Source: Candidatus Uhrbacteria bacterium (GTDB lineage: Bacteria > Patescibacteriota > Patescibacteriia > UBA9934 > GWF2-40-263). Taken from it: DNA of 64,000 nucleotides. A program made the position numbers and the translations under genes. This document shows, one piece after another, positions 1-64,000 of the stretch (the stretch's first letter is position 1; each line of letters opens with the position of its first letter). The notes under the pieces are model-generated. The model searched no databases. It was not told where the DNA came from and saw only the letters and a list, made by a program, of their open reading frames with translations. The DNA is taken from positions 13,650 to 77,649 of the forward strand of contig JACPHU010000009.1 in the NCBI GenBank assembly GCA_016188495.1, given 5' to 3'.

Positions 1-1002
1 CCAGCTTAAGAAAGGAATAGATGTGGCGATATATTCTCTAAAACGGTTGATCGTTGTCGTTGTTTTGTCTTCAATCAAATCCCATTTATTTGCCACAACA
101 ATAACAGCTGAACCTGACTGCTTGAGAAGTCCTGCAAGTGTTTTTTCTTGTGTACCAATAGGTTCACTGATGTCGATGACTAAAATCGTGACATCGGCAA
201 ACTTGATCGCGTATTCATTTCGTTCCACGGCTGCCGCTTCCAACCCTCCTGATTTTCTTACTTTGCCTTGTTTGCGCATTCCAGCTGTGTCGATGAAAAT
301 ATAACGCTTGTCTCCCACACTGATGAGCATGTCATTTGGTTCACGGGTTGTGTGAGCGATAGGACTAGTGATGAAACGTTCCTCGCCTAAGATTGCATTA
401 AGGAGCGTTGATTTACCCACGTTTGGTTTTCCAATGACGGCGACCTTGATTCCTTCTGTTTCAACGGGATCGGTTGCTGGTTTGCCTATTTCTTCTAATT
501 TTTCGTAGACAACGTCCAAAAGATCTCCCACGCCTGTTCCACGGATCGCAGAGATAGGAAGCGGTTCAGAAAGTCCTGCAAATCGCCATTCCGCTTCCGT
601 GACGCTTAGTCGTTCAGAAAGTTTTTCCGCTTTGTTGGCAACGACAATAATAGGTTTCCCTGTTTTTTTTAAATAGGTTGCAAAGGCCTTTTCTTGAGGC
701 ATGGCTCCTGATTTTGAATCTACGACAAAGAGTAACAAATCGGCTCTTGCCACGGCCGCTTCGGATTGTTTGAGAATTTGTTTCTCCATTTCATCATTGA
801 GGTTTACATCCATTCCTCCTGTATCGATGAGTCTGATGACGCGTCCTCTCCAAAGACAATCTCCCTCGTTGCGGTCACGAGTGGTTCCAGCGACATGAGA
901 AACAAGCGCTTTTTGCGTTTCAAGAAGTCGGTTGAAAAGAGTTGATTTTCCTACGTTGGTCCTGCCGACAAGAGCGACAACGGGCGGTTGGAGAGAGTTC
1001 AT
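1..1002 (-). CDS. der: GTP-binding protein Der/EngA, N-terminal ~334 aa; the C-terminus runs past the window start
   Basis: Reverse-strand translation starts MNSLQPPVVALVGRTNVGKSTLFN at ~1002. A second G-domain P-loop (KVAVIGKPNVGKSTL) follows further in. This is the tandem-GTPase architecture typical of Der. Confidence 0.85.
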   Translation of the reverse strand, partial: MNSLQPPVVALVGRTNVGKSTLFNRLLETQKALVSHVAGTTRDRNEGDCLWRGRVIRLIDTGGMDVNLNDEMEKQILKQSEAAVARADLLLFVVDSKSGAMPQEKAFATYLKKTGKPIIVVANKAEKLSERLSVTEAEWRFAGLSEPLPISAIRGTGVGDLLDVVYEKLEEIGKPATDPVETEGIKVAVIGKPNVGKSTLLNAILGEERFITSPIAHTTREPNDMLISVGDKRYIFIDTAGMRKQGKVRKSGGLEAAAVERNEYAIKFADVTILVIDISEPIGTQEKTLAGLLKQSGSAVIVVANKWDLIEDKTTTTINRFREYIATSIPFLSW

Positions 1003-1048
1003 GTATCTATTCTAGATTGATTTAGGAAACAACACAAAAAACATTCAA

Positions 1049-1070
1049 AAATTCCGGCTTCCCGGAATTT
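1049..1070 (-). terminator. Rho-independent terminator for the LCP gene on the minus strand
   Basis: Palindrome aaattccgg-cttc-ccggaattt. On the minus strand it is followed by a T-run (ttttgaatgtttttt). Confidence 0.5.
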
Positions 1071-1082
1071 CTAGAGGATTTT

Positions 1083-2825
1083 TTAGTTTTTAGCAAGTGA
1101 TGATGCATTTTCTCCAAGGATAATTAAGAAATCCAAATCGTTCTGTGTCGCAAGATCTTCATAATCGTTGCTAGAGAAAGTGAGTTCTTTTGGCACAATA
1201 TCTCCACTAATCATCCATCCTGTGGCAGAAAGCGTAACGTCTGCCTGCAAATAATCGCGAAGCGCCTTTAATTCTTCTGTATGTTGGCCATTGGTGAGGT
1301 CATAAATGACCGTGTGCTCATATCCGCGGCTTGCCGCATTTCCGACTTTTACTACCTCAAATCCCTGGCCGTCTAATAATTGTGATGTTTTAAAGGCAAG
1401 TCCTGAAATATTCGTTCCATTTTGAATTTCAACCCGGATAAATCTCGGTTTTTCTTCAGAAGCTTTGGCAAAAGATGTGGTGAGATTTTCTTCTGGAGTA
1501 AAAATGTTTTCAGTAATATGTCGCAGCTCATACCAATCGTCGTTTTTTGGGAGAAGCACATACGCCCCGTTTACTACCGTTGCATAAAGAGGAGAGGATT
1601 CAGAAGCATCGATGACATGATGAGTCATTTCTGAACTGTTCATGTCTTTGAGTTCTTTGGCTAAGCGTAAAATTTCCCAGACGTCTAAATTGGTAGCGAC
1701 ATTGGCCTGAAGTGTTTCCATCATCTTGGTAATCCGTGAAGGATTCAACAGGGTGGAGGCGGAAAGAATTTTGTCTTTTGCCGCAAGAATGATTTTTTGT
1801 TGACGTTTCGATCGAGCAAAGTCAGATCCTTCGCCGTTGTTTCCATGACGCGATCTGGCAAATTTTAGTGCAGTGACTCCATCCAAGTGAGTCCAACCTT
1901 CTTGGAAGGTGAGTGTTTCATAACGACAGGAATAATCTGGACCCAGCTGAGGCTTGATTTGTTCTACGGTTGCTTCTGTCGAGGAGGGTTGATCAGTTGT
2001 TGTTGGTTGAGTGGTTGTACTTGGTTCTGGTGTTTGTTGGACCGTTAGTTGCGTATCAGTGGGGGAGTTGAGAGTTGCAGATGCTTCCGTCGGTTCTGCT
2101 GCAGATTCCACAAACCCACAGGTGTCATATTCTTTTCCTGGCGTTGGATAGTTGTAGTCGCTAAAGCTTTGATCCACATACACATCAACACCTCCGATCG
2201 CATCTACAAATTCAGCGAAACCATCAAAATCGACGCGAACGTAGTAATTGATTTCTTCATCTAGCACGTCTCCGATGACCTGCGAAGCAAGCGCGGGTCC
2301 GGCTCCAGGTTCATTCATCTCGCCATAGGCATTGGCATGATTTACCTTTCGGTACCCGTATCCAGGAATAGGAACAGTCATATCTCGCGGGAGCGACATC
2401 ATGGCCAAGGATCCATCGGAAGGGCGGTAGCTGGTAAAAATAATGGTGTCGCTCAGCTGTGGCCCATCATGACCCTCTCCTCCAATTCCCATAAGCAAAA
2501 GATTCACACGGTCGTTTTCCTCTCCTTGAAGTTTGCGTTCATCGGAGGAGACAAAATGTTTGAGAGTGGAAAGAAACGAGATATTTGGAAAACTCCCCGT
2601 ACTGTCCGATGTAGAGTCTACTTGGTACGAAAAGACGGTTCCTGCTGTTGCCGCAATAATGACAATAATCGCAAGAGTGCGTCCAAAAAAAAGAACCGGC
2701 GATCGCCTTGAGGCGCGCAGGTGATGTTTTTCTTTCAAGAAATCAATTTGTGGTTTTTCCATAACTCCTCGGACATCATTGTATCGAGAATGGCTTCTTG
2801 GTTCAAGGATAGCATAGGTTTCCAT
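1083..2825 (-). CDS. LytR-CpsA-Psr (LCP) family cell-envelope polymer transferase with a C-terminal extension
   Basis: 580-aa ORF with an N-terminal TM segment. LCP core LLLMGIGGEGHDGPQLSDTIIFTSY...MMSLPRDMTVPIPGYGYRKVNHANAYGE...YYVRVDFDGFAEFVDAIGGVDV. Confidence 0.8.
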   Translation of the reverse strand: METYAILEPRSHSRYNDVRGVMEKPQIDFLKEKHHLRASRRSPVLFFGRTLAIIVIIAATAGTVFSYQVDSTSDSTGSFPNISFLSTLKHFVSSDERKLQGEENDRVNLLLMGIGGEGHDGPQLSDTIIFTSYRPSDGSLAMMSLPRDMTVPIPGYGYRKVNHANAYGEMNEPGAGPALASQVIGDVLDEEINYYVRVDFDGFAEFVDAIGGVDVYVDQSFSDYNYPTPGKEYDTCGFVESAAEPTEASATLNSPTDTQLTVQQTPEPSTTTQPTTTDQPSSTEATVEQIKPQLGPDYSCRYETLTFQEGWTHLDGVTALKFARSRHGNNGEGSDFARSKRQQKIILAAKDKILSASTLLNPSRITKMMETLQANVATNLDVWEILRLAKELKDMNSSEMTHHVIDASESSPLYATVVNGAYVLLPKNDDWYELRHITENIFTPEENLTTSFAKASEEKPRFIRVEIQNGTNISGLAFKTSQLLDGQGFEVVKVGNAASRGYEHTVIYDLTNGQHTEELKALRDYLQADVTLSATGWMISGDIVPKELTFSSNDYEDLATQNDLDFLIILGENASSLAKN

Positions 2826-2872
2826 TGAAGCGCTTGAAATCTAAAATTTTTCATGATACGTTTCGCTCATTG

Positions 2873-2949
2873 GGGCGTGTAGCTCAGTTGGTTACCCGCC
2901 CGACTGAACGACGAGGATTTCTGTTCAGTCGTTCGGGCGGGGAGCGCTA
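2873..2949 (+). pseudogene. tRNA-Val 5' fragment (first ~22 nt plus D-stem return) interrupted by a 47-nt palindromic insert; not a foldable tRNA
   Basis: gggcgtgtagctcagttggtta matches positions 1-22 of the downstream tRNA-Val with one mismatch. It is followed by the hairpin cccgcccga...tcgggcggg (inner stem ctgaac/gttcag), then gagcgct. No anticodon or T arm follows. Confidence 0.55.
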
Positions 2950-2988
2950 TTTCGTATGTGAATACTTAAAGAGAGTCAAAAGATTTAT

Positions 2989-3065
2989 GGGCGTGTAGCT
3001 CAGCTGGTTAGAGCGCTGTCCTCACACGACAGAGGTCAGAGGTTCGAGCCCTCTCACGCCCACCA
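2989..3065 (+). tRNA. tRNA-Val (anticodon CAC)
   Basis: Cloverleaf: acceptor gggcgtg/cacgccc, D arm gctc-agctggtta-gagc, anticodon stem ctgtc/gacag with loop cTCACac, T arm agagg-ttcgagc-cctct, encoded CCA. Confidence 0.9.
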
Positions 3066-3066
3066 C

Positions 3067-3100
3067 ACAAAACACCGAAGTACTTCGGTGTTTTGTGTTT
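3067..3100. terminator. Rho-independent terminator after tRNA-Val; also lies downstream of the minus-strand REC gene
   Basis: 13-bp stem acaaaacaccgaag/cttcggtgttttgt followed by a T-run. Confidence 0.7.
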
Positions 3101-3196
3101 AGAGTATTCTTGTGAAATTTTCAGAATAAAGAAAAACGGTAAACGTGATTGAGGAATATTCCTCTCTACGTTACCGTCGCGTGTGTTGTATGGGGT

Positions 3197-3541
3197 CTAC
3201 TTGTTGGTGCCAAGGACTTCTTCGATTTTTGGGAGCAGATCCTCATTTAAGGATTCCTTATTTACAAATGGAACCCCATTCATTTCTTCTGTCGACAGAA
3301 CAATGGTTTTTACACCATCTGCTTGTAATTGTGCGGCCCATTTATGGCCGTCATGCCTGTCTTGGATACTTCCGTCGCATAGCACAAGATCGATTTCCCG
3401 ATCGTGTGCTTCGTGGTGACGTTTAGCTTGAGCCAAGTTATTGAAGAGGATGACTTCATAACCAGCTTCGGTCAGCAGTTCTCCTATCAACTCGCTCAAT
3501 ATTTTCAGGTCATCTACATAAAGGATAGATGCTTTGGTCAT
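3197..3541 (-). CDS. Stand-alone response-regulator receiver (REC) domain protein
   Basis: 114 aa with YVDDLKI (acidic pair), DLVLCDGS (phospho-acceptor Asp position), IVLST, and a conserved Lys near the C-terminus. No output domain. Confidence 0.6.
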   Translation of the reverse strand: MTKASILYVDDLKILSELIGELLTEAGYEVILFNNLAQAKRHHEAHDREIDLVLCDGSIQDRHDGHKWAAQLQADGVKTIVLSTEEMNGVPFVNKESLNEDLLPKIEEVLGTNK

Positions 3542-3664
3542 TTTTTCCCTTTCTTTGCAGATTCTTTAATAGCCTGACGTTTTTTTACTTTGATGTCAAT
3601 GTCGATTTATTGATAATAACTAGATTCTTTGATACGCTAGGAACGATTTTATTACTCTAAAATT

Positions 3665-4273
3665 ATGCAAAATCGGTTTTCTGCGTTTGAAGATAAATTG
3701 TATCAACGTTTTGGTCCGGTTGGGGGAGCGGTTGCATCCTTCTTTGTCGAGGTTATCCAGATCGTTCTTCTCTCCAGTGCCATCATCATTCCGATTCGTT
3801 ACTTCCTGATTCAGCCTTTTTATGTCAAAGGCGCTTCCATGGAACCGAACTTTTACGACCATGAGTACCTTATTATTGATGAATTGAGCTTCCGATTTCG
3901 TGAGCCAGTTCGTGGAGAAATTGTGGTTTTTCGCTACCCACGTGACCCAAGCCAGTTTTTCATTAAACGAGTCATTGGTTTACCTGGGGAAACAGTTGAA
4001 GTGACTGACGGGAATATCATTATTTACAATGCAGAACACCCAAACGGATTAACCCTTGAAGAAGATTATTTGGGCGATGAGCAAACCAATGGAAAAGAAC
4101 GAGTGACATTAGGCGAGAATGAATATTTTGTCTTTGGAGACAATCGAGATGCCTCTTTGGATTCTCGAAGTTTTGGACCTGTTACCCGCAAAGATCTGAT
4201 CGGACGTGTCTGGGTCAGAGGCCTGCCTTTTTCTCGAATGGGAACGTTTGAGGCCCCTGATTATAACCTTTAG
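3665..4273 (+). CDS. lepB: Signal peptidase I (S26 family)
   Basis: N-terminal TM, catalytic GASMEPNF (Ser), FIKRVIGLPGE (Lys), and YFVFGDNRDASLDSR box E. Confidence 0.88.
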   Translation: MQNRFSAFEDKLYQRFGPVGGAVASFFVEVIQIVLLSSAIIIPIRYFLIQPFYVKGASMEPNFYDHEYLIIDELSFRFREPVRGEIVVFRYPRDPSQFFIKRVIGLPGETVEVTDGNIIIYNAEHPNGLTLEEDYLGDEQTNGKERVTLGENEYFVFGDNRDASLDSRSFGPVTRKDLIGRVWVRGLPFSRMGTFEAPDYNL

Positions 4274-4309
4274 AGATCTCTTTAATCTGCTTTAACCGTG
4301 TGAAACCCT

Positions 4310-5725
4310 ATGCCACTTAAAAAAGAAAAACCTGTTCCGCCCAAGAAAATCACTAAACCTGTGGTAGAAAAGGTGGTAGAAAAGAAAGAGAAAGACGAGG
4401 AAGAAGGAGGAAAATCTTCCAAGACGTTTGAACTTTTGCGTGGATTTCGAGACATTTTGCCTGAAGAACAAGGAAGATGGAACTTAGTACGCGACACTGT
4501 TCGCTCTATTGCAGAATCCTATAGTTTTGATCGTATTGATCTTCCTATTTTGGAACGTTCTGATTTATTTCAAAAAACGGTTGGAAAAGCTACGGATATT
4601 GTTGAAAAGGAAATGTATGTTTTTACAGATCCTTCCAATCGTTCTGTTGCCTTGCGACCTGAGGCAACGGCCTCTGCGGCGCGAGCGTATATCAGCCACG
4701 GCATGTTAGACCGTCCGCAACCGGTGAAGATGTGGTATGTGGGACCTATGTTCAGACACGATCGTCCTCAAGCTGGTCGTTATCGACAATTTTATCAAGC
4801 AGGGTTTGAAAGTTTTGGAGTGGACGAACCGATTGTGGATGCCCAGCTGATCGTGTTGGGAGCACAAATTTTTCGTGAACTCGGGTTGGATATCAAAGTG
4901 GAAATCAATTCGATCGGTACCCCAGAGTGCCGACAGGCTTATTTAGCAGAATTAACTTCCTACTTCCGTCCGCATCGCAATAAGTTGTCTGAGGATGACA
5001 AGCGCCGTTTACAAAAGAATCCATTGCGAATTCTTGATAGCAAAGAAGAAGCGACACTTGAATTGCTTCAAGGCGCTCCGCAAATTCTTGATTGGTTGGA
5101 TGATAAATCCAAAGAGCATTTCATGAAGGTCTTGGAGTTTTTGGAAGAGGTTGAAATTCCTTACGTGCTCAATCCTCATTTGGTTCGCGGGCTCGATTAT
5201 TACACTCATACCGTATTTGAATTCGTTTTGGCACAAGACGAAGGCGATAAATCGCAAAGCGCTCTTGGCGGGGGAGGACGCTACGATGGGTTAATCCAAC
5301 TCTTGGGTGGCCGACCCACCCCTGGATGCGGATTTGCGTTGGGATTAGAGCGTATCGTTCGTGCGTTGGATGCCAAGGGGGTCAATCCGCCTGAGCGCTC
5401 AAAGCCTTCCGTCTTTTTTGCTCAACTGGGAGACGCAGCCCGACGTGTCGGTTTGAAACTGTTTGAAGAGTTTCGACGCGCAGGCGTTCCTGTTGTAGAA
5501 GCGTTTGGAAAGAGCGCTCTAAAAGGCCAACTTGAATCGGCAAACAAGCTTGGTGTTCAATTAACCCTGATTCTTGGACAAAAAGAGGTGTTAGACGGAA
5601 CCATTATCATTCGCGATATGGAATCCGGTGCTCAAGAGATTGTCGATGTCAAAAAAGTCGTTCAGATTGTGAAAAAGAAACTTCACAAAGAACCTGCTCC
5701 TGCTGAAGCGCCTGTTTCAGAATAA
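4310..5725 (+). CDS. hisS: Histidine--tRNA ligase with a ~40-aa Lys/Glu-rich N-terminal extension
   Basis: Class II aaRS motifs GFRDILPEE, RPEATASAARAY, MWYVGPMFRHDRPQAGRYRQFYQAG and GGGRYDGL, plus a C-terminal anticodon-binding domain. Confidence 0.9.
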   Translation: MPLKKEKPVPPKKITKPVVEKVVEKKEKDEEEGGKSSKTFELLRGFRDILPEEQGRWNLVRDTVRSIAESYSFDRIDLPILERSDLFQKTVGKATDIVEKEMYVFTDPSNRSVALRPEATASAARAYISHGMLDRPQPVKMWYVGPMFRHDRPQAGRYRQFYQAGFESFGVDEPIVDAQLIVLGAQIFRELGLDIKVEINSIGTPECRQAYLAELTSYFRPHRNKLSEDDKRRLQKNPLRILDSKEEATLELLQGAPQILDWLDDKSKEHFMKVLEFLEEVEIPYVLNPHLVRGLDYYTHTVFEFVLAQDEGDKSQSALGGGGRYDGLIQLLGGRPTPGCGFALGLERIVRALDAKGVNPPERSKPSVFFAQLGDAARRVGLKLFEEFRRAGVPVVEAFGKSALKGQLESANKLGVQLTLILGQKEVLDGTIIIRDMESGAQEIVDVKKVVQIVKKKLHKEPAPAEAPVSE

Positions 5726-5747
5726 TGATCGAAATTTAACAAGTTTT

Positions 5748-5780
5748 TAAAACCTCCTAATGAAAATTAGGAGGTTTTTG
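5748..5780 (+). terminator. Rho-independent terminator after hisS
   Basis: aaacctcctaa-tgaaa-ttaggaggttt followed by ttttt. Confidence 0.7.
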
Positions 5781-5879
5781 ATTGACAAAAAGTGTATTTT
5801 CACTTAGTCTCCAGTGTTCGTGAATATCCAATTTACGGCATTATTTCTTTGTTTTATTTGATTAAGGAGGAAGAAAGAC

Positions 5880-6980
5880 ATGAATAAACGGCTTGAAGGT
5901 GCGTGGTTTCATGATTTTGAACCGATAACGGTTGTATTGCGAAGAGAAAAGAAAGAAGATTTTTCTTGTATTGCAACCCCTGTTCTTTTTAGCGGTTTCC
6001 CTTCATCAGAAGAAGCTGGATTCGGCCTGCGATTCAAGTCTTTTGAACAGGTTGAGTTTCCTCGGGATGCCTTTCATAGTGAAGATCGTGGATTGTATCT
6101 TTGTTCCAATGTGAGTCCTCACGATCTCTTCGCTTTTTGGCGAGCTTGCCAGTTGCTTCCAAAATGTACGTTTCTTGATTCGGGAATCGTTCAGCTTCAT
6201 TTGTTTGATGTCACACAACGATCACCGCGTTTTGTTGAGGAGTATTCAAAAAAAACCGTAAACGAAACATTGGTCGGTGGGCAACAGAATCTTGATACGA
6301 TTATGCAGACACCTGTTCCTGATTGGCTGGTTGATAAGCTCATTGAGCTTTGGTCTGTAAATGGATCGAGTCCCTTTCATCATTGCGTTAGGGAAGAGGT
6401 TCGTGCGGGCCTTCTTGCTTGGCGAAAAGAGTTTGATACTTTGGGGATTTTGTCCCCAAAGGAGTTTGATCGTCTCAATGATCTTTGGGAAGAAGTGCGT
6501 CCGCAGTATCTTCCTGTCATGCGTCAGATGGTAGACGTCGTGGGTGGATGGGAAGTCTTTTATGTCCATTCTGATGAAAAAATTGCGTTGTCAAAGCAGC
6601 GTGAGGCATTGCTCAAGCTTTATGAAGCAGGGGCTCACCAAAAGTACGGATTGTATGCCACAGCCGCTGCGGCGTTCATTGCCAGCGAACGGGTAGATGA
6701 AGATCTTTTGGAAACGTTCACGGGCTATATGATTCCACCCTTGTACACGGCTCGTCGGTACGATCGGAAGGAGAATCACTATCTTCATCAGACTTCTGCT
6801 TGGGTGGCAAAGAAGGAACGTAAAGGGAAGCCATACAACCCGGATCAGGTTTTGATGGCTCGGGAAAAAATTGTTGAGATTCTTCAACAGTATTTTCCAG
6901 GTCTTACTCACGAACAAAAGATCGAGAAAGTTTTGAAAGAACGGTTTGGTTTTGATCTGAAAAAGAACAAAAGTTCATAA
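5880..6980 (+). CDS. Hypothetical protein (366 aa), no recognisable domain
   Basis: Long ORF preceded by a strong SD, aaggaggaagaaagac-ATG. No motifs recognised. Confidence 0.6.
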   Translation: MNKRLEGAWFHDFEPITVVLRREKKEDFSCIATPVLFSGFPSSEEAGFGLRFKSFEQVEFPRDAFHSEDRGLYLCSNVSPHDLFAFWRACQLLPKCTFLDSGIVQLHLFDVTQRSPRFVEEYSKKTVNETLVGGQQNLDTIMQTPVPDWLVDKLIELWSVNGSSPFHHCVREEVRAGLLAWRKEFDTLGILSPKEFDRLNDLWEEVRPQYLPVMRQMVDVVGGWEVFYVHSDEKIALSKQREALLKLYEAGAHQKYGLYATAAAAFIASERVDEDLLETFTGYMIPPLYTARRYDRKENHYLHQTSAWVAKKERKGKPYNPDQVLMAREKIVEILQQYFPGLTHEQKIEKVLKERFGFDLKKNKSS

Positions 6981-6987
6981 TCCTGCT

Positions 6988-7013
6988 AAACGACTTATTA
7001 TAGTCGTTTTTTT
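6988..7013 (+). terminator. Rho-independent terminator
   Basis: aaacgact-tattat-agtcgttt followed by ttttt. Confidence 0.65.
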
Positions 7014-7046
7014 CTTATAAAAATTATTTAAATAATGTCATAATAT

Positions 7047-7075
7047 ATTGACAAAACGTTCATTTTATGGTATAT
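7047..7075 (+). promoter_or_regulatory. Consensus sigma-70-type promoter (TTGACA-17-TATATT) for the Usp-like/CDF operon
   Basis: ttgaca aaacgttcattttatgg tatatt read directly; ~80 nt upstream of ATG 7155, which has SD aaaaggagag. Confidence 0.6.
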
Positions 7076-7154
7076 TTTTCGGTTCCCAAAATGATATTTC
7101 TCGTTGTATTTTTTGTTTTTTTTGGGTTTGTTCCTTACATGAAAAGGAGAGAAA

Positions 7155-7820
7155 ATGTCCGCATCAGACTTTTCAGTCGTTTATAAGCCGATGCTATATG
7201 GACCCGTTGGAGAAAGGCTTGCCTTCGTTTCGGAACAAATCGTTTCGAAGGTCTCATCTCGTTTTTCAGCGGTCTCCTTTGCGGGATCGTGCGAACAACT
7301 CCCTTGTCCTGGTAATGCTCTGTTGGTTCTGGATCGGCCTTGCCAGAGGCGGGATGTCCATGTTCTCCTGCCGATGGAGTCCAATAAACTCAAGGTGGAG
7401 CATGGGCGATGCGTTCTGATCCCCTTTGGTAGCGGAGATTCCAGTCTGCACGCCGCACAGGTGGGGGTACGGCTGGCAGCGGATTTTCGCCTTCGTGTGA
7501 TTTTTTACCACACGACCTGGCGCAAGCCTGGACTGGAGAGTGAAGATGGATGGAGTCATCTGAGCGATGGCGCCCGCTCCAATGCAAGTAAGTTCAAGGA
7601 ACTTGCTATGGGGCGGGGATTGACTCACGGTGTTTTTATCGAGATCGCTGCCCCTACCGTGAAACACGGGATCATTGGGGCGGCATTGCAGAAACAGGCG
7701 ACCATGATCGTGGTGGCGCGGGGAAGCGAGATTCGCAAGGGGTCCTATGTTGACCAACTTGCCGTGATGTCCCCGGTGCCCCTGTTTATCGTGGCCGATT
7801 CAAAGAAGAAGGAGAGTTGA
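7155..7820 (+). CDS. Universal stress protein (UspA)-like alpha/beta domain protein
   Basis: 221 aa with Usp-like segments VLIPFGSGDSSLHAAQVGVRLAA...IVVARGS...GSYVDQLAVMSPVPLFIV. GC-rich relative to flanks. Confidence 0.5.
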   Translation: MSASDFSVVYKPMLYGPVGERLAFVSEQIVSKVSSRFSAVSFAGSCEQLPCPGNALLVLDRPCQRRDVHVLLPMESNKLKVEHGRCVLIPFGSGDSSLHAAQVGVRLAADFRLRVIFYHTTWRKPGLESEDGWSHLSDGARSNASKFKELAMGRGLTHGVFIEIAAPTVKHGIIGAALQKQATMIVVARGSEIRKGSYVDQLAVMSPVPLFIVADSKKKES

Positions 7821-7821
7821 G

Positions 7822-9042
7822 ATGAGGCAAAAGATCAAGGCGTTTTTGCTGTCAGCGTACGGCCCTATGGCAGCAGTTGTGGCCATGTATAGCGTAAAGG
7901 GCCCTGTCAAGATTTGGGTAGGTCACGCAGCTGGCCTTACGGCGATCGTCGCCGACGGTTATCACAATGAATCTGATTTCACACAAGGTCTGCTGGCGAT
8001 GTGGCTTATCCGCCTGATCGCTGCGGCTGCAACGCGTGAATTCCCTCTGGGAAAGAAAAACCTGGCGAGCTTGTTCAAGGTGTTTGTCGGAGTATGTCTG
8101 GGATATCTGGCGATCACCGCCGGGTTTCAGAGCCTTCAGACGCTTTGGGACGTCTGTATCAATCACGGGAGTTTTCCGCTCAGGTTTTCGCAGGAGTATG
8201 CTCCCATCGCTTTGATCGTCGCGATGGTGAGCGTGGCTCTTTCCATACCTGTGAGCGAATACCAGATTCGCACAGGTGAACGCCTCAATAACGGCATTCT
8301 CATTGCCGATGGCAAAGAGACCCGCAGTGACGCCATTTTGGAAGTCGTGATTGTGGCAGGGATTCTGGGCCAGATGATCGGTGGCTGGGCGTGGATCGAA
8401 TATCCGTTGACCCTGGTCGTCTGCGTGTTCATGATCCAAACCGCTCGCGAGCTCATTGCCGATGGACTGGATGCGCTCCTGCAGCGTTCCATCGGCGAGG
8501 AACATGAGAATGCCATACAGGAAATTGTTAAGGACATGTATGGTGTTCAAGGTGTAGATCAGATTATCACCTTCAAAATCGGGCCCATGGTCATTCTCAT
8601 CATGAAGGTTCTCAGCCGTCATGGGGCCGAGGTTACCGACATCATGAAAAAGGCTATGGCCATGCCCCTGGCTCGTTATCTTGGCAAACAGGGGTTCGAG
8701 GATGGAAAATTCTTCATTCGGTTCGCTCAACCTGACCCCGATGCTCGTCGTCGGGCCGTGGCGATCGAACGAACCAATGGTATCAGTCGTGTTGCTCGCC
8801 GTGTGGGTGAAGCAACTCATATAGCCATTTGTGATATCGAGCACGACCGAGTCGTTCGCGATCCGGTCGAGGATGTTCATCGTCTTAATCCGGCACAGAT
8901 CGCTGAGTTTCTGGCACAGAAGAACGTTCGAGAGATCGTTTTGTCTGAATCTCCAATGGATTCGATGAGAAAAAAGTTTCGCGAGTTTGGTATCGAGATC
9001 GTGTGTGGTCCTTCCACAGATCTTTCTGTCTATGAACTTTAG
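7822..9042 (+). CDS. Cation diffusion facilitator (CDF) transporter with an extra C-terminal NifB/NifX-like (dinitrogenase FeMo-cofactor-binding fold) domain
   Basis: Six predicted TMs with the CDF metal-site pattern VADGYHNESD (TM2) and IADGKETRSD (TM5). Then a cytoplasmic CTD plus a ~110-aa tail IAICDIEHDRVV...NPAQIAEFLAQKNVREIVLSE...FGIEIVCG. Confidence 0.65.
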   Translation: MRQKIKAFLLSAYGPMAAVVAMYSVKGPVKIWVGHAAGLTAIVADGYHNESDFTQGLLAMWLIRLIAAAATREFPLGKKNLASLFKVFVGVCLGYLAITAGFQSLQTLWDVCINHGSFPLRFSQEYAPIALIVAMVSVALSIPVSEYQIRTGERLNNGILIADGKETRSDAILEVVIVAGILGQMIGGWAWIEYPLTLVVCVFMIQTARELIADGLDALLQRSIGEEHENAIQEIVKDMYGVQGVDQIITFKIGPMVILIMKVLSRHGAEVTDIMKKAMAMPLARYLGKQGFEDGKFFIRFAQPDPDARRRAVAIERTNGISRVARRVGEATHIAICDIEHDRVVRDPVEDVHRLNPAQIAEFLAQKNVREIVLSESPMDSMRKKFREFGIEIVCGPSTDLSVYEL

Positions 9043-9052
9043 GAGGTTTGTT

Positions 9053-9193
9053 ATGACATCGTGGCAGACGCAAGGTCAGTACGAATATGAGTACGACCAG
9101 AATGGCTATACCGGATGGTGCCGTTGTGTCCAAGGTCGTATGGCTGATGGCTACTGGCCGGAGTGGAACAACACTACCGGCGAAACACGTTAA
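9053..9193 (+). CDS. Small hypothetical protein (46 aa, Tyr/Trp/Cys-rich)
   Basis: ORF preceded by SD aggagg 7 nt upstream. Ends just before a terminator. Confidence 0.3.
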   Translation: MTSWQTQGQYEYEYDQNGYTGWCRCVQGRMADGYWPEWNNTTGETR

Positions 9194-9199
9194 GTTTCT

Positions 9200-9235
9200 A
9201 CCCACCCTCTGAATACGTTCACGGGTGGGTTTTTG
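9200..9235 (+). terminator. Rho-independent terminator
   Basis: cccaccc-(15-nt loop)-gggtggg followed by ttttt. Confidence 0.65.
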
Positions 9236-9258
9236 ATTGTCATAATTGTCATAATTGC

Positions 9259-9288
9259 TTGACAAAAAGGCTATTTTCGTGTATTATA
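9259..9288 (+). promoter_or_regulatory. Consensus sigma-70-type promoter (TTGACA-17-TATTAT), preceded by direct repeat gtcataatt x2
   Basis: ttgaca aaaaggctattttcgtg tattat; ~65 nt 5' UTR, then SD aagagga before ATG 9357. Confidence 0.6.
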
Positions 9289-9356
9289 CGCGGTTCGTAA
9301 AGATTCGCTTTGCGATAAGATTTGTTGTTTTACAACCTGAAAAAGAGGAATAATCT

Positions 9357-10646
9357 ATGCAGTTTCCTTCAGATCAAGCAATCCGTCAGGCTGTTAAAGC
9401 TCTCCATAACGCTCCCCACTTGGTCTATATCTATCAGACCGGTGTGACCGGCGGGTTATGTCAGTGGTTGTGGACGCCTGGCGCATCCAGGACGATTATG
9501 GGATTCAATTTTATTTATCCTCAGGAATCCCAAGATGAAGTATTGGGTCACACTCCGGATAACTACTGTTCGGAGCTGAATGCTCTCCAACTTGCGGCTG
9601 CAGCTCGTGAGGAAGCGACTCGCCTGGCTCATAAGCGTAAGCTTTCGACTCATCCCGTCATTGGTATCGGTATTACCGGAGCGGTGAGTACGGATCGAGT
9701 TCGTCGTGGAGAGGATCGGGTTCATATCGCGGCCGCGACCAGTCAGGGCATGCATGTCTTTACGGTAGTATTCCTCAAACCGGTGGTTGAAGAGGCTCCG
9801 TTAGTAGAAGATGAAGAGGCACGTACCGCACGTCTGCTTAAGGAGGAGGAAATTCGTGCTGCTCATCGACTAGAAGAGGGGAAACTCGCAGATCTATTAG
9901 CGCTCAATCAGATCCTCCAGCTTGCTGGAATAGATCAAGTTCCTCTTTCCGACCTGAGCCTTCTTTCATTGTCCACTCCTTATCTTTTTTCGGGTCAGTA
10001 CGCAGATGAGTTTACGTTGGGGGATACTGAAGTGAAGTTAGCCGACGTCTATCAGACCAACTCGGTCGATAAGATGTTATCTCCTGCAGGTGAAGTTATC
10101 GATATCCAAACAGATGACTTCCGTCTGGATCCTGATGAATGGATTCGTTTTCCCGGTTCGTTTGCTCCACTGCATCACGGTCATGAAGAAATGGCAGAAA
10201 TGTTGGAGCGTCAGACGGGCAAAAGAGTCGTCTTCGAAATTTCCGCTACGCACCCGCAGAAGGGGTTTATCGGAAACGAGGAAATTCTGCGCAGGGTCAG
10301 TCAGTTCCGTTATCGGTGGAACGTACTGGTTACGCAGGGAGCGGGACTCTACGTTGAGAAGGCAGAATTGTTTCCTGGCGTCCCAATGTTGATCGGCGCC
10401 GATGCCGTTCTCAACATGCTCAACGAGAAGTACTATTCGGATGGAGCAAAGGGAGTTCGTCGGACTCTCGAGCGTCTTTCCGAACTTAAAACTCGATTTT
10501 ACGTGGTAGGCCGAGAGGTTGACGGTCAGTTCTTGACTCGAGACGATCTCCCGATTCCGCCACGGTTCGCAGCTCTGTTCTTGGATGTGAGCTGTCGTAA
10601 CGACGTGTCATCCTCTCAGATCCGTGCTCAGCAGCAGGGATGCTGA
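9357..10646 (+). CDS. Fusion protein: N-terminal CinA-C/PncC-like (NMN deamidase fold) domain plus C-terminal NadD-like nucleotidyltransferase (HxGH) domain
   Basis: N-terminal half aligns to the PncC pattern (TGG...PGAS...GFNFIY..ES.DEVLG...IGIGITGA...RVHIAAAT). C-terminal half has FPGSFAPLHHGH (HxGH) and SSSQIRAQ (the ISSTxIR motif of NaMN adenylyltransferase). Confidence 0.6.
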   Translation: MQFPSDQAIRQAVKALHNAPHLVYIYQTGVTGGLCQWLWTPGASRTIMGFNFIYPQESQDEVLGHTPDNYCSELNALQLAAAAREEATRLAHKRKLSTHPVIGIGITGAVSTDRVRRGEDRVHIAAATSQGMHVFTVVFLKPVVEEAPLVEDEEARTARLLKEEEIRAAHRLEEGKLADLLALNQILQLAGIDQVPLSDLSLLSLSTPYLFSGQYADEFTLGDTEVKLADVYQTNSVDKMLSPAGEVIDIQTDDFRLDPDEWIRFPGSFAPLHHGHEEMAEMLERQTGKRVVFEISATHPQKGFIGNEEILRRVSQFRYRWNVLVTQGAGLYVEKAELFPGVPMLIGADAVLNMLNEKYYSDGAKGVRRTLERLSELKTRFYVVGREVDGQFLTRDDLPIPPRFAALFLDVSCRNDVSSSQIRAQQQGC

Positions 10647-10668
10647 TAGTCCCTTCAATAATCTTACT

Positions 10669-10702
10669 ACCGATCCAGACGTCTGGATCGGTTTTTGTTT
10701 TT
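10669..10702 (+). terminator. Rho-independent terminator
   Basis: accgatccagac/gtctggatcggt (12-bp stem) followed by ttttgttttt. Confidence 0.75.
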
Positions 10703-10817
10703 GGGGTTGTCTTTTTTGTTTCTCATGTTACGCTGGGTAGGTGAATACACTGATCCCCCTTGTGTAACCCTCAAGGTACCCCCTAAAGCTAGACTTTAGG
10801 GGGCATTATGCATTTTT

Positions 10818-12854
10818 ATGAATTTTCAACTTCAATCTGACTACCAGCCAGCTGGCGATCAGCCTAAAGCGATCGTGTCTTTGGTTCGTGCGATCAATGC
10901 GGGTGAGCAATTTCAGACATTGCTGGGTGTGACGGGTTCTGGGAAGACGTTTACGATGGCCAATGTCATCGCTCAAACGCAAAAGCCAACGCTTGTCATT
11001 GCGCATAACAAAACACTTGCTGCACAGTTGTGTAATGAGTTTCGGGAGTTTTTTCCTGAAAATGCCGTGGAGTATTTTGTCAGCTATTACGATTACTACC
11101 AACCAGAGGCCTACATGCCACGCACGGACACCTATATTGAGAAAGAATCTCAAATCAACGAGGAAATTGATCGTCTGCGCCACTCGGCGACACAGGCCAT
11201 TTTGTCCCGTCGGGACGTTATTATTGTGGCGAGCGTTTCCTGTATTTATGCGCTTGGAAGTCCAGAGGAATATAAACAGACGGTTCTGCATATAGAAAAG
11301 GGAACGATGTTCGAGCGAAACGATCTTCTTCGTAAACTCACCGAAATGCAGTTTGAACGAACGTCAGCCGACCTTACCCGTGGACATGTGCGAGCACGTG
11401 GGGATGTGGTCGAAATCATGCCGATGAACGAGGAGATTGTGTATCGCCTTTTGTTTTCCGACGAAGGCGGATCCGGTTCTGTCGGGGAAAACGAGCGTGT
11501 GATCGACATTCAGTCGCTTCACCCCGTGACTCGTAAGCTCATCAATCCTTTGCAAGACGTGTGGATTTTTCCGGCCAAACATTACGTCGTTTCCCAACCG
11601 CGTCAGAAAGACGCACTTCGTGAAATTCGAGAGGATCTTGCCGCGCGATTAGACCAGTTTGATAAAGAGGGAAAGGTTTTGGAGGCTGAGCGACTTTCGC
11701 GCCGTACGCGTTATGATTTGGAAATGATTCAGGAGATCGGCTATTGCACAGGCATCGAAAACTACTCGCGTCATTTTGACGGGCGTTTGCCAGGCCAGCC
11801 GCCGTATACGTTATTGGATTATTTTCCAAAAGATTTTTTGACCATTATTGACGAATCCCATGTAACCGTCCCGCAAGTGGGCGGCATGTACAGCGGGGAT
11901 AAGGCTCGAAAAGAAACGCTCATCGAGCATGGCTTCCGGCTTCCTAGTGCCAAAGACAACCGTCCGTTGCAGTTTTCTGAATTTGAAGAGCGTCTCGGGC
12001 AAACCGTTTTTGTGAGCGCGACGCCTGGTAAGTACGAAGCCAAGGTCTCTTCGCACGTCGTAGAACAAATTATTCGCCCAACCGGACTGGTTGATCCTGA
12101 AGTGTCTATTCGACCGGTCACAGAAAAAGGGGAGTACCCAGGTCAGGTAGAAGATTTAATCTCTGAGATCCAAAAGCGTGTTGCGGAAAAACAACGTGCG
12201 CTTGTTACAACACTCACCAAAAAGATGGCAGAGGACCTCACAGAATTTTTGCTTCAAAAATCTATTAAAGTTCAGTATCTCCATTCAGACGTTCAGACCC
12301 TTGATCGCATTACAATTCTCTCTGATTTACGAAAAGGGATTTATGACGTAGTGGTGGGAGTAAACCTTTTGCGTGAAGGGCTTGATCTTCCGGAGGTTAC
12401 GTTGGTTGCGATTCTTGATGCGGATAAAGAAGGGTTCTTGCGTTCTGAAACAGCCATTATTCAGACCATTGGTCGAGCCGCTCGAAACGTAAAAGGAGAA
12501 GTGATCGTGTATGCGGATCAGCTCACAGGGTCTCTGGATCGAGCGCTCAAAGAAACGGATCGTCGTCGCAAGATTCAGCTTGCTTATAATAAAGAACATG
12601 GCATTACTCCAAAGTCTATTCAAAAAGAGATTAAAGATATCCGAGCCATGTTGAGTGGTGAGGAGGAACATTCGATTGAAGGAATTTTGAAGCTGGAGAT
12701 GACCGCTGAAACGCATGAAATCGAAGACGTCTTGAAAGAGAAAGAATATGAAATGAAGGAGGCAGCAAGGAAACTTGATTTTGAAACCGCTGCCATTTTA
12801 CGAGACGAAATCGCGATACTTTCTAAAGAATTAAACTCAAAGAAAAAGAAGTAG
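10818..12854 (+). CDS. uvrB: Excinuclease ABC subunit B
   Basis: 678 aa with GVTGSGKT Walker A, helicase motifs, [13 protein letters not shown] beta-hairpin, and the C-terminal UvrB/UvrC interaction motif [18 protein letters not shown]. Confidence 0.95.
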
Positions 12855-12989
12855 AACTTACACACTTGGCCCATTTTGGGTTTATGGGGCCCCTGCGACT
12901 CATCACCGTATTATGAATACGGCTCTGTCGTCGCTTCCCCATGCACCCAAACTGGACTCAATTGTGCAAGTTCTAATAAGAGAAATGGT

Positions 12990-15524
12990 ATGCAAGATAA
13001 AATTAAAGTAAAAGGAGCCAGAGAACATAACCTTAAAAACATTTCTGTTGAAATGCCTCGCAACAAGCTGATTTGTATTACCGGTGTTTCTGGTTCTGGA
13101 AAATCAAGTCTTGCCTTTGATACGATTTTTGCCGAGGGTCAACGTCGATACGTGGAAAGTTTATCCGCCTATGCCCGTCAGTTTTTAGGACAGATGGAAA
13201 AACCAGATGTCGATGAAATTGAAGGATTATCTCCCGCGATTTCCATTGATCAAAAGGCCCATGGAAGCAATCCACGTTCAACCGTTGCCACAATCACGGA
13301 GATTTACGATTATTTACGTGTCTTGTTTGCCCGTGTGGGTCAGCCGCACTGCGTAAAGTGCGGAGAGAAAATTCAAAAACTCACAAATGAAGAGATGGTG
13401 GATTTGATTATTCACAACAGTTCAACATGGGAAAAAACAGGTTCTATCAAAATATTGGCGCCGGTGGTGAAGGGACGTAAGGGTGAGTATTATCAGCTTC
13501 TATATGATCTTTATAACTCAGGATTTGTTCGAGTACGGATTGATGGAGAAGAACATCGTTTAGATCAACCCATTAAGTTGGCTCGTTATAAACAACATAC
13601 GATTGAAATCGTGGTCGATACGATTCCTGTCTCTGCGTTTAAGACCAACGAAAAAGATACTCGTCAGCGTTTAGCCGATGCGCTTGAAATTGGGGTAGAT
13701 CGTGGAGAAGATGTGGTGAATATTATTTATCCAGATAGCAGTGAACAACTTTTGTCCGCAAAGTTTAGCTGTCCCAAAGACGGATTTTCATTTCCAGAAA
13801 TTGAACCGAGACTTTTTTCTTTTAACTCTCCTTACGGTGCCTGTCCTGAGTGTACGGGTTTGGGAACGGCTGAGCTTTATTCAGAAGAGTTGTGTGGAAA
13901 ATGTTCTGGCGCACGACTGCGCGAAGAGGCTCTGTTTGTTTGGTTACCTCCAGGACAAGGTGATAAAAGAAAAGGAATCTCCATTGTCGAAATTTCCAGA
14001 ATGTCTATTTCAGAGTCTGTAGAATATTTTAAACACGTTTCTTTTGATGAGAAACAGCAGCAGATTGCCGGATCTGTCTTAAAAGAAATTGAGAACCGTT
14101 TAACGTTCATGTTGGACGTAGGGCTTCATTACCTCACGCTTAATCGTATGGCGGGAACTCTCTCTGGTGGTGAGGCACAACGCATCCGTCTTGCCTCTCA
14201 AGTTGGTTCTCGATTGGTAGGAGCTTTGTATGTATTGGATGAGCCTACCATCGGACTCCATCAGCGCGATAACGATCGTTTGATTGAAACCCTTGAAGAT
14301 CTCCGTGATCTTGGAAATACCGTGTTAGTGGTCGAGCATGATGAGGATACGATGCTCGCATCAGATTACATGATCGAAATCGGTCCAGGAGCTGGAGTCA
14401 ATGGAGGGTATCTGATTGCGGCCGGGGATACAGCAGAGGTGTTAAAAGACAAAAATTCTCTTACCGCCGCTTATTTGCGCGGAGATAAAAAAATTGACGT
14501 TCCAACAGAACGTCGTGCTCCTGGTAAAGATGTCATCAAAATTAAAGGCGCTTCACAAAATAATTTGAAGAACATCGATGTAGAAATTCCACTACGAAGA
14601 TTTGTCTGTGTGACAGGAGTTTCAGGTTCTGGAAAGTCCACCCTTGCTTATGAAACCATGTATAAAACGATTTCTCAGAAATTGTATGGAGGTAAACAAA
14701 CTCCTGGAAACCACAAAGCGGTATTGGGCGTTGAATATTTAGACAAAGCTATTTTGATTGACCAAGGAGCCATTGGTCGTACCTCTCGTTCAAACCCCGC
14801 AACCTATACCGGTTCCTGGGAACCTATTCGAGACATATTTGCCCAGACATCCGAGGCTCGTTATCGCGGATATAAAAAAGGACGATTTAGTTTTAATCGT
14901 CCAGGGGGCCGTTGTGAAAATTGCGAAGGTCACGGTCTTATCTCTATTGAAATGCATTTTTTGCCTACGGTGTACGTGACCTGCGATGTGTGTAAAGGCC
15001 GACGGTTTGATCGAGAAACTTTAGAGATTACTTACAAAGAGAAAAATATCTTTCAGGTACTGGATATGGAGGTAGAGCAGGCTGCTGAGTTTTTTAAAGA
15101 AATTCCTGCGATCTCTGACCGTCTTGAAACACTTAAGCGTGTAGGTCTTGGATATGTGAAATTAGGGCAATCCGCCCCGACTCTTTCAGGAGGGGAGGCG
15201 CAGCGCGTGAAACTTTCTACAGAACTCGCCAAACGTCAGACAGGAAAAACCCTCTATCTGCTTGATGAACCAACAACGGGTCTACACTTTGAGGATGTAA
15301 AAAAATTGCTTGAAGTTCTGCATGAGCTTGTTGATAAAGGAAATACTGTGGTGGTGATCGAACATAACTTAGACGTGATCAAAACAGCCGATTGGCTCAT
15401 TGATTTGGGTCCAGAAGGTGGGGATTTGGGAGGAGAGCTGGTGATCGCCGGTACCCCAGAGGACGTTGCCCGTCATAAGGGAAGTTATACAGGGCAGTAT
15501 TTAAAACGGATATTGAAAAAGTAG
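12990..15524 (+). CDS. uvrA: Excinuclease ABC subunit A
   Basis: Starts [18 protein letters not shown]. Two ABC modules ([14 protein letters not shown]...LSGGEAQR...LYVLDEPT; [14 protein letters not shown]...LSGGEAQR...LYLLDEPT) and Zn fingers CxxC. The upstream part of ORF 12876 lacks homology. Confidence 0.93.
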
Positions 15525-15637
15525 GTGGATAGAACTTAAGTCGCCCATTATATTCCCTGAGCGAGGAGTCCTCGACGAGTCGAAGGGTGCAGATCATGCT
15601 AAAATTATTCTGTCATTTAATGTTCTTAATGTATTTT

Positions 15638-16348
15638 ATGAAAAAAGTTTTTCTTGTATTCAGTCTAGCCTTGTTTCTTAGTGGAGGAGGATGTGTTTCC
15701 ACACCAGTTCTACAAACAGAAACAACGACTCAAAATGAACCTGTTTCTGAAAAAACGACACAAGAAGCCGTTGAAGAACTTCAAACAGAAGAGGAATTTA
15801 CTGGTCCAACAGAGACATCGGATCCGCTCACTGAGGATGAATTGGGATTTTCAGTCGAAGCTCCCGAAGATTGGGGTGAATTTTCTGCTGTATTGTATAG
15901 ACAATGGTGGCCACAGGAGCCTGGTTTGGGGGAAGATAAAGAATATCGAGGGGTCTTTAGTCAGCAATCAGCTGTTATCTACCGCACGACGTTAAGTGCT
16001 GTGGCTCGAGGAGGATATGTTGGCGATGTTCAGGGGTATCTCAAACAATCGGATGGTTATTATCTATTGTCCCCCGGAGCTTCCACAGGACCTCAAATAC
16101 AGGTTCCGACTGAATATATCGTAGGAGAAATTTCGTTAGCAAATGCTACAGCTTTATTATTAAAAGGTTCTTCTCAAGGTGAAGAAGGTCCAAGTTTTTT
16201 CCCGAATGACCCTGATGAATTTGTTGCTGTCATCAACACTCCTAAAGGTTCTGTGACCGGCGGCGTCTTTATTGCCAATATGGATGGTCAGCCCGTTGTG
16301 ACTATGGAAGCATTTAAGGCGATGTTATTGGGAGTTCTATTGGAATAG
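15638..16348 (+). CDS. Hypothetical lipoprotein
   Basis: MKKVFLVFSLALFLSGGGC lipobox, then a Thr/Glu-rich linker. No catalytic motifs recognised. Confidence 0.6.
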   Translation: MKKVFLVFSLALFLSGGGCVSTPVLQTETTTQNEPVSEKTTQEAVEELQTEEEFTGPTETSDPLTEDELGFSVEAPEDWGEFSAVLYRQWWPQEPGLGEDKEYRGVFSQQSAVIYRTTLSAVARGGYVGDVQGYLKQSDGYYLLSPGASTGPQIQVPTEYIVGEISLANATALLLKGSSQGEEGPSFFPNDPDEFVAVINTPKGSVTGGVFIANMDGQPVVTMEAFKAMLLGVLLE

Positions 16349-16356
16349 AATTTTTC

Positions 16357-16402
16357 AAATCAAAAGAAGGATCACGCAATGTGATCCTTCTTTTGATTTT
16401 CC
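16357..16402 (+). terminator. Rho-independent terminator (19-bp stem)
   Basis: aaatcaaaagaaggatcac-gcaat-gtgatccttcttttgattt. Confidence 0.75.
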
Positions 16403-16553
16403 CAGGGTAAACACGCCATCAGTTTGGTTTGTAGAGAGTCCCATTTCCTGTTGGGGTATATGTCCAAATAGGTTGACAAAACTCTATTTTTATGATAAAG
16501 TTATTAGGTTTTTATTGAACATATTGTCAGTAAACCCTTGATTCGGAGGTTTT

Positions 16554-17090
16554 ATGGAGATGCATAAGGCACCGGTGTTATGTATGGTCGATTATGGCGA
16601 AGTGTTCTTTACCACTCAGTCCCTGGCTGATCAGCGGGGGGATGACTGGAGTAGTGCTCCATATGAGCATAATGCTGGAGATCCCTACGAACCCTGTTGG
16701 CACAACAGGCCCGACCAACAGAGAGAGGCCCCATGTCGGTGTGAGCGTTGCCAGAAGGATTGGAATGAAGATGGTTCCCCGAAGTGGGAGATCACTTCCT
16801 TCTGTATTGAGGGGGTCGAGTTAGCGGAACCCATGGATCTGCTGACTCGGCATTACATCAGTGTGAAGGATGTCAACCGTGGAATCGTTCCATGGCTGAC
16901 CAATGGTGTATGGGATGAGGAAGCGAACGAGGACTGGGATCCGTGGGGAGATGTTCCTGCCGTCTTGACCCCGCCGGCTGACGGAAGTCCACTCATTTCC
17001 ATCATGGCCGGGACCAGCCTGGAGGAGTTCACCCGTCTCATCGAGTCGATCGGTGGAACGGTTCGGTTGTATGAACCGACTCCAGAGTGA
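16554..17090 (+). CDS. Hypothetical acidic protein with a CxnCxCxxC motif
   Basis: 178 aa, preceded by SD ggagg. Contains CWHNRPDQQREAPCRCERC. GC-rich compared with surrounding genes. Confidence 0.5.
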   Translation: MEMHKAPVLCMVDYGEVFFTTQSLADQRGDDWSSAPYEHNAGDPYEPCWHNRPDQQREAPCRCERCQKDWNEDGSPKWEITSFCIEGVELAEPMDLLTRHYISVKDVNRGIVPWLTNGVWDEEANEDWDPWGDVPAVLTPPADGSPLISIMAGTSLEEFTRLIESIGGTVRLYEPTPE

Positions 17091-17112
17091 AGAGCGGACT
17101 CGTCAATTAAGC

Positions 17113-17186
17113 TCGCGCACTCGCGCCAGCGGAAATAGCTCACTCATGTGAAGCTTCCGCTGACCGTGGGTGCGCTATTTTTTTTG
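17113..17186 (+). terminator. Compound hairpin terminator
   Basis: Outer stem gcgcac/gtgcgc encloses cagcggaa...ttccgctg (with an inner agctcac/gtgaagct stem), then tattttttttgg. Confidence 0.55.
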
Positions 17187-17212
17187 GAATGAACATGTTG
17201 TTGAGAATAAAA

Positions 17213-17244
17213 AACAGGACCACATTGCATGGTCCTGTTTTTTG
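17213..17244. terminator. Bidirectional Rho-independent terminator between convergent genes
   Basis: aaaaacaggacc-acattgca-tggtcctgtttttt; A-run and T-run flank the stem. Confidence 0.75.
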
Positions 17245-17245
17245 G

Positions 17246-17755
17246 TTATTGCACGATGAGTGTTCCTGCCATTCCCGAGGATTTGTGGGAACCGATGTCG
17301 CAGTAGAACGAATAGCTTCCAGGTTCGGACGGCGCGGTGAAGAGGAGGGACTCGCCTTCGTTGATGCTGAAGTTGATGCTTGAGGCGGGTAATACGAACG
17401 TATGCATGCCGGTATTTTTGGCAAAGGTGATTTTGACGCGTCCGCCTGCCGGGGCCGTGATGGTGTTTGGCGTAAAGAAGTAGTTGCCGCTTTCCATACT
17501 GACCGCCGTTTCTGTTTCAAGCCCGAGCGTGACTTCCGTCACAGGCACCGCCGTGGTACCACCCTCGCTGTTTTCGTTTCCTGTAACAGCAACGGTTCCG
17601 GTCTCCGTCGTCACCTCAATTTCCGGCGTCGGAGAGTTGGCTTGTTCCTGCGTGTTCGTGTCTTTTGAAGCAGGCAGGGTTGAATCGGCGGGCGTCTGGG
17701 CACACCCAGCCCCAAGCAAGGTAACAACCAGTAAAAGAGAAAAAAGAGAATTCAT
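17246..17755 (-). CDS. Cupredoxin (plastocyanin/azurin-like blue-copper) domain lipoprotein
   Basis: Signal peptide plus lipobox LLGAGC. Type-1 copper ligand pattern GMHTFV ... YSFYCDIGSHKSSGMAGTLIV (His, Cys, His, Met). Confidence 0.75.
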   Translation of the reverse strand: MNSLFSLLLVVTLLGAGCAQTPADSTLPASKDTNTQEQANSPTPEIEVTTETGTVAVTGNENSEGGTTAVPVTEVTLGLETETAVSMESGNYFFTPNTITAPAGGRVKITFAKNTGMHTFVLPASSINFSINEGESLLFTAPSEPGSYSFYCDIGSHKSSGMAGTLIVQ

Positions 17756-17758
17756 AAT

Positions 17759-18013
17759 CTACGTTGCTAAATTTGCAATGACCAACTTGAGAAGATCAAC
17801 AGCTAATCTTGGATTTTGTGTATCTGCTATGTCCTTAATGCGATCACAAAATTCACTTATCTCTCCTGGGTGCTGGCGAATAAACGTTATGACAACAGGC
17901 ATATTGTTTTCAGCATCAGTGAATAACATTGATACAGCCTCGCCCACATCTTTAATTTCATGTGTTTCTCTTTTTGATTCTGATCTAAAATTGTTCTGTT
18001 CTCTCGTGTTCAT
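17759..18013 (-). CDS. Hypothetical protein (84 aa)
   Basis: ORF directly upstream of, and co-oriented with, the cupredoxin gene. No motifs recognised. Confidence 0.35.
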   Translation of the reverse strand: MNTREQNNFRSESKRETHEIKDVGEAVSMLFTDAENNMPVVITFIRQHPGEISEFCDRIKDIADTQNPRLAVDLLKLVIANLAT

Positions 18014-18059
18014 AACGGTTTTTTAATAATATAGGTATTATGTTTAAAGCTTACCATCC

Positions 18060-19460
18060 ATGTTTTTTAGACGCAATATGATTCCTCCTGAGGTTATTGT
18101 AGAAAATAACGAACTTCCCGATACTCCTGGAGTGTATTTTTATTATGATCGAACGGGAGAGTTACTCTATGTGGGAAAGGCGACGTCGCTTAAACGACGG
18201 GTGGGGTCTTATTTTACCAAAGCTCATGAGCGTCGGATTGAAGAGCTGGTCAGCCAGATTGCCCGGATTGACTATGTCCAGACACCTACCGTGATTGAGG
18301 CATTGGTTCTAGAGGCTAATCAGATCAAAGCGTTGCGTCCTAAGTACAATATCCTGCAACGAGATGATAAAACTTTTTTATATCTGGTGATTACCAACGA
18401 GCCGTTTCCTCGTCCGCTTCTGATTCGTGGCCATGAATTGGAGGTGATGGGAGTGAATCCGTTTCAGACGACTCTGTCGCCTGTGGCGAAGAAAAAATTT
18501 TTGCGCGTATTCGGCCCCTATATTAGCGGTCGTTCACTCAAGATTGCGCTTGAACTTGTCCGCAAAAGCATTCCTTGGAGCGATTGCCAACCCCCGGAAA
18601 TCACCGGGCGTACCAGGCCTTGTTTTAATTCTCAAATCGACAAATGTCCCGGCGTGTGTTCCGGAAAGATTTCCAAGCAAGCCTATCGAACCTATATCCG
18701 TCAGCTCATTCTTTTTTTTGAAGGGAAAAAAGCGCGGTTAGAACGAGAGATGGAAAAAGAAATGGAGCAAGCTTCCAAAGCTCTGCGTTTTGAAGAAGCG
18801 ACTGTGTTACGCAGGCGTCTTGGGGCCTTGCAGCATATCCAAGACGTCGCGCTTCTTTCCAAAGAAGATCATGAACTTCCGTTTAAACAAACCCGACCTC
18901 AAGAGGGAATTGATCTTCAAGGACGTATTGAAGCCTACGATATCAGCAATATTTCAGGAACATCGGCTGTTGGGTCCATGGTGGTGTTTGAAGAGGGAAA
19001 ACCAGCAAAAGCGAAATATCGAAAATTCAAAATTAAAACCGTGAATGGTCCTAACGACGTGGCGATGATGGAGGAAGTCATTCGACGCCGGCTCAAGCGC
19101 GCTCAAACCTCTCCACTGAGTTGGTCCTTGCCTCAAGTGATGGTGATTGATGGAGGCAAACCTCAAGTCAATCGGGTACAACATATTTTGGATGAGCTGA
19201 AGATAAAGGTTCCCATTGTGGGGTTGGCTAAAGGCTTTGATCGCAAACAGGATCGCCTCATTTTCGACCGGACGAATACCGATCTTGCGCGTGTCGTCCA
19301 TCGTGGAAAAGAGGTATTTCAGAAAGCGCGCGACGAAGCGCATCGATTCGCGGTTTCGTATCATCGTGCCTTGCGAGGAAGGACGCTGATTCTTTCTAAA
19401 AAGAAAAAGACTTCAGGACGAAGTCTTAGGGCAGCGGAGGAAATAATAGATCATGAATGA
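18060..19460 (+). CDS. uvrC: Excinuclease ABC subunit C (short form, 466 aa)
   Basis: GIY-YIG motif GVYFYYDRTGELLYVGKATSLKRRVGSYF, UvrB-interacting region EATVLRRRLGALQHI, and an RNase-H-like endonuclease domain with IEAYDISN. Confidence 0.85.
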   Translation: MFFRRNMIPPEVIVENNELPDTPGVYFYYDRTGELLYVGKATSLKRRVGSYFTKAHERRIEELVSQIARIDYVQTPTVIEALVLEANQIKALRPKYNILQRDDKTFLYLVITNEPFPRPLLIRGHELEVMGVNPFQTTLSPVAKKKFLRVFGPYISGRSLKIALELVRKSIPWSDCQPPEITGRTRPCFNSQIDKCPGVCSGKISKQAYRTYIRQLILFFEGKKARLEREMEKEMEQASKALRFEEATVLRRRLGALQHIQDVALLSKEDHELPFKQTRPQEGIDLQGRIEAYDISNISGTSAVGSMVVFEEGKPAKAKYRKFKIKTVNGPNDVAMMEEVIRRRLKRAQTSPLSWSLPQVMVIDGGKPQVNRVQHILDELKIKVPIVGLAKGFDRKQDRLIFDRTNTDLARVVHRGKEVFQKARDEAHRFAVSYHRALRGRTLILSKKKKTSGRSLRAAEEIIDHE

Positions 19461-19788
19461 GTTGAGCTGTTTCTCGATTATCAGGAAGCGCTTGCGTACA
19501 GCCTGCCTCGCGCATCTTGACACACCATCCCACGATATTACTGACCGCTATCATGGGACCGTCAAAACGTGCACGGAAATGTCTTGCCAGTGAGAAACTG
19601 GTTGCGCGAATTCGCCAGTCGATTCCTCCCAGTACAATCAAGTCATACACATCTAATCGGTCGAGAGTCTTTATCTGACATATTTCCTGAGCGTTTATTT
19701 GATAAATGATCTCAGATCGTCCGTCTACCAATGAGAGCGCGCCCGAAAGGCTGGAATGCGAATCACAGATAGCAAGGATGTATTTCAT
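19426..19788 (-). CDS. Degenerate receiver-like domain protein
   Basis: 120 aa with REC-like spacing (ILAICDS, DLIVLGG, IAVSN, CVKM), but the acidic pocket is substituted. Its 3' end overlaps the uvrC 3' end. Confidence 0.35.
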   Translation of the reverse strand: MKYILAICDSHSSLSGALSLVDGRSEIIYQINAQEICQIKTLDRLDVYDLIVLGGIDWRIRATSFSLARHFRARFDGPMIAVSNIVGWCVKMREAGCTQALPDNRETAQLIHDLLFPPLP

Positions 19789-19861
19789 GTTCGATCTCCT
19801 CTTTCCCTGATAGAGTTATTCTGAGCCTACCAGGTCTTCCTAAAAAACAAAAATCGTTTGT

Positions 19862-20113
19862 ATGCAAAAAAAACAATCAGAATTTATGACAGAAACAGCT
19901 GGATGGATCGGCGTCCTCTTGATTCTTTTTGCCTATGCTCTTTTGAGTTTCGGATTTATCTCTTCCCAAAGTTTTTGGTATCACGGATTGAATTTTTTTG
20001 GAGGTATTGGAATTATTGCTGACGCTTTAGCCGATAAAGATTATCAGCCCGTTGTTCTTAATCTCATTTGGATGGGAATCGCCGTTTATGCGATCATCCA
20101 AATTGTTCTTTGA
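19862..20113 (+). CDS. Small two-TM membrane protein
   Basis: 83 aa with two hydrophobic helices. Confidence 0.5.
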   Translation: MQKKQSEFMTETAGWIGVLLILFAYALLSFGFISSQSFWYHGLNFFGGIGIIADALADKDYQPVVLNLIWMGIAVYAIIQIVL

Positions 20114-20146
20114 TTTTTTCTCATCTACTCAAAGCAGATCAGTACC

Positions 20147-23100
20147 ATGCTTATGTCATATATTCCTATTGTCTTTAGTAAACGCCATCTTCGTGATCAT
20201 GTTGATTCTTCTTCGTTTAAACGAGGCACTGAATATGAACAGAAGCATCGTGTTCTTTCTTGCGAATACGAAAATTTGACGGTTTTCGGAACCGTTCGTG
20301 GGAACGCTTATGTTCCGTATGCAACAGATTTTATTCTCGGAGAAACAGGAATAGAAGCATCGTCTTGCTCGTGTCCTTTGGGTGAGGTATGTAAGCATGT
20401 CGTTGCATTGGGACTTGCGTTTTTACACAAGGCAACAGGTAGTTACGAAGGTATTTGGATGAGTGAAAAAATGAAAGAGACGACAAAGGTTAATGTCAAG
20501 CGAAAAACTGCTCCTAAACGAAAGAAGGCTGTTGTAGCAACTCCAACTTGGCAGAAATCTGCGCAGCAATGGTTTTCTTTCGAAGAACGTGAAGCCGCAT
20601 CGGGCACGCTGCCCACCACGGGTCGACTCCAGCTCATGTTTCGTTTTGAACGCGATCCTTATGTCAATTTATGGGAATCCTCATCTTCCCTCGCGCAGAA
20701 GTGGCAGCTTCAAATTCGTCCGCGGGTTTTTTATCCACAGACAGGCAAAACGTCTCTTACGGACATTACATGGAAACAGGTAACCTCCCAATGGTTTTAT
20801 CAAACTTTTCGGGTCGTTTCAGAACAGGACATCCTCCTTTTGCGTCAATTGGCTGATGCGTTGGGTTTGATGCTGTATGGCACTTCTGGGGTGTGGGCTC
20901 CTGTGCGGGATCCGTATGCGCGATTTGTGTGGAACGCGCTCACCCAGACCGCACAAAAAGGCGTTGTGTTTCTTTACGGAGAAAAAGCAAACCAGTCGGT
21001 TATTTTTCTGGAGACAGAGCCATTGAGGGAACGCCTTCAACTCACAGAGGAATCCAACGGAGACATTGCGACATCTTTTGATTTTGTCAAGGGAGAAACA
21101 GGGGAACCGATCGAACGTTTCCGCATTTTTCCCATCGGCGATCCTCCCGCGTTCGTCGGTTATCTTTCCGATTCGTTTTCTTCGTCCTCCAAACCATCGT
21201 TTGTTCCTGTTCTTACGGCACTAGGTCCCATTCAACACAGGACGAATGTCAAAAATCAGCGTTCCAGCCTGCGAGTACCTAAATCAGATCGCAGCACTCT
21301 TGAAACGGAATATCTTCCAAAACTCGCAAAAACGTTCGTGATTGAAAGCCAGATTCCGGATCTACGCGTTCCAACCATGGTGACACCCCGTCTTCTTATC
21401 ACCATTCAAAAATCCGGAGCGCAAGGAGTACGCGTCAAAGCGCAATTCAGCTATGAACAAAATTGTCTTCCCCTTCATCATGGTAAAATATTCATTGAAA
21501 CCAAAAAGGGGATGGTTATTCTTACGCAACCAGAAACCGAACAGACGCTGGAGGCGCGTTTGTTCCATACGCTTTCCACGTTTCAAGAAGCCATTGAAAA
21601 AAGAGTAGATTCTCCTTCGGGTTCGAGTGTCCGCGTTAAGTCCTCCTTTACCCTCAAAGCAATGGCGGCTGCACGTTTTCTATTGGAAACCGTTCCTCTT
21701 CTTGAACAGGAAGAGGCCATTGAAATACAAAAGACAGACAATCTTCCTTCCTTTGAAAAGTCAGAAGCTGAGCCTGTGGTCGCGTTTTGCGTTGATGCTT
21801 CTCAAGACGATTCAGACTGGTTTGATTTGCAAGTGAATGTGTCAGTAGGAGGTGCTACTGTTGCGTTTGCTCCGCTCTTTGCCGCATTATCCCGCGAAGA
21901 AGATGAATTACTCTTGGAAAACGGCACGTATTTTTCTCTGCGTCAGCCCTCTTTCGATCGTTTGCGTGAACTTATTCGACAAGCTCGCGAGCTCAAGCCA
22001 ACGGAAGGTGGATGGCAAATGTCGCGTTTTCAGGTCGGATGGTGGGAAACATTAGAAGCCACGGGCATTGTGCAAGAGCAGGCGGATACTTGGACGCAAG
22101 CCGTAGAAGACTTGCGTCGGCTCTCCTCTTTTTCCATTCAACGGGAAACTCCTCCCATTTCTCTTCTCGCATCTTTACGTCCTTATCAGGAAGAAGGCTA
22201 TGCCTGGCTCAAATTTTTGTATGATCGCCGGTTGGGAGGCGTGCTTGCCGATGATATGGGATTGGGAAAAACCGTCCAAACTATTGCTCTTTTAGGAAAA
22301 ATTATTGAGGAAGGAAAGATGAAAAGAATAAAGGCAGGACCCCCTTTTCTCATCATCACCCCGACGAGCGTCGTTGACACATGGGATCAGGAGTTTGAAC
22401 GATTTGCTCCTTCTATACGCCGCGTAATCTTTCGACGCGGGTCGCGCGAACAGCAGTATGCGCAGCTGCCGTCTTGCGACGTGCTGGTAACGTCCTATGC
22501 GCTTCTCATACGCGACTTTAATCGCTTGGAGAACATTCCTTTCGAACTTGTTGTCCTGGATGAAGCGCAATGGATTAAAAATCACCAGTCCAAACTGTAT
22601 AATCTCGTACGGCGGTTAAACGCTAAGAGGCGCATCGCTCTGACTGGAACACCGCTTGAAAATAATCTCTTTGAATTTTGGTCCATTTGTTCGGTCGCGG
22701 CTCCCGGTCTATTGGGTCCGCCAGACTATTTTAAGCAAACGTATCCTCTTCCGGCGGAACAGCCCGAAATTTCTGCCGCATCCATGGAGTGCCTTCGCAA
22801 AAAAGTCGCACCATTTTTTTTGCGCCGAACCAAAGAACATGTGGAACAGGATTTGCCGCCCAAAACGGAACAGATTCTTTCCATTGAACTTTCTGATGCC
22901 CATAAAAACATTTATGACCTCCATTTGCAGAGGGAGCGTCAAAACGTGCTTGGGCTTTTGTCAGAAGGAGGCATGCAAAAGAATCGTTTTCAAATTCTCA
23001 AGTCCCTGACTCGTCTGCGTCAGATCGCCCTGCATCCAGGACTTGTCGGTTCTTCCCACCGATCTATTCCTGTGGAAAAACTGGAACGTCTTGCTTGGGA

Positions 23101-23578
23101 ACTTTCCGAGTTGTCGCAAGGCGGACATAAAGCCTTGGTTTTTAGCCAGTTCACTTCGTTTCTCGCTTTTGTAAAAAAACGGTTGGATGCTGAAAAGATC
23201 CCCTATGCCTATCTGGATGGTTCCACTAGAAATCGACAAGAGATCGTACGACAATTTCGTGATTCCAAAGGACCGCCGGTTTTTCTGATTAGCCTGAAGG
23301 CCGGTGGCGTCGGCCTGAACTTGATTGAAGCGGATTACTGTTTTGTTCTTGATCCTTGGTGGAATCCAGCGGTTGAATGTCAGGCAGTCGATCGCGCGCA
23401 TCGCATCGGACAAACGAAAAACGTATTCGTTTATAAAATGATTGCGAAAGGTACGATCGAAGAAAAAGTCCTGGCTCTCCAGGAAAAGAAAAAAAAGCTG
23501 TTTGACAGCCTCTTTGGAGGTAAGGATGGTTTTACCGCCGTGACCGAGGAAGATGTAAGAAAACTATTGGAGGAATAA
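20147..23578 (+). CDS. SNF2-family helicase with an N-terminal SWIM zinc finger
   Basis: SWIM: CSCPLGEVCKHVVALGLAF. SNF2_N: LRPYQEEGYAWLKF...DDMGLGKTVQTIALL...DEAQWIKN. C-terminal helicase: ALVFSQFTSFL...DPWWNPAVECQAVDRAHRIGQ. Confidence 0.88.
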   Translation: MLMSYIPIVFSKRHLRDHVDSSSFKRGTEYEQKHRVLSCEYENLTVFGTVRGNAYVPYATDFILGETGIEASSCSCPLGEVCKHVVALGLAFLHKATGSYEGIWMSEKMKETTKVNVKRKTAPKRKKAVVATPTWQKSAQQWFSFEEREAASGTLPTTGRLQLMFRFERDPYVNLWESSSSLAQKWQLQIRPRVFYPQTGKTSLTDITWKQVTSQWFYQTFRVVSEQDILLLRQLADALGLMLYGTSGVWAPVRDPYARFVWNALTQTAQKGVVFLYGEKANQSVIFLETEPLRERLQLTEESNGDIATSFDFVKGETGEPIERFRIFPIGDPPAFVGYLSDSFSSSSKPSFVPVLTALGPIQHRTNVKNQRSSLRVPKSDRSTLETEYLPKLAKTFVIESQIPDLRVPTMVTPRLLITIQKSGAQGVRVKAQFSYEQNCLPLHHGKIFIETKKGMVILTQPETEQTLEARLFHTLSTFQEAIEKRVDSPSGSSVRVKSSFTLKAMAAARFLLETVPLLEQEEAIEIQKTDNLPSFEKSEAEPVVAFCVDASQDDSDWFDLQVNVSVGGATVAFAPLFAALSREEDELLLENGTYFSLRQPSFDRLRELIRQARELKPTEGGWQMSRFQVGWWETLEATGIVQEQADTWTQAVEDLRRLSSFSIQRETPPISLLASLRPYQEEGYAWLKFLYDRRLGGVLADDMGLGKTVQTIALLGKIIEEGKMKRIKAGPPFLIITPTSVVDTWDQEFERFAPSIRRVIFRRGSREQQYAQLPSCDVLVTSYALLIRDFNRLENIPFELVVLDEAQWIKNHQSKLYNLVRRLNAKRRIALTGTPLENNLFEFWSICSVAAPGLLGPPDYFKQTYPLPAEQPEISAASMECLRKKVAPFFLRRTKEHVEQDLPPKTEQILSIELSDAHKNIYDLHLQRERQNVLGLLSEGGMQKNRFQILKSLTRLRQIALHPGLVGSSHRSIPVEKLERLAWELSELSQGGHKALVFSQFTSFLAFVKKRLDAEKIPYAYLDGSTRNRQEIVRQFRDSKGPPVFLISLKAGGVGLNLIEADYCFVLDPWWNPAVECQAVDRAHRIGQTKNVFVYKMIAKGTIEEKVLALQEKKKKLFDSLFGGKDGFTAVTEEDVRKLLEE

Positions 23579-23592
23579 AAAATAAAAATGAT

Positions 23593-24225
23593 ATGGCCAT
23601 GGAGTTAACCCATGTTCGTTTTGCTCAGGATTTAAAAGAAGTTCTAAATGTGCAAGATGACGCAGCTTATTATGCAGGAGCGGTTTATCCTGATTCGAGA
23701 TATCTGACAAAGATTGATCGTTCACTTACTCATGGAGGTAACAGCCCAAGAGATCCTTTTACTCCTGGGTTGTCAGATTTTGAAAAAGGTTGGGCAACGC
23801 ATTTGTTTTATGATCGGAATGCTCATCCTCAGTATATTGCTCTCTCACCTTATTCAATCGAAGAAGCGCAACAAGGGAATCGTGTTTGGCAATTTATGTC
23901 TGCCGCAAAAATTGTGGAAGATTTGCAGAGTTACTCAGTCATGAACGGGAATGTGGAAATGATGTTGAACCTTTCTTTTCCCGTATATCCGAATAATGAA
24001 GATTCTCAAATCATGCGAACCTACAGTGCTATTCAAAAAACGTTGTATGGCCATCCGCCTAAGATTAAAGATTATCGTTTGTTTTGGACAAATTTGAACG
24101 GACAATCAGATGTCATCGATGCGGTGATGAAATGCACAAGAGATCTTCTTGACAATGATGATGCTCGGCAACGCATCCAAACGATTTATTCGAGTGTACT
24201 GAATGAGATATTGAATAATCAATGA
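23593..24225 (+). CDS. Hypothetical protein (210 aa), His-rich putative metal-binding
   Basis: ORF 14 nt after the SNF2 stop. Motifs THVRFAQD, AYYAGAVYPDSRY, GWATHLFYDRNAHP; family not identified. Confidence 0.5.
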   Translation: MAMELTHVRFAQDLKEVLNVQDDAAYYAGAVYPDSRYLTKIDRSLTHGGNSPRDPFTPGLSDFEKGWATHLFYDRNAHPQYIALSPYSIEEAQQGNRVWQFMSAAKIVEDLQSYSVMNGNVEMMLNLSFPVYPNNEDSQIMRTYSAIQKTLYGHPPKIKDYRLFWTNLNGQSDVIDAVMKCTRDLLDNDDARQRIQTIYSSVLNEILNNQ

Positions 24226-24289
24226 GATATTAAAATATTTTTGTTGCTTGTTTTTTTTCGCAAAGTTGTTATGGTAAAAAGAGTAAAAA

Positions 24290-24580
24290 ATGATACATGA
24301 TATGGGAAAAGTTTTTTTTGATAAGCACTATAATTTTTTTAAAAAAGATAGCCGTATTTATAATGACGAAATTGATAGAAAGATCGATTTGGTTATTGAG
24401 GCGGTTGAAAAAGGAACTATTTCAAAAGAAAATGCTGTTGAGTTGTTACGAATAGTACTCTCCAAAGAATTGGAAGAAGATGTCCAGTTTCTTGCTTCTC
24501 ATGAATTAACCTTACATCCTAAAAAGTCTCTCTTCGTTTTTTTATTGAATCATTCATCTGTTGTTGAACGTTATGTCTGA
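24290..24580 (+). CDS. Hypothetical protein (96 aa)
   Basis: ORF only; AT-rich. Confidence 0.35.
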   Translation: MIHDMGKVFFDKHYNFFKKDSRIYNDEIDRKIDLVIEAVEKGTISKENAVELLRIVLSKELEEDVQFLASHELTLHPKKSLFVFLLNHSSVVERYV

Positions 24581-24974
24581 TGAAACACCTGCTCACGTTA
24601 CGGCATCTTCAACGACAAAAGAAACAAGACGAGAGGATTTACAGATGCTTTTAACACAATTATCAGAGACGAGTCATAGTCCCAAGTTGACCACAGATCA
24701 AGTAACGAAATTGATAGACCAGCGTTCTAGGGTCCAGGAATATATTCGTGAAGATAAAAAAGAATTTTTTGAACTTGCAAAAATAGATAGAACCAACAAG
24801 CTTCACTTTCTTTATGTTGGAGCCGTAGCAATAATTATCCTTTGTTGGATTGTTCTTAAGTATAAACCAGAATATTTTTCTCAATTATTACAAGCCATCG
24901 TCACCACGTTAGGTGGTTACGGAATAGGTAGATATCAAGGAAAAAAAGAAATTCAGGAACAGGAAAAAGAATAA
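24561..24974 (+). CDS. Hypothetical membrane protein (137 aa, one TM)
   Basis: ORF overlapping the previous stop; hydrophobic segment FLYVGAVAIIILCWIVL. Confidence 0.4.
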   Translation: MLNVMSDETPAHVTASSTTKETRREDLQMLLTQLSETSHSPKLTTDQVTKLIDQRSRVQEYIREDKKEFFELAKIDRTNKLHFLYVGAVAIIILCWIVLKYKPEYFSQLLQAIVTTLGGYGIGRYQGKKEIQEQEKE

Positions 24975-25027
24975 GAAATTTTTGAAGCGTTGAATCCTTA
25001 GGTTATCCACAACTAAATCATTCATGT

Positions 25028-25056
25028 AAAAAATCCCTATATAAGGGATTTTTTTT
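25028..25056 (+). terminator. Rho-independent terminator
   Basis: aaaaaatccct-atata-agggatttttttt. Confidence 0.75.
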
Positions 25057-25081
25057 GATGGTTGGTGATGGTTTGTTTTGG

Positions 25082-25110
25082 TTGACCCGTGTCAGGTGGT
25101 GGAATATAAT
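25082..25110 (+). promoter_or_regulatory. Consensus promoter (TTGACC-17-TATAAT) of the dcw cluster, embedded in GTGG(T/G) repeats (putative MraZ boxes)
   Basis: ttgacc cgtgtcaggtggtggaa tataat, then ggtggtaggtgg aaataa gtgggg. Confidence 0.6.
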
Positions 25111-25194
25111 GGTGGTAGGTGGAAATAAGTGGGGATTGATCGGCAGTTGCTGATTGATGCTCACTTTTATTTAATCCACTTTCACCAGCTTCCT

Positions 25195-25626
25195 GTGTTT
25201 ATAGGCGAGTATAAACATTCAATCGATGAAAAAGGGCGTCTAGCGATTCCTTCAAAGTTTCGCAACGACCTCGCGACGGGGGCTGTTGTGACGCGAGGTT
25301 TAGACACGTCCCTCTTTCTGTTTCCCAAGGAGGAGTGGGGCAAGCTTGCAGAAAAGCTTGCTAGTTTGCCCCTGGGACAATCCAATTCGCGCGCCTTCGC
25401 CCGACTCATGCTTGCGGGTGCTATGGACGTTGAGTTGGACAGACAGGGGAGGGTCGTGTTGCCAGAATACTTGCGTCAATACGCGAATCTTCAGAAAACG
25501 ACCATTATTGCCGGCCTTTATAATCGGCTTGAGATTTGGGATGAAGAAAAATGGGAGGTTTATAAGAAAAAAGTTGAAAGCGATGCAGACGCAGTCGCAG
25601 AACAGTTGGGGCAGTTAGGTATTTAG
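25195..25626 (+). CDS. mraZ: Transcriptional regulator MraZ
   Basis: GTG start giving VFIGEYKHSIDEKGRLAIPSKFR, which aligns with the canonical MraZ N-terminus. Two SpoVT/AbrB-like halves. ORF 25129 would add a non-homologous extension. Confidence 0.8.
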   Translation: MFIGEYKHSIDEKGRLAIPSKFRNDLATGAVVTRGLDTSLFLFPKEEWGKLAEKLASLPLGQSNSRAFARLMLAGAMDVELDRQGRVVLPEYLRQYANLQKTTIIAGLYNRLEIWDEEKWEVYKKKVESDADAVAEQLGQLGI

Positions 25627-25765
25627 AGTCTTTTCATCATTTGGATGTCGAAGTTTGGAGTGCTATTGAGGGGTTTAGTTGAACCTTTTCCCTGAAGGGC
25701 ACTTCAATCTTCGGCAACCAAACTCTTAAATGTTTTGTTTAGGGATTTGATAGGAGGAGGATTTT

Positions 25766-26632
25766 ATGGAACACAAACCCGTCCTTCTTACTGAGGTGAG
25801 CAACTACCTCAGACCGGAGCCGAATCATTTTTTTATAGACGGCACTGTGGGGCTGGGAGGGCATGCGGCGACCTTATTGTCGCATGTCCTTCCTGGCGGC
25901 CGTCTGCTAGGTATCGATCGTGATGCCACAAATTTGGAACGAGCGAAAAAGCGCTTATCTGAATTTAAGGAAGCTGTCGTTTTGGTATGCGACAGCTACG
26001 CCAATATGACTGTTCACGCACAAGCGCACGGTTTTGGCCAGGTTCATGGAATTTTGTTAGACCTAGGTTTTTCCTCAGTTCACGTGGATGATCCAGAACG
26101 AGGTTTCTCCTTTAAGTCTGACGGCCCTTTGGACATGCGCTATGACCGTACTCAATCACTGACGGCTGAAGAGATTATTAACAGCTGGTCAGAGGATGAA
26201 CTTGCGAGAATCTTTCGACAGTATGGTGAGGAACGTCAAGCGCGTCTGATTGCTCAAACAATCACGGCTTCTCGAGCACAAACACCTCTTGTTCGCACCC
26301 ATGAGCTTGCTGAGTTGATTGCACGCACCGTGCATCAACACGGAAAGATTCATCCAGCGACACAGGTGTTTCAAGCATTGAGAATTGCCGTAAACGATGA
26401 ACTTGGAGAACTTCAACGTACGCTCCCAGAGTGTGTAAAACTTCTTGCTTCCGGTGGTCGTTTGGCCATCATCAGCTTTCATTCTCTTGAGGATCGTATC
26501 GTCAAACAGTTTTTTAAGACGCATCCGGATCTGAAGGTGCTGACAAAGCGACCTGTTGTGCCAACACAACAGGAACAGTTTGAAAACCCTCGATCCAGAA
26601 GCGCAAAATTACGCGTTGCAGAAAAAATTTAA
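25766..26632 (+). CDS. rsmH: 16S rRNA (cytosine1402-N4)-methyltransferase
   Basis: MEHKPVLLTEV...DGTVGLGGHA...LLDLGFSSVH...ISFHSLEDRIVK. Confidence 0.92.
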   Translation: MEHKPVLLTEVSNYLRPEPNHFFIDGTVGLGGHAATLLSHVLPGGRLLGIDRDATNLERAKKRLSEFKEAVVLVCDSYANMTVHAQAHGFGQVHGILLDLGFSSVHVDDPERGFSFKSDGPLDMRYDRTQSLTAEEIINSWSEDELARIFRQYGEERQARLIAQTITASRAQTPLVRTHELAELIARTVHQHGKIHPATQVFQALRIAVNDELGELQRTLPECVKLLASGGRLAIISFHSLEDRIVKQFFKTHPDLKVLTKRPVVPTQQEQFENPRSRSAKLRVAEKI

Positions 26633-26661
26633 CTCTATTCTAGACACCCCCACCCCTGTCT

Positions 26662-27030
26662 ATGAGCTTCCCCGTTGCTTCACAATCAATGTCTCTTTCT
26701 GAGCATGCTTCCTCTGAACGTTTTTCCTTGCGTGCTTGGACTGCCAGTCATGTGGTTGCATTGAATATTATTTCTTTGGCTCTTATCTTGTGTTTGGTCG
26801 TTGGATATATTATTCAAGTCAACGCGAGCATTTCCAAGGGGTATCAAATCCGTGATTTAGAGACGACCGTCGATCAGCTTTCTGCGTTAAATGAGAAAAT
26901 TGAAATTCAAAGTCGAAAGGCACAATCCCTTCAGCATGTCGCTTCCTCAGTAAAAATGTTGGGTTTTGTAAAATCGGACATGCCTGAGTACCTGGATCTT
27001 TCCCAATCCTCTTACGTGTTTGCAGAATAG
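26662..27030 (+). CDS. FtsL-like cell-division membrane protein
   Basis: Position after mraZ-rsmH. Single TM (VVALNIISLALILCLVVGYII) followed by a short coiled coil. Confidence 0.5.
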   Translation: MSFPVASQSMSLSEHASSERFSLRAWTASHVVALNIISLALILCLVVGYIIQVNASISKGYQIRDLETTVDQLSALNEKIEIQSRKAQSLQHVASSVKMLGFVKSDMPEYLDLSQSSYVFAE

Positions 27031-27191
27031 AAGATAACGGCTTGCATCATTTCTGTTTGATGTTCAAACAGATCTTCTTGATCAAAAAATAGCACAATGA
27101 GTGCTTTTTTGATTGACAAAAGTATCAAATATTGACAACCTGCCTTGGGGGTTACGGTTGAGAAACGGTTTTTTCGTACATGTGAGGAACC

Positions 27192-27800
27192 ATGCCAGGG
27201 ATACAAAAGGATCTACGAGTCGAGATGAAAGTGAAAAATAACATCCTCTATCGCGCCATCTTTGATTCGGGTTCATGGAAAACTATTAGCACGTTCTGTC
27301 GACATTTCGGCCTTAGTCAGACCAGAGTCGGTGCTCTCCTTAGTTTGAAGATCAGTCCTTTGCGAAAAGATGGTTCTTATTTGAAACTTTGCAAGGACCT
27401 TTCTGCTGTCCTGGCTCTTTCATGCGATGAGCTGTTTCCTCTTCATTTATATAATAAAACAGGGACAAATCTGGTCATCAGGGAAATTTCCTGGGAAGAG
27501 GCAGCGAGATTCGTCTCTAGTGAATTAACAGAACAACAAAATCTTCCTGATGACCTTTTTTTCAGAAAAGAATTGCAAGAACAATTTTCGATCGTTCTTG
27601 GCACGCTCACTCCCTTGGAAGAAAAAGTTATCAGGCTCCTTTATGGGTTTGACGAATCTGAACAGACTCTCGAAGAGGTTGGTGACAGATTTTCTCTGAC
27701 GCGCGAACGTATTCGACAAATTGAACTTAGGGCAATAGGAAAGCTTAGTCGTGTGAGGCGTAGGAAATATATTGAGCCTTTCCTTGAGGTATCGCCTTGA
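27192..27800 (+). CDS. Sigma-70 region-4 (HTH) domain protein lacking regions 2 and 3
   Basis: C-terminus LEEKVIRLLYGFDESEQTLEEVGDRFSLTRERIRQIELRAIGKL is a typical sigma region 4.2. The N-terminal 130 aa have no sigma region 2 motifs. Confidence 0.55.
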   Translation: MPGIQKDLRVEMKVKNNILYRAIFDSGSWKTISTFCRHFGLSQTRVGALLSLKISPLRKDGSYLKLCKDLSAVLALSCDELFPLHLYNKTGTNLVIREISWEEAARFVSSELTEQQNLPDDLFFRKELQEQFSIVLGTLTPLEEKVIRLLYGFDESEQTLEEVGDRFSLTRERIRQIELRAIGKLSRVRRRKYIEPFLEVSP

Positions 27801-27810
27801 GTAAATCTTG

Positions 27811-27839
27811 TCACCGAATAAAATAATTCGGTGATTTTT
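27811..27839 (+). terminator. Rho-independent terminator
   Basis: tcaccgaat-aaaata-attcggtga followed by ttttt. Confidence 0.7.
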
Positions 27840-27884
27840 ATTTCCCTCCTTTTTTCCTTCTATGCTACCATTCCCTCATCTTTT

Positions 27885-29060
27885 ATGATCAACTTCTCCC
27901 CCCTATGCACCAACCTCAAATCTTCCCTTGAGACCATCCGTTCTCTCAAGACAGATTTTGACGCAGCTTATGCAGCAGCAATCTCTTCCGGTACCCCTGC
28001 TGAGATACAAAAAGCCCAAGATCTCAAACAAGCTCTTGAAACTCAGACTCGTGAGCTTCAGGAGAGAGTCAATACGCTAGAAGCAGAACATCTCTATGAC
28101 CTAAGAGCCCAGTATGAGAGCCAAGTGACGTTACTCAAGCGTACAGGACTGATTGAAACAAAAACTTCTACCAATGAGACAGGACAAGAACAAGAAGTTT
28201 CTTTTATGAGAGATATCCATGGCAATGAACACTCCATTCCGTCATACGAAACCATCATTCATCGCTTTGCAGAGCAAAAAGAACTTTTTCTCACCAAAGC
28301 CGATCAGGGATTCACTAAGTTCCTTCTGGTTCCTTTTGGAATGAGTCTGGATCAGATGATTGAGAAGTTCAGAGCGTATTTGTTGGAGTACAAGAAAGAT
28401 CATCCGGAGTTTGGTCGTCTTGATCCTACAAAAGAAGATGCCTCAGACGAACCCACCTGGGATCCTTTATGGGTGGACAAAGAGTACACAACAGGAGCAG
28501 ACGTTAACGGTACCTTGGTATATGACCCACAGATCTTTGACAAGGAGCACCACAACGGGGTGACCAAAGCACGGATTCTTGAAAGGCAAAAAACTGACCG
28601 AGATCCAATGCTTGGATGGCGTATGTTATTCCTGCAGACAGACAAGGACGGGAAAGGATTCAAGGCAATTCCCAGAATCGGTGAACGTGAAATCCAAGGA
28701 GAGCAGTTTCCGCGTCTAGACTTAGAAACAGATAAAACACCCAAGGAGTATCTTGCTCGTGAGCTTGTCGCATCACAAAACTCTGCCTCCCCCTATTACG
28801 GCGAGTCTGGTATGAGTCCAGAGGAGTGGTTGGTGATGTTCATGAGCCATCTGCAGGAGACAGATAAACCTATAGATCACTATCAAGGCAATAATAGAGA
28901 GTACGACATTAGTACCTATCTCACAGGTGCCTACTTTCCTGCTTCCCGCGGTGTCCTGTACGCGGGCTCGTATCAGCACGGTCGACAGATTAGTTTGTTA
29001 CAACGCAATCCGATCTTTGGTGGTGGAATCATCGGTGTTCGTTGTGCCGTGAGGGGATAA
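27885..29060 (+). CDS. Hypothetical protein (~391 aa)
   Basis: Long ORF. Start placed at MINFSPL because the upstream in-frame codons lie inside the terminator. N-terminal coiled coil; no motifs recognised. Confidence 0.5.
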   Translation: MINFSPLCTNLKSSLETIRSLKTDFDAAYAAAISSGTPAEIQKAQDLKQALETQTRELQERVNTLEAEHLYDLRAQYESQVTLLKRTGLIETKTSTNETGQEQEVSFMRDIHGNEHSIPSYETIIHRFAEQKELFLTKADQGFTKFLLVPFGMSLDQMIEKFRAYLLEYKKDHPEFGRLDPTKEDASDEPTWDPLWVDKEYTTGADVNGTLVYDPQIFDKEHHNGVTKARILERQKTDRDPMLGWRMLFLQTDKDGKGFKAIPRIGEREIQGEQFPRLDLETDKTPKEYLARELVASQNSASPYYGESGMSPEEWLVMFMSHLQETDKPIDHYQGNNREYDISTYLTGAYFPASRGVLYAGSYQHGRQISLLQRNPIFGGGIIGVRCAVRG

Positions 29061-29107
29061 AATTGGTTTTTACTTTTGTATTTTTAAGCGATATATCATT
29101 TGTATTT

Positions 29108-30478
29108 ATGATCCATTTTTATAACACCTTAACTCGTCAAAAAGAGGAATTTACGGCTATTCACGAAGGAAAAGTCGGGATGTATAGCTGTGGTCCTACG
29201 GTGTATTGGTTTGCCCATATCGGAAACATGCGCAGTTTTTTGTTTGCCGATATTTTGCGCCGAACGCTTGAACTTAATGGGTATGAGGTAAAGATGGTCA
29301 TGAATATTACCGACGTCGGCCATCTGACAGGAGATGTGGATGACGGGGAAGATAAAATGTTGGTGGCAATGCGACGCGAAGGAAAAACAGCGCAGGAGAT
29401 CGCCTTGTTTTATACGCAAGCCTTCATGGAGGATTTGCAACAGCTCAACATTAAACCAGCCCATCTTTATCCAAAGGCGACGGATCATATTCCTGAACAG
29501 ATCCAAATGGTTCGCCGATTAGAAAAAAACGGCTTTACGTATAAAACATCCGATGGCATTTATTTTGATACCTCCAAACTCCAACAGTATGGACGACTTT
29601 CGGGCCAGAAGAGCGAAGAGAAAAAAGCGGGGGCACGTGTAGAGATGGGGGAAAAAAGGAATGCAACGGATTTTGCCCTTTGGAAATTTTCTCCTCAAAA
29701 CAGTTCTCGCGACATGGAATGGGATTCCCCATGGGGGATAGGGTTTCCCGGATGGCATTTGGAATGTTCGGCTATGTCCATGAGGTATCTGGATGTTCCT
29801 TTTGATATTCATACAGGCGGCGTGGATCATATCGCCGTCCACCACGAAAACGAGATCGCTCAGACACAGGGTGCAGAAGGAGTTTTAGAGGCCAACGTCT
29901 GGATGCATAGCGAGTTTCTTACGGTCAATGACGGAAAGATGTCCAAATCTTTGGGTAATCTTTATACCGTGGAAGATTTACGCCAAAGAGGCTTTGATCC
30001 TCTTGTCTACCGTTACTTTGTGTTGGGAGCACATTATCGGTCCAAATTAAACTTTACGTTCGAGGGTCTCGAAGCTGCCAAAAATGCTCTCCTTAAACTT
30101 CGCGAAACCGTACGAGACTGGGATCACCCAGACATCGGATGTGCAGAAATGGAACAGAATTTTTTAGAAGCATTGAATGACGATCTCAATACCCCCCAGG
30201 CTCTGGCGATTGTCTGGGAGATGGTAAACGCTCCATTACCTTCTTCTGCTAAGGCCTACTCGCTTTTGTGGATGGATAAGATTCTGGGGTTACGTTTAGA
30301 GGAATTCATCGCTCAACCTCTTCAAGTTCCTTTAGAAATACAACAATTAGTAAATGAACGAGAACAGGCACGTCTTGCGAAAGACTGGGCGAAGTCAGAT
30401 CTTCTCCGTCAGGAAATAGAACAACGGGGATATTTCATTGAAGATACGCCAGAGGGAACAAAAGTGAAGAAAAATTAA
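29108..30478 (+). CDS. cysS: Cysteine--tRNA ligase
   Basis: MYSCGPTVYWFAHIGN (HIGH-type) ... KMSKSLGN (KMSKS), plus a Zn-binding Cys. Confidence 0.92.
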   Translation: MIHFYNTLTRQKEEFTAIHEGKVGMYSCGPTVYWFAHIGNMRSFLFADILRRTLELNGYEVKMVMNITDVGHLTGDVDDGEDKMLVAMRREGKTAQEIALFYTQAFMEDLQQLNIKPAHLYPKATDHIPEQIQMVRRLEKNGFTYKTSDGIYFDTSKLQQYGRLSGQKSEEKKAGARVEMGEKRNATDFALWKFSPQNSSRDMEWDSPWGIGFPGWHLECSAMSMRYLDVPFDIHTGGVDHIAVHHENEIAQTQGAEGVLEANVWMHSEFLTVNDGKMSKSLGNLYTVEDLRQRGFDPLVYRYFVLGAHYRSKLNFTFEGLEAAKNALLKLRETVRDWDHPDIGCAEMEQNFLEALNDDLNTPQALAIVWEMVNAPLPSSAKAYSLLWMDKILGLRLEEFIAQPLQVPLEIQQLVNEREQARLAKDWAKSDLLRQEIEQRGYFIEDTPEGTKVKKN

Positions 30479-30499
30479 TATTTTGCTGTTTTTATTAGG

Positions 30500-30536
30500 A
30501 ATTCTGTCAATAAATATTGACAGAATTGTTTTTTTC
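30500..30536 (+). terminator. Rho-independent terminator
   Basis: aattctgtcaata-aa-tattgacagaatt followed by gttttttt. Confidence 0.75.
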
Positions 30537-30614
30537 TGATAGATTTTTCCGTTCTGATTTCCGTTCATTTTGAATTAAACAGAGAACAATAAGGATAGAG
30601 AAAGGAGACGAGCG

Positions 30615-31448
30615 ATGTTGTCCATTTTATCTGAGTCTTATTCAATTCTGGCGTTTGCCGTCGTGGCGTTTTTCTGGTTTTCTTATAAGCTCATAGATCT
30701 ATGTGAGTCTTATCAACAGACGCCGGGTAAGTTGATTTTTGCGACGATTGTCAGTGTTATTAGCACTATCATTTGCTTCATCGCGGGATGGATTGAGGCT
30801 GACGACATTGGAAGGTCTATTCCTTATTTTAGTACCCTGGCCGTACTGCTCGCTTCTTCCTTTTCCTTGTATTTCATAAAAAGCATCCTGGGAAAGGTGT
30901 TGGATGGGTGGCTCTGGGGATGGAAGATCTTTTCTACTCTAGGATCGAAATTCTTTTCTCGATTTAAGAAATTCGACCGGCGACAGCTTGTTTCCGAGGA
31001 TCGCATGGCTCAGGCTGATCGGATCCTTGAGCTCGTTCCTTCTCTAGATCGCATCGATCTTCGAAGCAAGGTGGGCGAGATCGTCGCACACTTTCTGCCA
31101 ACACTCCATGAGCAGAAACAGCGATTGCAGCAGAAAATTGAAAGGGTCAAAACTCTTGGCAATGCCGATGTCGTGCGTGAAAGCCTGAAGGCTCTGGAGC
31201 AGCAGATGGTTCTCAACGGCAAAAATATCCAGTCCTGTCATGATTTTCTCAACGCGGCCGAAGCCAAGCTTCTCGCTGCCAGCGAAGATGGCCAAGGATT
31301 GGAAGGGCTTTCCGATCTGTTTACAGGTCTGCTTTCGCAGATTCAGGTGAAATGTTCGGCCCTCGAACAGACCAATCGTCAGTTGCAGGAGATCGATGCG
31401 CCAGTTACTGGATTTCAGAGAAACCAGACAGTTGGTCAGATCTCTTGA
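30615..31448 (+). CDS. Hypothetical membrane protein (four N-terminal TMs plus a coiled-coil tail)
   Basis: 277 aa with hydrophobic helices in the first 110 aa. SD aaggagacgagcg before the ATG. Confidence 0.5.
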   Translation: MLSILSESYSILAFAVVAFFWFSYKLIDLCESYQQTPGKLIFATIVSVISTIICFIAGWIEADDIGRSIPYFSTLAVLLASSFSLYFIKSILGKVLDGWLWGWKIFSTLGSKFFSRFKKFDRRQLVSEDRMAQADRILELVPSLDRIDLRSKVGEIVAHFLPTLHEQKQRLQQKIERVKTLGNADVVRESLKALEQQMVLNGKNIQSCHDFLNAAEAKLLAASEDGQGLEGLSDLFTGLLSQIQVKCSALEQTNRQLQEIDAPVTGFQRNQTVGQIS

Positions 31449-31464
31449 TCTTCAGAGAGAACGC

Positions 31465-31500
31465 AAACCGCATAAGTTGCATACTTATGCGGTTTTTCTT
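31465..31500 (+). terminator. Rho-independent terminator
   Basis: aaaccgcataag-ttgcata-cttatgcggttt followed by ttctt. Confidence 0.65.
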
Positions 31501-31524
31501 TATTGTGGTAAAATAATCGATGAT

Positions 31525-32082
31525 ATGCCTAAAGATGCACGATTTATTGATCCGGAGTCATCCAAAAAAAAGAGAGGCCGTGTTGAGACGCGTGAAGCGT
31601 CACCCGTTCCTTCTACATTGGAAACGGTTTCGGAACTTCCCTCCGCCGTTGAGACCAAGCAAGAACAACCCGAGCATTTTTTAGAAGGGGAAAGAGAGAT
31701 CGTACAAAAAGAAGCCTCATTGCCAGGCCGTCTTTCAACGACTCGCAAAACGGTTGCCAAGAAAAAAATTCAAGAAGATCGTTTGGAAGAGGAAATTGAG
31801 GATATTTTAGAAGAGGATCTAAAAGAATTATATTTATCTCTTCCTCCGAAAAAACAAGCCGAGTTCCGTTTGAAAGGAGAAGAAACGCGTTCACGCATTC
31901 GACAACTCGCCGGATCGTTGAAAATCAATGCAAAGAAAATTTTTCAACTGATCCGTGCGTGGTTAAAGGTGATTCCTGGCGTGAATCGATTTTTTCTTGA
32001 ACAGGCGGCGAAAATAAAAACAGATAAAATTTTGATGGTTGCAGAAGAAGAGCAAAAACAAAAACAAAAAGAAACCATGTGA
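31525..32082 (+). CDS. Hypothetical charged (Glu/Lys-rich) protein, ~185 aa
   Basis: Start moved to MPKDARF because ORF 31396 would read through the terminator. The stop overlaps the start of the following ATPase gene (ATGA). Confidence 0.45.
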   Translation: MPKDARFIDPESSKKKRGRVETREASPVPSTLETVSELPSAVETKQEQPEHFLEGEREIVQKEASLPGRLSTTRKTVAKKKIQEDRLEEEIEDILEEDLKELYLSLPPKKQAEFRLKGEETRSRIRQLAGSLKINAKKIFQLIRAWLKVIPGVNRFFLEQAAKIKTDKILMVAEEEQKQKQKETM

Positions 32083-34616
32083 TTTCCTTATTACAATTCG
32101 GCTTAGAAACAGATCCTCAATTGATTAAAACCGTAACAGCGTCGGCAGATTTTTCCATCCCGCCGTTTATCTTGTGGGGGTCGTTGCTGTTGGTTTTTTT
32201 GTTTTGTCTATTGTACGTATTGAGGTTTTTTATCAGACGTCTTTCGCTGGCCAGACAGGCTACGTTTCATCGTGTCACACTGCTGATTACGTTGCCAAAA
32301 TTCAGGCGCGAAGAAGAAAGTGAGAAAGGTCCTTCTAAGGATCAGGTCAAAGAAGCGATTGCTGCTGCGGAATCTTTTTTTTCCTCTCTTGGAGGTTTAA
32401 CGGTGCATCATGGTTTTAAATCGTGGCTGTTTGGACGTCATGACGAGTTTTCTTTTGAGATTGTCGTTGAGAAGAAATTGATCAAATTTTTTGTTACCGT
32501 TCCTGTCGAATTGCGTGATTTTTTGGAACAGCAATTATCGGCTGCTTATCCTGATTCGTTTACAGAAGAAGTCGAAGATTACAATATTTTTAAACCGGAC
32601 GGTGTCATTTTAGGAAGCCACCTCGTGTTGCGCCGTATCAGTTCCTTTCCGATTAAAACCTATACACAATTAGAGAAAGATCCTTTAAATACGATCACAA
32701 ACGTATTATCAAAAATTCCTGACGGAGACGGAGCCGCCTTTCAATTTCTTGTTCGGTCTTCTCAAGCAAAATGGAGAAACAGAGGAATAAAAATCGCTTC
32801 AAACATGCAACAGGGAATGAAGCTTGAAGAGGCTCTTCGTGGAAAAAAGAAAGGCAAGAGCAGTAGCTGGATGGAGTTGTCCGGCTTGAGCAGTCCCAAT
32901 AAGTCTCAAGAACCGCAGAAAGATTATCGTCTTTCTCCTTTAGAAGAACAGGTAGTCAAAGGGTTGGAAGAAAAGGCGAGTAAAGCCGGAATGGATGTGT
33001 GTATTCGGTTAGTGACTTGTTCGAAGTCAGCTGCTTCTGCACAAACTCTTTTGCAAAACATGCTCAACGTGTTTGCTCAATACAATATTTATGAGTATGG
33101 CAATTCGTTTGTAAAATCACTTCCTCATCGCAAAACGCGTTTAATTAAAGATTTTATTTATCGAGCTTTCGATGAGCAGCGAACGATCGTTCTCAACGCA
33201 GAAGAAATGGCGAGTTTATGGCACCTTCCTTTGCCTTGGACAGAGACTCCTAATATCAAATGGTTAGGATCTCGAAAAGGTCCCGCACCATCAGGGATTC
33301 CCGGACCAGAGGAAGGGGATATTGAGTTGGGTTACAACATGTTTCGCGGTATTAAAACTCCTATTTGGATGAACGCGATTGATCGTACTCGTCACATGTA
33401 CATCGTCGGAAAGTCGGGTTCTGGTAAATCTCAGCTGATTGCCAGGCTTGCGATTCAGGACATTCAGGCAGGACACGGCGTGGCCGTGGTAGAGCCTCAT
33501 GGAGATTTGGTGGAGTTGATTTTAAGGAATATTCCAAAAGAGCGGGTGGATGACGTTATTTTGTTTGATCCTTCCGATCTGGAACGACCGATGGGTCTTA
33601 ACATGCTTGAAGCCCCCACAGAGACCATGAAGGATTTTGCGGTTCAAGAAATGATTTCTGTTTTTTATAAATTGTTTCCACCGGAAATGATTGGTCCGAT
33701 GTTCGAGCACCAGATGCGCAATTTCATGCTGACTCTGATGTCCGACTTTGAAAATCCAGGGACGATTGCAGAGATCCCCCGCATGGTCACAGATAAAAAA
33801 TTTCAAGATAAGTGGCGGGCAAAATTGAAAGATCCTGTCGTTCGAAGCTTTTGGGAGGATGAAATTGATAACACCAGCGACTATCATAAATCAGAAATGA
33901 TGGGATATCTCGTTTCTAAAGTAGGACGTTTCGTGGAAAACGAGATGATGCGCAATATTATCGGCCAATCAAAGTCCAGCTTCAGTTTTCGTGAAGTGAT
34001 GGACCAGAAGAAAATTTTGCTCGTTAACCTTTCCAAGGGAAAAACAGGAGATGTAAATGCGGAACTATTAGGTTTGGTTATCGTGTCCAAGCTGCAGATG
34101 GCCGCTTTGACGCGTGCGGATATTCCAGAAGATCAACGCCATGATTTTTATCTGTATATTGACGAGTTCCAAAATTTTATTACGGATTCCATCGCAACCA
34201 TTTTGTCTGAAGCGCGTAAATATCGTTTGAATTTGATTATCGCCCATCAATACATCGGGCAGCTGGTAAAAAATAACGATACGAAAATTCGCGAAGCGGT
34301 GTTTGGAAACGTGGGAACAAACTTTGTGGCCCGTATCGGTCCTGAGGACGTAGAAACCTTAGGGAAAATTTATTCCCCCGAGTTTTCTGGATACGATCTT
34401 ATCAATTCAGACAAATTTACCTGGTACGTAAAAATGATCGTTGATAATGCCCAACAGAAACCGTTTACCTTGAACTTTACCCCTCCGCCAAAAGGCGACA
34501 CAGAGTTGGCCTCAGCCATCAAACAGCTATCGCGTCTAAAGTACGGAAGAGATCGTGCGCTGGTGGAAGCCGAAATTATGGAGCGCACTCAATTAGATGG
34601 TTCAGGGCGTTTATAG
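32079..34616 (+). CDS. TraD/VirD4/TraG-family (T4SS coupling-protein-like) P-loop ATPase with a membrane-anchored N-terminal domain of unknown function
   Basis: 845 aa with two N-terminal TMs. Walker A MYIVGKSGSGKSQLIARLA, Walker B FYLYIDEFQNF, downstream LNLIIAHQYIGQL. The first ~400 aa have no recognisable homology. Confidence 0.6.
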   Translation: MISLLQFGLETDPQLIKTVTASADFSIPPFILWGSLLLVFLFCLLYVLRFFIRRLSLARQATFHRVTLLITLPKFRREEESEKGPSKDQVKEAIAAAESFFSSLGGLTVHHGFKSWLFGRHDEFSFEIVVEKKLIKFFVTVPVELRDFLEQQLSAAYPDSFTEEVEDYNIFKPDGVILGSHLVLRRISSFPIKTYTQLEKDPLNTITNVLSKIPDGDGAAFQFLVRSSQAKWRNRGIKIASNMQQGMKLEEALRGKKKGKSSSWMELSGLSSPNKSQEPQKDYRLSPLEEQVVKGLEEKASKAGMDVCIRLVTCSKSAASAQTLLQNMLNVFAQYNIYEYGNSFVKSLPHRKTRLIKDFIYRAFDEQRTIVLNAEEMASLWHLPLPWTETPNIKWLGSRKGPAPSGIPGPEEGDIELGYNMFRGIKTPIWMNAIDRTRHMYIVGKSGSGKSQLIARLAIQDIQAGHGVAVVEPHGDLVELILRNIPKERVDDVILFDPSDLERPMGLNMLEAPTETMKDFAVQEMISVFYKLFPPEMIGPMFEHQMRNFMLTLMSDFENPGTIAEIPRMVTDKKFQDKWRAKLKDPVVRSFWEDEIDNTSDYHKSEMMGYLVSKVGRFVENEMMRNIIGQSKSSFSFREVMDQKKILLVNLSKGKTGDVNAELLGLVIVSKLQMAALTRADIPEDQRHDFYLYIDEFQNFITDSIATILSEARKYRLNLIIAHQYIGQLVKNNDTKIREAVFGNVGTNFVARIGPEDVETLGKIYSPEFSGYDLINSDKFTWYVKMIVDNAQQKPFTLNFTPPPKGDTELASAIKQLSRLKYGRDRALVEAEIMERTQLDGSGRL

Positions 34617-34816
34617 GAGATTTCTTCAAAACTCGCGATCTTACCTTTCACGGGGCCCCATTGGCTCGTCAGTCTTCGGCAAGCTCAGACTGACCCTGAG
34701 TCTATCGAAGGGTCACTGTATGTGAATACAGCTCTGTCGCCAACCCGCCCGGCCTTATGTCCGTTCGGACGGGTTTCCCCGTTCAAGGCAATCTCATCGA
34801 GTTTTGAAGAAATCTC
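34617..34816. repeat. MITE-like palindromic element, copy 1 (200 bp)
   Basis: Terminal inverted repeats gagatttcttcaaaactcgcgatctt...cacgggg / ccccgttcaaggcaatctcatcgagttttgaagaaatctc with internal hairpins. Homologous termini recur at 57512-57641. Confidence 0.7.
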
Positions 34817-34832
34817 TCAACATATTTTATTT

Positions 34833-35453
34833 ATGATGCAGGAATACGACATTGACGAAACTCTTTTTGATTGCGAGCCCGATGTTGAAGTTCATGCCAA
34901 TAAACGTGAACATGCAGATACTCGTAATCGACTGGCTTTGCAGATGCTCAAACATACCAGAGACAGCCTCAATCACGTGATCCAGTTATTAGAAGAGGGC
35001 GATACGACCAAAGCAACCCGGCAATTGGTAGATTTTGTTTCTCGTAAAAAAACGACGGAGGCTGACTTAGAATCGGCTACGGGCTCGCGGGTGATCGAGG
35101 GGGTTTTTGACGGCCAGGGAATGGTTGGAGGAGATGGGATCCGATATCTTGTTTCAGAAAATTACGCCTCTAAGTCCAAGCTGGTTGAGGGAGACATGCT
35201 TAAGCTGATCATTCAGCCGGATGGAACTCATATTTTCAAGCAAATAGGGCCTGTTGAGCGTCGTCGGTTTGTTGGAGTGCTCTCACAAGATTCATCCACA
35301 CAAAGTCCCGTTGTTGTCTGTGGCGACTGCGTGTATAAAGTACTGGCAGCCAGTGTTTCTTATTTTAAAATAATTCCTGGCGATGAGGTCGTGATCCTCC
35401 TTCCTGCGGGTGGAACCTCTGTTTGGGCGGCGGTCGAACGCTTAAATTCATAA
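34833..35453 (+). CDS. Hypothetical protein (~206 aa)
   Basis: Start set at MMQEYD, immediately after the repeat element; ORF 34722 would begin inside the element. Confidence 0.45.
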   Translation: MMQEYDIDETLFDCEPDVEVHANKREHADTRNRLALQMLKHTRDSLNHVIQLLEEGDTTKATRQLVDFVSRKKTTEADLESATGSRVIEGVFDGQGMVGGDGIRYLVSENYASKSKLVEGDMLKLIIQPDGTHIFKQIGPVERRRFVGVLSQDSSTQSPVVVCGDCVYKVLAASVSYFKIIPGDEVVILLPAGGTSVWAAVERLNS

Positions 35454-35472
35454 AGCTGCCCCTTTTTTATTT

Positions 35473-36975
35473 ATGGCAAAAGTGCTTTATCGTGTTTATC
35501 GACCATCTACGTTTGAACAGGTAAGCGGACAGGAGCATGTTGTTTTGACCATTCAAAATCAATACGCTTTCGGATCTTTAGCTCATGCCTATCTTTTTAC
35601 AGGTCCTCGGGGAGTAGGAAAAACAACGATGGCGCGCTTGATTGCGAAGCTCGTCAATTGTGAGGCTCCTCAAACAAACGAACCGTGTAACGCCTGTTCT
35701 GCCTGTCTTGCGATTATTGAGGGACATACGTTGGATATTTACGAAATTGATGCGGCTTCTCATACAGATGTCGACAATGTCCGCGAAAACATCATTCAAT
35801 CCGTTCGGTTTGTTCCAAATCAGCTAAAGAAAAAAGTGTACATTATTGACGAGGCACACATGCTTTCGTCTTCTGCGTTTAATGCTTTACTTAAAACGCT
35901 TGAAGAACCTCCTGAACACGTCTTGTTTCTTTTGGCCACTACCGAAATTCACAAAGTTCCAGAAACCATTATTAGCCGATGTCAGCGTTTTGATTTCAAG
36001 CGTCTGAGCTCCCAGGAACTGGTGAAACGAATGCAGGGGATTGTTAAAGAAGAAAACGTGGAAGTAGACGTAGAGGTTCTTGAAGAAATTGCCCGTCATA
36101 GTGGCGGATGTGCGCGCGATGCGGAAAGTTTACTCGGCCAAGTATTGGCGTTGGGCGACAAACAGATCACCCTAGATCAAGCGCGTTTAGTGTTGCCTGC
36201 GACTCAGCGAGTATTGGTAGAATCGTTTACACATGCCCTCCAAGACAAACAGGCAGCTCAGGCGATTCTGTTGTTAAATACCTATCTCGAACAAGGCGTT
36301 GATTTGGATTATTTTATTTCCGATATCATTGGATGGTTTCGAGATCGTCTGTTGGAGACGGTTTCTGTCGCCCCAATGTCTGATCACATTCCTTTTTTTC
36401 AACACGCACTTGAACAGTTATTAAGAGCTCAAAAAGAATGTGGACGAGAACAGATCCCTCAGCTTCCTATTGAGTTAGCCATCCTTAAAATTTGTGGGTT
36501 GAATTTTCACCAACAGGGGGTTGATTCAAGCCCGGTGATTTCTAAATCTCAAGATAAAACCGTCTCTATTGAAGTACCACCTGAAGCACCTCTTCCACCA
36601 AAAATAGAAGAAGCTGTTGTTTCAGAAGTGGTAAAAACAGTTTTTGATACGGTTCCTGTGTTGAGTTTGGATCAAGTGAAACAGAAGTGGCCTGAGGTGT
36701 ATGAGCAAATCAAAGCTTGTAACGCTTCCTTGCCGTTGATGATGCAATCTTGTGAAATTACCGGGCTTGACGGCGATCATGTGGAATTGGGATTCGAATA
36801 CGATTTATATGTTCAAACCGTGAATCAAGAAAAAAATCGTCTTGTGATTGAGGGGGTACTTGAACAGGTTTTAGGTAAGCGATTGCGTGTGAGAGCCATT
36901 CAGTCAAAGAATAAGCCCGAACAGGATGAAACGATACAGAGTCTTGTACAAGAATTCGGAGGAGGTCTCATTTAG
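35473..36975 (+). CDS. dnaX: DNA polymerase III subunit gamma/tau
   Basis: YRPSTFEQVSGQEHV...GPRGVGKTT (Walker A) ... zinc module CEAPQTNEPCNACSAC ... IIDEAHML ... SRCQRF. Confidence 0.92.
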   Translation: MAKVLYRVYRPSTFEQVSGQEHVVLTIQNQYAFGSLAHAYLFTGPRGVGKTTMARLIAKLVNCEAPQTNEPCNACSACLAIIEGHTLDIYEIDAASHTDVDNVRENIIQSVRFVPNQLKKKVYIIDEAHMLSSSAFNALLKTLEEPPEHVLFLLATTEIHKVPETIISRCQRFDFKRLSSQELVKRMQGIVKEENVEVDVEVLEEIARHSGGCARDAESLLGQVLALGDKQITLDQARLVLPATQRVLVESFTHALQDKQAAQAILLLNTYLEQGVDLDYFISDIIGWFRDRLLETVSVAPMSDHIPFFQHALEQLLRAQKECGREQIPQLPIELAILKICGLNFHQQGVDSSPVISKSQDKTVSIEVPPEAPLPPKIEEAVVSEVVKTVFDTVPVLSLDQVKQKWPEVYEQIKACNASLPLMMQSCEITGLDGDHVELGFEYDLYVQTVNQEKNRLVIEGVLEQVLGKRLRVRAIQSKNKPEQDETIQSLVQEFGGGLI

Positions 36976-36983
36976 AGAAAGAA

Positions 36984-37007
36984 AAACCCGCTGGTGTACA
37001 GCGGGTC
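36984..37007 (-). terminator. Hairpin terminator, T-run on the minus strand (for the 37026-37361 gene)
   Basis: acccgct-ggtgtac-agcgggt. The minus strand reads acccgct...agcgggttttt. Confidence 0.55.
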
Positions 37008-37025
37008 TGAGAGAGATCTCTGTTC

Positions 37026-37361
37026 TTAAGGTTTTTTCTGCTGTCTTACGTTGAACTCCCCATCAGAAGTTTGTTTTCCGTCACGGGTTATTTTGAAACG
37101 ACCCTTTATCTGGCCATTTGTTTGTTCTGCGACTCCACCGATTCGGTGGATTTCAGGATGACCGGATTGTCCATTGGTTGCCCAAGGTTCATTTTCAAAG
37201 CGGCCTTGTTGCACATGAATTTCTGCTTCTCCCACCCCATGGATGGTTAGACGATGTTTTCCTCCGTCGATTTCCACCATGTCTACTCTGCGTGCATTCC
37301 TATTTCCATTGGGGGTGGTGATATGCGCATGCCCCTTGTACGTTGGTCCGGTTTCAGACAT
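37026..37361 (-). CDS. Hypothetical small protein (111 aa, Gly/His-rich)
   Basis: ORF with a plausible terminator downstream; no recognised motifs. Confidence 0.4.
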   Translation of the reverse strand: MSETGPTYKGHAHITTPNGNRNARRVDMVEIDGGKHRLTIHGVGEAEIHVQQGRFENEPWATNGQSGHPEIHRIGGVAEQTNGQIKGRFKITRDGKQTSDGEFNVRQQKKP

Positions 37362-37683
37362 CGATACCTCCTTATAGTGGTTTAAGATCTTGAAAGACAG
37401 TAATTTTTTTCTGTTTATTTGTCAAAAAGAAGAAGTTTCCTCTCTTGAAAGAAAAAGAGAGATTAGGTACTATTTCGTGGTCAAAGATACATTTAGTGAG
37501 CTTTCGCAACATGAGCTTACATCCCGGATCTGACTAGGTGTCAGATTCCGGTCGCTAAGTTTGGAAATGTTCAAACTCCGTTTGATTATTTCGTTTACTA
37601 CGCTCCCGGAGGCGGTAGAAACCGCATCCGGTCGCTCCGTTCGGCAGAAACAAGATCTGATCTTGTTTCTGCGCTCACTACGC

Positions 37684-37757
37684 TCCCGGATCGTCTAACG
37701 GCAGGACGACTGGTTCTGGTCCAGTTAATCGGGGTTCGAATCCCTGTCCGGGAACCA
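37684..37757 (+). tRNA. tRNA-Gln (anticodon CTG)
   Basis: U1-A72 acceptor tcccgga/tccggga, D arm gtc-taacggcag-gac, anticodon stem actgg/ccagt with loop ttCTGgt, T arm cgggg-ttcgaat-ccctg, encoded CCA. Confidence 0.85.
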
Positions 37758-37759
37758 AC

Positions 37760-37796
37760 AAAAGAACTCACCTTATCGGTGAGTTCTTTTGTTTTG
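37760..37796 (+). terminator. Rho-independent terminator after tRNA-Gln
   Basis: aaaagaactcacc-ttatc-ggtgagttctttt followed by gtttt. Confidence 0.75.
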
Positions 37797-37931
37797 AGGA
37801 CAGGGATTCGAACGGGAAGGGTTTTGGGAAGCACCTGTTTCTCCATCAGGCCTGATTTTGAAATTTCCTGACGAGGATCGAAAAGATAGCGATGAGGAAC
37901 AATTCTGGCCATTTCTGCCAACACCTCCAGC

Positions 37932-37978
37932 CGAAATAATCATTTCTGTCAACTCTTATTGACAGAAATGATTATTTT
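37932..37978 (+). terminator. Perfect 19-bp hairpin (terminator-like) containing TTGACAGAA
   Basis: aaataatcatttctgtcaa-ctctta-ttgacagaaatgattattt. It shares the tctgtcaa/ttgacaga core with the cysS terminator. Confidence 0.55.
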
Positions 37979-38002
37979 TGGTAAAAGAGGACCTTCGGAA
38001 TT

Positions 38003-39256
38003 TTGGATTCTGGAGAAGAGAACGTCGTTCTTTGGAGGGTAAAAAACATGAAAAGACCGGATGTGCGAGTGCAGCAGTTCGATCCGACCGATTTCGTGAT
38101 CAGGGCAAATACGGAGATGTTCATCACAAACAGACAAGATTGGATCTTTCGTTGGATTGAAACCAAAGAACAAAGTTTGCAGATGGCGGAGAAGCACCTT
38201 AAGGAGCTCGTCAATCTCCAAGCTCGTAGGTGTCCTACGTGGCATCGTGTTCTTGCGGGCATGATGGTCTATTATCCGCTCTTCAAATGGCGGAGAGCCT
38301 TTTGTGCCTGGTCTTTGAAGAAAGTGATCATTCCTTTCTTCTTGATCGTCACCTTCCCGCTTCGCTGGTCGTTTAACAGGCTGAAGGAGTGGTTAGACGA
38401 TAATACGGATCTGGTTGCGAAGGGGATTTCTCGTATTCCACAGATCCTGAAGCTTCTGTTGACTGGATCTGGACTGTTTGCTCTATTCTTTGGTCTCTGG
38501 GTGGCTCTCGATTATGGTTACTACAGAGACATAGCTAATGGCGCCAAGACGGTCGCAACGACCGTGGTTATTGAAGCGCCTCTTAAGGTAAAAGCGTCTG
38601 TGGTTGATTGGCATTTAGATCGAGTGCGTACCGAGCAACAGTTACGTTTGGAAAGACAGAAGATTATTGAAACTCATCGAAAGTGGGAACAGGAAAATCC
38701 AACCGAAGCTGCTCGTCTCAGAGCAGAGGAGGAGCGCAAACGTCTGGAAGAGTTGGAAAGAGAACGCGAAGCGACAGAACGCAAGTGGGAAGAACGGATG
38801 CTGGATATTCTTGGCTTTCTTAAGGCCATTGGAGCTCTCCTTCTTGGCGGTATTTGCCTCGTCTTAGCGACTACGGGTTTTCTTCTGGTCTTGTGGTTGC
38901 TGGCCAAGACGATCAAACCACTCCAGCGTTTCCTTAACGCTGTGTATGAAATCAGTTTGACTCTCATTGCACTGCTATTCATTGGTTTCGAGAAATACAC
39001 ACCCACCTTTTATCGGTGGACAGAACGTTCCATAGATTTTGTCTTCGTTGAATTCCCAGCTCTCGTTCGCAAAGGGTGGTCCTTGGTGAAATATGCGTGG
39101 GATTGGGCTTGGGGTAAGCTCTGTCCCGCCCTGAGCGTCCGTGGCGCGCAAGATATGTTGCAGGACGTTCAGGCGCAGCTGGCACAGCTGCGTGCTCAGA
39201 ACAATCCTCCGCAAACTTCCCCGGCGCCTGAAGTTGAAGAAGAGGGGGAGGAATAA
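38003..39256 (+). CDS. Hypothetical polytopic membrane protein with a central charged coiled coil
   Basis: 417 aa with TM helices at both ends and a central ERQKIIETHRKWEQENPTEAARLRAEEERKRLEELEREREATERKWEER segment. Confidence 0.55.
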   Translation: MDSGEENVVLWRVKNMKRPDVRVQQFDPTDFVIRANTEMFITNRQDWIFRWIETKEQSLQMAEKHLKELVNLQARRCPTWHRVLAGMMVYYPLFKWRRAFCAWSLKKVIIPFFLIVTFPLRWSFNRLKEWLDDNTDLVAKGISRIPQILKLLLTGSGLFALFFGLWVALDYGYYRDIANGAKTVATTVVIEAPLKVKASVVDWHLDRVRTEQQLRLERQKIIETHRKWEQENPTEAARLRAEEERKRLEELEREREATERKWEERMLDILGFLKAIGALLLGGICLVLATTGFLLVLWLLAKTIKPLQRFLNAVYEISLTLIALLFIGFEKYTPTFYRWTERSIDFVFVEFPALVRKGWSLVKYAWDWAWGKLCPALSVRGAQDMLQDVQAQLAQLRAQNNPPQTSPAPEVEEEGEE

Positions 39257-39264
39257 TCAACACG

Positions 39265-39304
39265 AACCGCTTTCTATCTATACAAAGAAGAAAGCGGTTT
39301 TTTA
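39265..39304 (+). terminator. Rho-independent terminator
   Basis: aaccgctttct-(13-nt loop)-agaaagcggtt followed by tttt. Confidence 0.65.
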
Positions 39305-39566
39305 TTGACATGGCTTAGATCTGACTTTTGAAGGCGCAGACCATGTCGTAGTGGAAGAGACATTCTCCCTGCAGACAAAGGGAGAGTCTCAGGAAACAAC
39401 AATCACTTATCCCTATTATCGATATGACCGAATCGTTGATGTCTGAGTCGATTTTTAGTCGGGGGACGGTTACTATGCCTTCGATCTTGTGAGCAGACAG
39501 TGGGACGAAAAGGAATAAGATATTTTCTTTTTTAATCAGATAGTCAGACGTGTTTAATCTGTCAAT

Positions 39567-39603
39567 AAAATCACCGATGTGCTATCGGTGATTTTATTTT
39601 TTT
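39567..39603. terminator. Bidirectional Rho-independent terminator
   Basis: aaaatcaccgat-gtgct-atcggtgatttt, with A-run and T-run either side. It sits downstream of the minus-strand GT gene. Confidence 0.7.
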
Positions 39604-39643
39604 AAGATTTAAAGATCATCGTTTGGTTATGAAATAAACATTC

Positions 39644-40765
39644 TCACGTTATCATTCCTTCCAGAATCGGAATGATTGTATCCTGACCTGAGCCTCGTAA
39701 TAAAATGGTTTTATCATGACGAATATTTTGTTCGAATGTCGGAAGATGTTTTTCAAAGTTCTTTAATGCGTGTTTTGTAAGACCAGGAGCAGATATGCCG
39801 AATCCGCCCTTTTGAATGACGGCCGCATTCATATGTTGTTCGTACGGCGCAATCGCAATGGCATAGACGGGGATTCCAAGATACATACATTCAGACAGCA
39901 GCGAATGACCGGCGGTAGCAATCATACCGTGACAGCGTGCGAGTAGAGGTAAAAATTGTTTGTCACCATGTGGATGGATATGCCAGTTGGATTGCCGTTG
40001 CTGTCTGAAGAATGTGACCTCTGACGCTTGTACAAAAAGATGCAGATCTGTTTTTTTAATGGATTGCAAGGCTTGTACGGTTTCTTTTTGTGATTGAATA
40101 AACTTGCGCGCGGCGGAAATGTAAACAAGAAGCGATGGATTGAGACTTTTTGATCGTGCAAGTTCGCGTACCTTTTGTTTGATGATGGAAGGAAAAATTT
40201 CTACATCGTCAACAGCCTGAGGGGATCGTGTGACATGAAAAAAAGAACAAGCGATGCGTTTTGCGGCATAGGGGAAAAACATGTGTAAGCGCGCAACCTC
40301 ATCTTGATAGCTTAACCCGTGTAGGATTTTTGGAAATTGGCCGATCAGATATTTGCTTTGTTGATCGATCGTTACAAGTGGGGATTGATACAGATAAGCG
40401 TATTGTGCGCTGAGTGGTTCATAATCTGTAATCACAAGATTCGGTTTGCCAATAAATTCCTCTGCGCGTTTCATGGCCATGAGATTTGTGCGCAAGTAGG
40501 TGCTCGACTGATTGATGGGTTCTTTTGCCGCTTTCCAAAAATCCAGACCTGTTTTGGATCCGGTGAGGAAGGGGATTTCAATGCGTTCCACATGCACAGA
40601 GGCACGGTGCCGAAATTGTTTGCGATAAAATTCCTCGCTTTGCCCATGCGCAAAAATGGTGACACGACCACAGGCGGCGAAATGTTCAACAAGCGGAAGT
40701 TGACGAAATGTGTGTCCATAGCCGATTCCAGAAATGCCAAAAAGAATGTGTGGAGTTTTTTTCAT
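39644..40765 (-). CDS. Glycosyltransferase (GT1/GT28 MurG-like fold)
   Basis: Start MKKTPHILFGISGIGYGHTF (N-terminal Gly-rich loop). C-terminal donor-binding region GMIATAGHSLLSECMYLGIPVYAI. Its start overlaps the HprK-like stop (ATGA). Confidence 0.7.
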   Translation of the reverse strand: MKKTPHILFGISGIGYGHTFRQLPLVEHFAACGRVTIFAHGQSEEFYRKQFRHRASVHVERIEIPFLTGSKTGLDFWKAAKEPINQSSTYLRTNLMAMKRAEEFIGKPNLVITDYEPLSAQYAYLYQSPLVTIDQQSKYLIGQFPKILHGLSYQDEVARLHMFFPYAAKRIACSFFHVTRSPQAVDDVEIFPSIIKQKVRELARSKSLNPSLLVYISAARKFIQSQKETVQALQSIKKTDLHLFVQASEVTFFRQQRQSNWHIHPHGDKQFLPLLARCHGMIATAGHSLLSECMYLGIPVYAIAIAPYEQHMNAAVIQKGGFGISAPGLTKHALKNFEKHLPTFEQNIRHDKTILLRGSGQDTIIPILEGMIT

Positions 40766-41649
40766 AATGTTGAAATGGTTTGCGAGAGATAGGCGAGGCT
40801 GCCTTCGACGCGCACAACAGGAAGTGTTTGGATGGAGTTCCAAAGCTGTGTAATGAGAAACGATTCAATCCCTGCAGGACGTTTATCTGTGAGAATATTT
40901 CCTGCGGTTCCAATCAGTACATCCGCGTTTACGAGATCGAGGAAGAATGGAAAGAGTCGATGAAGTGCGCTCATCGGTGATAGATGTTCTGTTGATTCGA
41001 CTCCATCGTTTAGGCGCACGAACACAATGGCTCGAACCGGAACGTGTGATCGTCTCGAATATTTTTCTTGTGTCATGATGAATGCCTTGCGATTGCCATA
41101 CGCTATTTCTTTGTTCGTGCCTGGGATTGTTTGTGCATGAAGCGTCATTGTTTGTGTGCCAGCAATGGCTTCCATCGAATGGAGGGATGTCCATTCGATA
41201 ATGGTTTTGTTTCCAGCGAAGAGGCGTTTTCCTTGTTGAATGAGTTCAAATGCAATGCGGGTTTTTCCTACTCCCGAATGACCTACAAGCAAAATAGCTC
41301 CTGCGTCATCCTCGACACATGCAGCATGCACAGAAAATAGATGACGATCGAGCCATGCGCGACGTGTGAGGCTATAGAGGAGGAAATACGTATCTGGAGA
41401 AACATGATTTGTCCATGTGTCGTGAAGCACGAAAGAGTACCGACCGGTTTCCTCGAGTGCCTGTGTTTTTCTTGTTTGACGATGGGTCAATACGATATCC
41501 GCAACCTGTGTCATAGGTGCTGAAGCACACTTAAGACCTGGAAGATACGCCTGCGCAAGGACAAGATCATCCGGGTGGAAAGATTCTAAAAAATCACTTT
41601 CGAGTTTGAGAGTGAGATCGCCGGGAAGAGAAAAGAAAAGGCTCGTCAT
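40762..41649 (-). CDS. HPr kinase/phosphorylase C-terminal-domain-like P-loop protein (HprK-related kinase)
   Basis: 295 aa. P-loop LLVGHSGVGKTRIAFELIQQG resembles the HprK GDSGVGKSE motif. No N-terminal HprK regulatory domain. Confidence 0.55.
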   Translation of the reverse strand: MTSLFFSLPGDLTLKLESDFLESFHPDDLVLAQAYLPGLKCASAPMTQVADIVLTHRQTRKTQALEETGRYSFVLHDTWTNHVSPDTYFLLYSLTRRAWLDRHLFSVHAACVEDDAGAILLVGHSGVGKTRIAFELIQQGKRLFAGNKTIIEWTSLHSMEAIAGTQTMTLHAQTIPGTNKEIAYGNRKAFIMTQEKYSRRSHVPVRAIVFVRLNDGVESTEHLSPMSALHRLFPFFLDLVNADVLIGTAGNILTDKRPAGIESFLITQLWNSIQTLPVVRVEGSLAYLSQTISTL

Positions 41650-41702
41650 AGAACTTAATCTATAGGAATGTTACTCTTAGGCAGTCAGATCATCATATCA
41701 CT

Positions 41703-42899
41703 ATGAAACGAATTCTTCTCGTCAGTCCACCGTTTAGCGGCCACCTCAATGTGTTGAAGTTGCTTGCTTCTCAATATGCAGATGTCTATGATTTTTCGCT
41801 TGCTATTACGGGGTGGAAAAATATAGAACCGGATTTTTCTGGTTTTGATGGGGAAGTTGATCTTCTTGCCAAACAAGAATTAGACACAGCGGATCCAGCC
41901 ATGTGGACATTTTCGCGCATGAATGAACTGATTCCAGATTTACGCAACGTTGTGGACCGCATCCGTCCTGATTTGATCGTGTATGATTTCTTTTCTCTGG
42001 AGGGATATTGCGTTGGAAAAGAAAAGGGTATTACTGTTTGGTGTTCGATTCCTGCATTTCTTGGACCAAATGACAACCAGACATATCTTGAACACAAGTT
42101 TGCATTTTCAGAAAACCAAGAGGCTTGGAACCAATTGCAGCGCACGACAGATACGCTTCGCTCTTTGTCTCAAATCGAAATGATCTCAGATGGATTTCAT
42201 CTTCCGGGTGATGTGAATCTTGTATGGTCCTATGAATCCCTCATTCCAAAAAATTATCAAGAGGGCCGAGCAAATGCTCCGTATGTTTTTCTTGGAAGTT
42301 TGACGAAATCTTCGAATCTACGCATAGCCACAAAACGTCCGGTCGTTTATGTATCGTTTGGAACAGTGGTGATGGATAATCTTTGGAATCACCACAAAGA
42401 CATTCAAATGAATCTCCTGGCTTTTTTTCAAATGCTTGCAGAACTCTGGAGTGATGCGGAGTTCGATGTTGTGTGTGTGACACGTGGTAAACCAATTTTA
42501 CAACAAGCCCCCTCAAACTGGCGGCTTGTTGCCCATGCCAATCAATTAGAGGAACTTGCGTACGCAACCATTTTTGTGACACATGGTGGTTCCAATAGTT
42601 TTCATGAGTCGCTCGTGTCCGGTGTTCCAATGGTTGTCGTTCCTTTTTTTGGTGATCAAATTCTTGTCGCAAAACAGGTCGAAGCGCTTCAGATCGGAAC
42701 GTCGCTTGTGCAACAGGACAGTATTGATACAGGGAATGCGGGAACACAATTGAGCGCACACACGGCTGTACGCGTTGATCAGGCTGTTAAAAAAATTTTG
42801 GCCGATGTATCCGAATATAAACGTCACATCGAAATGACGGATTTACACGCGACATCGTTTCCGAAAGTCATTGAGGAATTTTTTCATCGGGAAATATAA
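41703..42899 (+). CDS. GT1-family glycosyltransferase (UDP-glycosyltransferase / MGT-like)
   Basis: Signature region HGGSNSFHESLVSGVPMVVVPFFGDQILVAKQVEALQIG, and N-terminal GHLN. Confidence 0.75.
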   Translation: MKRILLVSPPFSGHLNVLKLLASQYADVYDFSLAITGWKNIEPDFSGFDGEVDLLAKQELDTADPAMWTFSRMNELIPDLRNVVDRIRPDLIVYDFFSLEGYCVGKEKGITVWCSIPAFLGPNDNQTYLEHKFAFSENQEAWNQLQRTTDTLRSLSQIEMISDGFHLPGDVNLVWSYESLIPKNYQEGRANAPYVFLGSLTKSSNLRIATKRPVVYVSFGTVVMDNLWNHHKDIQMNLLAFFQMLAELWSDAEFDVVCVTRGKPILQQAPSNWRLVAHANQLEELAYATIFVTHGGSNSFHESLVSGVPMVVVPFFGDQILVAKQVEALQIGTSLVQQDSIDTGNAGTQLSAHTAVRVDQAVKKILADVSEYKRHIEMTDLHATSFPKVIEEFFHREI

Positions 42900-42908
42900 T
42901 CGAGATAT

Positions 42909-42944
42909 AAAAACACCCAGCGTTTGCTGGGTGTTTTTATTTTG
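42909..42944. terminator. Bidirectional Rho-independent terminator
   Basis: aaaaacacccagc-gttt-gctgggtgttttt. Confidence 0.75.
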
Positions 42945-42961
42945 GGAAAAAGAGAGGGTTT

Positions 42962-43825
42962 TTATGCAAGCAGTCCGAGTCCGACCATCCCGAGGGCTAC
43001 GGCAATGAGTATGAGAATGCGAGAAGGAGGAGTCTGTTTGCTTTTGAATAATGGACTGAATAACAATACGATGAGTGGTTGTAGGCCGCTGACGGTGCTC
43101 ACGAGTCCGGCGGATCCCAATCGAATAGCTCCCATCCGCAGGAGGCTGGCCGTAAGATCAAGAAGTTCATTCAGTACAAAGCGTTTGCGTAGGCGAGTAT
43201 TTTTTAGGGCCATTGTAATTTGACGGCGCGCAGGTGGGACAGCAAGAAGAAGTGTTATTGTGGCGATAAGGACACCAACAGACACCCAGGCAATCCCATC
43301 AAGAATAGAGGTGTGTCTGAAAATGTATTCTAAGAGAGTAAATTCAATAGCCGTTGTAAGCGAGGCGAGCAGCATCCATCCTACGGCAACAGCCGGGATG
43401 TGGTGTGAGCCGGTGGGTTGGTAGCTCGTCAAAAATGAACTTGCAATGAGGAAGATCATGGCGATGTATTCCTTGACAGCGAGTTGTTCACCCAGGAAGA
43501 GCCAGGTAGAAAAGACAACAAGAACGGGTGCGAGATTCCATAGCAGGATGACGTTTGCCGTATGTGTTTTTTCGAGAGCTTTGTAGTACGGCCAATAGAC
43601 GAACAATCCGACGGCTCCACCAAGCAGAGCAGCGACGACAATAGGGGGTGAGGGTGCGGCAATGTTGAGGAGGGGAATGAGTAACACAGGAATCGAGCCA
43701 AATAGGCCTGTGACAAACGTGAGGACATTTGGATCTTGTCGCTGACGTTCGAGGAGATCTGAATCGATAAGGTTGGTGAACCCCCAGAGAGTCGTTGCAA
43801 CGAGTGTGAGTAGAAGCCATGTCAT
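42962..43825 (-). CDS. EamA/DMT-superfamily transporter (10 TM)
   Basis: 287 aa, highly hydrophobic, with duplicated EamA-like halves. Confidence 0.7.
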   Translation of the reverse strand: MTWLLLTLVATTLWGFTNLIDSDLLERQRQDPNVLTFVTGLFGSIPVLLIPLLNIAAPSPPIVVAALLGGAVGLFVYWPYYKALEKTHTANVILLWNLAPVLVVFSTWLFLGEQLAVKEYIAMIFLIASSFLTSYQPTGSHHIPAVAVGWMLLASLTTAIEFTLLEYIFRHTSILDGIAWVSVGVLIATITLLLAVPPARRQITMALKNTRLRKRFVLNELLDLTASLLRMGAIRLGSAGLVSTVSGLQPLIVLLFSPLFKSKQTPPSRILILIAVALGMVGLGLLA

Positions 43826-44254
43826 AGTTCATACATGATAACAAAAATTACCTAGAGTTCTAGGTGATTTTTGTGGTGAGCCCAAGGAAGGCTGTCATGA
43901 ACTACCTCGAACGAGCACGCGAGCTCATGCCAGTTATGATGGGATGGAATCGCGACGTTGCAGGGTTTTTGGAGCGTCCTCGTGGCATCCAGAGCCTTGT
44001 GGTGACGTACTAATGCGACGTATTATTGGAGGCATCAATCAAAACATAAACCTATGGGAACAGAACGAAAAGACGCCTTGATCAATGTGGTGCAACATCT
44101 GCCCGCAGCAGCGCAACGTCCAGCCGATAAACCAGCAGGGACGGTCGTTACGAGTAGTGGCGAGCGTGTCACATTGGGCGAGAAGCCGAGTCACAACACC
44201 GCCATACTCTCTACTCAACAGCGCATGAACACAAAGAAGCAGGGATAATGAGAT

Positions 44255-44677
44255 ATGCAAAGCCACTTTGTGATAGACCCATCCGTAAAAGATCAATTTG
44301 TAGAACTCCGAGCGCAAGGCATGAGCTTTGCGTCGATTTCGTCGCGCCTTAACGTCTCGAAAGGTACGCTCGTCGCGTGGAGCAAGGAGTTGAAGGACGA
44401 ACTCGGTAACATGCGACAAATCCAGCTTGAAGCCATACGTGAGAAGTTCCGCATGGGCTCGCAGCGTCGCATGGAGCTATTCGTCAAGCAGTTGGATGCC
44501 GTGGAAGGTGAACTGGCCACTCGCACCCTCGACATCGTCTCAACGGAAAAACTATTCGATATGCTTGTGAAGCTCGGCCATGAGCTTAACGCGACCGATG
44601 CACCGCTTACGTTCAAGGAACAATCAAAGGAGTTCGTTCTCGACGACATCGCGTGCATGTCTGTTTGGGAAGCATAG
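44255..44677 (+). CDS. HTH DNA-binding protein (phage/ICE-type regulator or terminase-small-subunit-like)
   Basis: 140 aa with HTH QGMSFASISSRLNVSKGTLVAW. Confidence 0.5.
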   Translation: MQSHFVIDPSVKDQFVELRAQGMSFASISSRLNVSKGTLVAWSKELKDELGNMRQIQLEAIREKFRMGSQRRMELFVKQLDAVEGELATRTLDIVSTEKLFDMLVKLGHELNATDAPLTFKEQSKEFVLDDIACMSVWEA

Positions 44678-44827
44678 AAAAATTTGAACATTCCTGTACG
44701 AAAAATGACCGTCCTCGCGGCGGTTGTTTTGATATTTTGAAACGTTCATCAGATGCCAGTAAATAAAAAGAGCGCATCCGACGAGACGTAAGCCGAGTGG
44801 CTCTTGCCCCGCGCGGATGCGCGAGTG

Positions 44828-45439
44828 TCACTTGAGGTGGATCAACTCCATACCGCTCGCTTCCATGTCCGAGTCGTCGGTATGAGTGTCTCCACCCTCG
44901 ACGAGCACAGAGGAATAGTACCCATCGCCACGCCCATACGAGTCGATGAACAGCTTGTGGCCGTTCTCGAACTCGATGACGAGTGCCACGCCGTTCTGCG
45001 TCATGGCAACCACATGGCCGTTGCCAGCGAGTGCGAGTTGCTTGGACAAGAAGGCGGAGACGGCCTCCGCGTGCTGTCGTGCGGCCTCTTCGTGCCTTCG
45101 TTTCTCCTCGTCCTTCCGCCATTGCTCGTTCTTGGCCTTCGCACTCGCATTGGTCAGGGTCATGTGGACACCGACCTTCTCGACCTCGTGCCACCCGCCG
45201 CCTTCGATCTTCTTCCGCTGCTGTTTGACCATGCGCGGCCGCTTGACGATGATTTCCTCGACCTCAGGACTCCCGTGCTGGATGCTGCGGTTCTTCCCGT
45301 CCATGATGAGTCGAGACACGTCTCCACCGTCTGATGCAAGGACGAGCTCCTCGCCCTCAACGCAAGCCGAGGAGACCATCTGCCGCCCAAGAACCCATCC
45401 GCCCTTCCCGATTTCCGCAATCAACTCCTGAATGTCCAT
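44828..45439 (-). CDS. Hypothetical protein (~203 aa)
   Basis: Start MDIQELIAEI preceded by SD gaggag. Competing same-region frames have Leu/Arg-rich, low-complexity composition typical of GC-rich noise. Confidence 0.45.
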   Translation of the reverse strand: MDIQELIAEIGKGGWVLGRQMVSSACVEGEELVLASDGGDVSRLIMDGKNRSIQHGSPEVEEIIVKRPRMVKQQRKKIEGGGWHEVEKVGVHMTLTNASAKAKNEQWRKDEEKRRHEEAARQHAEAVSAFLSKQLALAGNGHVVAMTQNGVALVIEFENGHKLFIDSYGRGDGYYSSVLVEGGDTHTDDSDMEASGMELIHLK

Positions 45440-45570
45440 GATGACTCCTCGGTATATGTGTGAGAGGTGGTATGCCTGCAAGTGAAAGAAACGACTGAAA
45501 AATATACCACAAAACAGCCTTTTGTCAATGGCCGCATGGTCGTTTTTGTGATAAAATGGCCTAAAATCCT

Positions 45571-47286
45571 ATGGAACAGCCAAATACAGACATACAACGC
45601 GTTGCAGAGCTCGTAGCACGCCTCCAAGCCCGTTTTGGTGCTCAAGGCGTCGCGGATGCTGCGGGTAAGGGTGAGTCCCTTCGATACGTCATGTATGTCC
45701 GTAAGAGCACGGATACGGCCGACAAGCAGCAGCGCACCATCGGCGACCAAATCGCCTCGTGCAAGGAATACGCCGACCGCTTCGGGTTGCGTTGGACAGA
45801 GCTCATCCATGAGGAGGAGTCCGCCATGGTCTCCGATGGTCGTCCAAAGTTTCGAGCCATGCTAAACGCCATCAAGGCGGGCACGTTCGATGCCATCCTT
45901 GCATGGGCTCCAGACCGCCTTTCGCGCAACATGAAGGAAGCGGGCGAGATTATCGACATGCTCGACCGAGGCGACATCAAAGACCTCAAGTTCGCCAACG
46001 GGTTCGTATTCGCCAATGAACCGTCGGGCAAGATACTACTCGGTATCACGTTTGTCATGGCCAAGCAGTACAGCGACCAACACTCCCAAAACGTCAGGAA
46101 CGCGATTCATCGAAAGACCGCCGAAGGTAAGTGGGCAGGGGGCCGCGTTAAGCACGGCTACTACCGAAGCACCGCGCATTACCTTCTTCCCGACGGCGAG
46201 AACCATGAGCTCATCAAGGACGTCTTCCGCCTTCGTCTTGAAGGCACGCCGCAGAAGGACATCGCGGCATACCTCATCGAACGCGGCTATCCCGTCCAGA
46301 CGCCGCATACTAAGCATCGCAAGCTCGTCATCGACGACAAGTTCGTCTCGGATATCCTTCACGACGCGTTCTATGTCGGCGCCATGAAGTTCAGTAAACA
46401 ATTCGTCAACCTATTCGACAAGTACGACTTCGTGCCAGCAGTCTCGATCGACGACTTCGAGCGACTCTACAAGAGCGAGGGCGAGAAAATGGGAATCGAC
46501 CTCAAGAAAATTCTCAATCCGCGTGTACAGATCAAGGCCGCGCTCATGCAACAATTTGTTACATGCGGACGATGCGGAAAGTTCATGTCAACGGGCATTA
46601 CCAAGGGCAAATACTATTTTCGTTGTGATTCACCCAAGGCCGTCTTCCCGATGCATGGCAAGTCTACTCGTGCGAAAGTGGTACTCGACGCCTTATACGA
46701 GTTTCTGGAACATCATCCGCTCATCACCAATGCGGGCTACAAGCATTACGTCGCCGAGATGCAGCACATCCTGTCCGAGCAAAGCAAGGAAGCGGAACGG
46801 GAGTTAAAGTCGCTCGTCGCGCAACGTCAGCACGCCGAGGAGCGCATGGAGGACATGAAGGAACTTGCGCGAGGAGCAAAGGGTGACAAGGTGCTTGTGA
46901 AGGAATATCAGGCCGACATGAAGGCGAGCCTTGCAAAGGCAAAGGAACTGTCGGCACAAATTACGAAGCTCAAGATTGAACACCTCAACCCAAAGGAAGC
47001 AATCGCTACATTTGAAGAGTTCCATGAACTGTTTGCAAATCTTGCTCAACTCATACAAAAAATAGACAGCATGGCGGATTTGGATAGTATCATCAAAAAA
47101 ATCTTCATGAACGTCACGGTCACCGACCAAAAAGTCACTCAAATAACACAAAACTCCCCTTTCAGGGAGCTGTGTGTGGACGCCGATTCGGCGATGGTGA
47201 CCCTTCGGAGACTTCCTTGGAACCAATTTATGGAAGAGTTGAGGATGTGGATGCAGTTTCAGGAAATGTGTTTGGCTGAAATGTAA
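45571..47286 (+). CDS. Large serine recombinase (integrase)
   Basis: Resolvase catalytic domain YVMYVRKSTDTADKQ (nucleophilic Ser) and APDRLSRN, a recombinase domain, a Zn ribbon CGRCGKF...FRCDSP, and a C-terminal coiled coil. Confidence 0.85.
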   Translation: MEQPNTDIQRVAELVARLQARFGAQGVADAAGKGESLRYVMYVRKSTDTADKQQRTIGDQIASCKEYADRFGLRWTELIHEEESAMVSDGRPKFRAMLNAIKAGTFDAILAWAPDRLSRNMKEAGEIIDMLDRGDIKDLKFANGFVFANEPSGKILLGITFVMAKQYSDQHSQNVRNAIHRKTAEGKWAGGRVKHGYYRSTAHYLLPDGENHELIKDVFRLRLEGTPQKDIAAYLIERGYPVQTPHTKHRKLVIDDKFVSDILHDAFYVGAMKFSKQFVNLFDKYDFVPAVSIDDFERLYKSEGEKMGIDLKKILNPRVQIKAALMQQFVTCGRCGKFMSTGITKGKYYFRCDSPKAVFPMHGKSTRAKVVLDALYEFLEHHPLITNAGYKHYVAEMQHILSEQSKEAERELKSLVAQRQHAEERMEDMKELARGAKGDKVLVKEYQADMKASLAKAKELSAQITKLKIEHLNPKEAIATFEEFHELFANLAQLIQKIDSMADLDSIIKKIFMNVTVTDQKVTQITQNSPFRELCVDADSAMVTLRRLPWNQFMEELRMWMQFQEMCLAEM

Positions 47287-47436
47287 CTAATCGTGGAATT
47301 ACTGTTTGATTGTGGAGATGGCAAATTTGAGACAATTCCAATAATTGCCCCAATTCCCAACAAACTCCAAATGATTATTTTTCGACGTATAAAATCTAAG
47401 CTTGTTTTCCAATAATCTTGCCATAAGATCGTTGTT

Positions 47437-47991
47437 TTATTTGTTCTTTTCAAGAAATAAATTTCCAGTAAGAATATAAACCAAAATTATTTTTAAACTT
47501 AATCCTAAAAGGATCAACAATATTGAAAAACCAACGAGAAAAGAGATATCGTAGAACAAAATATATTGATTGATAACCATTTTTTCTTGTGTGTGTTCAC
47601 GTATAGACCAATATCCTGAGCAATTAGTCCCAAAGATTGAGCATTCAGTGATAGGGCCATCTTTAGAACTAATTTCAGAAACAAACTTAGAAAATTCTTT
47701 TGGACATTTTTCTTCAAACCAACTTCGATAAAGACTAATTTTGTTGGTAATACTTGGTTGATTAAAACTTTCAAAAATAAAACTTTCATTTTCCTTTATT
47801 TCATTTGGAATATCCTTCTCACTCAAAACACAACCTTCTTGAGCTGGAGATTTTAATGTAATTGCTTGATATCTATACTCATTATCGAATAACTTAAGAG
47901 AAGACAAAACTAATAGAAGCGATAATCCAAGATAAAAAATTTTTAATAATCGAAACCATGGTGAACTAAAAAATCCTTTTGTTGTTTCCAT
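47437..47991 (-). CDS. Hypothetical membrane protein in AT-rich cargo (~184 aa)
   Basis: Start METTKGFF. TM at the N-terminus and near the C-terminus. A 150+ codon ORF in ~28% GC DNA is unlikely by chance. Confidence 0.5.
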   Translation of the reverse strand: METTKGFFSSPWFRLLKIFYLGLSLLLVLSSLKLFDNEYRYQAITLKSPAQEGCVLSEKDIPNEIKENESFIFESFNQPSITNKISLYRSWFEEKCPKEFSKFVSEISSKDGPITECSIFGTNCSGYWSIREHTQEKMVINQYILFYDISFLVGFSILLILLGLSLKIILVYILTGNLFLEKNK

Positions 47992-48034
47992 ATTTTCATT
48001 GTATTGACCCAGATGGAATCTTTGAGAGATCACT

Positions 48035-48187
48035 ATGCCACCTTATGCACCAGATCATAATCCGATTGAACATGTTTGGAATACAGCGAAAGGGGAAACA
48101 ACAAACATTCAACAGGAAAACTTTGAAGCAATGAAAATAACTTTTCATAATTTTATTGATGGACGAAATTTCAATTATGCAATTTAA
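48035..48187 (+). pseudogene. IS630/Tc1-mariner-family transposase C-terminal remnant
   Basis: Translates to MPPYAPDHNPIEHVWNTAKGETTN...FHNFIDGRNFNYAI, the conserved PPYSPDLNPIE catalytic-E region. No upstream DDE domain. Confidence 0.7.
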
Positions 48188-48212
48188 CAGTTTGTTTTGG
48201 GATGGCTATAAA

Positions 48213-48671
48213 TTAGAAAGAGGATATCCAACATAACTCAATTTTTTCAAAAAGTTTTTGCTGATTTTGAGATGAATTCCATTTTTTCAGATTTTCAAAA
48301 AATAAATCTTCGTAATCATTACCTGCTAAAGTATTTAAAGCTTCTAAGTAAACATGTACTTCATTATAAATAGAACTACATGAGCTAGCTTCAGTGAACC
48401 TATTATCATTTACTTGATTGATAAATTCTTGTTCTACTAAATTTAAAAATTCTTTTTTAAGCTCACCTTCATTATTTAAAGAAAAATTATTAATCTGTCT
48501 GTGAAGTTCTTTATTATCCTCATCCAATATATCTGTTTTTCCATTTAAAATAACTTTCTCAGTTTCTAGTGTACCAATTTTGTTCTTCAATATTTCAATT
48601 TCAGTGCATAAGTATGCAATCATTCCAATAAAACTGATTCCAACAATAATCCACAATAAATATTTTTTCAT
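48213..48671 (-). CDS. Hypothetical protein with N-terminal TM/signal anchor and coiled coil (152 aa)
   Basis: MKKYLLWIIVGISFIGMIAYL then a heptad-like region; AT-rich. Confidence 0.45.
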   Translation of the reverse strand: MKKYLLWIIVGISFIGMIAYLCTEIEILKNKIGTLETEKVILNGKTDILDEDNKELHRQINNFSLNNEGELKKEFLNLVEQEFINQVNDNRFTEASSCSSIYNEVHVYLEALNTLAGNDYEDLFFENLKKWNSSQNQQKLFEKIELCWISSF

Positions 48672-49030
48672 ATCTTAGTTAAAAATAATTTAATCATCAT
48701 GAGAGGTTGGCAATAAAGCCCCCAAAATCATAAGTCCTAAAAAGACTAAAATTGCATCTAAAAACATATTATTTTCTTTCTTTTAAAAACACAAAGCCCT
48801 CCGCCAGCCGCAGTCTTTCGACTGCCTGTATCCATTTCTGGGTACAGCCATCCCTGGTTGCTGAACGAAGGGTCCAGTATCAGGGATGGATTTGTGCCAT
48901 GCCTTACATGTGCAAGGTTTAGGCATCTATTTTAATTGTGAGTTTAGTGTAGAGAATTGAGACAAACATGACAAGCAAATAATCAAAAATCTTTAAAATT
49001 TAAAGGATTTTTGTTAAAATATACTCATAA

Positions 49031-49783
49031 ATGAAAATGATTATGAGAAAAGATTTAAAAGAAGAATTCGAATCTCTGATAAAAGAGGGATACGAAATTA
49101 CAAGAATTGCCGATGAAGGTCTAGAACAACACTCGGCTACCGCAACACTAATCCATGAAATTCATCATAAGTTTATAATGTGGAAACAAAGTGCGAAGGA
49201 TCTTTTAAAAGATGAGGCTAAAAATGAAGAATTAGATATTGGATTTCTATTTGAAGGAGATGGAGTACCTTTAATCAAAGCTGGACCAGAATACAGCGAC
49301 CCAATGAGTGAACGATCACAAAAATTATTTACAAACATTCGTATAGCAGCCTCCAGTCATTTGAGAAAAATAAAAGAAATTTATGAAGAGGTGGAGAAAA
49401 ATTTTAAGATTAAAAAATCATTTATTGTCAGAATTAAAAATATTTCTCTTTCCAAGGAAGATTGTTTATTAAAAATAAATGATGGTGAAAAAATAATCTT
49501 CTTTAAATCAAAAAAAGGAAAAGAAGATTTTGAAAAAGAAACCAAACAGTTTAAAATTTTGTACCATCTTTGGGAGTTTCGACAAGAAAAAAAAGGAAGT
49601 AGCATTTTAAAAAAAAGTGAAATTGTTACACTAAAAAATCTTCAAATTTGTAGTCAAAGTAAAAGTGCATCCGCAGTCAGTAAAACTATTGAGAGATTAA
49701 ATAAAAGATTTAAAAAAGAAGGGGTAACTATAGAGATAGAATGTGAAAATGAAAAATGTCGTCTAATTATAGAAAAGACCTAG
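49031..49783 (+). CDS. Hypothetical Lys-rich protein (250 aa)
   Basis: Long ORF in ~28% GC DNA. No recognised motifs. The C-terminal ~70 aa may be a winged-helix-like domain; weak. Confidence 0.45.
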   Translation: MKMIMRKDLKEEFESLIKEGYEITRIADEGLEQHSATATLIHEIHHKFIMWKQSAKDLLKDEAKNEELDIGFLFEGDGVPLIKAGPEYSDPMSERSQKLFTNIRIAASSHLRKIKEIYEEVEKNFKIKKSFIVRIKNISLSKEDCLLKINDGEKIIFFKSKKGKEDFEKETKQFKILYHLWEFRQEKKGSSILKKSEIVTLKNLQICSQSKSASAVSKTIERLNKRFKKEGVTIEIECENEKCRLIIEKT

Positions 49784-49957
49784 ACGGTTTCTTGACTATT
49801 TCTACGACATTATTTTTTTCTATTTTTTTAAAAAACAGTAGGAATTTGTAAAAAGTTTAAAAAAATTCGACATCAAAACAAATATTTAAAACTTATCACA
49901 AAAAACAGTTGCTAAAGTCGAAGTATAAAAGCTTCGATTTTTTTATTCTAAATTTTT

Positions 49958-50218
49958 ATGACTATGACTACGCACGGGATTCAAGAAAATGAAATTTACC
50001 GAACATCGGATTTTTCTCAGGCAATTGCACTTTATTGTCTTGATTTTGTTCTGGAAGCAGTTGATAAAACAACGCCAAATAGGTGTGGATTCTTGTTTAA
50101 ACGGACATGCGAACTTGATCGGGCTATCGAATGGTTCTGGAAACGTGAGCTTCGTATTGAACCTCAGGCTTATTTTCAGGCTTCTAAGGTCTTGCGGACG
50201 CGTCTACATGACCGTTAA
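49958..50218 (+). CDS. Hypothetical small protein (86 aa)
   Basis: ORF upstream of the primase gene. A second ~56-aa ORF at 50224-50394 overlaps the primase start. Confidence 0.35.
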   Translation: MTMTTHGIQENEIYRTSDFSQAIALYCLDFVLEAVDKTTPNRCGFLFKRTCELDRAIEWFWKRELRIEPQAYFQASKVLRTRLHDR

Positions 50219-50359
50219 GACCTATGCTCAGCATTGCCCGAACAAAGGAACTCATCGGCTATGCATCTATCTCGGATGAACAGGCGGAAGCTATCCGAGA
50301 CCAGTTTCGTGATCTCGCAGAATTGATTTTTATAAATTGGAAAACTAACTTGAAACAAT

Positions 50360-52249
50360 ATGACAATGAATCCTCAAACAATCCCAATTAGTGAATACCT
50401 TGACCGGAAGGGTATCGAATACCGGGAACAAGAAAACGAGCTGATAGCACGCTGTATTTTCCACGACTGTGACGATGATAGTAAAGGTATAGAGGCACAT
50501 TGGTATATCAACAAGCACACAAGCCAGTACGACTGCAAAAAATGTGGTCAACAAGGCAACATTTTTACTCTAAGAGAACATTTTGACGATCCAATGTCAG
50601 AAGTCCTTCTTGATGGTGCAAAAGCACTTAACGACCACCCTATAAAGAATGAGTTATTAAATACAGCACAAAACATCTGGAACTCATCAACACAGGTTCC
50701 CAAAGAGTTTGCCTATACGATAAAAAAGAGAATCTCTACGCACGGATCACGCTTCAAGGATGGTAATTTGGTTCTCCCAATGTATAACGGAAACGGCACG
50801 CTAATTTCTCTTCAATTCATTCAAGCAGACGGAAAGAAAAAGTTTCTGCCTGGAGGTAAAACAGTCGGGTCTTATTACATCATTGGCGAAGTGAAAGACG
50901 TTATATGTATTGCGGAAGGATTTGCAACCGCGGCTAGCATTCTTGAAGCAACAGGACATGCTGTCGCCATTGCCTTTTCTGCCGGGAATCTTAAAGCAAC
51001 GGCTCAGGCGATCAAAAACAAGTACACTAATGTAAAGCTAATTGTATGCGCGGACATTGACGATTATGGTCTTACCAAGGCCAAAGAGGCAGCTCAGGTC
51101 GTCAGTGCCTTTCTCGCTATACCTGTCTTTAAACCTGAAGAACGGATCGATGAAAAACCTCCTACGGACTTTAATGATCTGGCTATTTTGCAGAGTGCAG
51201 AAAAAGTGAAGAAAACAATCGAATCGGCAGAAAAAGTAAAAAACAAGTATCAATTCACAGCACTTGCGGACTTATTAGAGGAACCGGAAGAAAAAATTGA
51301 GTGGATCGTTGAAGATCTTCTTCCTCATGGTGGTTTCTCCATCATCGTCGCGAAACCAAAAGTTGGTAAATCTACACTGGTAAGACAACTTGCGTTTTGT
51401 GTTGCAAGCGGAAGCACTTTTCTAGGAAGAACTACGAGCAAGGGGCGCGTTCTCTACTTATCGCTTGAAGAAAAACGTAGCGAAGTGCGGAACCATTTTA
51501 GAATGCTTGGAGCAACCAGAGAGGAAGACATCGGGATTTGTTTTGATCAAACACCAGAAAATGCTCTCGAGTGGTTAAGAGAAGAAATCGATCGATCCGC
51601 GCCAGTGCTGGTCATTATTGATACCTTATTCCGATTCGCACGCGTTTCTGATGTAAATGACTATGCAAAAACACTGGCCGCTCTTGATCCGCTTCTGTCG
51701 CTTGCACGAAGTCACTCCGTACACGTTATGGGCGTTCATCACGCCAGAAAAGGTGATGGGTTTGGGGCAGATACTACATTGGGTTCAACGGCCATTTTTG
51801 GAAGTGTAGATACAGCTATCGTTTTAAAACGAACCGATAGCAAACGCACAGTCGAAACCCAGCAACGCTATGGGGTGGATATGGAACCAACCGTTCTAAC
51901 ATTTGATCCTGATACAAAACGCACCGAGTTAGGCGAAATAAAACAACAGGACGATGTTCAGGGTATCAAAGATGAGATTATTGCTTTTCTTCAATCTGAA
52001 AGTGAATCATCCACAGAAAAGACGATCACTGAAAATACAGAAGGTCGGACTAAGTTAAAACGAAAGGCTTTACGCGATCTTGTTGTCGAAGGTTTGGTGG
52101 CGCGAACAGATTCCGGAAAGAAAGGCGATCCCTACCATTATTCTTGTTCCCTTGTTCCCGCTATATATACGGAACAAGGGAACAAGCAATCGAATGATGG
52201 TGTTGAGCGAAAAACGGACGATCAAATTCTTGAAGAACTTGGTTTATAA
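50360..52249 (+). CDS. DNA primase (CHC2 zinc finger plus TOPRIM) fused to a C-terminal RecA-like/P-loop (AAA_25, RepA-like) domain
   Basis: Zn finger CIFHDCDDDSKGIEAHWYINKHTSQYDCKKCGQQG. TOPRIM VICIAEGFATAAS...VCADIDDYG. P-loop GGFSIIVAKPKVGKSTLV...LYLSLEE. Confidence 0.75.
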   Translation: MTMNPQTIPISEYLDRKGIEYREQENELIARCIFHDCDDDSKGIEAHWYINKHTSQYDCKKCGQQGNIFTLREHFDDPMSEVLLDGAKALNDHPIKNELLNTAQNIWNSSTQVPKEFAYTIKKRISTHGSRFKDGNLVLPMYNGNGTLISLQFIQADGKKKFLPGGKTVGSYYIIGEVKDVICIAEGFATAASILEATGHAVAIAFSAGNLKATAQAIKNKYTNVKLIVCADIDDYGLTKAKEAAQVVSAFLAIPVFKPEERIDEKPPTDFNDLAILQSAEKVKKTIESAEKVKNKYQFTALADLLEEPEEKIEWIVEDLLPHGGFSIIVAKPKVGKSTLVRQLAFCVASGSTFLGRTTSKGRVLYLSLEEKRSEVRNHFRMLGATREEDIGICFDQTPENALEWLREEIDRSAPVLVIIDTLFRFARVSDVNDYAKTLAALDPLLSLARSHSVHVMGVHHARKGDGFGADTTLGSTAIFGSVDTAIVLKRTDSKRTVETQQRYGVDMEPTVLTFDPDTKRTELGEIKQQDDVQGIKDEIIAFLQSESESSTEKTITENTEGRTKLKRKALRDLVVEGLVARTDSGKKGDPYHYSCSLVPAIYTEQGNKQSNDGVERKTDDQILEELGL

Positions 52250-52352
52250 CATTCTCAGACATTATAAGAAATTCTAGGAGATATCCCAATAACCTAACTC
52301 GTCTAATCCTTAATGATTTCGGTCAAAACAAAAGTGAAACAGAGGTAAATTT

Positions 52353-52976
52353 ATGGCAAGAGGCACTTGTGAGGGGCGCACAAAAATATCAATCTTTTGG
52401 CTACGACAAAAGGGATATCTGACTCCTGATATGCCTTGGCGATGGGACTCCTTGAGTTGGACAAACACTTATTCAGGCGAGAGTGCTGGGAGTTTGAGTT
52501 ATCAAATCAAGCTTGATGAGAACAAAGAACCAAACAGCAAAGTAGGGTATATGAGGTTGATGTATACCAATACGAGCGCTTGGTCGGGTGAAAAGACTGA
52601 AATTGATTACGAGATTCCTATTGTCACCACAGGATGCAATTATGGAGGCATTCGTTTCTGGTTCAGATGTCCTCTTAACGCAAACGGCGTTTACTGTGGA
52701 AGACGGATTGGGGTTTTATACAAGATTTCACAGTATTACGGTTGTCGCCATTGCGGAGACCTTGTGTATGCTGCGCAAAATGAAAAAAAGAGTTCTAGGG
52801 ACATGGTTTGCTGCCCTGATCTTGATAAAGCCCACGACAATATCAGACGCTTCCATTACAACGAAAAGCCGACGAAAAAGTACAGAAAATATCTCAAATT
52901 GGAGCAAAAATTTAATGATCAGATCCAGGGATGGATGATTCGCATGGCTTCAGATGATAAAGATTTTGTGCTATGA
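52353..52976 (+). CDS. Hypothetical protein with a Cys4 zinc-ribbon (207 aa)
   Basis: CPLNANGVYCGRR...CRHCGDLVY. Confidence 0.45.
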   Translation: MARGTCEGRTKISIFWLRQKGYLTPDMPWRWDSLSWTNTYSGESAGSLSYQIKLDENKEPNSKVGYMRLMYTNTSAWSGEKTEIDYEIPIVTTGCNYGGIRFWFRCPLNANGVYCGRRIGVLYKISQYYGCRHCGDLVYAAQNEKKSSRDMVCCPDLDKAHDNIRRFHYNEKPTKKYRKYLKLEQKFNDQIQGWMIRMASDDKDFVL

Positions 52977-53139
52977 TACAAGTGTTGACCCAATGCTTTC
53001 ATGCCCGTTTTTTGATCATTTTTGTTGTCCATAATGGGCGGCTTCTGCCAACAAAGTGGTCTTCGGGCTATGCGTTGGGTCAACCAGAGCCGCCCTTTTG
53101 GTTATTAGGATGTAAGAAATTGTAAGATACATAGATCAC

Positions 53140-54684
53140 ATGAAAGCCATCATCTACACACGTGTTAGCTCTAACGAGCAGGTTAAAGGAACCTCACTCG
53201 AAGACCAAGAAACCAAATGTCGAGAGTATTGTGCTCAAAAAAACATTGAGGTTTTGAAAGTTTTTCGAGAAGAGGGTGAGTCTGCCAAAACTGCGGATCG
53301 TACCGAGTTTTTAAGAGCTTTAGAATTTTGTCGAAAGAATAAAAGTAAAGTCGATATTTTTGTTGTGGTTAAAGTGGATCGCTTTGCTAGAAATACAGAA
53401 GACCATTTTGGAGTACGTAAAATTCTACTCGACTACGGTGTGTCTTTGCATTCCGTCACCGAACCAATAGGAAACAGTCCAGTTGAAAAGCTACTTGAGA
53501 CCGTTCTTGCTGGCACAGCAGAATTTGATAATGCAATCCGCTCACAGAGAAGTATTGATGGGATGATCGCACGCGTTCGACAAGGCATCACACCTTGGAA
53601 ACCGCCGATTGGATATTTAAGTAACCAATCAAAAAAACGAGGAGAAAAGAAAAACGAACCTGACGAAATAGATCCTGCAATTTTCCCCATTATTCAACGA
53701 ACACTAAAGCGTTTTTCCAGAGAGGAGATTGAGCAGTCGGAATTATGTGCTTATTTGGATCAGGAAGGTCTATCAAAAATTCGAGGTCGAAAAACTACCA
53801 AACAGATGGTTGAAAAAATTATCGGTCAGTATTTGAAATTTTACGCTGGTATAATCATGAACCCTTGGCTTGAAGGTGAAGAGATCAGGGGATTGCATCG
53901 TGCGATGATTACCGAAGACGAAATGCATCAGATTATCGCCATTCGGACAGGTAAATATATTAAGAAACAGCCACGTAAGAGTTTTAACCCACTTTTTCCT
54001 CTAAAGAAAACAATCGTGTGTGGAACCTGTGACGGAAACCTCACAGCAAGTCGATCAAAAGGGAATGGGGGAGAGTACGGTTACTATCACTGCTACAGTC
54101 CGTCTTGTGAGATGCGAAATAGAACAATTGCGAAAGATATTGTGGAAAGGGAATTCATTCAGCTTTTACAAACTCTGAGACCAAGCAGACAGCATCTATC
54201 TCTACTTCGAGAAACTGTTATGGATCTTTGGGAGGAAAAAAGAGAATTATTTGAATCGGATGCGAGTAAATTTAAGAAACAACTCGATTCCCTCACAGTT
54301 AAGCGTCAGAGAATTTTTGATATGCGTGAGGACGGTTCGTATACCAAGGAAGATTTTTTGGAACGTAAAGCTGAGATCGATAATGAAATGGCCGCAGTTC
54401 GTATATCGTTGAATGAATCCAAGATTGATCAATTTGATATTGAAGCAGCGATCACTTACGCAACGAAGTTCGTTGAGAACCTTGATCGTCAATGGGTGGA
54501 TCTAAAAGATGATCTCAAACCTCGGTTCCAAAAACTGATTTTTCCAGAAGGAGTTCTTTATTTTAAGGATCATGGTTTTCAAACCACGAAATTGTCGCTG
54601 ATGTTACAACAAAAAGAGACCGCTCGTGATGAGCAGTCCCTTTTGGTGACCCCACGGGGAATCGAACCCCGATTTACAGGATGA
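53140..54684 (+). CDS. Large serine recombinase (integrase) overlapping tRNA-Glu
   Basis: MKAIIYTRVSSNEQ (nucleophilic Ser), VKVDRFARNTEDH, recombinase domain, Zn ribbon CGTCDGNL...YYHCYSPSCE, coiled coil. Its last ~41 nt overlap the 3' part of tRNA-Glu on the opposite strand. Confidence 0.85.
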   Translation: MKAIIYTRVSSNEQVKGTSLEDQETKCREYCAQKNIEVLKVFREEGESAKTADRTEFLRALEFCRKNKSKVDIFVVVKVDRFARNTEDHFGVRKILLDYGVSLHSVTEPIGNSPVEKLLETVLAGTAEFDNAIRSQRSIDGMIARVRQGITPWKPPIGYLSNQSKKRGEKKNEPDEIDPAIFPIIQRTLKRFSREEIEQSELCAYLDQEGLSKIRGRKTTKQMVEKIIGQYLKFYAGIIMNPWLEGEEIRGLHRAMITEDEMHQIIAIRTGKYIKKQPRKSFNPLFPLKKTIVCGTCDGNLTASRSKGNGGEYGYYHCYSPSCEMRNRTIAKDIVEREFIQLLQTLRPSRQHLSLLRETVMDLWEEKRELFESDASKFKKQLDSLTVKRQRIFDMREDGSYTKEDFLERKAEIDNEMAAVRISLNESKIDQFDIEAAITYATKFVENLDRQWVDLKDDLKPRFQKLIFPEGVLYFKDHGFQTTKLSLMLQQKETARDEQSLLVTPRGIEPRFTG

Positions 54685-54718
54685 GAACCTGCTGTCCTAA
54701 CCGTTAGACGATGAGGCC
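54644..54718 (-). tRNA. tRNA-Glu (anticodon CTC)
   Basis: Minus strand ggcctca-tc-gtct-aacggtta-ggac-a-gcagg-ttCTCat-cctgt-aaat-cgggg-ttcgatt-ccccg-tggggtc-a-CCA. U33 and A37 are present; the acceptor stem has two G-U pairs. Confidence 0.7.
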
Positions 54719-54867
54719 TTGAAGGAAGATTTATTGGAACGTGCCGAGAATATCATGAGTCTCGATCTTTTTCAAGATTCAAAAAACCACTTAATTTCTT
54801 CATGTACCTACGGACAGACAGGCGCGTCTGACATCCAATTGAGAACGTCCTATGATATAATGATCTT

Positions 54868-56529
54868 ATGTTAGAAGAACTTTTTTTTGAAATTGGAATT
54901 GTTTTGGTCATTGCGGCAGGACTCTCGATGATGTTGTATCGTCTTCGTCAGCCACTGATTGTTGCTTACATCATTACAGGGATCCTCGTCGGTCCTGGTC
55001 TTTTAGCGCTTACCCGCTCAACGGAAGTCTTTGATGTCATGTCTGAAATCGGCGTGGCTTTTTTGTTATTTACCGTGGGACTTGGACTCAATTGGCAAAA
55101 TGTAAAAGATGTTGGTGGTATTGCGTTTGTAACGGGGGTAGGCCAAGTCTTGTTTACCTCCGTGGTCGGATTTTTTGTAGGCACACTCATTGGTTTTGAT
55201 CCCATTACCAGTCTGTATTTAGGAGTCGCTTTTGCCTTTTCAAGTACCATCATCATCATTAAATTGCTCATGGATAAAGAAGACCTCGATACGCTTTATG
55301 GACGTATCAGTGTCGGATTTTTGTTGGTACAAGATTTTATCGCGATGCTCATTTTACTTGGATTGAATGCTGTCGGATCAGGAGCAGACATAAAGACAGT
55401 ATTTTTCAGTATCGGATTTAAAGCCCTCCTGTTAATTCCAGCCCTTTGGTTGGTCTCCACAAAAATTCTTCCTCCCGTGCTTAAATACGTTGCAAGGTCT
55501 CAGGAGTTATTGTTTATTTTTTCTGTTGCTTGGTGTTTTCTCGTGGCTGAGTTGCTGGTGTTCGCGGGTTTTGGCGTAGAGTTAGGGGCTCTCATGGCTG
55601 GAATCACTCTTTCAAGTTCTGTCTACTATCGTCAGATCAATGCCCGTATCAGGCCACTGCGCGACTTTTTTCTCATCATGTTTTTTATTGTTCTTGGAAC
55701 ACGCCTTGGCTTGGATCAGCTTTCTACCACGATTATTCCCGCCATTCTTTTCAGCGTGTTCGTACTCATTGGTAATCCGTTATTGATGATGTTTATCATG
55801 CGCTCACTGGGTTATCATCCTCGGACAGGATTTTTGTGCGGAACAACCGTTGCGCAAATTTCAGAATTTTCTTTCATTGTCATTATCACCGGGATCTCCA
55901 TTGGGCATTTGGATGACTCTGTCTTGGCTCTTGCCACAGCCGTGGGAATCATTACCATCACCGGAAGTTCCTATCTGATTGCCCATAACGAGACAATTTT
56001 TCAAAAGATCCAACCCGTTTTCCGATGGCTTGAACCCAAAACGAGCCTTGCATCAGAACATCCGCCTCTCTATTCCGTCTCCAATACTATTCTTTTTGGT
56101 TTCCATCGCACTGGCGCAGAACTTCTTTCCACAATCAAGCAGTGGAAACAGTCTTATGTCATCGTTGATTTTGATCCCGCGACGATTCGTCAGCTTGCAG
56201 AGGCAGGAGAGCCTTGCGTGTATGGGGATGCAGGGGATGAGCGTTTTCTTGAAGAGATCAAAACAGACAAAGCCCGCTTGATCGTTTCAACGATTCCAGA
56301 TTTTGTCATCAGCGCCGCTTTGCTGACGTTTTTGCAGAGCCGTTCTTATAAAGGAATCACTATTGTAACGGTTCATACACACACAGAAGCGCAGCATTGT
56401 TACGAGCTTGGTGCGACGTACGTGATTCTTCCTTCCGTATTGAGCGGAAAGAAATTTTCCGAGATTCTTGAAAAAAAGAAATCAGTGAAACGTTCCTGGT
56501 CTGTGTTGAAGAAGCAATTGGATGTATGA
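54868..56529 (+). CDS. CPA2-family monovalent cation:proton antiporter with a C-terminal TrkA-N (RCK) domain
   Basis: 12-13 TMs of the Na+/H+ exchanger fold, then YVIVDFDPATIRQLAEAGEPCVYGDAGD (Rossmann RCK). Confidence 0.8.
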   Translation: MLEELFFEIGIVLVIAAGLSMMLYRLRQPLIVAYIITGILVGPGLLALTRSTEVFDVMSEIGVAFLLFTVGLGLNWQNVKDVGGIAFVTGVGQVLFTSVVGFFVGTLIGFDPITSLYLGVAFAFSSTIIIIKLLMDKEDLDTLYGRISVGFLLVQDFIAMLILLGLNAVGSGADIKTVFFSIGFKALLLIPALWLVSTKILPPVLKYVARSQELLFIFSVAWCFLVAELLVFAGFGVELGALMAGITLSSSVYYRQINARIRPLRDFFLIMFFIVLGTRLGLDQLSTTIIPAILFSVFVLIGNPLLMMFIMRSLGYHPRTGFLCGTTVAQISEFSFIVIITGISIGHLDDSVLALATAVGIITITGSSYLIAHNETIFQKIQPVFRWLEPKTSLASEHPPLYSVSNTILFGFHRTGAELLSTIKQWKQSYVIVDFDPATIRQLAEAGEPCVYGDAGDERFLEEIKTDKARLIVSTIPDFVISAALLTFLQSRSYKGITIVTVHTHTEAQHCYELGATYVILPSVLSGKKFSEILEKKKSVKRSWSVLKKQLDV

Positions 56530-57512
56530 GCCATGGATTTTTTGCCGATTCTAAAGAATGGATAGCGGATGATTCTGGCGTGCGAGAACGGTATTTAGCT
56601 TTTTTTGAAAAGCAGTTAGGGCTTCTTCATGAGGGTCCGACACCTGAAACAGGATTCATCCAAAAGGGTATTTTAGAAAGAAAACAGGTTTGTGAGGACG
56701 TAAAATTAAAACAGACAAAACACGGATTGTTTGTGGTTGCCGATGGCGAGGATTGGTTGAGTTCGCGCGAAGCCGTCAGAACGATGTCCCAACATCTAGG
56801 GGAAATATTGGATCAGCAAGCAAAAAATGTGTGCGATCATTCCCACCCGGAAGAGACTCTTGACCGGCTTACCCGCTTTGTGGCGACAGTGTTGAAAACA
56901 AGCGTATTGATTGCGGACCATCGTATTCATGTTGCATGGTTGAATGCTGAGTCCGAAATTTCAGGAACAACGCTCTCTTGCGGAAGGCTTCTCTCTATTT
57001 CAGACACCACAGGCGATTCCCTTCATCGTTTCTTTTTTCTGAATTTAGGAAACAGTCGCATCTATCTCTGTAGAAAAAACAGGACCTTTCAGAAATTAAC
57101 CGTTGACGATACCAATCTTCAACAATGGGTTCATGAAGGCAAGCTGACTCCTGAAGAATTTTTTCAGATCGATCAAGCCCTAAGTCCAAAGCATCTCCCG
57201 CGAAAACTGTTTGCGTACGCAACCCATCTTAATCGTTTTCGTCTCACACGACGTCTTGGAAGAGGGGAGATTTCCGAAAACGCACCATTTGTTTCTTTTG
57301 TTGATCTGCAACCAGGCGAGCGCATCGTCATGACAACCAATGGAGTAAGCGATCAGCTTCTTGAGTCTGAAATACAAGCTCATCTTTTCCAACACAAAAA
57401 CGACCATGCGGCCGAACGTTCTTTGCAGCAAGCCGCCCTAGAGCGTTCTTTAGACGGTAGACATCCACGCGCGATTGCAGATGATCTATCGGCATTAGTA
57501 CACACGGTATAG
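56526..57512 (+). CDS. PP2C-like (SpoIIE/PPM-fold) domain protein with a degenerate metal-binding motif
   Basis: GLFVVADGEDW (canonical DGxGG reduced), LNLGNSRIYL, VMTTNGVSDQL. Its start overlaps the antiporter stop. Confidence 0.55.
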   Translation: MSHGFFADSKEWIADDSGVRERYLAFFEKQLGLLHEGPTPETGFIQKGILERKQVCEDVKLKQTKHGLFVVADGEDWLSSREAVRTMSQHLGEILDQQAKNVCDHSHPEETLDRLTRFVATVLKTSVLIADHRIHVAWLNAESEISGTTLSCGRLLSISDTTGDSLHRFFFLNLGNSRIYLCRKNRTFQKLTVDDTNLQQWVHEGKLTPEEFFQIDQALSPKHLPRKLFAYATHLNRFRLTRRLGRGEISENAPFVSFVDLQPGERIVMTTNGVSDQLLESEIQAHLFQHKNDHAAERSLQQAALERSLDGRHPRAIADDLSALVHTV

Positions 57513-57641
57513 AGATCTCTACAAAACTCGCGATCTTGCCCTTCACGGGCGCCCGTCGACCCCGTTCTCCCTACTCTGAGTAGGGTTCTCGGTGCTCGAC
57601 AGCCCGTTCAAGGCAATCTCATCGAGTTTTGTAGAGATCTC
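57512..57641. repeat. MITE-like palindromic element, copy 2 (130 bp)
   Basis: gagatctctacaaaactcgcgatcttgcccttcacggg ... cccgttcaaggcaatctcatcgagttttgtagagatctc. The termini are homologous to copy 1; the interior differs. It begins inside the TAG stop of the upstream gene. Confidence 0.7.
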
Positions 57642-57699
57642 ATAAGAATCATCCATTAAAAACTTCAAAGGAAGAGATACTCCTGAATTTTTTTGGGTG

Positions 57700-57739
57700 T
57701 TGACAGGAAGAATTAGCACTCTATAATAGGGAGTGCTAA
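57700..57739 (+). promoter_or_regulatory. Consensus sigma-70 promoter (TTGACA-16-TATAAT) overlapped by a perfect CIRCE operator (TTAGCACTC-N9-GAGTGCTAA)
   Basis: ttgaca ggaagaattagcactc tataat; CIRCE ttagcactc tataatagg gagtgctaa at 57713-57739; ~190-nt leader before hrcA. Confidence 0.85.
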
Positions 57740-57925
57740 TTTATGTATGGTGCTGTTTACCAATGAGATGAGATTGCAACGTTTGGGCTGGTAGTCGCTG
57801 AAAGCGTCTAAAAACGGACGTTGATCCTTCGATAAACTCAGGATCAGTCTGAGCTTCTCGAAGACTGAAGCGAGTCTCGGGTACTCAAACGTTGCAAGAT
57901 CGCTCATTGGGGAGCAGTCCCTATT

Positions 57926-58630
57926 ATGCTGGAAACCAGAACAGAACTTATTTTAAAGCTGGTGATTGAGGATTATATTCGTACGGCACTGCCGGTAGGT
58001 TCGAGGTACCTGAATGAGCACTATGCCATCGGTGTTTCAGATGCGACTGTGCGAAACGAATTAGCCGTTTTAGAAAAAGAAGGATATCTGAGGGCTCCGC
58101 ATACTTCCGCAGGGAGGATTCCTACAGAAAAGGCTTACATCTATTATTTGCAGCATTTACGAAATAAGAAGTTTGTCTTGGAAGGATCACCTCTTAAAGG
58201 GTCTTCGTATAAGACCAAAGATACAGAAACGGCTTTAAAGACGATTGCCAAAGAGCTTGTGGAAATTTCTGGAGAAACAGCCATCGTGGCTCTGAACCCA
58301 CGTTGGAGTTATTACACGGGTGTTTCCAACTTGTTTCAAAAACCAGATTTTCGCGATCCAGACGTGATGCTCCATCTGTCAGCGCTTATCGATCAGTTTG
58401 ATGAGGTTATGCAGCAGCTCTACCGCAAGCTTCCGGAGGGTCCCCAAGTCTTTATCGGTTCTGGAAATCCGTTTGGAGAGGACATGGCCACTATTTTGGT
58501 GCGCTACCAGGTAGATGGACAAACCCAGGGACTTCTGGGACTGATCGGTCCGTTACGTATGGATTATTCACGAAACATTGCTCTGATTGAACGGGCAAAA
58601 GAAGTCATTGATCAATATCTTAACGAATAA
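57926..58630 (+). CDS. hrcA: Heat-inducible transcription repressor HrcA
   Basis: MLETRTELILKLVIEDYIRTALPVGSRYL... with an N-terminal wHTH; CIRCE upstream. Confidence 0.88.
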   Translation: MLETRTELILKLVIEDYIRTALPVGSRYLNEHYAIGVSDATVRNELAVLEKEGYLRAPHTSAGRIPTEKAYIYYLQHLRNKKFVLEGSPLKGSSYKTKDTETALKTIAKELVEISGETAIVALNPRWSYYTGVSNLFQKPDFRDPDVMLHLSALIDQFDEVMQQLYRKLPEGPQVFIGSGNPFGEDMATILVRYQVDGQTQGLLGLIGPLRMDYSRNIALIERAKEVIDQYLNE

Positions 58631-58634
58631 CTTT

Positions 58635-59150
58635 ATGTCTGATGAACAGGTGCAGAACTCGACTCCAGAGGAGTCAGAACAAAAAGAACCCATCCAAAAA
58701 GAATCATGCGAAAAATGCGAAGAGTATCTTACCGGTTGGAAACGAGCTCTTGCTGATTACGACAATCTGAAAAAAGATTTGGTTCGTGAACGCGTAGAGA
58801 TCCGTGCCCGTGCTCGTGAAGACTTGGGCCAGCAACTGATCGCGGTACTGGACAACTTTGACCAAGCGGCCAAATTTCAACCAGAGAATGTTCCTCAGGA
58901 AGTCCAGACATGGTTAACCGGTTTGATGTATGTCCGCGCACAATTACAGACGGTTTTACAGGAATTAGGACTCGAACCGTTTGGCGAGGCGGGGACACCA
59001 TTTAATGCCCATTTGCATGAAGCCGCAGCCCAGCGCAGCGAGCCGGAAAGACCAGATCAAGAAATTCTGGAGGTATCTCAACGCGGCTGGAAAATGGGAG
59101 AGAAAATTGTCCGCCCTGCAAAAGTTGTTATCAACAATTTACAAAATTAA
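58635..59150 (+). CDS. grpE: Nucleotide exchange factor GrpE
   Basis: Start MSDEQVQ. RALADYDNLKKDLVRE coiled coil plus the C-terminal beta domain ILEVSQRGWKMGEKIVRPAKVVI. Confidence 0.85.
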   Translation: MSDEQVQNSTPEESEQKEPIQKESCEKCEEYLTGWKRALADYDNLKKDLVRERVEIRARAREDLGQQLIAVLDNFDQAAKFQPENVPQEVQTWLTGLMYVRAQLQTVLQELGLEPFGEAGTPFNAHLHEAAAQRSEPERPDQEILEVSQRGWKMGEKIVRPAKVVINNLQN

Positions 59151-59181
59151 AAAAACTTCGCGATAAAACGAAAAGAAACAT

Positions 59182-61074
59182 ATGCCAAAAATTTTAGGAA
59201 TTGATCTTGGAACAACAAATTCTTGCGTGGCCATCATTGAAGGCGGTCAGCCAAAAGTGCTTGAAAATAAAGAAGGCGCGCGCACGACTCCTTCTATGGT
59301 AGCGGTAAACAAGGCTGGAGAACGCCTTGTTGGATTGCCTGCCAAACGTCAAGCGGTAACGAATCCAAAAAGCACCTTATTTTCTATCAAACGTTTGATC
59401 GGGCGACGTTTTGAAGATGCCGAAGTCACACGCGATCAGAAAGTAATGCCTTATGAAATTGTCCGACGCGGGGAAGGTGTGGCCATTAAAATGGGCGATA
59501 AAGAACACACCCCTGAAGAAATTTCTGCAATGATTCTTCAAAAATTGAAAGCGGATGCTGAAGAGAAACTTGGAGAAAAAATTGAAGAAGCCATTATTAC
59601 CGTTCCTGCGTATTTTAATGATGCCCAACGAGCTGCGACAAAAACGGCTGGCGAAATCGCTGGTCTCAAGGTTCGACGCATTATTAACGAACCGACGGCT
59701 GCTGCTTTGGCGTATGGATTTGATAAGAAAATCGGTCAACAAATCATGGTGTACGATCTCGGAGGCGGAACCTTTGATGTATCTGTGCTTGATGTCAGCG
59801 AGGATACGGTCGAAGTAAAATCAACCAACGGAGATACCCACTTGGGCGGAGACGACTTTGATCGCGTCATTATTGATTGGATTCTTGAAGAATTTAAAAA
59901 ACAAGAAGGAATCAATCTTGCCACTGACGCTCTTGCGCTCCAACGCGTAAAGGATGCCGCAGAACGCGCTAAAATCGAACTTTCTACGGCTGCACAAACA
60001 GAAGTCAACCAACCCTTTATTACCTCAGACGCCAACGGCCCAAAGCATTTGGTGTTGACTCTTACCCGAGCCAAACTTGAAGAGCTTTGTTACGACCTTG
60101 TTCAAAAAACGCTCAATCCGGTAAAAGCTGCGCTCAAGGATGCGGGACTGGATAAGAACGATATTCAAGAAATCGTGATGGTCGGAGGAATGACTCGTAT
60201 GCCATTGGTTCAGAAAACGGTTGAGGAATTTTTTGGAAAGAAACCAAACATTACGGTAAACCCAGATGAAGTGGTCGCGTTGGGAGCCGCTGTGCAGGCT
60301 GGTGTCCTTCAGGGCGAAGTCAAAGATGTGTTGTTATTGGATGTCACCCCGCTTTCCGTTGGAATTGAAACCTTAGGCGGCGTGATGACAAAGCTTATTG
60401 AACGCAATACCACGATTCCTGCAAGTAAATCCCAAATTTTCTCTACGGCCGCAGACAACCAGACAACAGTGGAGATTCATGTGCTTCAGGGTGAACGCGA
60501 AATGGCTGGGGGAAATAAAACACTCGGTCGCTTCATTCTTTCAGGTTTGCCTATGGCTCCTCGTGGCGTTCCTCAAGTAGAGGTGAAGTTTGATATTGAT
60601 GCCAACGGTATTTTGCATGTCACAGGAACCGATAAGGCTTCCGGAAAGAGCCAAACGATCACGATTCAAGGCTCTACAGGATTGTCCGATGCGGAAGTCG
60701 AACGCATGAAAAAGGAAGCTGAGGAACATGCGGACGAAGACAAAAAAGCCAAGGAGCGCGCAGAACATCAGAATCTGGCAGACACCATGATCTATACTTC
60801 AGAAAAAATGCTCAAAGACGCAGGAGATAAAATTACCGATGATGAGCGTAAAGAAGTGGAAGAAAAGATTGCCGCACTGAAAACCGTCAAAGATACAGAC
60901 GATCACGAGGCGATTAAAAAAGCCGCCGATGCCTTGAGCGAATCCGCTCAAAAAGTTGGGGCAAAAATGTATCAAGCCGACCAGGCCGCAGGTCAACCTC
61001 AGACAGGAGAGCCAACCAGCGAACCACAAAAAGATGAACCGATCGATGCAGAGTTTGAAGAGAAGAAGGAATAA
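59182..61074 (+). CDS. dnaK: Molecular chaperone DnaK (Hsp70)
   Basis: [31 protein letters not shown]-terminal EEKK. Confidence 0.97.
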
Positions 61075-61081
61075 AAAAGAA

Positions 61082-61110
61082 GGCGGGGTTTTAACCCCGC
61101 CTGTTGTGTA
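61082..61110 (+). terminator. Hairpin terminator after dnaK
   Basis: aggcggggtt-ttaa-ccccgcct. Confidence 0.55.
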
Positions 61111-61162
61111 GAAGAGTCATATTTCTTTTGATTTAAGGGTTGTCATTTAAAACAAATATATC

Positions 61163-62083
61163 ATGATCCTCGTTACTTCTTATGAAAACCCAGACTTAGA
61201 TGGGACGGCGTGCGCGGTGGCGCTGGCTGAGCTTTTGATTCAAGAGGGTGAAGAGGCGTTGGCAGGAATTTTTGGGAACCTTCATCGGGAAGCTGAGCAT
61301 GTGATGCGTACGTTTAATCTGGAACGTCCATTGGATGCCGCGCTCTTTATTGATCAAGTAGATGAAATTATTTTGACGGACGCCAGCGATCTGCGAGGTC
61401 TCTCGCCTTTGATTGATCCTCAAAAAGTGACTACGGTGATTGATCATCGAAAAGACTATAATCCTGATGATTTTCCAAATGCTGATTTTCAGATTGAACT
61501 CGTGGGTTCTGCAGCCACTCTTGTGACAGAACAATTTATAGAACGTGGATTTATTCCTGGAAAAACCGCTGTTTATTTGCTTGCGGGAGCCATTGTCTCC
61601 AATACGGTGAATTTTCAAAACAAGGTTACGACCCAGCGCGATCGAGAGGCGTTCGACTGGTTGAAAAATCAAAGAGAACTTCCGGAAGACTTTGTTCAGC
61701 AATTGTTTGAAAGTAAATCAACATTTACTCCTGAAAATCTTTTTGTAGAAATAGAGCATGACGCCGCACGATTTGAGTTTGGAGACAAACACATTGGGAT
61801 TGCGCAGCTTGAAATGGTGAATGCACAAGCATTCATGAGTGATTTTCAAGATCAACTCATTGAGGTGTTGCGAGCCCTTCATCAAAAGAACAAGATCGAT
61901 TATGGTTTTTTATCTATTGTCGATATAGATCAAGGACGCACGATCTTTGTCTGTGAAGATGAATATTTGAAAAACTCTTTATCCCAAGCGACAGGCGTAG
62001 AATGGCAAGGGTACACGGCTTATACAAATGGTATGATGATGCGTAAAGAAATCGTACCGCTTCTGCGCGGCGTTATCTCTTAA
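61163..62083 (+). CDS. DHH-DHHA2 protein homologous to family-II (Mn-dependent) inorganic pyrophosphatase, with substituted catalytic motifs
   Basis: Aligns along its whole length with the PpaC pattern, but the His/Asp ligands are replaced: SYENPDLDG for GHQNPDTD, LTDASD for VDHNE, IDHRK for IDHH, SNT for SDS. Confidence 0.6.
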   Translation: MILVTSYENPDLDGTACAVALAELLIQEGEEALAGIFGNLHREAEHVMRTFNLERPLDAALFIDQVDEIILTDASDLRGLSPLIDPQKVTTVIDHRKDYNPDDFPNADFQIELVGSAATLVTEQFIERGFIPGKTAVYLLAGAIVSNTVNFQNKVTTQRDREAFDWLKNQRELPEDFVQQLFESKSTFTPENLFVEIEHDAARFEFGDKHIGIAQLEMVNAQAFMSDFQDQLIEVLRALHQKNKIDYGFLSIVDIDQGRTIFVCEDEYLKNSLSQATGVEWQGYTAYTNGMMMRKEIVPLLRGVIS

Positions 62084-62088
62084 ACTGT

Positions 62089-63153
62089 ATGGCAAAAGAT
62101 TATTACAAAATTCTAGAAGTTGATAAAAGTGCTTCTCAAGAGGATATAAAAAAAGCTTTTCGTAAATTGGCTCATAAATACCATCCTGACAAAGAAGGAG
62201 GTGATGAAGAGAAATTCAAGGAAGCCAATGAGGCGTACCAGGTTTTAGGTGACCCAGAGAAGCGTAAAAAATACGATCAATTTGGTTCCTCGGCGTTTGA
62301 TGGTTCCGGCGGCTTTGGCGGAGGTGGTCAAGGTTTTGGTGGTTTTGATTTTTCTGGATTCCAAAGCGGAGGATTTGAAGATCTCGGCGATATTTTTGGC
62401 GACTTATTTGGTGGCGGACGCTCACGTGGACGTGAACGTCGAGGAAACGATATTCAAATCGATTTCGACCTTACGTTTAAGGAATCCATTTTTGGTGTTC
62501 AAAAAGAGATTGAATTAACCAAGACAAGTCCGTGTGAACGCTGTTCTGGAACCGGGGCAGAGCCAGGGGAGGGAATGCATACATGCGCGGATTGTCAGGG
62601 TTCCGGCGTTCAGGTGAGTATTCAAAGAACGATTTTAGGAAATATTCAAAGCAAGCACACCTGTGCGACTTGCCACGGAACCGGAGAGATTCCCAAAAAA
62701 ATGTGCACGAGTTGTCGCGGAGCTGGGGTAGAAAAAAAGAAACAGACGTTTTCCGTTACGATCCCTCCAGGGGTTGAAAACGGAGCCATGCTTAGGATTC
62801 GTGGTGAAGGCGAAGCCGTAAAGGGCGGCCAACCAGGAGATCTGTTTGTACGTTTGCATGTTCCCGAAGACAAGCAATTTAAACGGGAAGGCCATACGCT
62901 TTTTACAAGTGTGCCTATTGGTTTTACTCAAGCCGCTCTGGGAGACACGATTGAGGTGCAAACGGTTGATGGACCAGTGGATCTTAAAATTCCTGCCGGA
63001 ACACAATCAGACTCACAATTTCGTTTAAAAGGAAAAGGTGTTCCTTCGGGTCGTGGGCGTGGAGACCATATCGTCATTATTGAAGTTCAGACCCCGCAAA
63101 AACTCTCTCGAGAACAGAAAAAATTATTGGAAGAATTAGATTTACGTGCATGA
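62089..63153 (+). CDS. dnaJ: Molecular chaperone DnaJ
   Basis: J domain with HPD (KYHPDK), a G/F-rich region, four CxxCxGxG repeats, and a C-terminal domain. Confidence 0.95.
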   Translation: MAKDYYKILEVDKSASQEDIKKAFRKLAHKYHPDKEGGDEEKFKEANEAYQVLGDPEKRKKYDQFGSSAFDGSGGFGGGGQGFGGFDFSGFQSGGFEDLGDIFGDLFGGGRSRGRERRGNDIQIDFDLTFKESIFGVQKEIELTKTSPCERCSGTGAEPGEGMHTCADCQGSGVQVSIQRTILGNIQSKHTCATCHGTGEIPKKMCTSCRGAGVEKKKQTFSVTIPPGVENGAMLRIRGEGEAVKGGQPGDLFVRLHVPEDKQFKREGHTLFTSVPIGFTQAALGDTIEVQTVDGPVDLKIPAGTQSDSQFRLKGKGVPSGRGRGDHIVIIEVQTPQKLSREQKKLLEELDLRA

Positions 63154-64000
63154 CCTCTTTTACGTTACAAACGCAACGTCAGTTTGCCCGAAGCGGCCAA
63201 CTTGAAACCAAACATGGGGTCATTCAAACCCCGTTTTTCATGCCCATTGCTACCAAAGGATCGGTAAAGAGCTTGTCTTCTGGTGACATGAGGGATCTGG
63301 GTGCGCAGATCATTCTTTCTAATACCTATCATTTGCTGTTACGACCTGGTTTAGAACAGATGACAGCCTTAGGCGGATTACATCGATTCATGGGGTGGGA
63401 AAGACCTCTCTTAACCGATAGTGGGGGATACCAGGTGTTTTCGCTTTCTAAAATGAACAAGACCACAGAAGAAGGCGTTACCTTCCAATCTCATATTGAT
63501 GGTGCTCGCATACATTTGACTCCAGAACTATCGATGCAGATGCAAGCTGCCATTGGATCAGATATTGTCATGCAGTTTGATGATGTCGCAGCCGGGAATT
63601 CCTCTCGAGAACGTTACGAGGAAGCCATGGAGCGATCCCTGCGATGGGCAGAACGTTCCAAAAAAGAGTTTGAAAAAATTCACGATTCTAACATTCCGCC
63701 GCTCCTGTTTGGTATCGTCCAAGGCGGAACGCATGAAGATTTACGAGAGAGATCCGCACAAGGTTTAATAAACATTGGATTTGATGGATATGCGATCGGC
63801 GGGTTATCCGTAGGAGAGGATCGTGCCGATGCCTATCGTATTGCCAAACGTGTGTGTGAAGTTTTGCCTCAAGACAAGCCTCGCTATTTCATGGGAGGAG
63901 GCATGCCAGAGGAGATCGTCGCTTACGTTCAGATGGGAGTTGATATGTTTGACTGCGTCCTGCCAACACGTAACGCCCGCCACGGTACGTTGTTTGCGTG
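63150..64000 (+). CDS. tgt: Queuine tRNA-ribosyltransferase (tRNA-guanine transglycosylase), 3' end outside the window
   Basis: MTSFTLQTQRQFARSGQLETKHGVIQTPFFMPIATKGSVK...LTDSGGYQVFSL. Its start overlaps the dnaJ stop (ATGA). Confidence 0.9.
   Translation, partial: MTSFTLQTQRQFARSGQLETKHGVIQTPFFMPIATKGSVKSLSSGDMRDLGAQIILSNTYHLLLRPGLEQMTALGGLHRFMGWERPLLTDSGGYQVFSLSKMNKTTEEGVTFQSHIDGARIHLTPELSMQMQAAIGSDIVMQFDDVAAGNSSRERYEEAMERSLRWAERSKKEFEKIHDSNIPPLLFGIVQGGTHEDLRERSAQGLINIGFDGYAIGGLSVGEDRADAYRIAKRVCEVLPQDKPRYFMGGGMPEEIVAYVQMGVDMFDCVLPTRNARHGTLFA

Follow-up and report, generated by a model that had tools for sequence, protein, structure and literature searches.

Proteins of the PncC/CinA-C family (PF02464; 2A9S, 4CT8/4UOC; E. 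coli YgaD) are NMN deamidases whose activity depends on a nucleophilic serine (S29 in E. coli, S31 in A. tumefaciens) and a general-base lysine (K61 and K63, respectively). The S29A, K61Q, S31A and K63A mutants are inactive; K61Q and S29A retain NMN binding with micromolar Kd, and Y56A and R142A lose it (PMC8231969; PMC5384747). Inactive PncC paralogs, YdeJ and YfaY, also exist in E. coli (PMC3855486). Two NAD-salvage-type domains are found on one polypeptide in COG1058-PncC (CinA), NadM-Nudix and NadR (NMNAT-RNK) (PMC3680494). Adenylylation of the mononucleotide is carried out by NadD (TIGR00482/PRK00071; 1K4K, 5DEO) and other NMNATs, and a divergent NMNAT with HxGH and SxxxxR motifs, yeast Pof1 (YCL047C), has been placed outside the classical families, with no mention of a CinA-like domain (PMC13191266).

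The gene described here, at positions 9357–10646 (forward strand) of the 64-kb stretch of DNA analyzed (the window), follows the same logic as these fusions but pairs different domains, with the CinA-C-like part attached to a nucleotidyltransferase in place of the COG1058 pyrophosphatase; one of the two domains appears to be catalytically inactive. The ORF starts with ATG and encodes 429 aa, exactly as given in the preliminary description, and the motifs quoted there (QTGVTGG, PGAS, GFNFIYPQESQDEVLG, IGIGITGA, RVHIAAAT, FPGSFAPLHHGH and SSSQIRAQ) are all present in the translation. No description of a CinA-C domain fused to a NadD-like domain was found in the searchable literature, nor was a characterized member of this protein family or a paper on it in the literature searched. 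Yeast Pof1 and plant At2g01220 are presumably worth considering as possible relatives, a link on which the literature search returned nothing.

Domain architecture and family distribution

The protein consists of an N-terminal CinA-C/PncC-fold domain (residues ~1–189; 9357–9923, forward strand), supported by Foldseek, PDB profile search and residue mapping; a linker (residues ~190–260; 9924–10136, forward strand) with short beta-strands in the AF2 secondary structure; and a C-terminal NadD/NMNAT-like HxGH nucleotidyltransferase domain (residues ~261–429; 10137–10643, forward strand), supported by PF01467, hhalign and Foldseek. The layout proposed earlier, a CinA-C/PncC fold followed by an HxGH nucleotidyltransferase, was thus upheld by Pfam, by matches to other family members and by Foldseek. 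The Pfam check of the protein itself bore out one half only: CTP_transf_like (PF01467) matched residues 265–424 above its gathering score (E 2e-7), whereas CinA (PF02464) matched residues 29–139 at 14.6 bits, below its cut-off of 23.5, and TIGR00200 scored 11.8 against a cut-off of 243. The CinA model matched 18 of 36 family members at E ≤ 0.1 (best E 8e-6), and one family member, P0032, clears PF02464 at 28.2 bits. The structure prediction called for earlier supported both assignments. The AF2 model is confident (pLDDT 93, pTM 0.91), and the top 19 Foldseek matches to it in the PDB are all CinA/PncC structures. For the N-domain these include the CinA structure 2a9s (E 3e-5, TM 0.61), with 4ct8, 6mr3 and 5kol also among the top matches; the C-domain matched the NadD structure 5deo over 184 columns (TM 0.58) and PPAT over ~130 columns. 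For the N-domain, a PDB profile search also detected CinA, at E 0.003–0.006. A helical insertion of 26 aa in the N-domain (residues ~143–170) is limited to the closest relatives of the 429-aa protein, and the linker varies in length across the family, leaving the alignment gapped there. Homologs of 480–600 aa carry their extra length only in the linker or in an N-terminal extension (P0016, P0056), with no additional Pfam domain. Examined for functional clues, these longer homologs offered just long linkers or TPR repeats.

By sequence similarity, the 429-aa protein is a member of a large, uncharacterized two-domain bacterial family, with ~2,644 representatives at E ≤ 1e-30 (clusters at 50% identity), so the fusion is not unusual in the sense of rare, as had been supposed. 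Its bacterial members come from Patescibacteria, Planctomycetota, Chloroflexota and Gammaproteobacteria; among phages, full-length homologs are found in an uncultured 485-kb genome and as a Caudovirales protein in BFVD. Annotations within the family are inconsistent and range over "hypothetical", "CinA family", "PncC", "NadD" and "nucleotidyl transferase".

Active-site residues of the two domains

The key residues of the C-domain are H273, H276, K302, R313, K335, G347, D349, Y359, R386, D416, S419 and R423. In an alignment of 261 family members, H276, K302, R313, G347, D349, R386, S419 and R423 are essentially invariant, and the ATP motifs H273-H-G-H276 and S419-S-Q-I-R423 are kept in more than 96%. 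The "NaMN adenylyltransferase hallmarks" on which the NadD assignment had originally been based (GxFxPxHxGH, SSSxxR) do not discriminate, as they are common to PPAT (CoaD) also, which shares PGSFxPxxxGH, an SSS-type second motif and similar profile scores over its N-terminal 56 columns. PPAT was nonetheless rejected as the identity of the domain, as the hhalign alignment of the family profile with E. coli CoaD comprises just these 56 columns, ending past the first beta-alpha-beta unit, and PPAT is without the GxD-aromatic and RxG motifs. Against residues 5–192 of E. coli NadD, in contrast, the same profile aligns essentially full length over 156 columns (probability 80.6%, E 1e-5), pairing HxGH, R56 with R313 (the arginine after the first strand-helix unit), GxD with G347/D349, PTW117Y with KY359Y, RPG with R386 in the R-x-G strand, and SxxxxR. 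In NCBIfam, NadD models matched 31 of 36 family members (best E 2e-8) and CoaD models 24 of 36 (best E 1e-4). Among known proteins NadD/NMNAT stands closest to the C-domain, though at a distance: the protein scored 18.7 bits against the TIGR00482 equivalog cut-off of 112.45 and 15 against 240 bits for NF000843, and identity to NadD is ~20%. The family further differs from NadD in having HPxKG/NVDKP in place of PPH(K/R), in having mostly tyrosine for the stacking tryptophan (position 359 is Y/F/H/W across the 261 members, with W in the phage copy), and in that its C-domain always lies behind a CinA-like domain and linker. No other HxGH protein and no other NadD, CoaD or PncC homolog was found elsewhere in the 64-kb window, a stretch too short to reveal much about the genome as a whole.

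These features suggest that the C-domain belongs to the HxGH superfamily as a catalytically complete adenylyltransferase with a NadD/NMNAT-like build, and its most likely reaction would be NMN or NaMN + ATP to NAD or NaAD + PPi. Because the scores fall far under every NadD equivalog cut-off, we can only infer the substrate, and with NadD identity as low as it is the acceptor could be another compound. It is possible, if somewhat unlikely, that the NadD likeness extends to the superfamily fold only and that the enzyme acts on a substrate other than a pyridine mononucleotide, such as a compound derived from ADP-ribose or a different phosphorylated intermediate, ribosyl or cofactor, with the CinA-like domain binding that ligand or a regulatory nucleotide. 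Besides the missed cut-offs, this would be in keeping with PDB sequence-profile matches to PPAT and NadD that are equally weak, with the occurrence of the family in large genomes such as those of Planctomycetota, where a canonical nadD is assumed, and with gene neighborhoods. In a survey of ~85 loci (80 GTDB loci plus metagenome loci, retrieved with 12 family sequences and analyzed by ORF clustering and Pfam searches of recurrent neighbors), no NAD-metabolism partner genes were found near family members; recurrent neighbors were lineage-specific only (oxidoreductase, MFS, Zn-peptidase, thioredoxin, LptF/G, nuoA, flavin reductase). In phage LR745208.1, an RNA ligase and an ATP-dependent DNA ligase lie near the family gene, and NAMPT, NadV and NadE are absent from the neighborhood. 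Extra conserved arginines and a lysine in the N-domain, described below, point the same way. Against this reading, the full-length NadD alignment covers the GxD motif, the W117 aromatic position and RxG, none of which PPAT has, and the N-domain keeps the tyrosine and serine of PncC.

Residues of the N-domain were mapped onto PncC with HMMER, hhalign and MAFFT, and column counts were taken over the 261 family members. The motifs are collinear with those of PncC: the Gly-x-Ser of the P-II block (G42, S44), Tyr54 and Gly118 are conserved, with Ser44 (E. coli Ser46, A. tumefaciens Ser48) kept in 257 of 261 members and Tyr54 (E. coli Tyr56, A. tumefaciens Tyr58) in 255; in PncC both positions belong to the residues that bind the substrate phosphate. 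The catalytic residues are a different matter. Alignment of the PncC active site had been named beforehand as a refutation test of the deamidase assignment, and the catalytic lysine proved to be missing: in all three alignments the K61/K63 position is occupied by Gln59, and across the family this column holds L/T/F/M/Q/V/I, with lysine in 0 of 261 members. At the ESCTGG block of PncC, where the family has xTGxGx, the HMM alignments place Thr28 at the nucleophile column (T in 154, S in 58 and A in 45 of the 261 members), and MAFFT places an invariant glycine there (Gly29); neither yields a conserved serine. The MAFFT and HMM alignments are offset by one residue near this block and by several residues near T105 and R142, making the equivalences at all three sites uncertain. 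The pairing of Thr107 with T105 thus varies with the alignment used, as does that of Arg171, present in all 261 members, with E. coli R142; Arg171 is probably the C-terminal-helix counterpart of the phosphate-binding Arg142/145, depending on the alignment. The family also has conserved basic residues of its own without a PncC counterpart, R114, R117, R121 and K141, which may hint at a catalytic base that has been relocated or at a ligand carrying more negative charge than NMN does. Overall, the family N-domain is closer to the inactive YdeJ (5KOL) and YfaY than to the active YgaD.

The preliminary description had proposed that the fusion channels NMN through NaMN to NaAD. With lysine never found at the K61 column and the nucleophile serine not conserved, canonical NMN deamidase activity is unlikely, and a ligand-binding pseudo-enzyme domain appears likelier. 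In a true bifunctional PncC-NadD enzyme, a rearranged pair would stand in for Ser29/Lys61, such as the family-specific Lys141 acting together with Thr28 or Ser44. The fold and domain order are compatible with such an enzyme, a hydroxyl residue occupies the Thr28 column in 212 of 261 members and Thr28, invariant within the close subfamily, could in principle act as the nucleophile, and Lys141, present in 232 of 261 members, aligns with S139 of E. coli PncC, where the active-site R142 follows three residues later. We consider this quite unlikely, however, as the general-base column is without lysine in the entire alignment, the K61Q and K63A mutants are dead (PMC8231969; PMC5384747), the nucleophile column can hold alanine or, by MAFFT, glycine, the CinA Pfam score is sub-threshold, and a relocated dyad has no known precedent in CinA proteins, among which inactive paralogs are known (PMC3855486). 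Channeling from PncC to NadD is therefore not favored on present evidence.

Since the lysine of the catalytic dyad is lost, its serine is not conserved, and the fold is kept along with Ser44 and Tyr54, the N-domain can instead be read as a non-hydrolytic mononucleotide-binding module that would serve in substrate capture or allosteric sensing and would not deamidate NMN. Gln59 would mirror the K61Q substitution engineered in the E. coli enzyme, a mutant that shows no activity but still binds NMN in a selective manner. Our tentative preference, held at somewhat under an even chance, is for a vertically inherited pyridine-mononucleotide adenylyltransferase that carries out a single step and bears a non-catalytic NMN-type binding domain; its net effect would be one-step adenylylation of an NAD precursor instead of a channel from deamidase to adenylyltransferase.

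Expression signals and chromosomal context

Both the promoter and the terminator earlier attributed to the gene were found, and it is predicted to form a monocistronic unit, expressed alone from its own promoter. The sigma-70-like promoter, identified by motif match, is TTGACA-17-TATTAT at 9259–9287 (forward strand); TTGACA-N17-TATNAT has a single occurrence in the 64 kb against 0.05 expected, and TTGACA-17-TATNAT is also present upstream of the orthologs in two related loci, L001 and L004. The putative terminator is an intrinsic one at 10669–10702 (forward strand), comprising a 10-bp stem (10669–10692) with 6 GC pairs and then a T-run. Between promoter and gene lies a 5' leader of ~65–70 nt (9288–9356, forward strand) with a hairpin at 9295–9315 and a Shine-Dalgarno sequence, AAAGAGGA, 5' of the ATG at 9357. 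The leader fold has a z-score of -1.85, and the hairpin is seen again in L001, where one G-C pair is swapped to C-G; no consensus fold was found across four sequences, and a riboswitch search of the leader returned no Rfam match.

In related Uhrbacteria, with 77% and 55% protein identity, the gene keeps both its orientation and its place directly upstream of uvrB-uvrA, and it occupies the same site in four related loci (L001–L004). In the window it is surrounded by genes with housekeeping roles (hisS, signal peptidase, uvrABC), and no mobile-element genes flank it. The earlier depiction of a compositionally foreign, GC-rich islet is weakly true as to GC content, which is 0.51 for the gene and averages 0.45 over the genes of the window (sd 0.05; +1.2 sd), but composition is otherwise unremarkable, with a codon bias of 0.33 against a mean of 0.31 (sd 0.10; +0.2 sd). 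Given the conserved uvrB-uvrA synteny and promoter and the ordinary GC and codon usage, the gene is not foreign and holds a conserved housekeeping position; it would be a vertically inherited chromosomal gene of an Uhrbacteria-like (Patescibacteria) organism. That it was instead acquired horizontally as an accessory or defense gene for NAD homeostasis under phage attack is largely refuted and highly improbable: the 7155–10646 block does exceed the window mean by 6–9 GC points, divergence between relatives is much faster for the gene and the two neighbors upstream of it than for uvrABC, and full-length phage homologs exist, but synteny, promoter, codon usage and neighbors all argue against it, and no PADLOC or PHROGs match was found at E ≤ 1. 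On present evidence, the locus is none of a metabolic channel, a defense gene or a transferred island.

Possible significance for NAD metabolism

Cofactor biosynthesis is strongly reduced in bacteria of the candidate phyla radiation (CPR), and their NAD supply is poorly defined. An NMN-binding-type domain joined to a NadD-like adenylyltransferase under a separate promoter offers a testable candidate for an NAD salvage step in CPR organisms. The N-domain would also be a probable natural case of the PncC enzyme fold turned into a ligand-binding pseudo-enzyme, and Gln59 is the same substitution as that proposed for an NMN-biosensor probe (K61Q). Assigning a function to one member of the family would allow thousands of annotations to be corrected. 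A more far-reaching proposal, which we regard as unlikely, is that the family represents an unrecognized class of NAD-forming enzymes in which a pseudo-PncC domain captures or senses NMN and feeds or gates the fused divergent NMNAT. If true, this would provide amidated NAD salvage in one protein for Patescibacteria with their minimal genomes, as well as for many Planctomycetota and some of the huge phages. In a variant of this proposal, the N-domain would instead be a deamidase with a relocated lysine at K141.

Domain architecture

The focal gene (9357-10646, + strand) starts with ATG and encodes a 429 aa protein, the translation of which contains all of the motifs cited in the preliminary description. 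In Pfam, CTP_transf_like matched residues 265-424 above its gathering score (E 2e-7) and CinA matched residues 29-139 at 14.6 bits, under the 23.5-bit cut-off; NCBIfam returned only faint NadD, cytidylyltransferase and CinA matches, all far under the curated cut-offs. At the family level, profile matches indicate that the CinA assignment of the N-terminal domain is solid: of 36 homologues, 18 have a PF02464 match with E<=0.1 (the best at 8e-6), and one of the family, P0032, clears its threshold with 28.2 bits. The AlphaFold2 model, which drew on 36 homologues, is of high confidence (pLDDT 93.1, pTM 0.91), and Foldseek searches against the PDB ranked CinA/PncC structures first (2a9s, E 3e-5, TM 0.61; also 4ct8, 6mr3, 5vu3 and 5kol). 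For the C-terminal domain, the NadD structure 5deo (184 aligned columns, TM 0.58) outranked PPAT (about 130 columns, TM about 0.45). With matches to both domains, the proposed two-domain architecture is therefore real.

Active sites and proposed function

We tentatively propose that the focal protein is a pyridine-mononucleotide adenylyltransferase acting in one step through its C-terminal domain, joined to an N-terminal pseudo-PncC domain that would serve in capture or regulation, holding an NMN-type ligand without deamidating it. Identity to the nearest homologue is 92% in the C-terminal domain vs 75% in the N-terminal domain, which fits a putatively catalytic C-terminal domain and an accessory N-terminal one.

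The C-terminal motifs had initially been read as hallmarks of a NaMN adenylyltransferase, a reading that is not supported. GxFxPxHxGH and SSSxxR are superfamily motifs common to PPAT as well, the NadD model TIGR00482 scored 18.7 bits against a cut-off of 112.45, and a PDB profile search with the family found PPAT and NadD about equal (E 1e-4 to 4e-4). NadD was favored over CoaD by both hhalign and NCBIfam: authentic E. coli NadD aligned over 156 columns (NadD residues 5-192, probability 80.6%, E 1e-5) and authentic E. coli CoaD over the first 56 columns only, while among 36 members NadD models matched 31 (best 2e-8) and CoaD models 24 (best 1e-4). The NadD alignment includes SxxxxR and pairs R56 with R313, G107-x-D109 with G347-x-D349, P-T-W117-Y with (P/E)-K-Y359-Y, and the RPG strand with R386. 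In a set of 261 non-identical members, each matching the family profile at E<=1e-30, all residues that are NadD-like or belong to the ATP site show essentially no variation; position 359 has an aromatic residue or His in every case, and Trp in the phage copy. The NadD-length alignment and these invariant residues suggest that the C-terminal domain is best described as a divergent NadD/NMNAT-like adenylyltransferase with its catalytic residues intact; it is not a NadD orthologue, and we infer its substrate. A substrate other than a pyridine is somewhat less likely than the proposed reading.

Catalysis by the NMN deamidase PncC depends on a Ser/Lys dyad (S29/K61 in E. coli, S31/K63 in A. tumefaciens); the mutants S31A, K63A, S29A and K61Q are each inactive, and substrate binding needs Y56/58 and R142/145 (PMC5384747; PMC8231969). 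Three alignments of the family with the authentic E. coli PncC sequence, by an HMMER profile run on PDB chains, by hhalign, and by hmmalign with MAFFT L-INS-i, each placed K61 opposite Gln59. This column in the 261 members contains Leu (133), Thr (70), Phe (26), Met (13), Gln (5), Val (5) and Ile (3) and never Lys, and the expectation that PncC active-site residues would be present on alignment therefore fails for the lysine. The nucleophile position corresponds to Thr28 by the HMM alignments (Thr 154, Ser 58 and Ala 45 in the family) and to an invariant Gly29 by MAFFT. Ser44 (S46/48), Tyr54 (Y56/58) and Gly118 are 98-100% conserved; Arg171, which opens the C-terminal helix near the place of R142, is invariant, its equivalence to R142 being alignment-dependent. 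In carrying Gln at the K61 position, the focal protein naturally resembles the E. coli K61Q mutant, which lacks catalysis but retains NMN binding (about 100 uM) with discrimination against NaMN (PMC8231969). The N-terminal domain also has conserved basic residues specific to the family (K141, R114, R117 and R121). A true deamidase with its base relocated, e.g., to K141, seems improbable.

Transcription unit and genomic setting

The focal gene is preceded by a TTGACA-17-TATTAT promoter (+ strand), the -35 hexamer of which begins at 9259, where the preliminary description began its feature, and by the ribosome-binding site AAAGAGGA; at 10669-10702 the unit ends in a GC-rich hairpin (10-bp stem) and a T-run. 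Flanked by these signals, it is therefore a monocistronic unit, as initially described. TTGACA-N17-TATNAT occurs once in the 64-kb window (0.05 expected by chance) and is kept upstream of the orthologues in the two relatives, L001 and L004. A tandem 9-bp repeat, ATTGTCATA x2 followed by ATTG (9236-9253), abuts the -35 hexamer; it has no second copy in the window, is missing from the otherwise conserved L001 and L004 promoters, and could represent either an operator or a duplication of recent origin. The 5' leader contains a hairpin, UCGUAAAG-AUUCG-CUUUGCGA (9295-9315), which matched no Rfam family and is kept in L001 with its loop-closing pair swapped from G-C to C-G; four sequences yielded no consensus fold. 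Another helix is predicted to flank the ribosome-binding site on both sides. Downstream, an inverted repeat, CCCCTAAAG...CTTTAGGGG (10780-10805), directly precedes the uvrB start codon (10818) and could act on uvrBA as a regulatory hairpin or an operator.

The focal gene is directly upstream of uvrB-uvrA here, in Candidatus Uhrbacteria GW2011_GWF2_39_13 (nearest homologue, 77% identity) and in a relative whose copy is 55% identical, and the remaining neighbors (LytR, signal peptidase, hisS, cupredoxin, uvrC) retain their order in relatives. Identity to L004 is 77-87% for uvrB, uvrA and uvrC, 54% for the focal gene and 36-38% for the upstream CDF transporter and Usp-like genes; the focal gene and its upstream neighbors form a block that evolves fast but keeps its place, and are not an insertion. 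A transferred or defense gene, as initially suggested, is very improbable. The gene has a GC content of 0.51 (mean 0.45, sd 0.05) and a Karlin codon bias of 0.33 (mean 0.31, sd 0.10); together with synteny and the conserved promoter, these values do not support a foreign islet, and the protein had no match in PADLOC or PHROGs.

The Usp-like gene (221 aa) overlaps the CDF cation-efflux gene by its stop codon (7155-9042), and the pair again adjoins the focal gene in L004 and in the homologue locus L007. Both are among the most GC-rich genes of the window (0.52-0.54; 16554-17090 reaches 0.547), and the CDF protein has a C-terminal Nitro_FeMo-Co-like (DUF-type dinitrogenase cofactor-binding) domain (residues 322-400, Pfam). 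Between the CDF gene and the focal promoter are a 46-aa ORF, MTSWQTQGQYEYEYDQNGYTGWCRCVQGRMADGYWPEWNNTTGETR (9054-9193, +), with a strong TAGGAGG ribosome-binding site, and 3' of it a CCCACCC/GGGTGGG hairpin with T5 (9201-9234), kept in the Uhrbacteria relative L001 after another upstream gene. Elsewhere, ORFs 47437-48033 (-) and 49031-49783 (+) have a GC content of 0.285-0.29 (window mean 0.45), strongly deviating codon bias (0.49-0.52) and no Pfam match, and are far stronger candidates for foreign DNA than the focal gene. They adjoin a 571-aa ORF (45571-47286, +) with the window's maximal GC3 (0.66) and a higher codon bias, 0.55.

Distribution of the family

When 1.84 billion cluster representatives were searched exhaustively by profile, 2,644 proteins matched with E<=1e-30 and 4,952 with E<=1e-10, so that the supposed rarity of the fusion does not hold; among the matches listed, nearly all are 360-430 aa and match at full length. 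Carriers in GTDB include Patescibacteria, a great many Planctomycetota (Pirellulales, Planctomycetaceae), Chloroflexota/Dehalococcoidia and gammaproteobacterial MAGs. Full-length copies also occur as a Caudovirales protein in BFVD (E 2e-28) and in the 485-kb uncultured phage LR745208.1 (29% identity, 94% of the query covered). The latter (L095, LR745208.1 74887-91948, ORF 7932-9083) has Trp at the NadD W117 position, with an RNA ligase within about 7 kb and an ATP-dependent DNA ligase within 2 kb. In 32 Planctomycetota loci a conserved gene of ~413 aa, absent from the window, follows the family member on the same strand; in L075 (7186-8427) it is immediately downstream, with a faint Peptidase_MA_2 match and no confident Pfam match. 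In Pirellulales this gene could share an operon with the family member. Gene neighborhoods of family members revealed no functional partner, a literature search found no paper on a CinA-C/NadD-like fusion, and source annotations disagree (hypothetical, CinA family, PncC, NadD, nucleotidyl transferase).

The preliminary description holds as an observation (ORF, motifs, two domains, promoter and terminator), and its interpretation is supported in part: the deamidase lysine, the islet and defense role, and rarity find no support. The focal gene is neither a rarity nor a channel nor an island; it is a further member of a large, uncharacterized family and a variant on known NAD-salvage domain fusions. 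The idea of a pseudo-PncC domain joined to a NadD-like enzyme is testable and would carry real annotation value.

Follow-up and report, generated by a model that had tools for sequence, protein, structure and literature searches.

The DNA analysed here originates from Candidatus Uhrbacteria bacterium (Patescibacteria) and comprises a 64-kb window of contig JACPHU010000009.1 (assembly GCA_016188495.1). Three open reading frames that a sequence-only reading had placed in this region (ORF A, ORF B and an 845-aa ATPase gene) were all recovered at the positions given below, together with two downstream features.

30615 to 31448, + strand: ORF A, a 277-aa orphan membrane and coiled-coil protein, a lineage-specific insertion
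31525 to 32082, + strand: ORF B, a partner protein of 185 aa, defined by the alignment of its relatives, its adjacency in related loci and the junction
32079 to 34616, + strand: gene for a DUF8128 plus T4CP-type ATPase of 845 aa, defined by Pfam matches, AF2 model, Foldseek and MBI2473370.1
34617 to 34816, no strand assigned: a MITE-like element of 200 bp between the ATPase gene and ORF D
34836 to 35453, + strand: ORF D, about 205 aa, between the ATPase gene and dnaX, defined by alignment and synteny

The conserved module consists of ORF B and the ATPase gene, followed in its class by ORF D and dnaX. A three-gene unit including ORF A, as initially proposed, was not upheld, because ORF A is absent from related loci and represents a lone insertion. 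No homologs of ORF A were found in 80 related loci, and it is absent from loci L003, L004 and L091, the last of which carries the 96%-identical ortholog of the ATPase; among 5.8 billion proteins it matched only itself and one relative of 73% identity. The terminator noted downstream of ORF A is present as a 13-bp stem with a T run (31465-31495), and a second terminator (30500-30527) and a promoter-like site (30517-30545) were identified on its other side. ORF A, located outside the conserved module, is a lineage- or strain-specific insertion that carries a promoter-like site and terminators of its own. Of its four claimed transmembrane segments, three are clear hydrophobic segments and the fourth is doubtful.

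The repeat behind the ATPase gene is indeed MITE-like, with 19-bp perfect terminal inverted repeats, an RNA fold z of -7 and a related second copy at 57512-57641 (four matches versus 0.07 expected). Locus L091 lacks the element and has a gap of 52 nt there, and Logan contigs break 46 nt past the ATPase stop codon. The true start of ORF D lies near 34836, as a 243-aa ORF from 34722 begins within the MITE. Its relatives align at 45-61% identity and a counterpart is adjacent in 21 loci; no match to ORF D was obtained in Pfam or the PDB, and it is tied to the module through synteny only. An integrated element is located about 10 kb downstream of the ATPase gene.

ORF B was correctly described as Glu/Lys-rich, with 28 Glu and 24 Lys among its residues. 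Its N-terminal part is disordered and charged, while the C-terminal part of about 90 aa is helical and conserved in the alignment with relatives; searches in Pfam and the PDB gave no match. A counterpart adjoins the ATPase gene in the same orientation in 32 related loci. As had been observed, the stop codon of ORF B overlaps the start of the ATPase gene (junction ACCATGTGATTTCC, a 4-nt GTGA with GTG as ATPase start codon), and this overlap couples translation of ORF B and the ATPase gene. A small ORF was present directly 5′ of the ATPase gene in all groups examined. Since the small partners of different classes show no detectable homology to each other, a common role is suggested by their position alone.

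The 845-aa protein is 100% identical to NCBI entry MBI2473370.1, and its 96% ortholog is KKR04481.1 (P0001). An AF2 model (pLDDT 86.6) and the domain matches define a layout of a transmembrane helix (residues ~27-52), DUF8128 (~58-412) and a TrwB-like nucleotide-binding domain (~415-800). In place of the two transmembrane segments claimed before, one strong segment was found at residues 30-48 (model helix 27-63); the N-terminal anchor characteristic of T4CPs, typically two helices, is here a single helix. The assignment of the C-terminal half to TraD/VirD4/TrwB-type ATPases was confirmed by three Pfam T4CP models passing their gathering cut-offs, namely TrwB_AAD_bind (PF10412, 38.7 bits versus 20.5), T4SS-DNA_transf (PF02534, 35.9 versus 20.1) and TraG-D_C (PF12696, 28.1 versus 22). 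The reported Walker A (VGKSGSGKS, residues 441-450) and Walker B motifs (LYIDEF, 692-697, followed by IIAHQ) are in place, and K450, D695 and E696 are invariant across 56 sequences down to 38% identity. The nearest PDB sequences are TrwB (1e-7) and DotL (1e-6), and Foldseek matches of the model comprise TrwK/VirB4, TrwB and Cagbeta, with TrwB-deltaN70 aligned nearly full length (410-460 columns, TMt 0.58-0.66). The model predicts an all-helical insertion at about residues 515-642 of the nucleotide-binding domain, corresponding to the all-alpha insertion of T4CPs.

Neither FtsK_SpoIIIE (PF01580) nor other FtsK-specific models matched the protein at E up to 0.1. DUF87, the HerA central domain, reached 21.9 bits, below its cut-off of 23.2 and over residues 437-504 only, and NCBIfam HerA scored 19 bits versus a cut-off of 970. 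No Pfam match to CagE_TrbE_VirB, AAA_10 or TraC_F_IV was found, and NCBIfam VirB4 and TraC matched the P-loop only, far under their cut-offs. The earlier question of FtsK or HerA kinship therefore receives a divided answer: the ATPase scores with T4CPs and not with FtsK/HerA, yet housekeeping synteny is conserved.

The N-terminal half, formerly regarded as novel and unplaceable, is Pfam DUF8128 (PF26449), which is also present in plasmid coupling proteins; it is not a known T4CP all-alpha domain. The PF26449 match is precomputed for the exact window protein and for all 120 homologs listed, whereas the local Pfam copy gave no PF26449 match to the window protein, and the domain occurs in 1781 cluster representatives. 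When a model of DUF8128 only (pLDDT 86, pTM 0.85) was compared with the PDB by Foldseek, the best nine matches were all TrwK/VirB4 (E 2e-5 to 2.5e-3, TMq 0.41-0.44), followed by unrelated folds with E above 3e-3. Profile comparisons of DUF8128 with the N-domain of a Bacillus VirB4 and with PDB sequences gave no signal. The VirB4/TrwK N-terminal domain appears to be the only convincing structural match, as judged from Foldseek alone at a TM of about 0.42.

Two-domain proteins with DUF8128 are the coupling proteins of plasmid conjugation clusters in Bacillus and actinomycetes. An 812-aa protein of Embleya (NZ_CP108778.1) aligns over residues 121-802 (E 2e-65), with an hhalign probability of 98.4% for the N-domain, and is encoded in a cluster with genes for VirB6-like, PrgI, VirB4-like, T4CP, Replic_Relax and SLT/NlpC-P60 proteins, the VirB4-like neighbour matching AAA_10 and TraC_F_IV. 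For a 904-aa Bacillus protein (NZ_CP086062.1) the hhalign probability of the N-domain is 98.9%, and its gene adjoins Replic_Relax and VirB4-like ATPase genes.

The locus itself was rightly judged not to be a canonical conjugation locus. As claimed, the ORF scan of the window revealed no conjugation genes: VirB4, relaxase and pilin had no Pfam match in the ORFs scanned (~35 of the 56 of at least 150 aa), and neither a relaxase nor a VirB4-based mating-pore cluster was found in the related loci examined. The ATPase family is present in at least 599 species genomes from several Patescibacteria classes and is conserved at 39-77% identity across them, with dN of 0.17-0.29 and saturated dS. The position between cysS and dnaX is kept across the class of the window gene, with dnaX as a neighbour in 30 loci; other contexts are a Xer-type tyrosine recombinase (11 loci) with DivIC, and ComM with gyrB-gyrA. 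No linked T4SS genes were detected in 85 loci examined. These sequence comparisons indicate that the ATPase gene is probably a functional, vertically inherited chromosomal core gene under strong constraint.

The ortholog KKR04481.1 has been listed as a T4CP not near virB4 (Quinonero-Coronel 2025), and in the published table it matched CONJScan t4cp1 with 91.8% coverage. Its genome lacks VirB4, VirB3, VirB6 and VirB8 matches and has only two VirB2-like genes, although the VirB4 'No' call concerns a scaffold-level MAG of 1.16 Mb and could stem from its incompleteness. T4CP homologs were found in 2,918 of the 3,035 surveyed genomes (96%) compared with VirB4 in 2,417 (80%), and t4cp genes were usually distant from virB4. 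The core idea, namely that an orphan T4CP homolog may have been exapted for a different function, had been published before (PMC12102498). The window protein is already catalogued and is an orphan motor of the T4CP family that was known before; it does not represent a remnant.

In Tn-seq of Southlakia epibionticum ML1, a cultured relative from the Saccharibacteria, SEML1_0142 was scored ES/ES/ES and its small upstream partner SEML1_0141 GD/ES/ES (Wang et al. 2023, PMC10633639, Tables S1 and S2), so that both are essential in ML1, and SEML1_0142 was flagged as a core, Patescibacteria-enriched family (PMC10633639). SEML1_0142 was linked to P0326 via synteny over about ten genes, the orthology being one by synteny; P0326 is a DUF8128 protein that shares 41% identity with the window protein across residues 35-836. 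Monophyly of a clade uniting the window protein with the SEML1_0142-type group reaches an NJ bootstrap of only 64%. The essentiality seen in Saccharibacteria is equally compatible with a role coupled to a T4SS and with one independent of it.

We consider it probable that the 845-aa gene encodes a DUF8128-subtype T4CP motor and is a chromosomal core gene, most likely operating without a VirB4 machine in this lineage. The single N-terminal helix would anchor a cytoplasmic body consisting of DUF8128 and the TrwB-like nucleotide-binding domain. By analogy to TrwB, the protein may form a membrane-associated hexamer that, at the expense of ATP, engages a macromolecule (nucleic acid or protein) as its substrate at the membrane and pushes it, and the small partner could serve as adaptor, regulator or substrate. 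The Patescibacteria gene would have lost its connection to relaxase and virB4 cluster and settled in the chromosomal core, and in the Uhrbacteria lineage the ATPase most likely functions with no canonical VirB4 machine, the closest sequenced genome having been scored as VirB4-negative. In genomes that do have a Patescibacteria T4SS, the ATPase may dock on it through its VirB4-like N-domain.

In a serious but on balance unlikely alternative, the protein is the missing coupling ATPase of a chromosomal Patescibacteria T4SS encoded elsewhere, docking via its N-domain and feeding protein or nucleic-acid substrates. The resemblance of the N-domain to that of VirB4 and the T4CP position held by full-length homologs in the Bacillus and Embleya clusters speak for it, as do a Patescibacteria T4SS cluster without recognizable coupling protein, the usual distance of t4cp genes from virB4, and the essentiality of both the T4SS genes and SEML1_0142 in ML1. 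However, the genome of the 96% ortholog lacks VirB4, VirB3, VirB6 and VirB8 matches, T4CP homologs occur in more genomes than VirB4, and linkage to T4SS genes was not seen in the 85 loci.

A housekeeping DNA translocase that, like FtsK/SpoIIIE, handles the chromosome during segregation, dimer resolution or replication-linked transport is improbable. T4CP, FtsK and HerA are members of a single ATPase superfamily, SEML1_0142 is essential, and DNA or division neighbours recur in three classes (dnaX; Xer and DivIC; gyrB-gyrA and ComM); however, such neighbours are weak evidence because housekeeping genes are densely packed in small genomes, and within-class synteny reflects shared descent. The window protein moreover lacks an FtsK_SpoIIIE match or FtsK-specific domain, and FtsK is mentioned in Saccharibacterium TM7x transcriptome papers. 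That the gene is what remains of a decaying integrated conjugative element, as the sequence-only reading allowed and as its orphan state without relaxase or VirB4 nearby, the adjacent MITE and orphan gene insertions and the downstream integrated element might suggest, is hardly credible and is refuted by conservation and synteny, as the ORF is intact with invariant catalytic residues, the family is phylum-wide, the cysS-dnaX position is kept, dN is low at saturated dS, and the syntenic ortholog is essential in Tn-seq.

Returning to the DUF8128-subtype motor, a bolder and rather unlikely version would be that the clade-1 DUF8128 ATPase and its small partner constitute a membrane translocation module of Patescibacteria that is essential, occurs throughout the phylum, operates independently of the T4SS and was repurposed from a monoderm conjugative coupling protein. 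If so, it would be a descendant that kept its VirB4-like N-domain and might perform a central task in the host-dependent lifestyle, e.g. nucleic acid or protein transfer across the membrane via a non-VirB4 channel, and the published dispensability of Patescibacteria t4cp would rest on the other paralog, SEML1_0293.

Among known systems, FtsK/SpoIIIE and HerA share the ASCE P-loop superfamily with the window protein, HerA structures appearing further down the Foldseek list. In VirB4/TrwK of R388, about 800 aa in total, an N-terminal domain likewise precedes a TrwB-like ATPase domain, and TrwK is the best full-length Foldseek match (E 5e-16, 900+ aligned columns); however, the TM-score reaches only 0.31 across the whole protein and 0.42 in the N-domain, and the C-domain of the window protein scores as T4CP, with no profile likeness to plasmid VirB4. 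With VirD4/TrwB/TraD it shares a membrane-anchored P-loop ATPase with an all-alpha insertion in the nucleotide-binding domain, the RH-x-G-x-GxGKS Walker A, the hhhhDE Walker B and a Q motif thereafter. It differs from these in having one transmembrane helix instead of two, in carrying ~350 aa of DUF8128 between anchor and ATPase, and in its fixed chromosomal housekeeping position without relaxase or mating-pore neighbours, and its identity to TrwB is only about 17%. The Embleya and Bacillus plasmid proteins show the same two-domain layout end to end at 24-27% identity; they are encoded beside VirB4-like ATPase, PrgI, VirB6-like, Replic_Relax and cell-wall hydrolase genes and have no small disordered partner upstream, whereas the Patescibacteria gene stands alone on the chromosome and the window gene has such a partner. 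In ML1, to which the demonstrated essentiality is confined, SEML1_0142 has a longer C-terminal tail and ComM and gyrBA as neighbours, and SEML1_0141 belongs to a family non-homologous to ORF B, while the arrangement of a small ORF followed by a T4CP-like ATPase (~1000 aa in ML1, with the P-loop domain there beginning near residue 380) is shared.

A large share of bacterial diversity belongs to the Patescibacteria, in which the majority of essential, lineage-enriched genes still lack an assigned role. The gene family described here is nearly universal in this group and is derived from conjugation coupling proteins, and its Saccharibacteria ortholog is essential together with a small upstream gene in the phylum's only Tn-seq data set.

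The window is chromosomal (Candidatus Uhrbacteria, Patescibacteria, class ABY1) and carries housekeeping genes for LytR, HisRS, UvrABC, SNF2 helicase, RsmH, a sigma factor, CysRS, DnaX and HrcA-DnaK-DnaJ. The three ORFs described in the sequence-only reading are all present, and the terminator that it had placed 3' of ORF A is a strong terminator-like hairpin. ORF B, read from 31525, encodes 185 aa and is rich in Glu and Lys as proposed (28% together), and its stop overlaps the start of the 845-aa ORF in the 4 nt GTGA, which holds the GTG start. The features of the locus are as follows:

30500-31495, ORF A cassette, inserted between cysS and ORF B, with a promoter-like site of its own and terminators on both sides
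30500-30527, hairpin 3' of cysS and 5' of ORF A
30517-30545, promoter-like site 5' of ORF A
30615-31448, ORF A
31465-31495, terminator-like hairpin 3' of ORF A
31525-32082, ORF B, small partner upstream of the ATPase gene
32079-34616, plus strand, ATPase gene (845 aa)
34617-34816, MITE-like element copy 1, 200 bp, with 19-bp perfect terminal inverted repeats
34836-35453, ORF D
57512-57641, MITE-like element copy 2, a related copy of 130 bp

The reading of the three genes as one operon was dropped, as synteny and conservation speak against it and place ORF A outside the conserved array, which consists of cysS, ORF B, the ATPase gene, ORF D and dnaX. The 277-aa product of ORF A has 3-4 TM segments and a coiled coil; no homolog was found among 80 related loci, and the only relatives among 5.8 billion proteins were itself and one protein at 73% identity. 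This orphan gene cassette was not found between cysS and ORF B in the related loci L003 and L004 or in L091, the contig with the 96% ortholog P0001 (KKR04481.1, Uhrbacteria GW2011_GWF2_39_13), and MITE copy 1 is absent from L091; both are therefore recent insertions into the conserved array. The MITE-like repeat had been noticed correctly after the locus. The two copies have ends of ~45 bp in common, including the 19-bp terminal inverted repeat, and differ in their interiors; copy 1 has a strong fold (z = -7), and the assembly breaks in two Logan contigs fall at it.

ORF B lies next to the ATPase gene in the same orientation in 32 of the ~38 closest loci, often with the 4-nt overlap kept. Its profile search against PDB gave noise only, and a match to the tail of the MobP3 relaxase (NCBIfam; 19 bits against a cut-off of 150) was put down to composition. 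ORF D (~205 aa, conserved motif EGVFDG...NYASKSKLVEGD) is adjacent in 21 related loci, between the ATPase gene and dnaX, and dnaX is found downstream in 30 loci. ORF D has no Pfam match, and its PDB profile search likewise returned only noise. The longer ORF that begins at 34722 (243 aa) starts inside the MITE and is an artefact of the insertion, so that the true start of ORF D lies near 34836.

Further downstream, ~44200-54720 is probably an integrated mobile element, with a 54% GC stretch at 44-46 kb; an Rfam search of the GC-rich 43800-45600 gave no match. The following features were located in it:

45571-47286, large serine recombinase
48810-48925, LOOT RNA (74 bits), within a 29% GC stretch
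50360-52249, Toprim+AAA_25 primase/helicase-like protein
53140-54684, large serine recombinase
54644-54718, tRNA-Glu, at the end of the element

The ATPase carries the Walker A motif VGKSGSGKS and the Walker B motif LYIDEF. The TraD/VirD4-type assignment of its C-terminal half was borne out by three type IV coupling protein (T4CP) Pfam models, which exceed their curated cut-offs; as for a grouping with FtsK or HerA, no FtsK match was obtained for this half and the HerA-domain (DUF87) match stayed under the cut-off. TrwB and DotL are the nearest sequences with solved structures. Instead of the two TMs proposed earlier, a single strong hydrophobic segment was found (residues 30-48). The N-terminal half, which could not be placed from the sequence, is Pfam DUF8128 (PF26449); this assignment comes from precomputed tables, and a local Pfam scan of the half gave no match at all, PF26449 included. 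No mention of DUF8128 was found in the papers searched, and its profile matched no PDB sequence.

An AlphaFold2 model from a 56-sequence alignment reached a pLDDT of 86.6. The top Foldseek match of the full-length model was TrwK/VirB4 (E 5e-16, >900 aligned columns; TM only 0.31, owing to a different domain orientation), followed by TrwB (TMt up to 0.66) and then Cagbeta and HerA. When DUF8128 was modelled alone (residues 58-412; pLDDT 86.2, pTM 0.85), the best nine PDB matches were all TrwK/VirB4 (E 2e-5 to 2.5e-3, TMq 0.41-0.44), and unrelated alpha+beta folds came next. When DUF8128 or the full family was compared by hhalign with a Bacillus plasmid VirB4, no signal was obtained; the modelled likeness of DUF8128 to the VirB4 N-domain therefore stays a fold-level lead to a putative homology.

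In every group a 125-185-aa ORF lies directly upstream of the ATPase gene; its product is disordered over a long head and helical in a short, conserved tail. These partner ORFs form four families, among which no homology was detected (hhalign probabilities <=0.5%).

A search with the N-domain returned 1781 representatives at 50% clustering, 878 of them with E <=1e-10, and a species-level genome scan confirmed at least 599 loci. Among the matches listed, loci occur in Uhr-, Magasanik-, Falkow-, Komeili-, Staskawicz-, Berkel-, Levy-, Curtiss-, Woese-, Roizman-, Davies-, Peregrini-, Peri- and Moranbacteria as well as in Saccharibacteria-labelled genomes. All 80 retained loci show 39-77% identity across almost the full length, and the alignment shows no variation at the Walker residues or at a set of positions in DUF8128. 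For constraint, dN alone is given (0.17-0.29), since dS was saturated and dN/dS was discarded. The suggestion that the gene could be a remnant is excluded by synteny and conservation. Housekeeping genes are the neighbours in every context examined: ComM and gyrBA in Saccharimonadia, and in the Microgenomatia-like loci (L039-L084) recurrently a Xer-type tyrosine recombinase (11 loci), DivIC (8) and a PduO-type adenosyltransferase-like gene (9; examples of such neighbours at L084:8423-9433 and L075:9779-10348), a set that may simply be class-level synteny.

A second DUF8128+T4CP paralog clade exists in Patescibacteria (P0228, P0238, P0248, P0254; NJ bootstrap 100%), with proteins of 972-1133 aa that are 33-40% identical to the main clade, the one with the window protein (NJ bootstrap 64%). 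In L064 a paralog-clade gene (L064:10223-13444) follows the main-clade gene downstream at a distance of 1.7 kb. Very long members of 1.5-2 kaa were also observed (P0222 with 2006 aa, P0234, P0236, P0243, P0265, P0269, P0270), which are extended C-terminally by 700-1200 aa without any Pfam match; of these, only P0222 and P0236 were placed in the tree, where they cluster with Saccharimonadia-type sequences.

In a published survey of 3,035 genomes, 5,713 VirD4-like T4CP homologs, of which only 148 lay near virB4, were reported from 2,918 genomes, and VirB4 was present in 2,417 genomes (Quinonero-Coronel et al. 2025, PMC12102498). KKR04481.1 is tabulated there as a T4CP (t4cp1, 91.8% coverage), and its 1.16-Mb genome is scored 'No' for VirB4 and has besides the T4CP only two VirB2-like genes; given a non-essential t4cp in Southlakia epibionticum ML1 (Saccharibacteria), the authors left exaptation possible. 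Two T4CP-like genes are listed for ML1 (Wang et al. 2023, PMC10633639, Tables S1 and S2). SEML1_0293 (921 aa) is scored NE/NE/NE; SEML1_0142 (1019 aa), a member of a core family enriched in Patescibacteria, is scored ES/ES/ES, with 114 insertions in the input that drop to 11, 11 and 9. SEML1_0141 (139 aa), 12 nt upstream of SEML1_0142, is scored GD/ES/ES (insertions 9 to 0). Neither gene of this pair is mentioned in the main text of PMC10633639. The ML1 gene order equals that of the related locus L089 gene for gene: site-2 protease, L20, L35, IF3, YifB, two small ORFs, the ATPase and two minus-strand genes. The L089 ATPase, P0326, has DUF8128 and 41% identity to the window protein (residues 35-836), and the 141-aa ORF upstream of it falls in the Saccharimonadia partner family. 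By this synteny SEML1_0141/0142 are the essential ML1 pair of the window protein's family. The non-essential ML1 t4cp of PMC12102498 is, we infer, SEML1_0293, to which the paralog clade may correspond.

Relatives were additionally found on plasmids, where tblastn with the C-domain hit 619 records, two of which were examined in detail. An 812-aa protein of an Embleya linear plasmid matches window protein residues 121-802 (27% identity, E 2e-65), and its N-terminal half matches the DUF8128 profile (hhalign 98.4%). It is encoded in a complete monoderm conjugation cluster with VirB6-like, PrgI, VirB4-like, Replic_Relax and SLT+NlpC/P60 proteins. On a 28-kb Bacillus plasmid, a 904-aa homolog (hhalign 98.9%) is encoded in the same arrangement. 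DUF8128 plus a T4CP domain therefore constitutes a coupling-protein subtype of Gram-positive-type conjugation systems. Plasmid homologs from Bradyrhizobium (without DUF8128) and Sulfitobacter (a short, solitary protein) were rejected as models.

The window gene encodes a T4CP-family ATPase of the DUF8128 subtype that is intact and under strong constraint. A single TM helix anchors the protein, a small protein encoded upstream is paired with it, and the chromosomal position of the gene is fixed. Such an ATPase would act as a hexameric membrane-associated motor handling a macromolecular substrate, with the small partner as a putative adaptor, regulator or substrate. A role as coupling motor of the Patescibacteria T4SS is favoured by the plasmid homologs in conjugation clusters, the joint essentiality in ML1 and the VirB4-like N-domain predicted by modelling. 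Independence from a T4SS in the Uhrbacteria lineage is favoured by the VirB4-negative closest genome and by T4CP being more widespread than VirB4. Only the neighbouring genes hint at an FtsK-like role on the chromosome. Should the ATPase prove to be the coupling motor that the essential Patescibacteria T4SS is missing, it would offer a handle on that machine's cargo; should it act without VirB4, as suggested by the VirB4-negative relative, it would be an exapted translocase.

The window gene itself brings nothing new: it had been deposited as MBI2473370.1 and annotated before, and both its annotation as a T4CP and the 'orphan, perhaps exapted' reading had been made public. No prior description was found of the VirB4-like fold of DUF8128, of the full-length link to plasmid coupling proteins, or of the conserved small partner and the place of the essential ML1 pair in this DUF8128 ATPase family. 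The DUF8128 + T4CP subtype fits the published monoderm derivation of the Patescibacteria T4SS (PMC12102498).

Follow-up and report, generated by a model that had tools for sequence, protein, structure and literature searches.

The 64-kb stretch of DNA analysed here (hereafter, the window) comes from the chromosome of a Candidatus Uhrbacteria bacterium (Patescibacteria/CPR) and carries four copies of a hairpin-forming element. The family to which they belong is best explained, with a rough probability of 0.7, as non-autonomous mobile DNA that behaves like a MITE and has a REPIN-like form, an estimate that also covers the single-strand and trans-acting-enzyme steps proposed below. The family comprises about 48 distinct copies, drawn from groundwater metagenomes and from eight or more Candidatus Uhrbacteria genomes, and is so far known from these uncultivated groundwater bacteria only. 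Here, we show that what marks the family is a one-strand structure and not the conservation of its termini. The element is small and non-coding, has inverted ends and target duplications, and occupies positions that vary between relatives, which is what a MITE is in operational terms.

The genes of the window include cysS, dnaX, uvrB/uvrA, hrcA-grpE-dnaK, mraZ/mraW and similar ones, and its proteins share 92-98% identity with those of Uhrbacteria MAGs, e.g. GW2011_GWF2_39_13. In what follows, E+ is the element as it stands on the window plus strand in copies 1 and 2, and E- is its complement, the better-folding strand. The original prediction, made on a first reading of the window, had recognised copies 1 and 2; both lie where it placed them, and its count of two was raised to four by a covariance model, built from 23 standard copies, with which extra copies were found in the window and in the fetched loci (Table 1). 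The termini that copies 1 and 2 were said to share are indeed alike, with 86% identity over the 43 nt on the left (34617-34659 and 57512-57554) and 95% over the 39 nt on the right (34778-34816 and 57603-57641). Their interiors had been called unrelated, and this part had to be abandoned: inner stems and an apical hairpin are common to all copies, and the interior of copy 1 is that of copy 3 with two hairpin modules added, and copy 4 has one of these as well.

As had also been predicted, copies 1 and 2 start at a stop codon. Copy 1 begins directly 3' of the TAG (34614-34616) that ends a T4CP-like ATPase gene, and the first base of copy 2, a G, is the last base of the TAG (57510-57512) of a PP2C-like gene. 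Likewise, the first three bases of copy 3 are the TAG stop codon of uvrB, and the element occupies the uvrB-uvrA spacer; this is the most diverged of the window copies, with the hairpin retained and the internal motif gone. Copy 4 is oriented opposite to copies 1-3, its better-folding strand being the window plus strand, and sits in the hrcA leader, that is, between a CIRCE/sigma-70 promoter (57700-57745; TTGACA-16-TATAAT with a CIRCE operator) and the hrcA start codon (57926), ending 4 nt, with three bases in between, ahead of the ATG. As a side observation, copies 1-3 add hairpins of 124-200 nt directly 3' of three genes, and in the leader of hrcA, the heat-shock repressor gene, copy 4 puts a 173-nt hairpin in the orientation in which it is most stable; local effects on these genes are possible.

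Table 1. Coordinates of the element copies and of their parts in the 64-kb window, with one module instance from another locus.
Feature	Position	Strand	Description
Copy 1	34617-34816	-	200 bp, long variant; covariance model 76 bits (minus strand) and 36.7 bits (plus strand); standard 19-bp outer stem, internal motif, inner stems and three apical hairpins
Box A, copy 1	34791-34798	-	GATGAGAT; contributes the bulged A and half of the tandem G·A loop
Box B, copy 1	34635-34641	-	AGATCGC; pairs with box A
Optional 47-nt module, copy 1	34669-34715	-	Hairpin; 7-nt loop complementary to both of its own flanks
Copy 2	57512-57641	-	130 bp, standard variant; covariance model 118.9 bits on the minus strand
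Box A, copy 2	57616-57623	-	GATGAGAT
Box B, copy 2	57530-57536	-	AGATCGC
Copy 2 direct repeat, left	57509-57511		ATA; from the sequence and the comparison with L042
Copy 2 direct repeat, right	57642-57644		ATA; from the sequence
Copy 3	12852-12975	-	124 bp; covariance model 71.8 bits (model match span 12849-12978)
Copy 4	57749-57921	+	173 bp; covariance model 56.4 bits (model match span 57747-57923)
Copy 4 direct repeats	57746-57748 and 57922-57924		TAT
Optional 47-nt module, copy 4	57822-57868	+	89% complementary to the copy 1 module
Optional 47-nt module, third instance	L028, 6946-6993		

The whole element is one long imperfect palindrome, or hairpin, with a standard size of ~130 bases. Its outer stem is 19 bp long and on E- usually reads GAGACCUCUGCAAAACUCG with its complement; the sequence varies and the pairing is kept. 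Inward of this stem, E- shows a bulged A followed by three pairs (U·G, G-C, A-U), then a symmetric tandem G·A loop, a 7-bp stem, a 2x2 loop and a 5-bp G/C stem, and finally a variable apical domain that terminates in a small hairpin. Longer variants, of 142-244 nt, carry additional hairpin modules within this apical domain. A case in point concerns the 47-nt module, in which a C-to-U change in the flank of the copy 4 instance is matched by a G-to-A change in the loop.

The most conserved part of the element is not found at its termini; it is the internal bulge and tandem-G·A motif GAUGAGAU/AGAUCGC, 18-19 bp from each end. When all 48 copies were anchored on this internal motif, box A was exact in 43 of them and box B in 38, and conservation per position was 96-100% in the two boxes vs 57-82% in the terminal GAGAC. 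Copy 4 and the copies at L097, L046 and L071 have wholly different outer stems, and in these too both boxes stand 18-19 nt from the ends. The two arms, taken as double-stranded DNA, differ precisely at the motif (CGATCTT vs ATGAGATT); box A and box B are partners in a fold, not two copies of one binding site. On inspection, two other readings of GAUGAGAU were discarded: as a hammerhead, since the core CU is UC here and there is no three-way junction, and as a kink-turn, since the tandem G·A does not adjoin a 3-nt bulge.

Copies 1 and 2 fold far beyond their shuffles on both strands (z -7 to -11), with energies of -97.5 kcal/mol on the minus vs -81.3 kcal/mol on the plus strand for copy 1, and of -82.7 vs -70.3 kcal/mol for copy 2; the structural signal is on the window minus strand for copies 1, 2 and 3. 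Covariation was tested on a MAFFT alignment of 23 copies, with 500 shuffles and with pairing partners slid by 1-3 columns as a control. Standard pairs fill 97.2% of the cells of this alignment and compensatory double changes occur at 24 of the 49 pairs; no shuffle out of 500 matched any of the observed pairing measures, and in the slid controls pairing went down to 36-45%.

The strand asymmetry that had first been noticed in two left-arm transitions, which keep a G-U pair when read on the minus strand and leave an A-C mismatch on the plus strand, is the same across the 23 aligned copies: 77 cells are G-U on E- (A-C or C-A in plus-strand letters) vs 7 that are G-U on E+, and RNAalifold gives -75 kcal/mol for E- vs -50 kcal/mol for E+. 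The claim that a minus-strand structure is under selection can thus be generalised to the family. Along the same line, the variable pairs 10/127 and 34/104 on E- show the series C-G, U-G, U-A, which is the path expected if E- must stay paired. Mutation bias was considered as a source of the G-U asymmetry and set aside by reasoning, as C-to-T changes on the sense strand, usually the exposed one, would yield the opposite asymmetry. DNA energy parameters give the same strand preference as RNA parameters, and the preference therefore does not distinguish RNA from single-stranded DNA.

The exact 19-mer of the right arm was found at 23 places in six Uhrbacteria MAGs, one unclassified-bacterium bin and one bin labelled Gammaproteobacteria, and elsewhere only as chance matches in unrelated genomes; every true match has a left arm 107-250 nt away. 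A metagenome scan contributed ~14 further copies, and the 19-mer and the covariance model together lead to the family total given above, with at least 14 copies in a single MAG (nzgw366). Across all scans the copies range from 107 to 244 bp and hold no transposase gene, the ORFs that cross them being artefacts of the repeat. Host loci are of 41-57% GC and elements of 44-63% GC (mostly 54-61%); element arms reach 93% identity between genomes, and nearly identical arms in hosts of such different composition indicate that the element crosses species boundaries.

No longer element sharing the arms was seen, both arms lying within 250 nt in every genome or metagenome match. A BLAST search of copy 1 against phage and plasmid collections gave zero matches, and two scans of viral contigs with either arm gave chance matches only, none of them upheld by the covariance model. 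In Rfam, no copy matched at the gathering threshold, and only noise appeared at E values up to 10. Moreover, no published repeat family of this kind in CPR/Patescibacteria was found in the literature searched.

That the element is mobile, as the original prediction proposed in calling it MITE-like, is borne out by its dispersed copies, by empty orthologous sites and by direct repeats far above chance. None of the four window copies is present at the corresponding site of close relatives. In L042, with 96-98% nucleotide identity over the flanks, the PP2C-hrcA spacer is 84 nt long and has neither copy 2 nor copy 4; in place of copy 4 there is a clean gap of 177 nt, between positions 2975 and 2976 of that locus, which fits the TAT duplication only if an additional 1-nt indel is assumed. 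Copy 1 is absent from L097 and L098, where a 52-nt spacer follows the T4CP-like gene (that of L097 weakly resembles the ends of copy 1), and from L100, where the spacer is of 2 nt. As to copy 3, the uvrB-uvrA spacer measures 3 nt in L102 and L103 and 5 nt in L104. Conversely, relatives have copies at other sites (L046, 5541-5673; L097, 2147-2313; L102, 7301-7467), and the one in L102 occupies the hisS terminator loop and is flanked by an AAAT duplication; in the window, the orthologous terminator (5749-5778) is intact. Loss of a copy in the relative, instead of gain in the window, could in principle also account for an empty site.

When GAGAC...GTCTC is taken as the fixed boundary, 19 of 46 copies, only 41% of them, lie between direct repeats of 3 nt or more, which are 3 to 5 bp long (3 nt, n=5; 4 nt, n=10, the mode; 5 nt, n=4). 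When the right flanks were permuted among copies, 5000 permutations gave a mean of 1.8 and a maximum of 9. The duplicated sequences are varied and often A+T-rich (ACTTC, AGTAT, TGTGT, GTTTA, CATG, TTAA, TGAT, AAAT). In copy 2, removal of the element and of one ATA leaves GTA TAA, a stop codon, from which it follows that this copy inserted into the stop codon.

A link to the IS630/Tc1 family, which had been thought plausible, loses its basis since the duplications, of 3-5 bp and varied sequence, are not TA; nor was there any IS630-type transposase among the window ORFs scanned. The remnant of such a transposase that had been placed in the window was not recovered either, as the ORFs scanned gave no DDE_3/IS630 match in a scan that is not exhaustive for short remnants; their sole transposase-like match is a weak HTH_Tnp_1 at 44255-44677.

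The copies lie beside gene 3' ends. Their median distance is 16 nt to a gene 3' end vs 210 nt to a 5' end (p = 0.0007), of 40 distances to 3' ends 18 are between -13 and +7 nt, and in nine copies the stop codon lies partly or wholly inside the element. Both element ends read GAG, and a preceding T or TA thereby gives TGA or TAG (T/GA, TA/G). Orientation is biased as well: genes ending within 60 nt are read in the E+ sense in 20 cases vs 6 for E- (p = 0.009), and genes starting within 150 nt downstream in 17 cases vs 3. Orientation relative to GC skew, at 25 vs 17, is not significant. The orientation bias could come from selection against the most stable hairpin in transcripts, or else from a propagation step that is specific to one strand. 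The strand with the conserved structure, E-, is usually antisense to the neighbouring mRNA, and its usual absence from mRNA argues against a role of the conserved structure as sense RNA.

This last point bears on a reading in which the element is mainly a cis-acting RNA element of the host (a terminator, an RNase processing site or a stabiliser of transcript 3' ends), retained beside gene ends because of its function and with a mobility that is a by-product or lies in the past. Such a role would accord with the crowding of gene 3' ends about the element, with very stable hairpins on either strand, with an orientation that follows neighbouring genes and not GC skew, and with the copies in a terminator loop (L102) and in the hrcA leader (copy 4). 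Comparable cis roles have been described for REP, ERIC and Correia elements. The close relatives, however, do without all four window copies, so that none is needed at those genes; the flanks of copies 1 and 2 have no T-run after the hairpin, and a terminator scan returned no terminator-like site at copies 1, 2 and 4. Given also that the strand under structural selection is usually the antisense one and that Rfam offers no match, we regard a cis-acting function as quite unlikely to be what defines the family.

The original prediction suggested that E- might be made as an RNA, for example an antisense or terminator-like one, and each copy could accordingly be read as a small RNA gene or an antisense RNA made from the well-folding strand. 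The G-U asymmetry and the covariation are on that very strand, and combinations of a bulged A and a tandem G·A loop are common in structured RNAs. No conserved or promoter-like motif, however, is present in the 60 nt upstream of E- in 34 copies, and the hrcA promoter is the only sigma-70-like site at the window copies. Besides, the insertion sites are not conserved between genomes, and the asymmetry is the same when the element is folded as DNA. With neither a terminator signature nor an Rfam match, and with E- usually antisense to genes, this part of the original prediction was not sustained, and a small RNA gene is the least credible of the readings weighed here, to be considered very improbable.

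What moves the element, on the preferred reading of a non-autonomous mobile DNA, would be an enzyme supplied in trans. The genes flanking the copies are unrelated housekeeping genes. An all-against-all BLAST of 189 flanking ORFs, from ~0.35 Mb of flanking loci, brought up no transposase or recurrent gene beside the copies, its only returns being repeat-spanning artefacts, NUDIX hydrolases and two PF05635 proteins 2-3 kb away. At L014, two inverted copies bracket a 388-aa gene with no Pfam or NCBIfam match. A cognate full-length insertion sequence with the same ends was found neither among ~60 genome, metagenome and viral matches nor beside any copy, and the search for a cognate transposase was thus negative in the window ORFs scanned, in the copy flanks and in the genome and metagenome matches.

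An enzyme of the HUH tyrosine type (RAYT/TnpA) would be the candidate if the element were REPIN/REP-like or an IS200/IS605-derived palindrome, moved as a single-stranded DNA hairpin at replication forks. Several features would suit it: the long hairpin with compensatory changes, as in REPINs (PMC3116915), the strand-specific structural signal with its bulged base, an internal motif conserved above the termini, the same strand preference with DNA energy parameters, and the lack of a DDE transposase in the window ORFs scanned and in the copy flanks. Against it stand the target duplications of varied sequence at 19 of 46 copies. IS200/IS605-type transposition makes no target duplication and inserts beside a fixed tetra- or pentanucleotide; no conserved flanking tetranucleotide or short motif was seen around our copies. 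Their orientation, in addition, does not follow GC skew, and no Y1/RAYT transposase gene adjoins any copy in the ~0.35 Mb of flanking loci. Transposition by an enzyme of this kind therefore seems improbable.

The non-autonomous mobile element that we favour would propagate via, or be selected on, a single-stranded folded E-, be it DNA or RNA. The enzyme acting in trans would recognise the box A/box B motif in the hairpin and act ~19 bp from it, at the base of the stem, and the positions at gene ends would largely be insertions that a compact genome tolerates. A classical DDE transposase does not predict an internal motif that is better conserved than the termini. A more specific version, which we put forward as speculative and on the whole unlikely, has a structure-reading enzyme, not a classical transposase that binds double-stranded DNA ends, see the bulged A and the tandem G·A in the folded single strand and cut or join at a fixed distance of 19 bp, giving short duplications of variable length. 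The folded strand could then be single-stranded DNA, e.g. cDNA made from sense transcripts, and the usual antisense orientation of the well-folding strand relative to genes would then be accounted for. If true, hairpin recognition of the REPIN or attC kind would be combined with target duplication; we know of no transposition mode described in bacteria that joins the two.

The genomes of CPR/Patescibacteria are tiny and tightly packed, yet they still carry an active non-coding mobile element. How a compact genome may tolerate it is illustrated by where the copies land, namely on stop codons that are rebuilt by the element ends, in terminator loops and in leaders. From a practical point of view, such repeats can break or mis-join assemblies of uncultivated genomes, and they may serve as a marker for strain typing.

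Among known systems, bcr1 of the Bacillus cereus group is a dispersed non-coding repeat of ~155 bp with strain-variable positions, 5-bp direct repeats and a structure kept by compensatory changes (Delihas 2011, PMC3184786), and the Uhrbacteria element resembles it in size, dispersal, short flanking repeats and a long structure with compensatory changes. The same source gives an overview of the Correia (NEMIS), ERIC/IRU and RUP repeats (PMC3184786). The sequence of bcr1 and its host phylum are unrelated to ours, and its repeat is reported as fixed at 5 bp vs 3-5 bp here; moreover, the Uhrbacteria element has termini that differ from one subfamily to the next, and what stays invariant in it is an internal loop motif. 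Correia (NEMIS), ERIC/IRU and RUP are palindromic intergenic repeats of 100-170 bp that form hairpins in transcripts and lie near gene ends, and in being palindromic, hairpin-forming and close to gene ends the Uhrbacteria element is like them. For Correia and RUP, however, the duplicated target is TA, and the terminal inverted repeats are well conserved and can be linked to known IS families, whereas our element duplicates 3-5 bp of any sequence and has its conserved core inside.

The attC sites of integrons are imperfect palindromes of 57-141 nt right after a stop codon, in which a folded single strand is recognised by its structure, with one strand active and with bulged bases, an internal loop and a variable terminal structure as cues. 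The likeness to them is architectural only: the Uhrbacteria element, which ends in GAGAC...GTCTC, has no cassette arrays, no RYYYAAC/GTTRRRY core sites and no nearby integrase, and its copies are single, dispersed among housekeeping genes and accompanied by target duplications.

REPINs are hairpin replicating units of ~100 nt in which compensatory changes are common and for which a single-stranded intermediate has been proposed (PMC3116915). The Uhrbacteria element is likewise a hairpin unit with compensatory changes and without a transposase inside; unlike REPINs, it duplicates its target, has no REP unit with a terminal GTAG/CGTC tag (GTAG occurs within the element inside the apical stem only) and showed no RAYT near any copy in the ~0.35 Mb of flanking loci. 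To sum up, the element departs from classical MITEs in its internal invariant motif and from REPINs in its target duplication, and with an invariant internal loop, variable termini and a signature on one strand it makes a good case in which to ask whether some bacterial MITEs are recognised as folded single strands.

Two optional modules occur in copies of the hairpin element. One, a 47-nt module, is present in three elements only, namely copy 1 (34669-34715), copy 4 in the hrcA leader (57822-57868), and a copy in L028 (6946-6993). It forms a hairpin in two steps, CUUCGA/UCGAAG and CUCAG/CUGAG. The 7-nt loop, GGUCAGU, can pair with UGACC in one flank and with ACUGA in the other, which would permit a pseudoknot or, alternatively, a fold into two hairpins. 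In copy 4, a G-to-A change in the loop is matched by a C-to-U change in the flank. Long variants of different genomes (see table) share a second optional module, CCCGCCCGAACGA...TCGGGCGGG, a hairpin rich in G+C. It is located to one or the other side of the apical hairpin, a placement which suggests that modules are swapped between element copies.

In the relative L102, the intrinsic terminator 3' of hisS is interrupted precisely at its loop by an element carrying the second module, with an AAAT duplication; the same terminator is intact in the window (5749-5778). Two other copies are only a few bases away from tRNA genes (L024 around 7400, L013 around 3760), so that gene ends besides protein stop codons are also used. 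In L038, a full copy is directly adjoined by half of another, diverged element (7246-7310), of which the right half is present and the left half absent, so that the arrangement is truncated or nested.

Features in the window and elements carrying the second optional module
Feature	Location	Strand	Remarks
T4CP-like ATPase	window 32079-34616		domains DUF8128 and TrwB/TraG
tRNA-Gln	window 37684-37757		
Large serine recombinase, first of two	window 45571-47286		in putative integrated element
LOOT RNA	window 48810-48925	minus	in putative integrated element; 74 bits
Toprim/AAA_25 primase-helicase	window 50360-52249		in putative integrated element
Large serine recombinase, second of two	window 53140-54684		in putative integrated element
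tRNA-Glu	window 54644-54718	minus	
Sigma-70 promoter, perfect, TTGACA-16-TATAAT, with overlapping CIRCE operator	window 57700-57745		upstream of hrcA-grpE-dnaK
Elements with second optional module	L014 2556-2721		
	L014 5932-6098		
	L030 3806-3975		
	L097 2147-2313		
	L102 7301-7467		

As to mobile functions in the vicinity, the segment 43900-54720, adjoining tRNA-Glu, is probably an integrated mobile element; its GC content is 54% at 44-46 kb vs 29% at 48-50 kb. Within its high-GC portion, a 140-aa ORF (44255-44677) weakly resembles transposase-like helix-turn-helix families (HTH_Tnp_1 at E = 4e-4 and the IS1 family at E = 0.0016), the sole transposase-like signal found within the window, and no likeness was found between the flanks of this ORF and the ends of the hairpin repeat. 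About 20 nt past tRNA-Gln, an inverted partial copy of the 3' end of that tRNA (37784-37813, 80% complementary) may be an integration-site remnant.

The T4CP-like ATPase preceding copy 1 appears to belong to the core genes of the lineage and not to a conjugative island, since the order cysS, small gene, T4CP, small gene, dnaX is kept in Uhrbacteria 85-96% identical (window, L097, L100). The small gene preceding the ATPase has a weak MobP3 relaxase-like match (E = 0.0012). The sole non-housekeeping family recurrent near elements is PF05635 (23S rRNA intervening-sequence protein, Avd-like), of which two genes (L011 1789-2211 and L038 3935-4324), both in one MAG, lie 2-3 kb from element copies, probably by coincidence.

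Concerning the hrcA locus, the leader is very short in the relative L042, for the start codon there lies within about 10 nt of the promoter/CIRCE. In the window, the sigma-70 promoter is overlapped by a CIRCE operator of textbook form, TTAGCACTC-N9-GAGTGCTAA.
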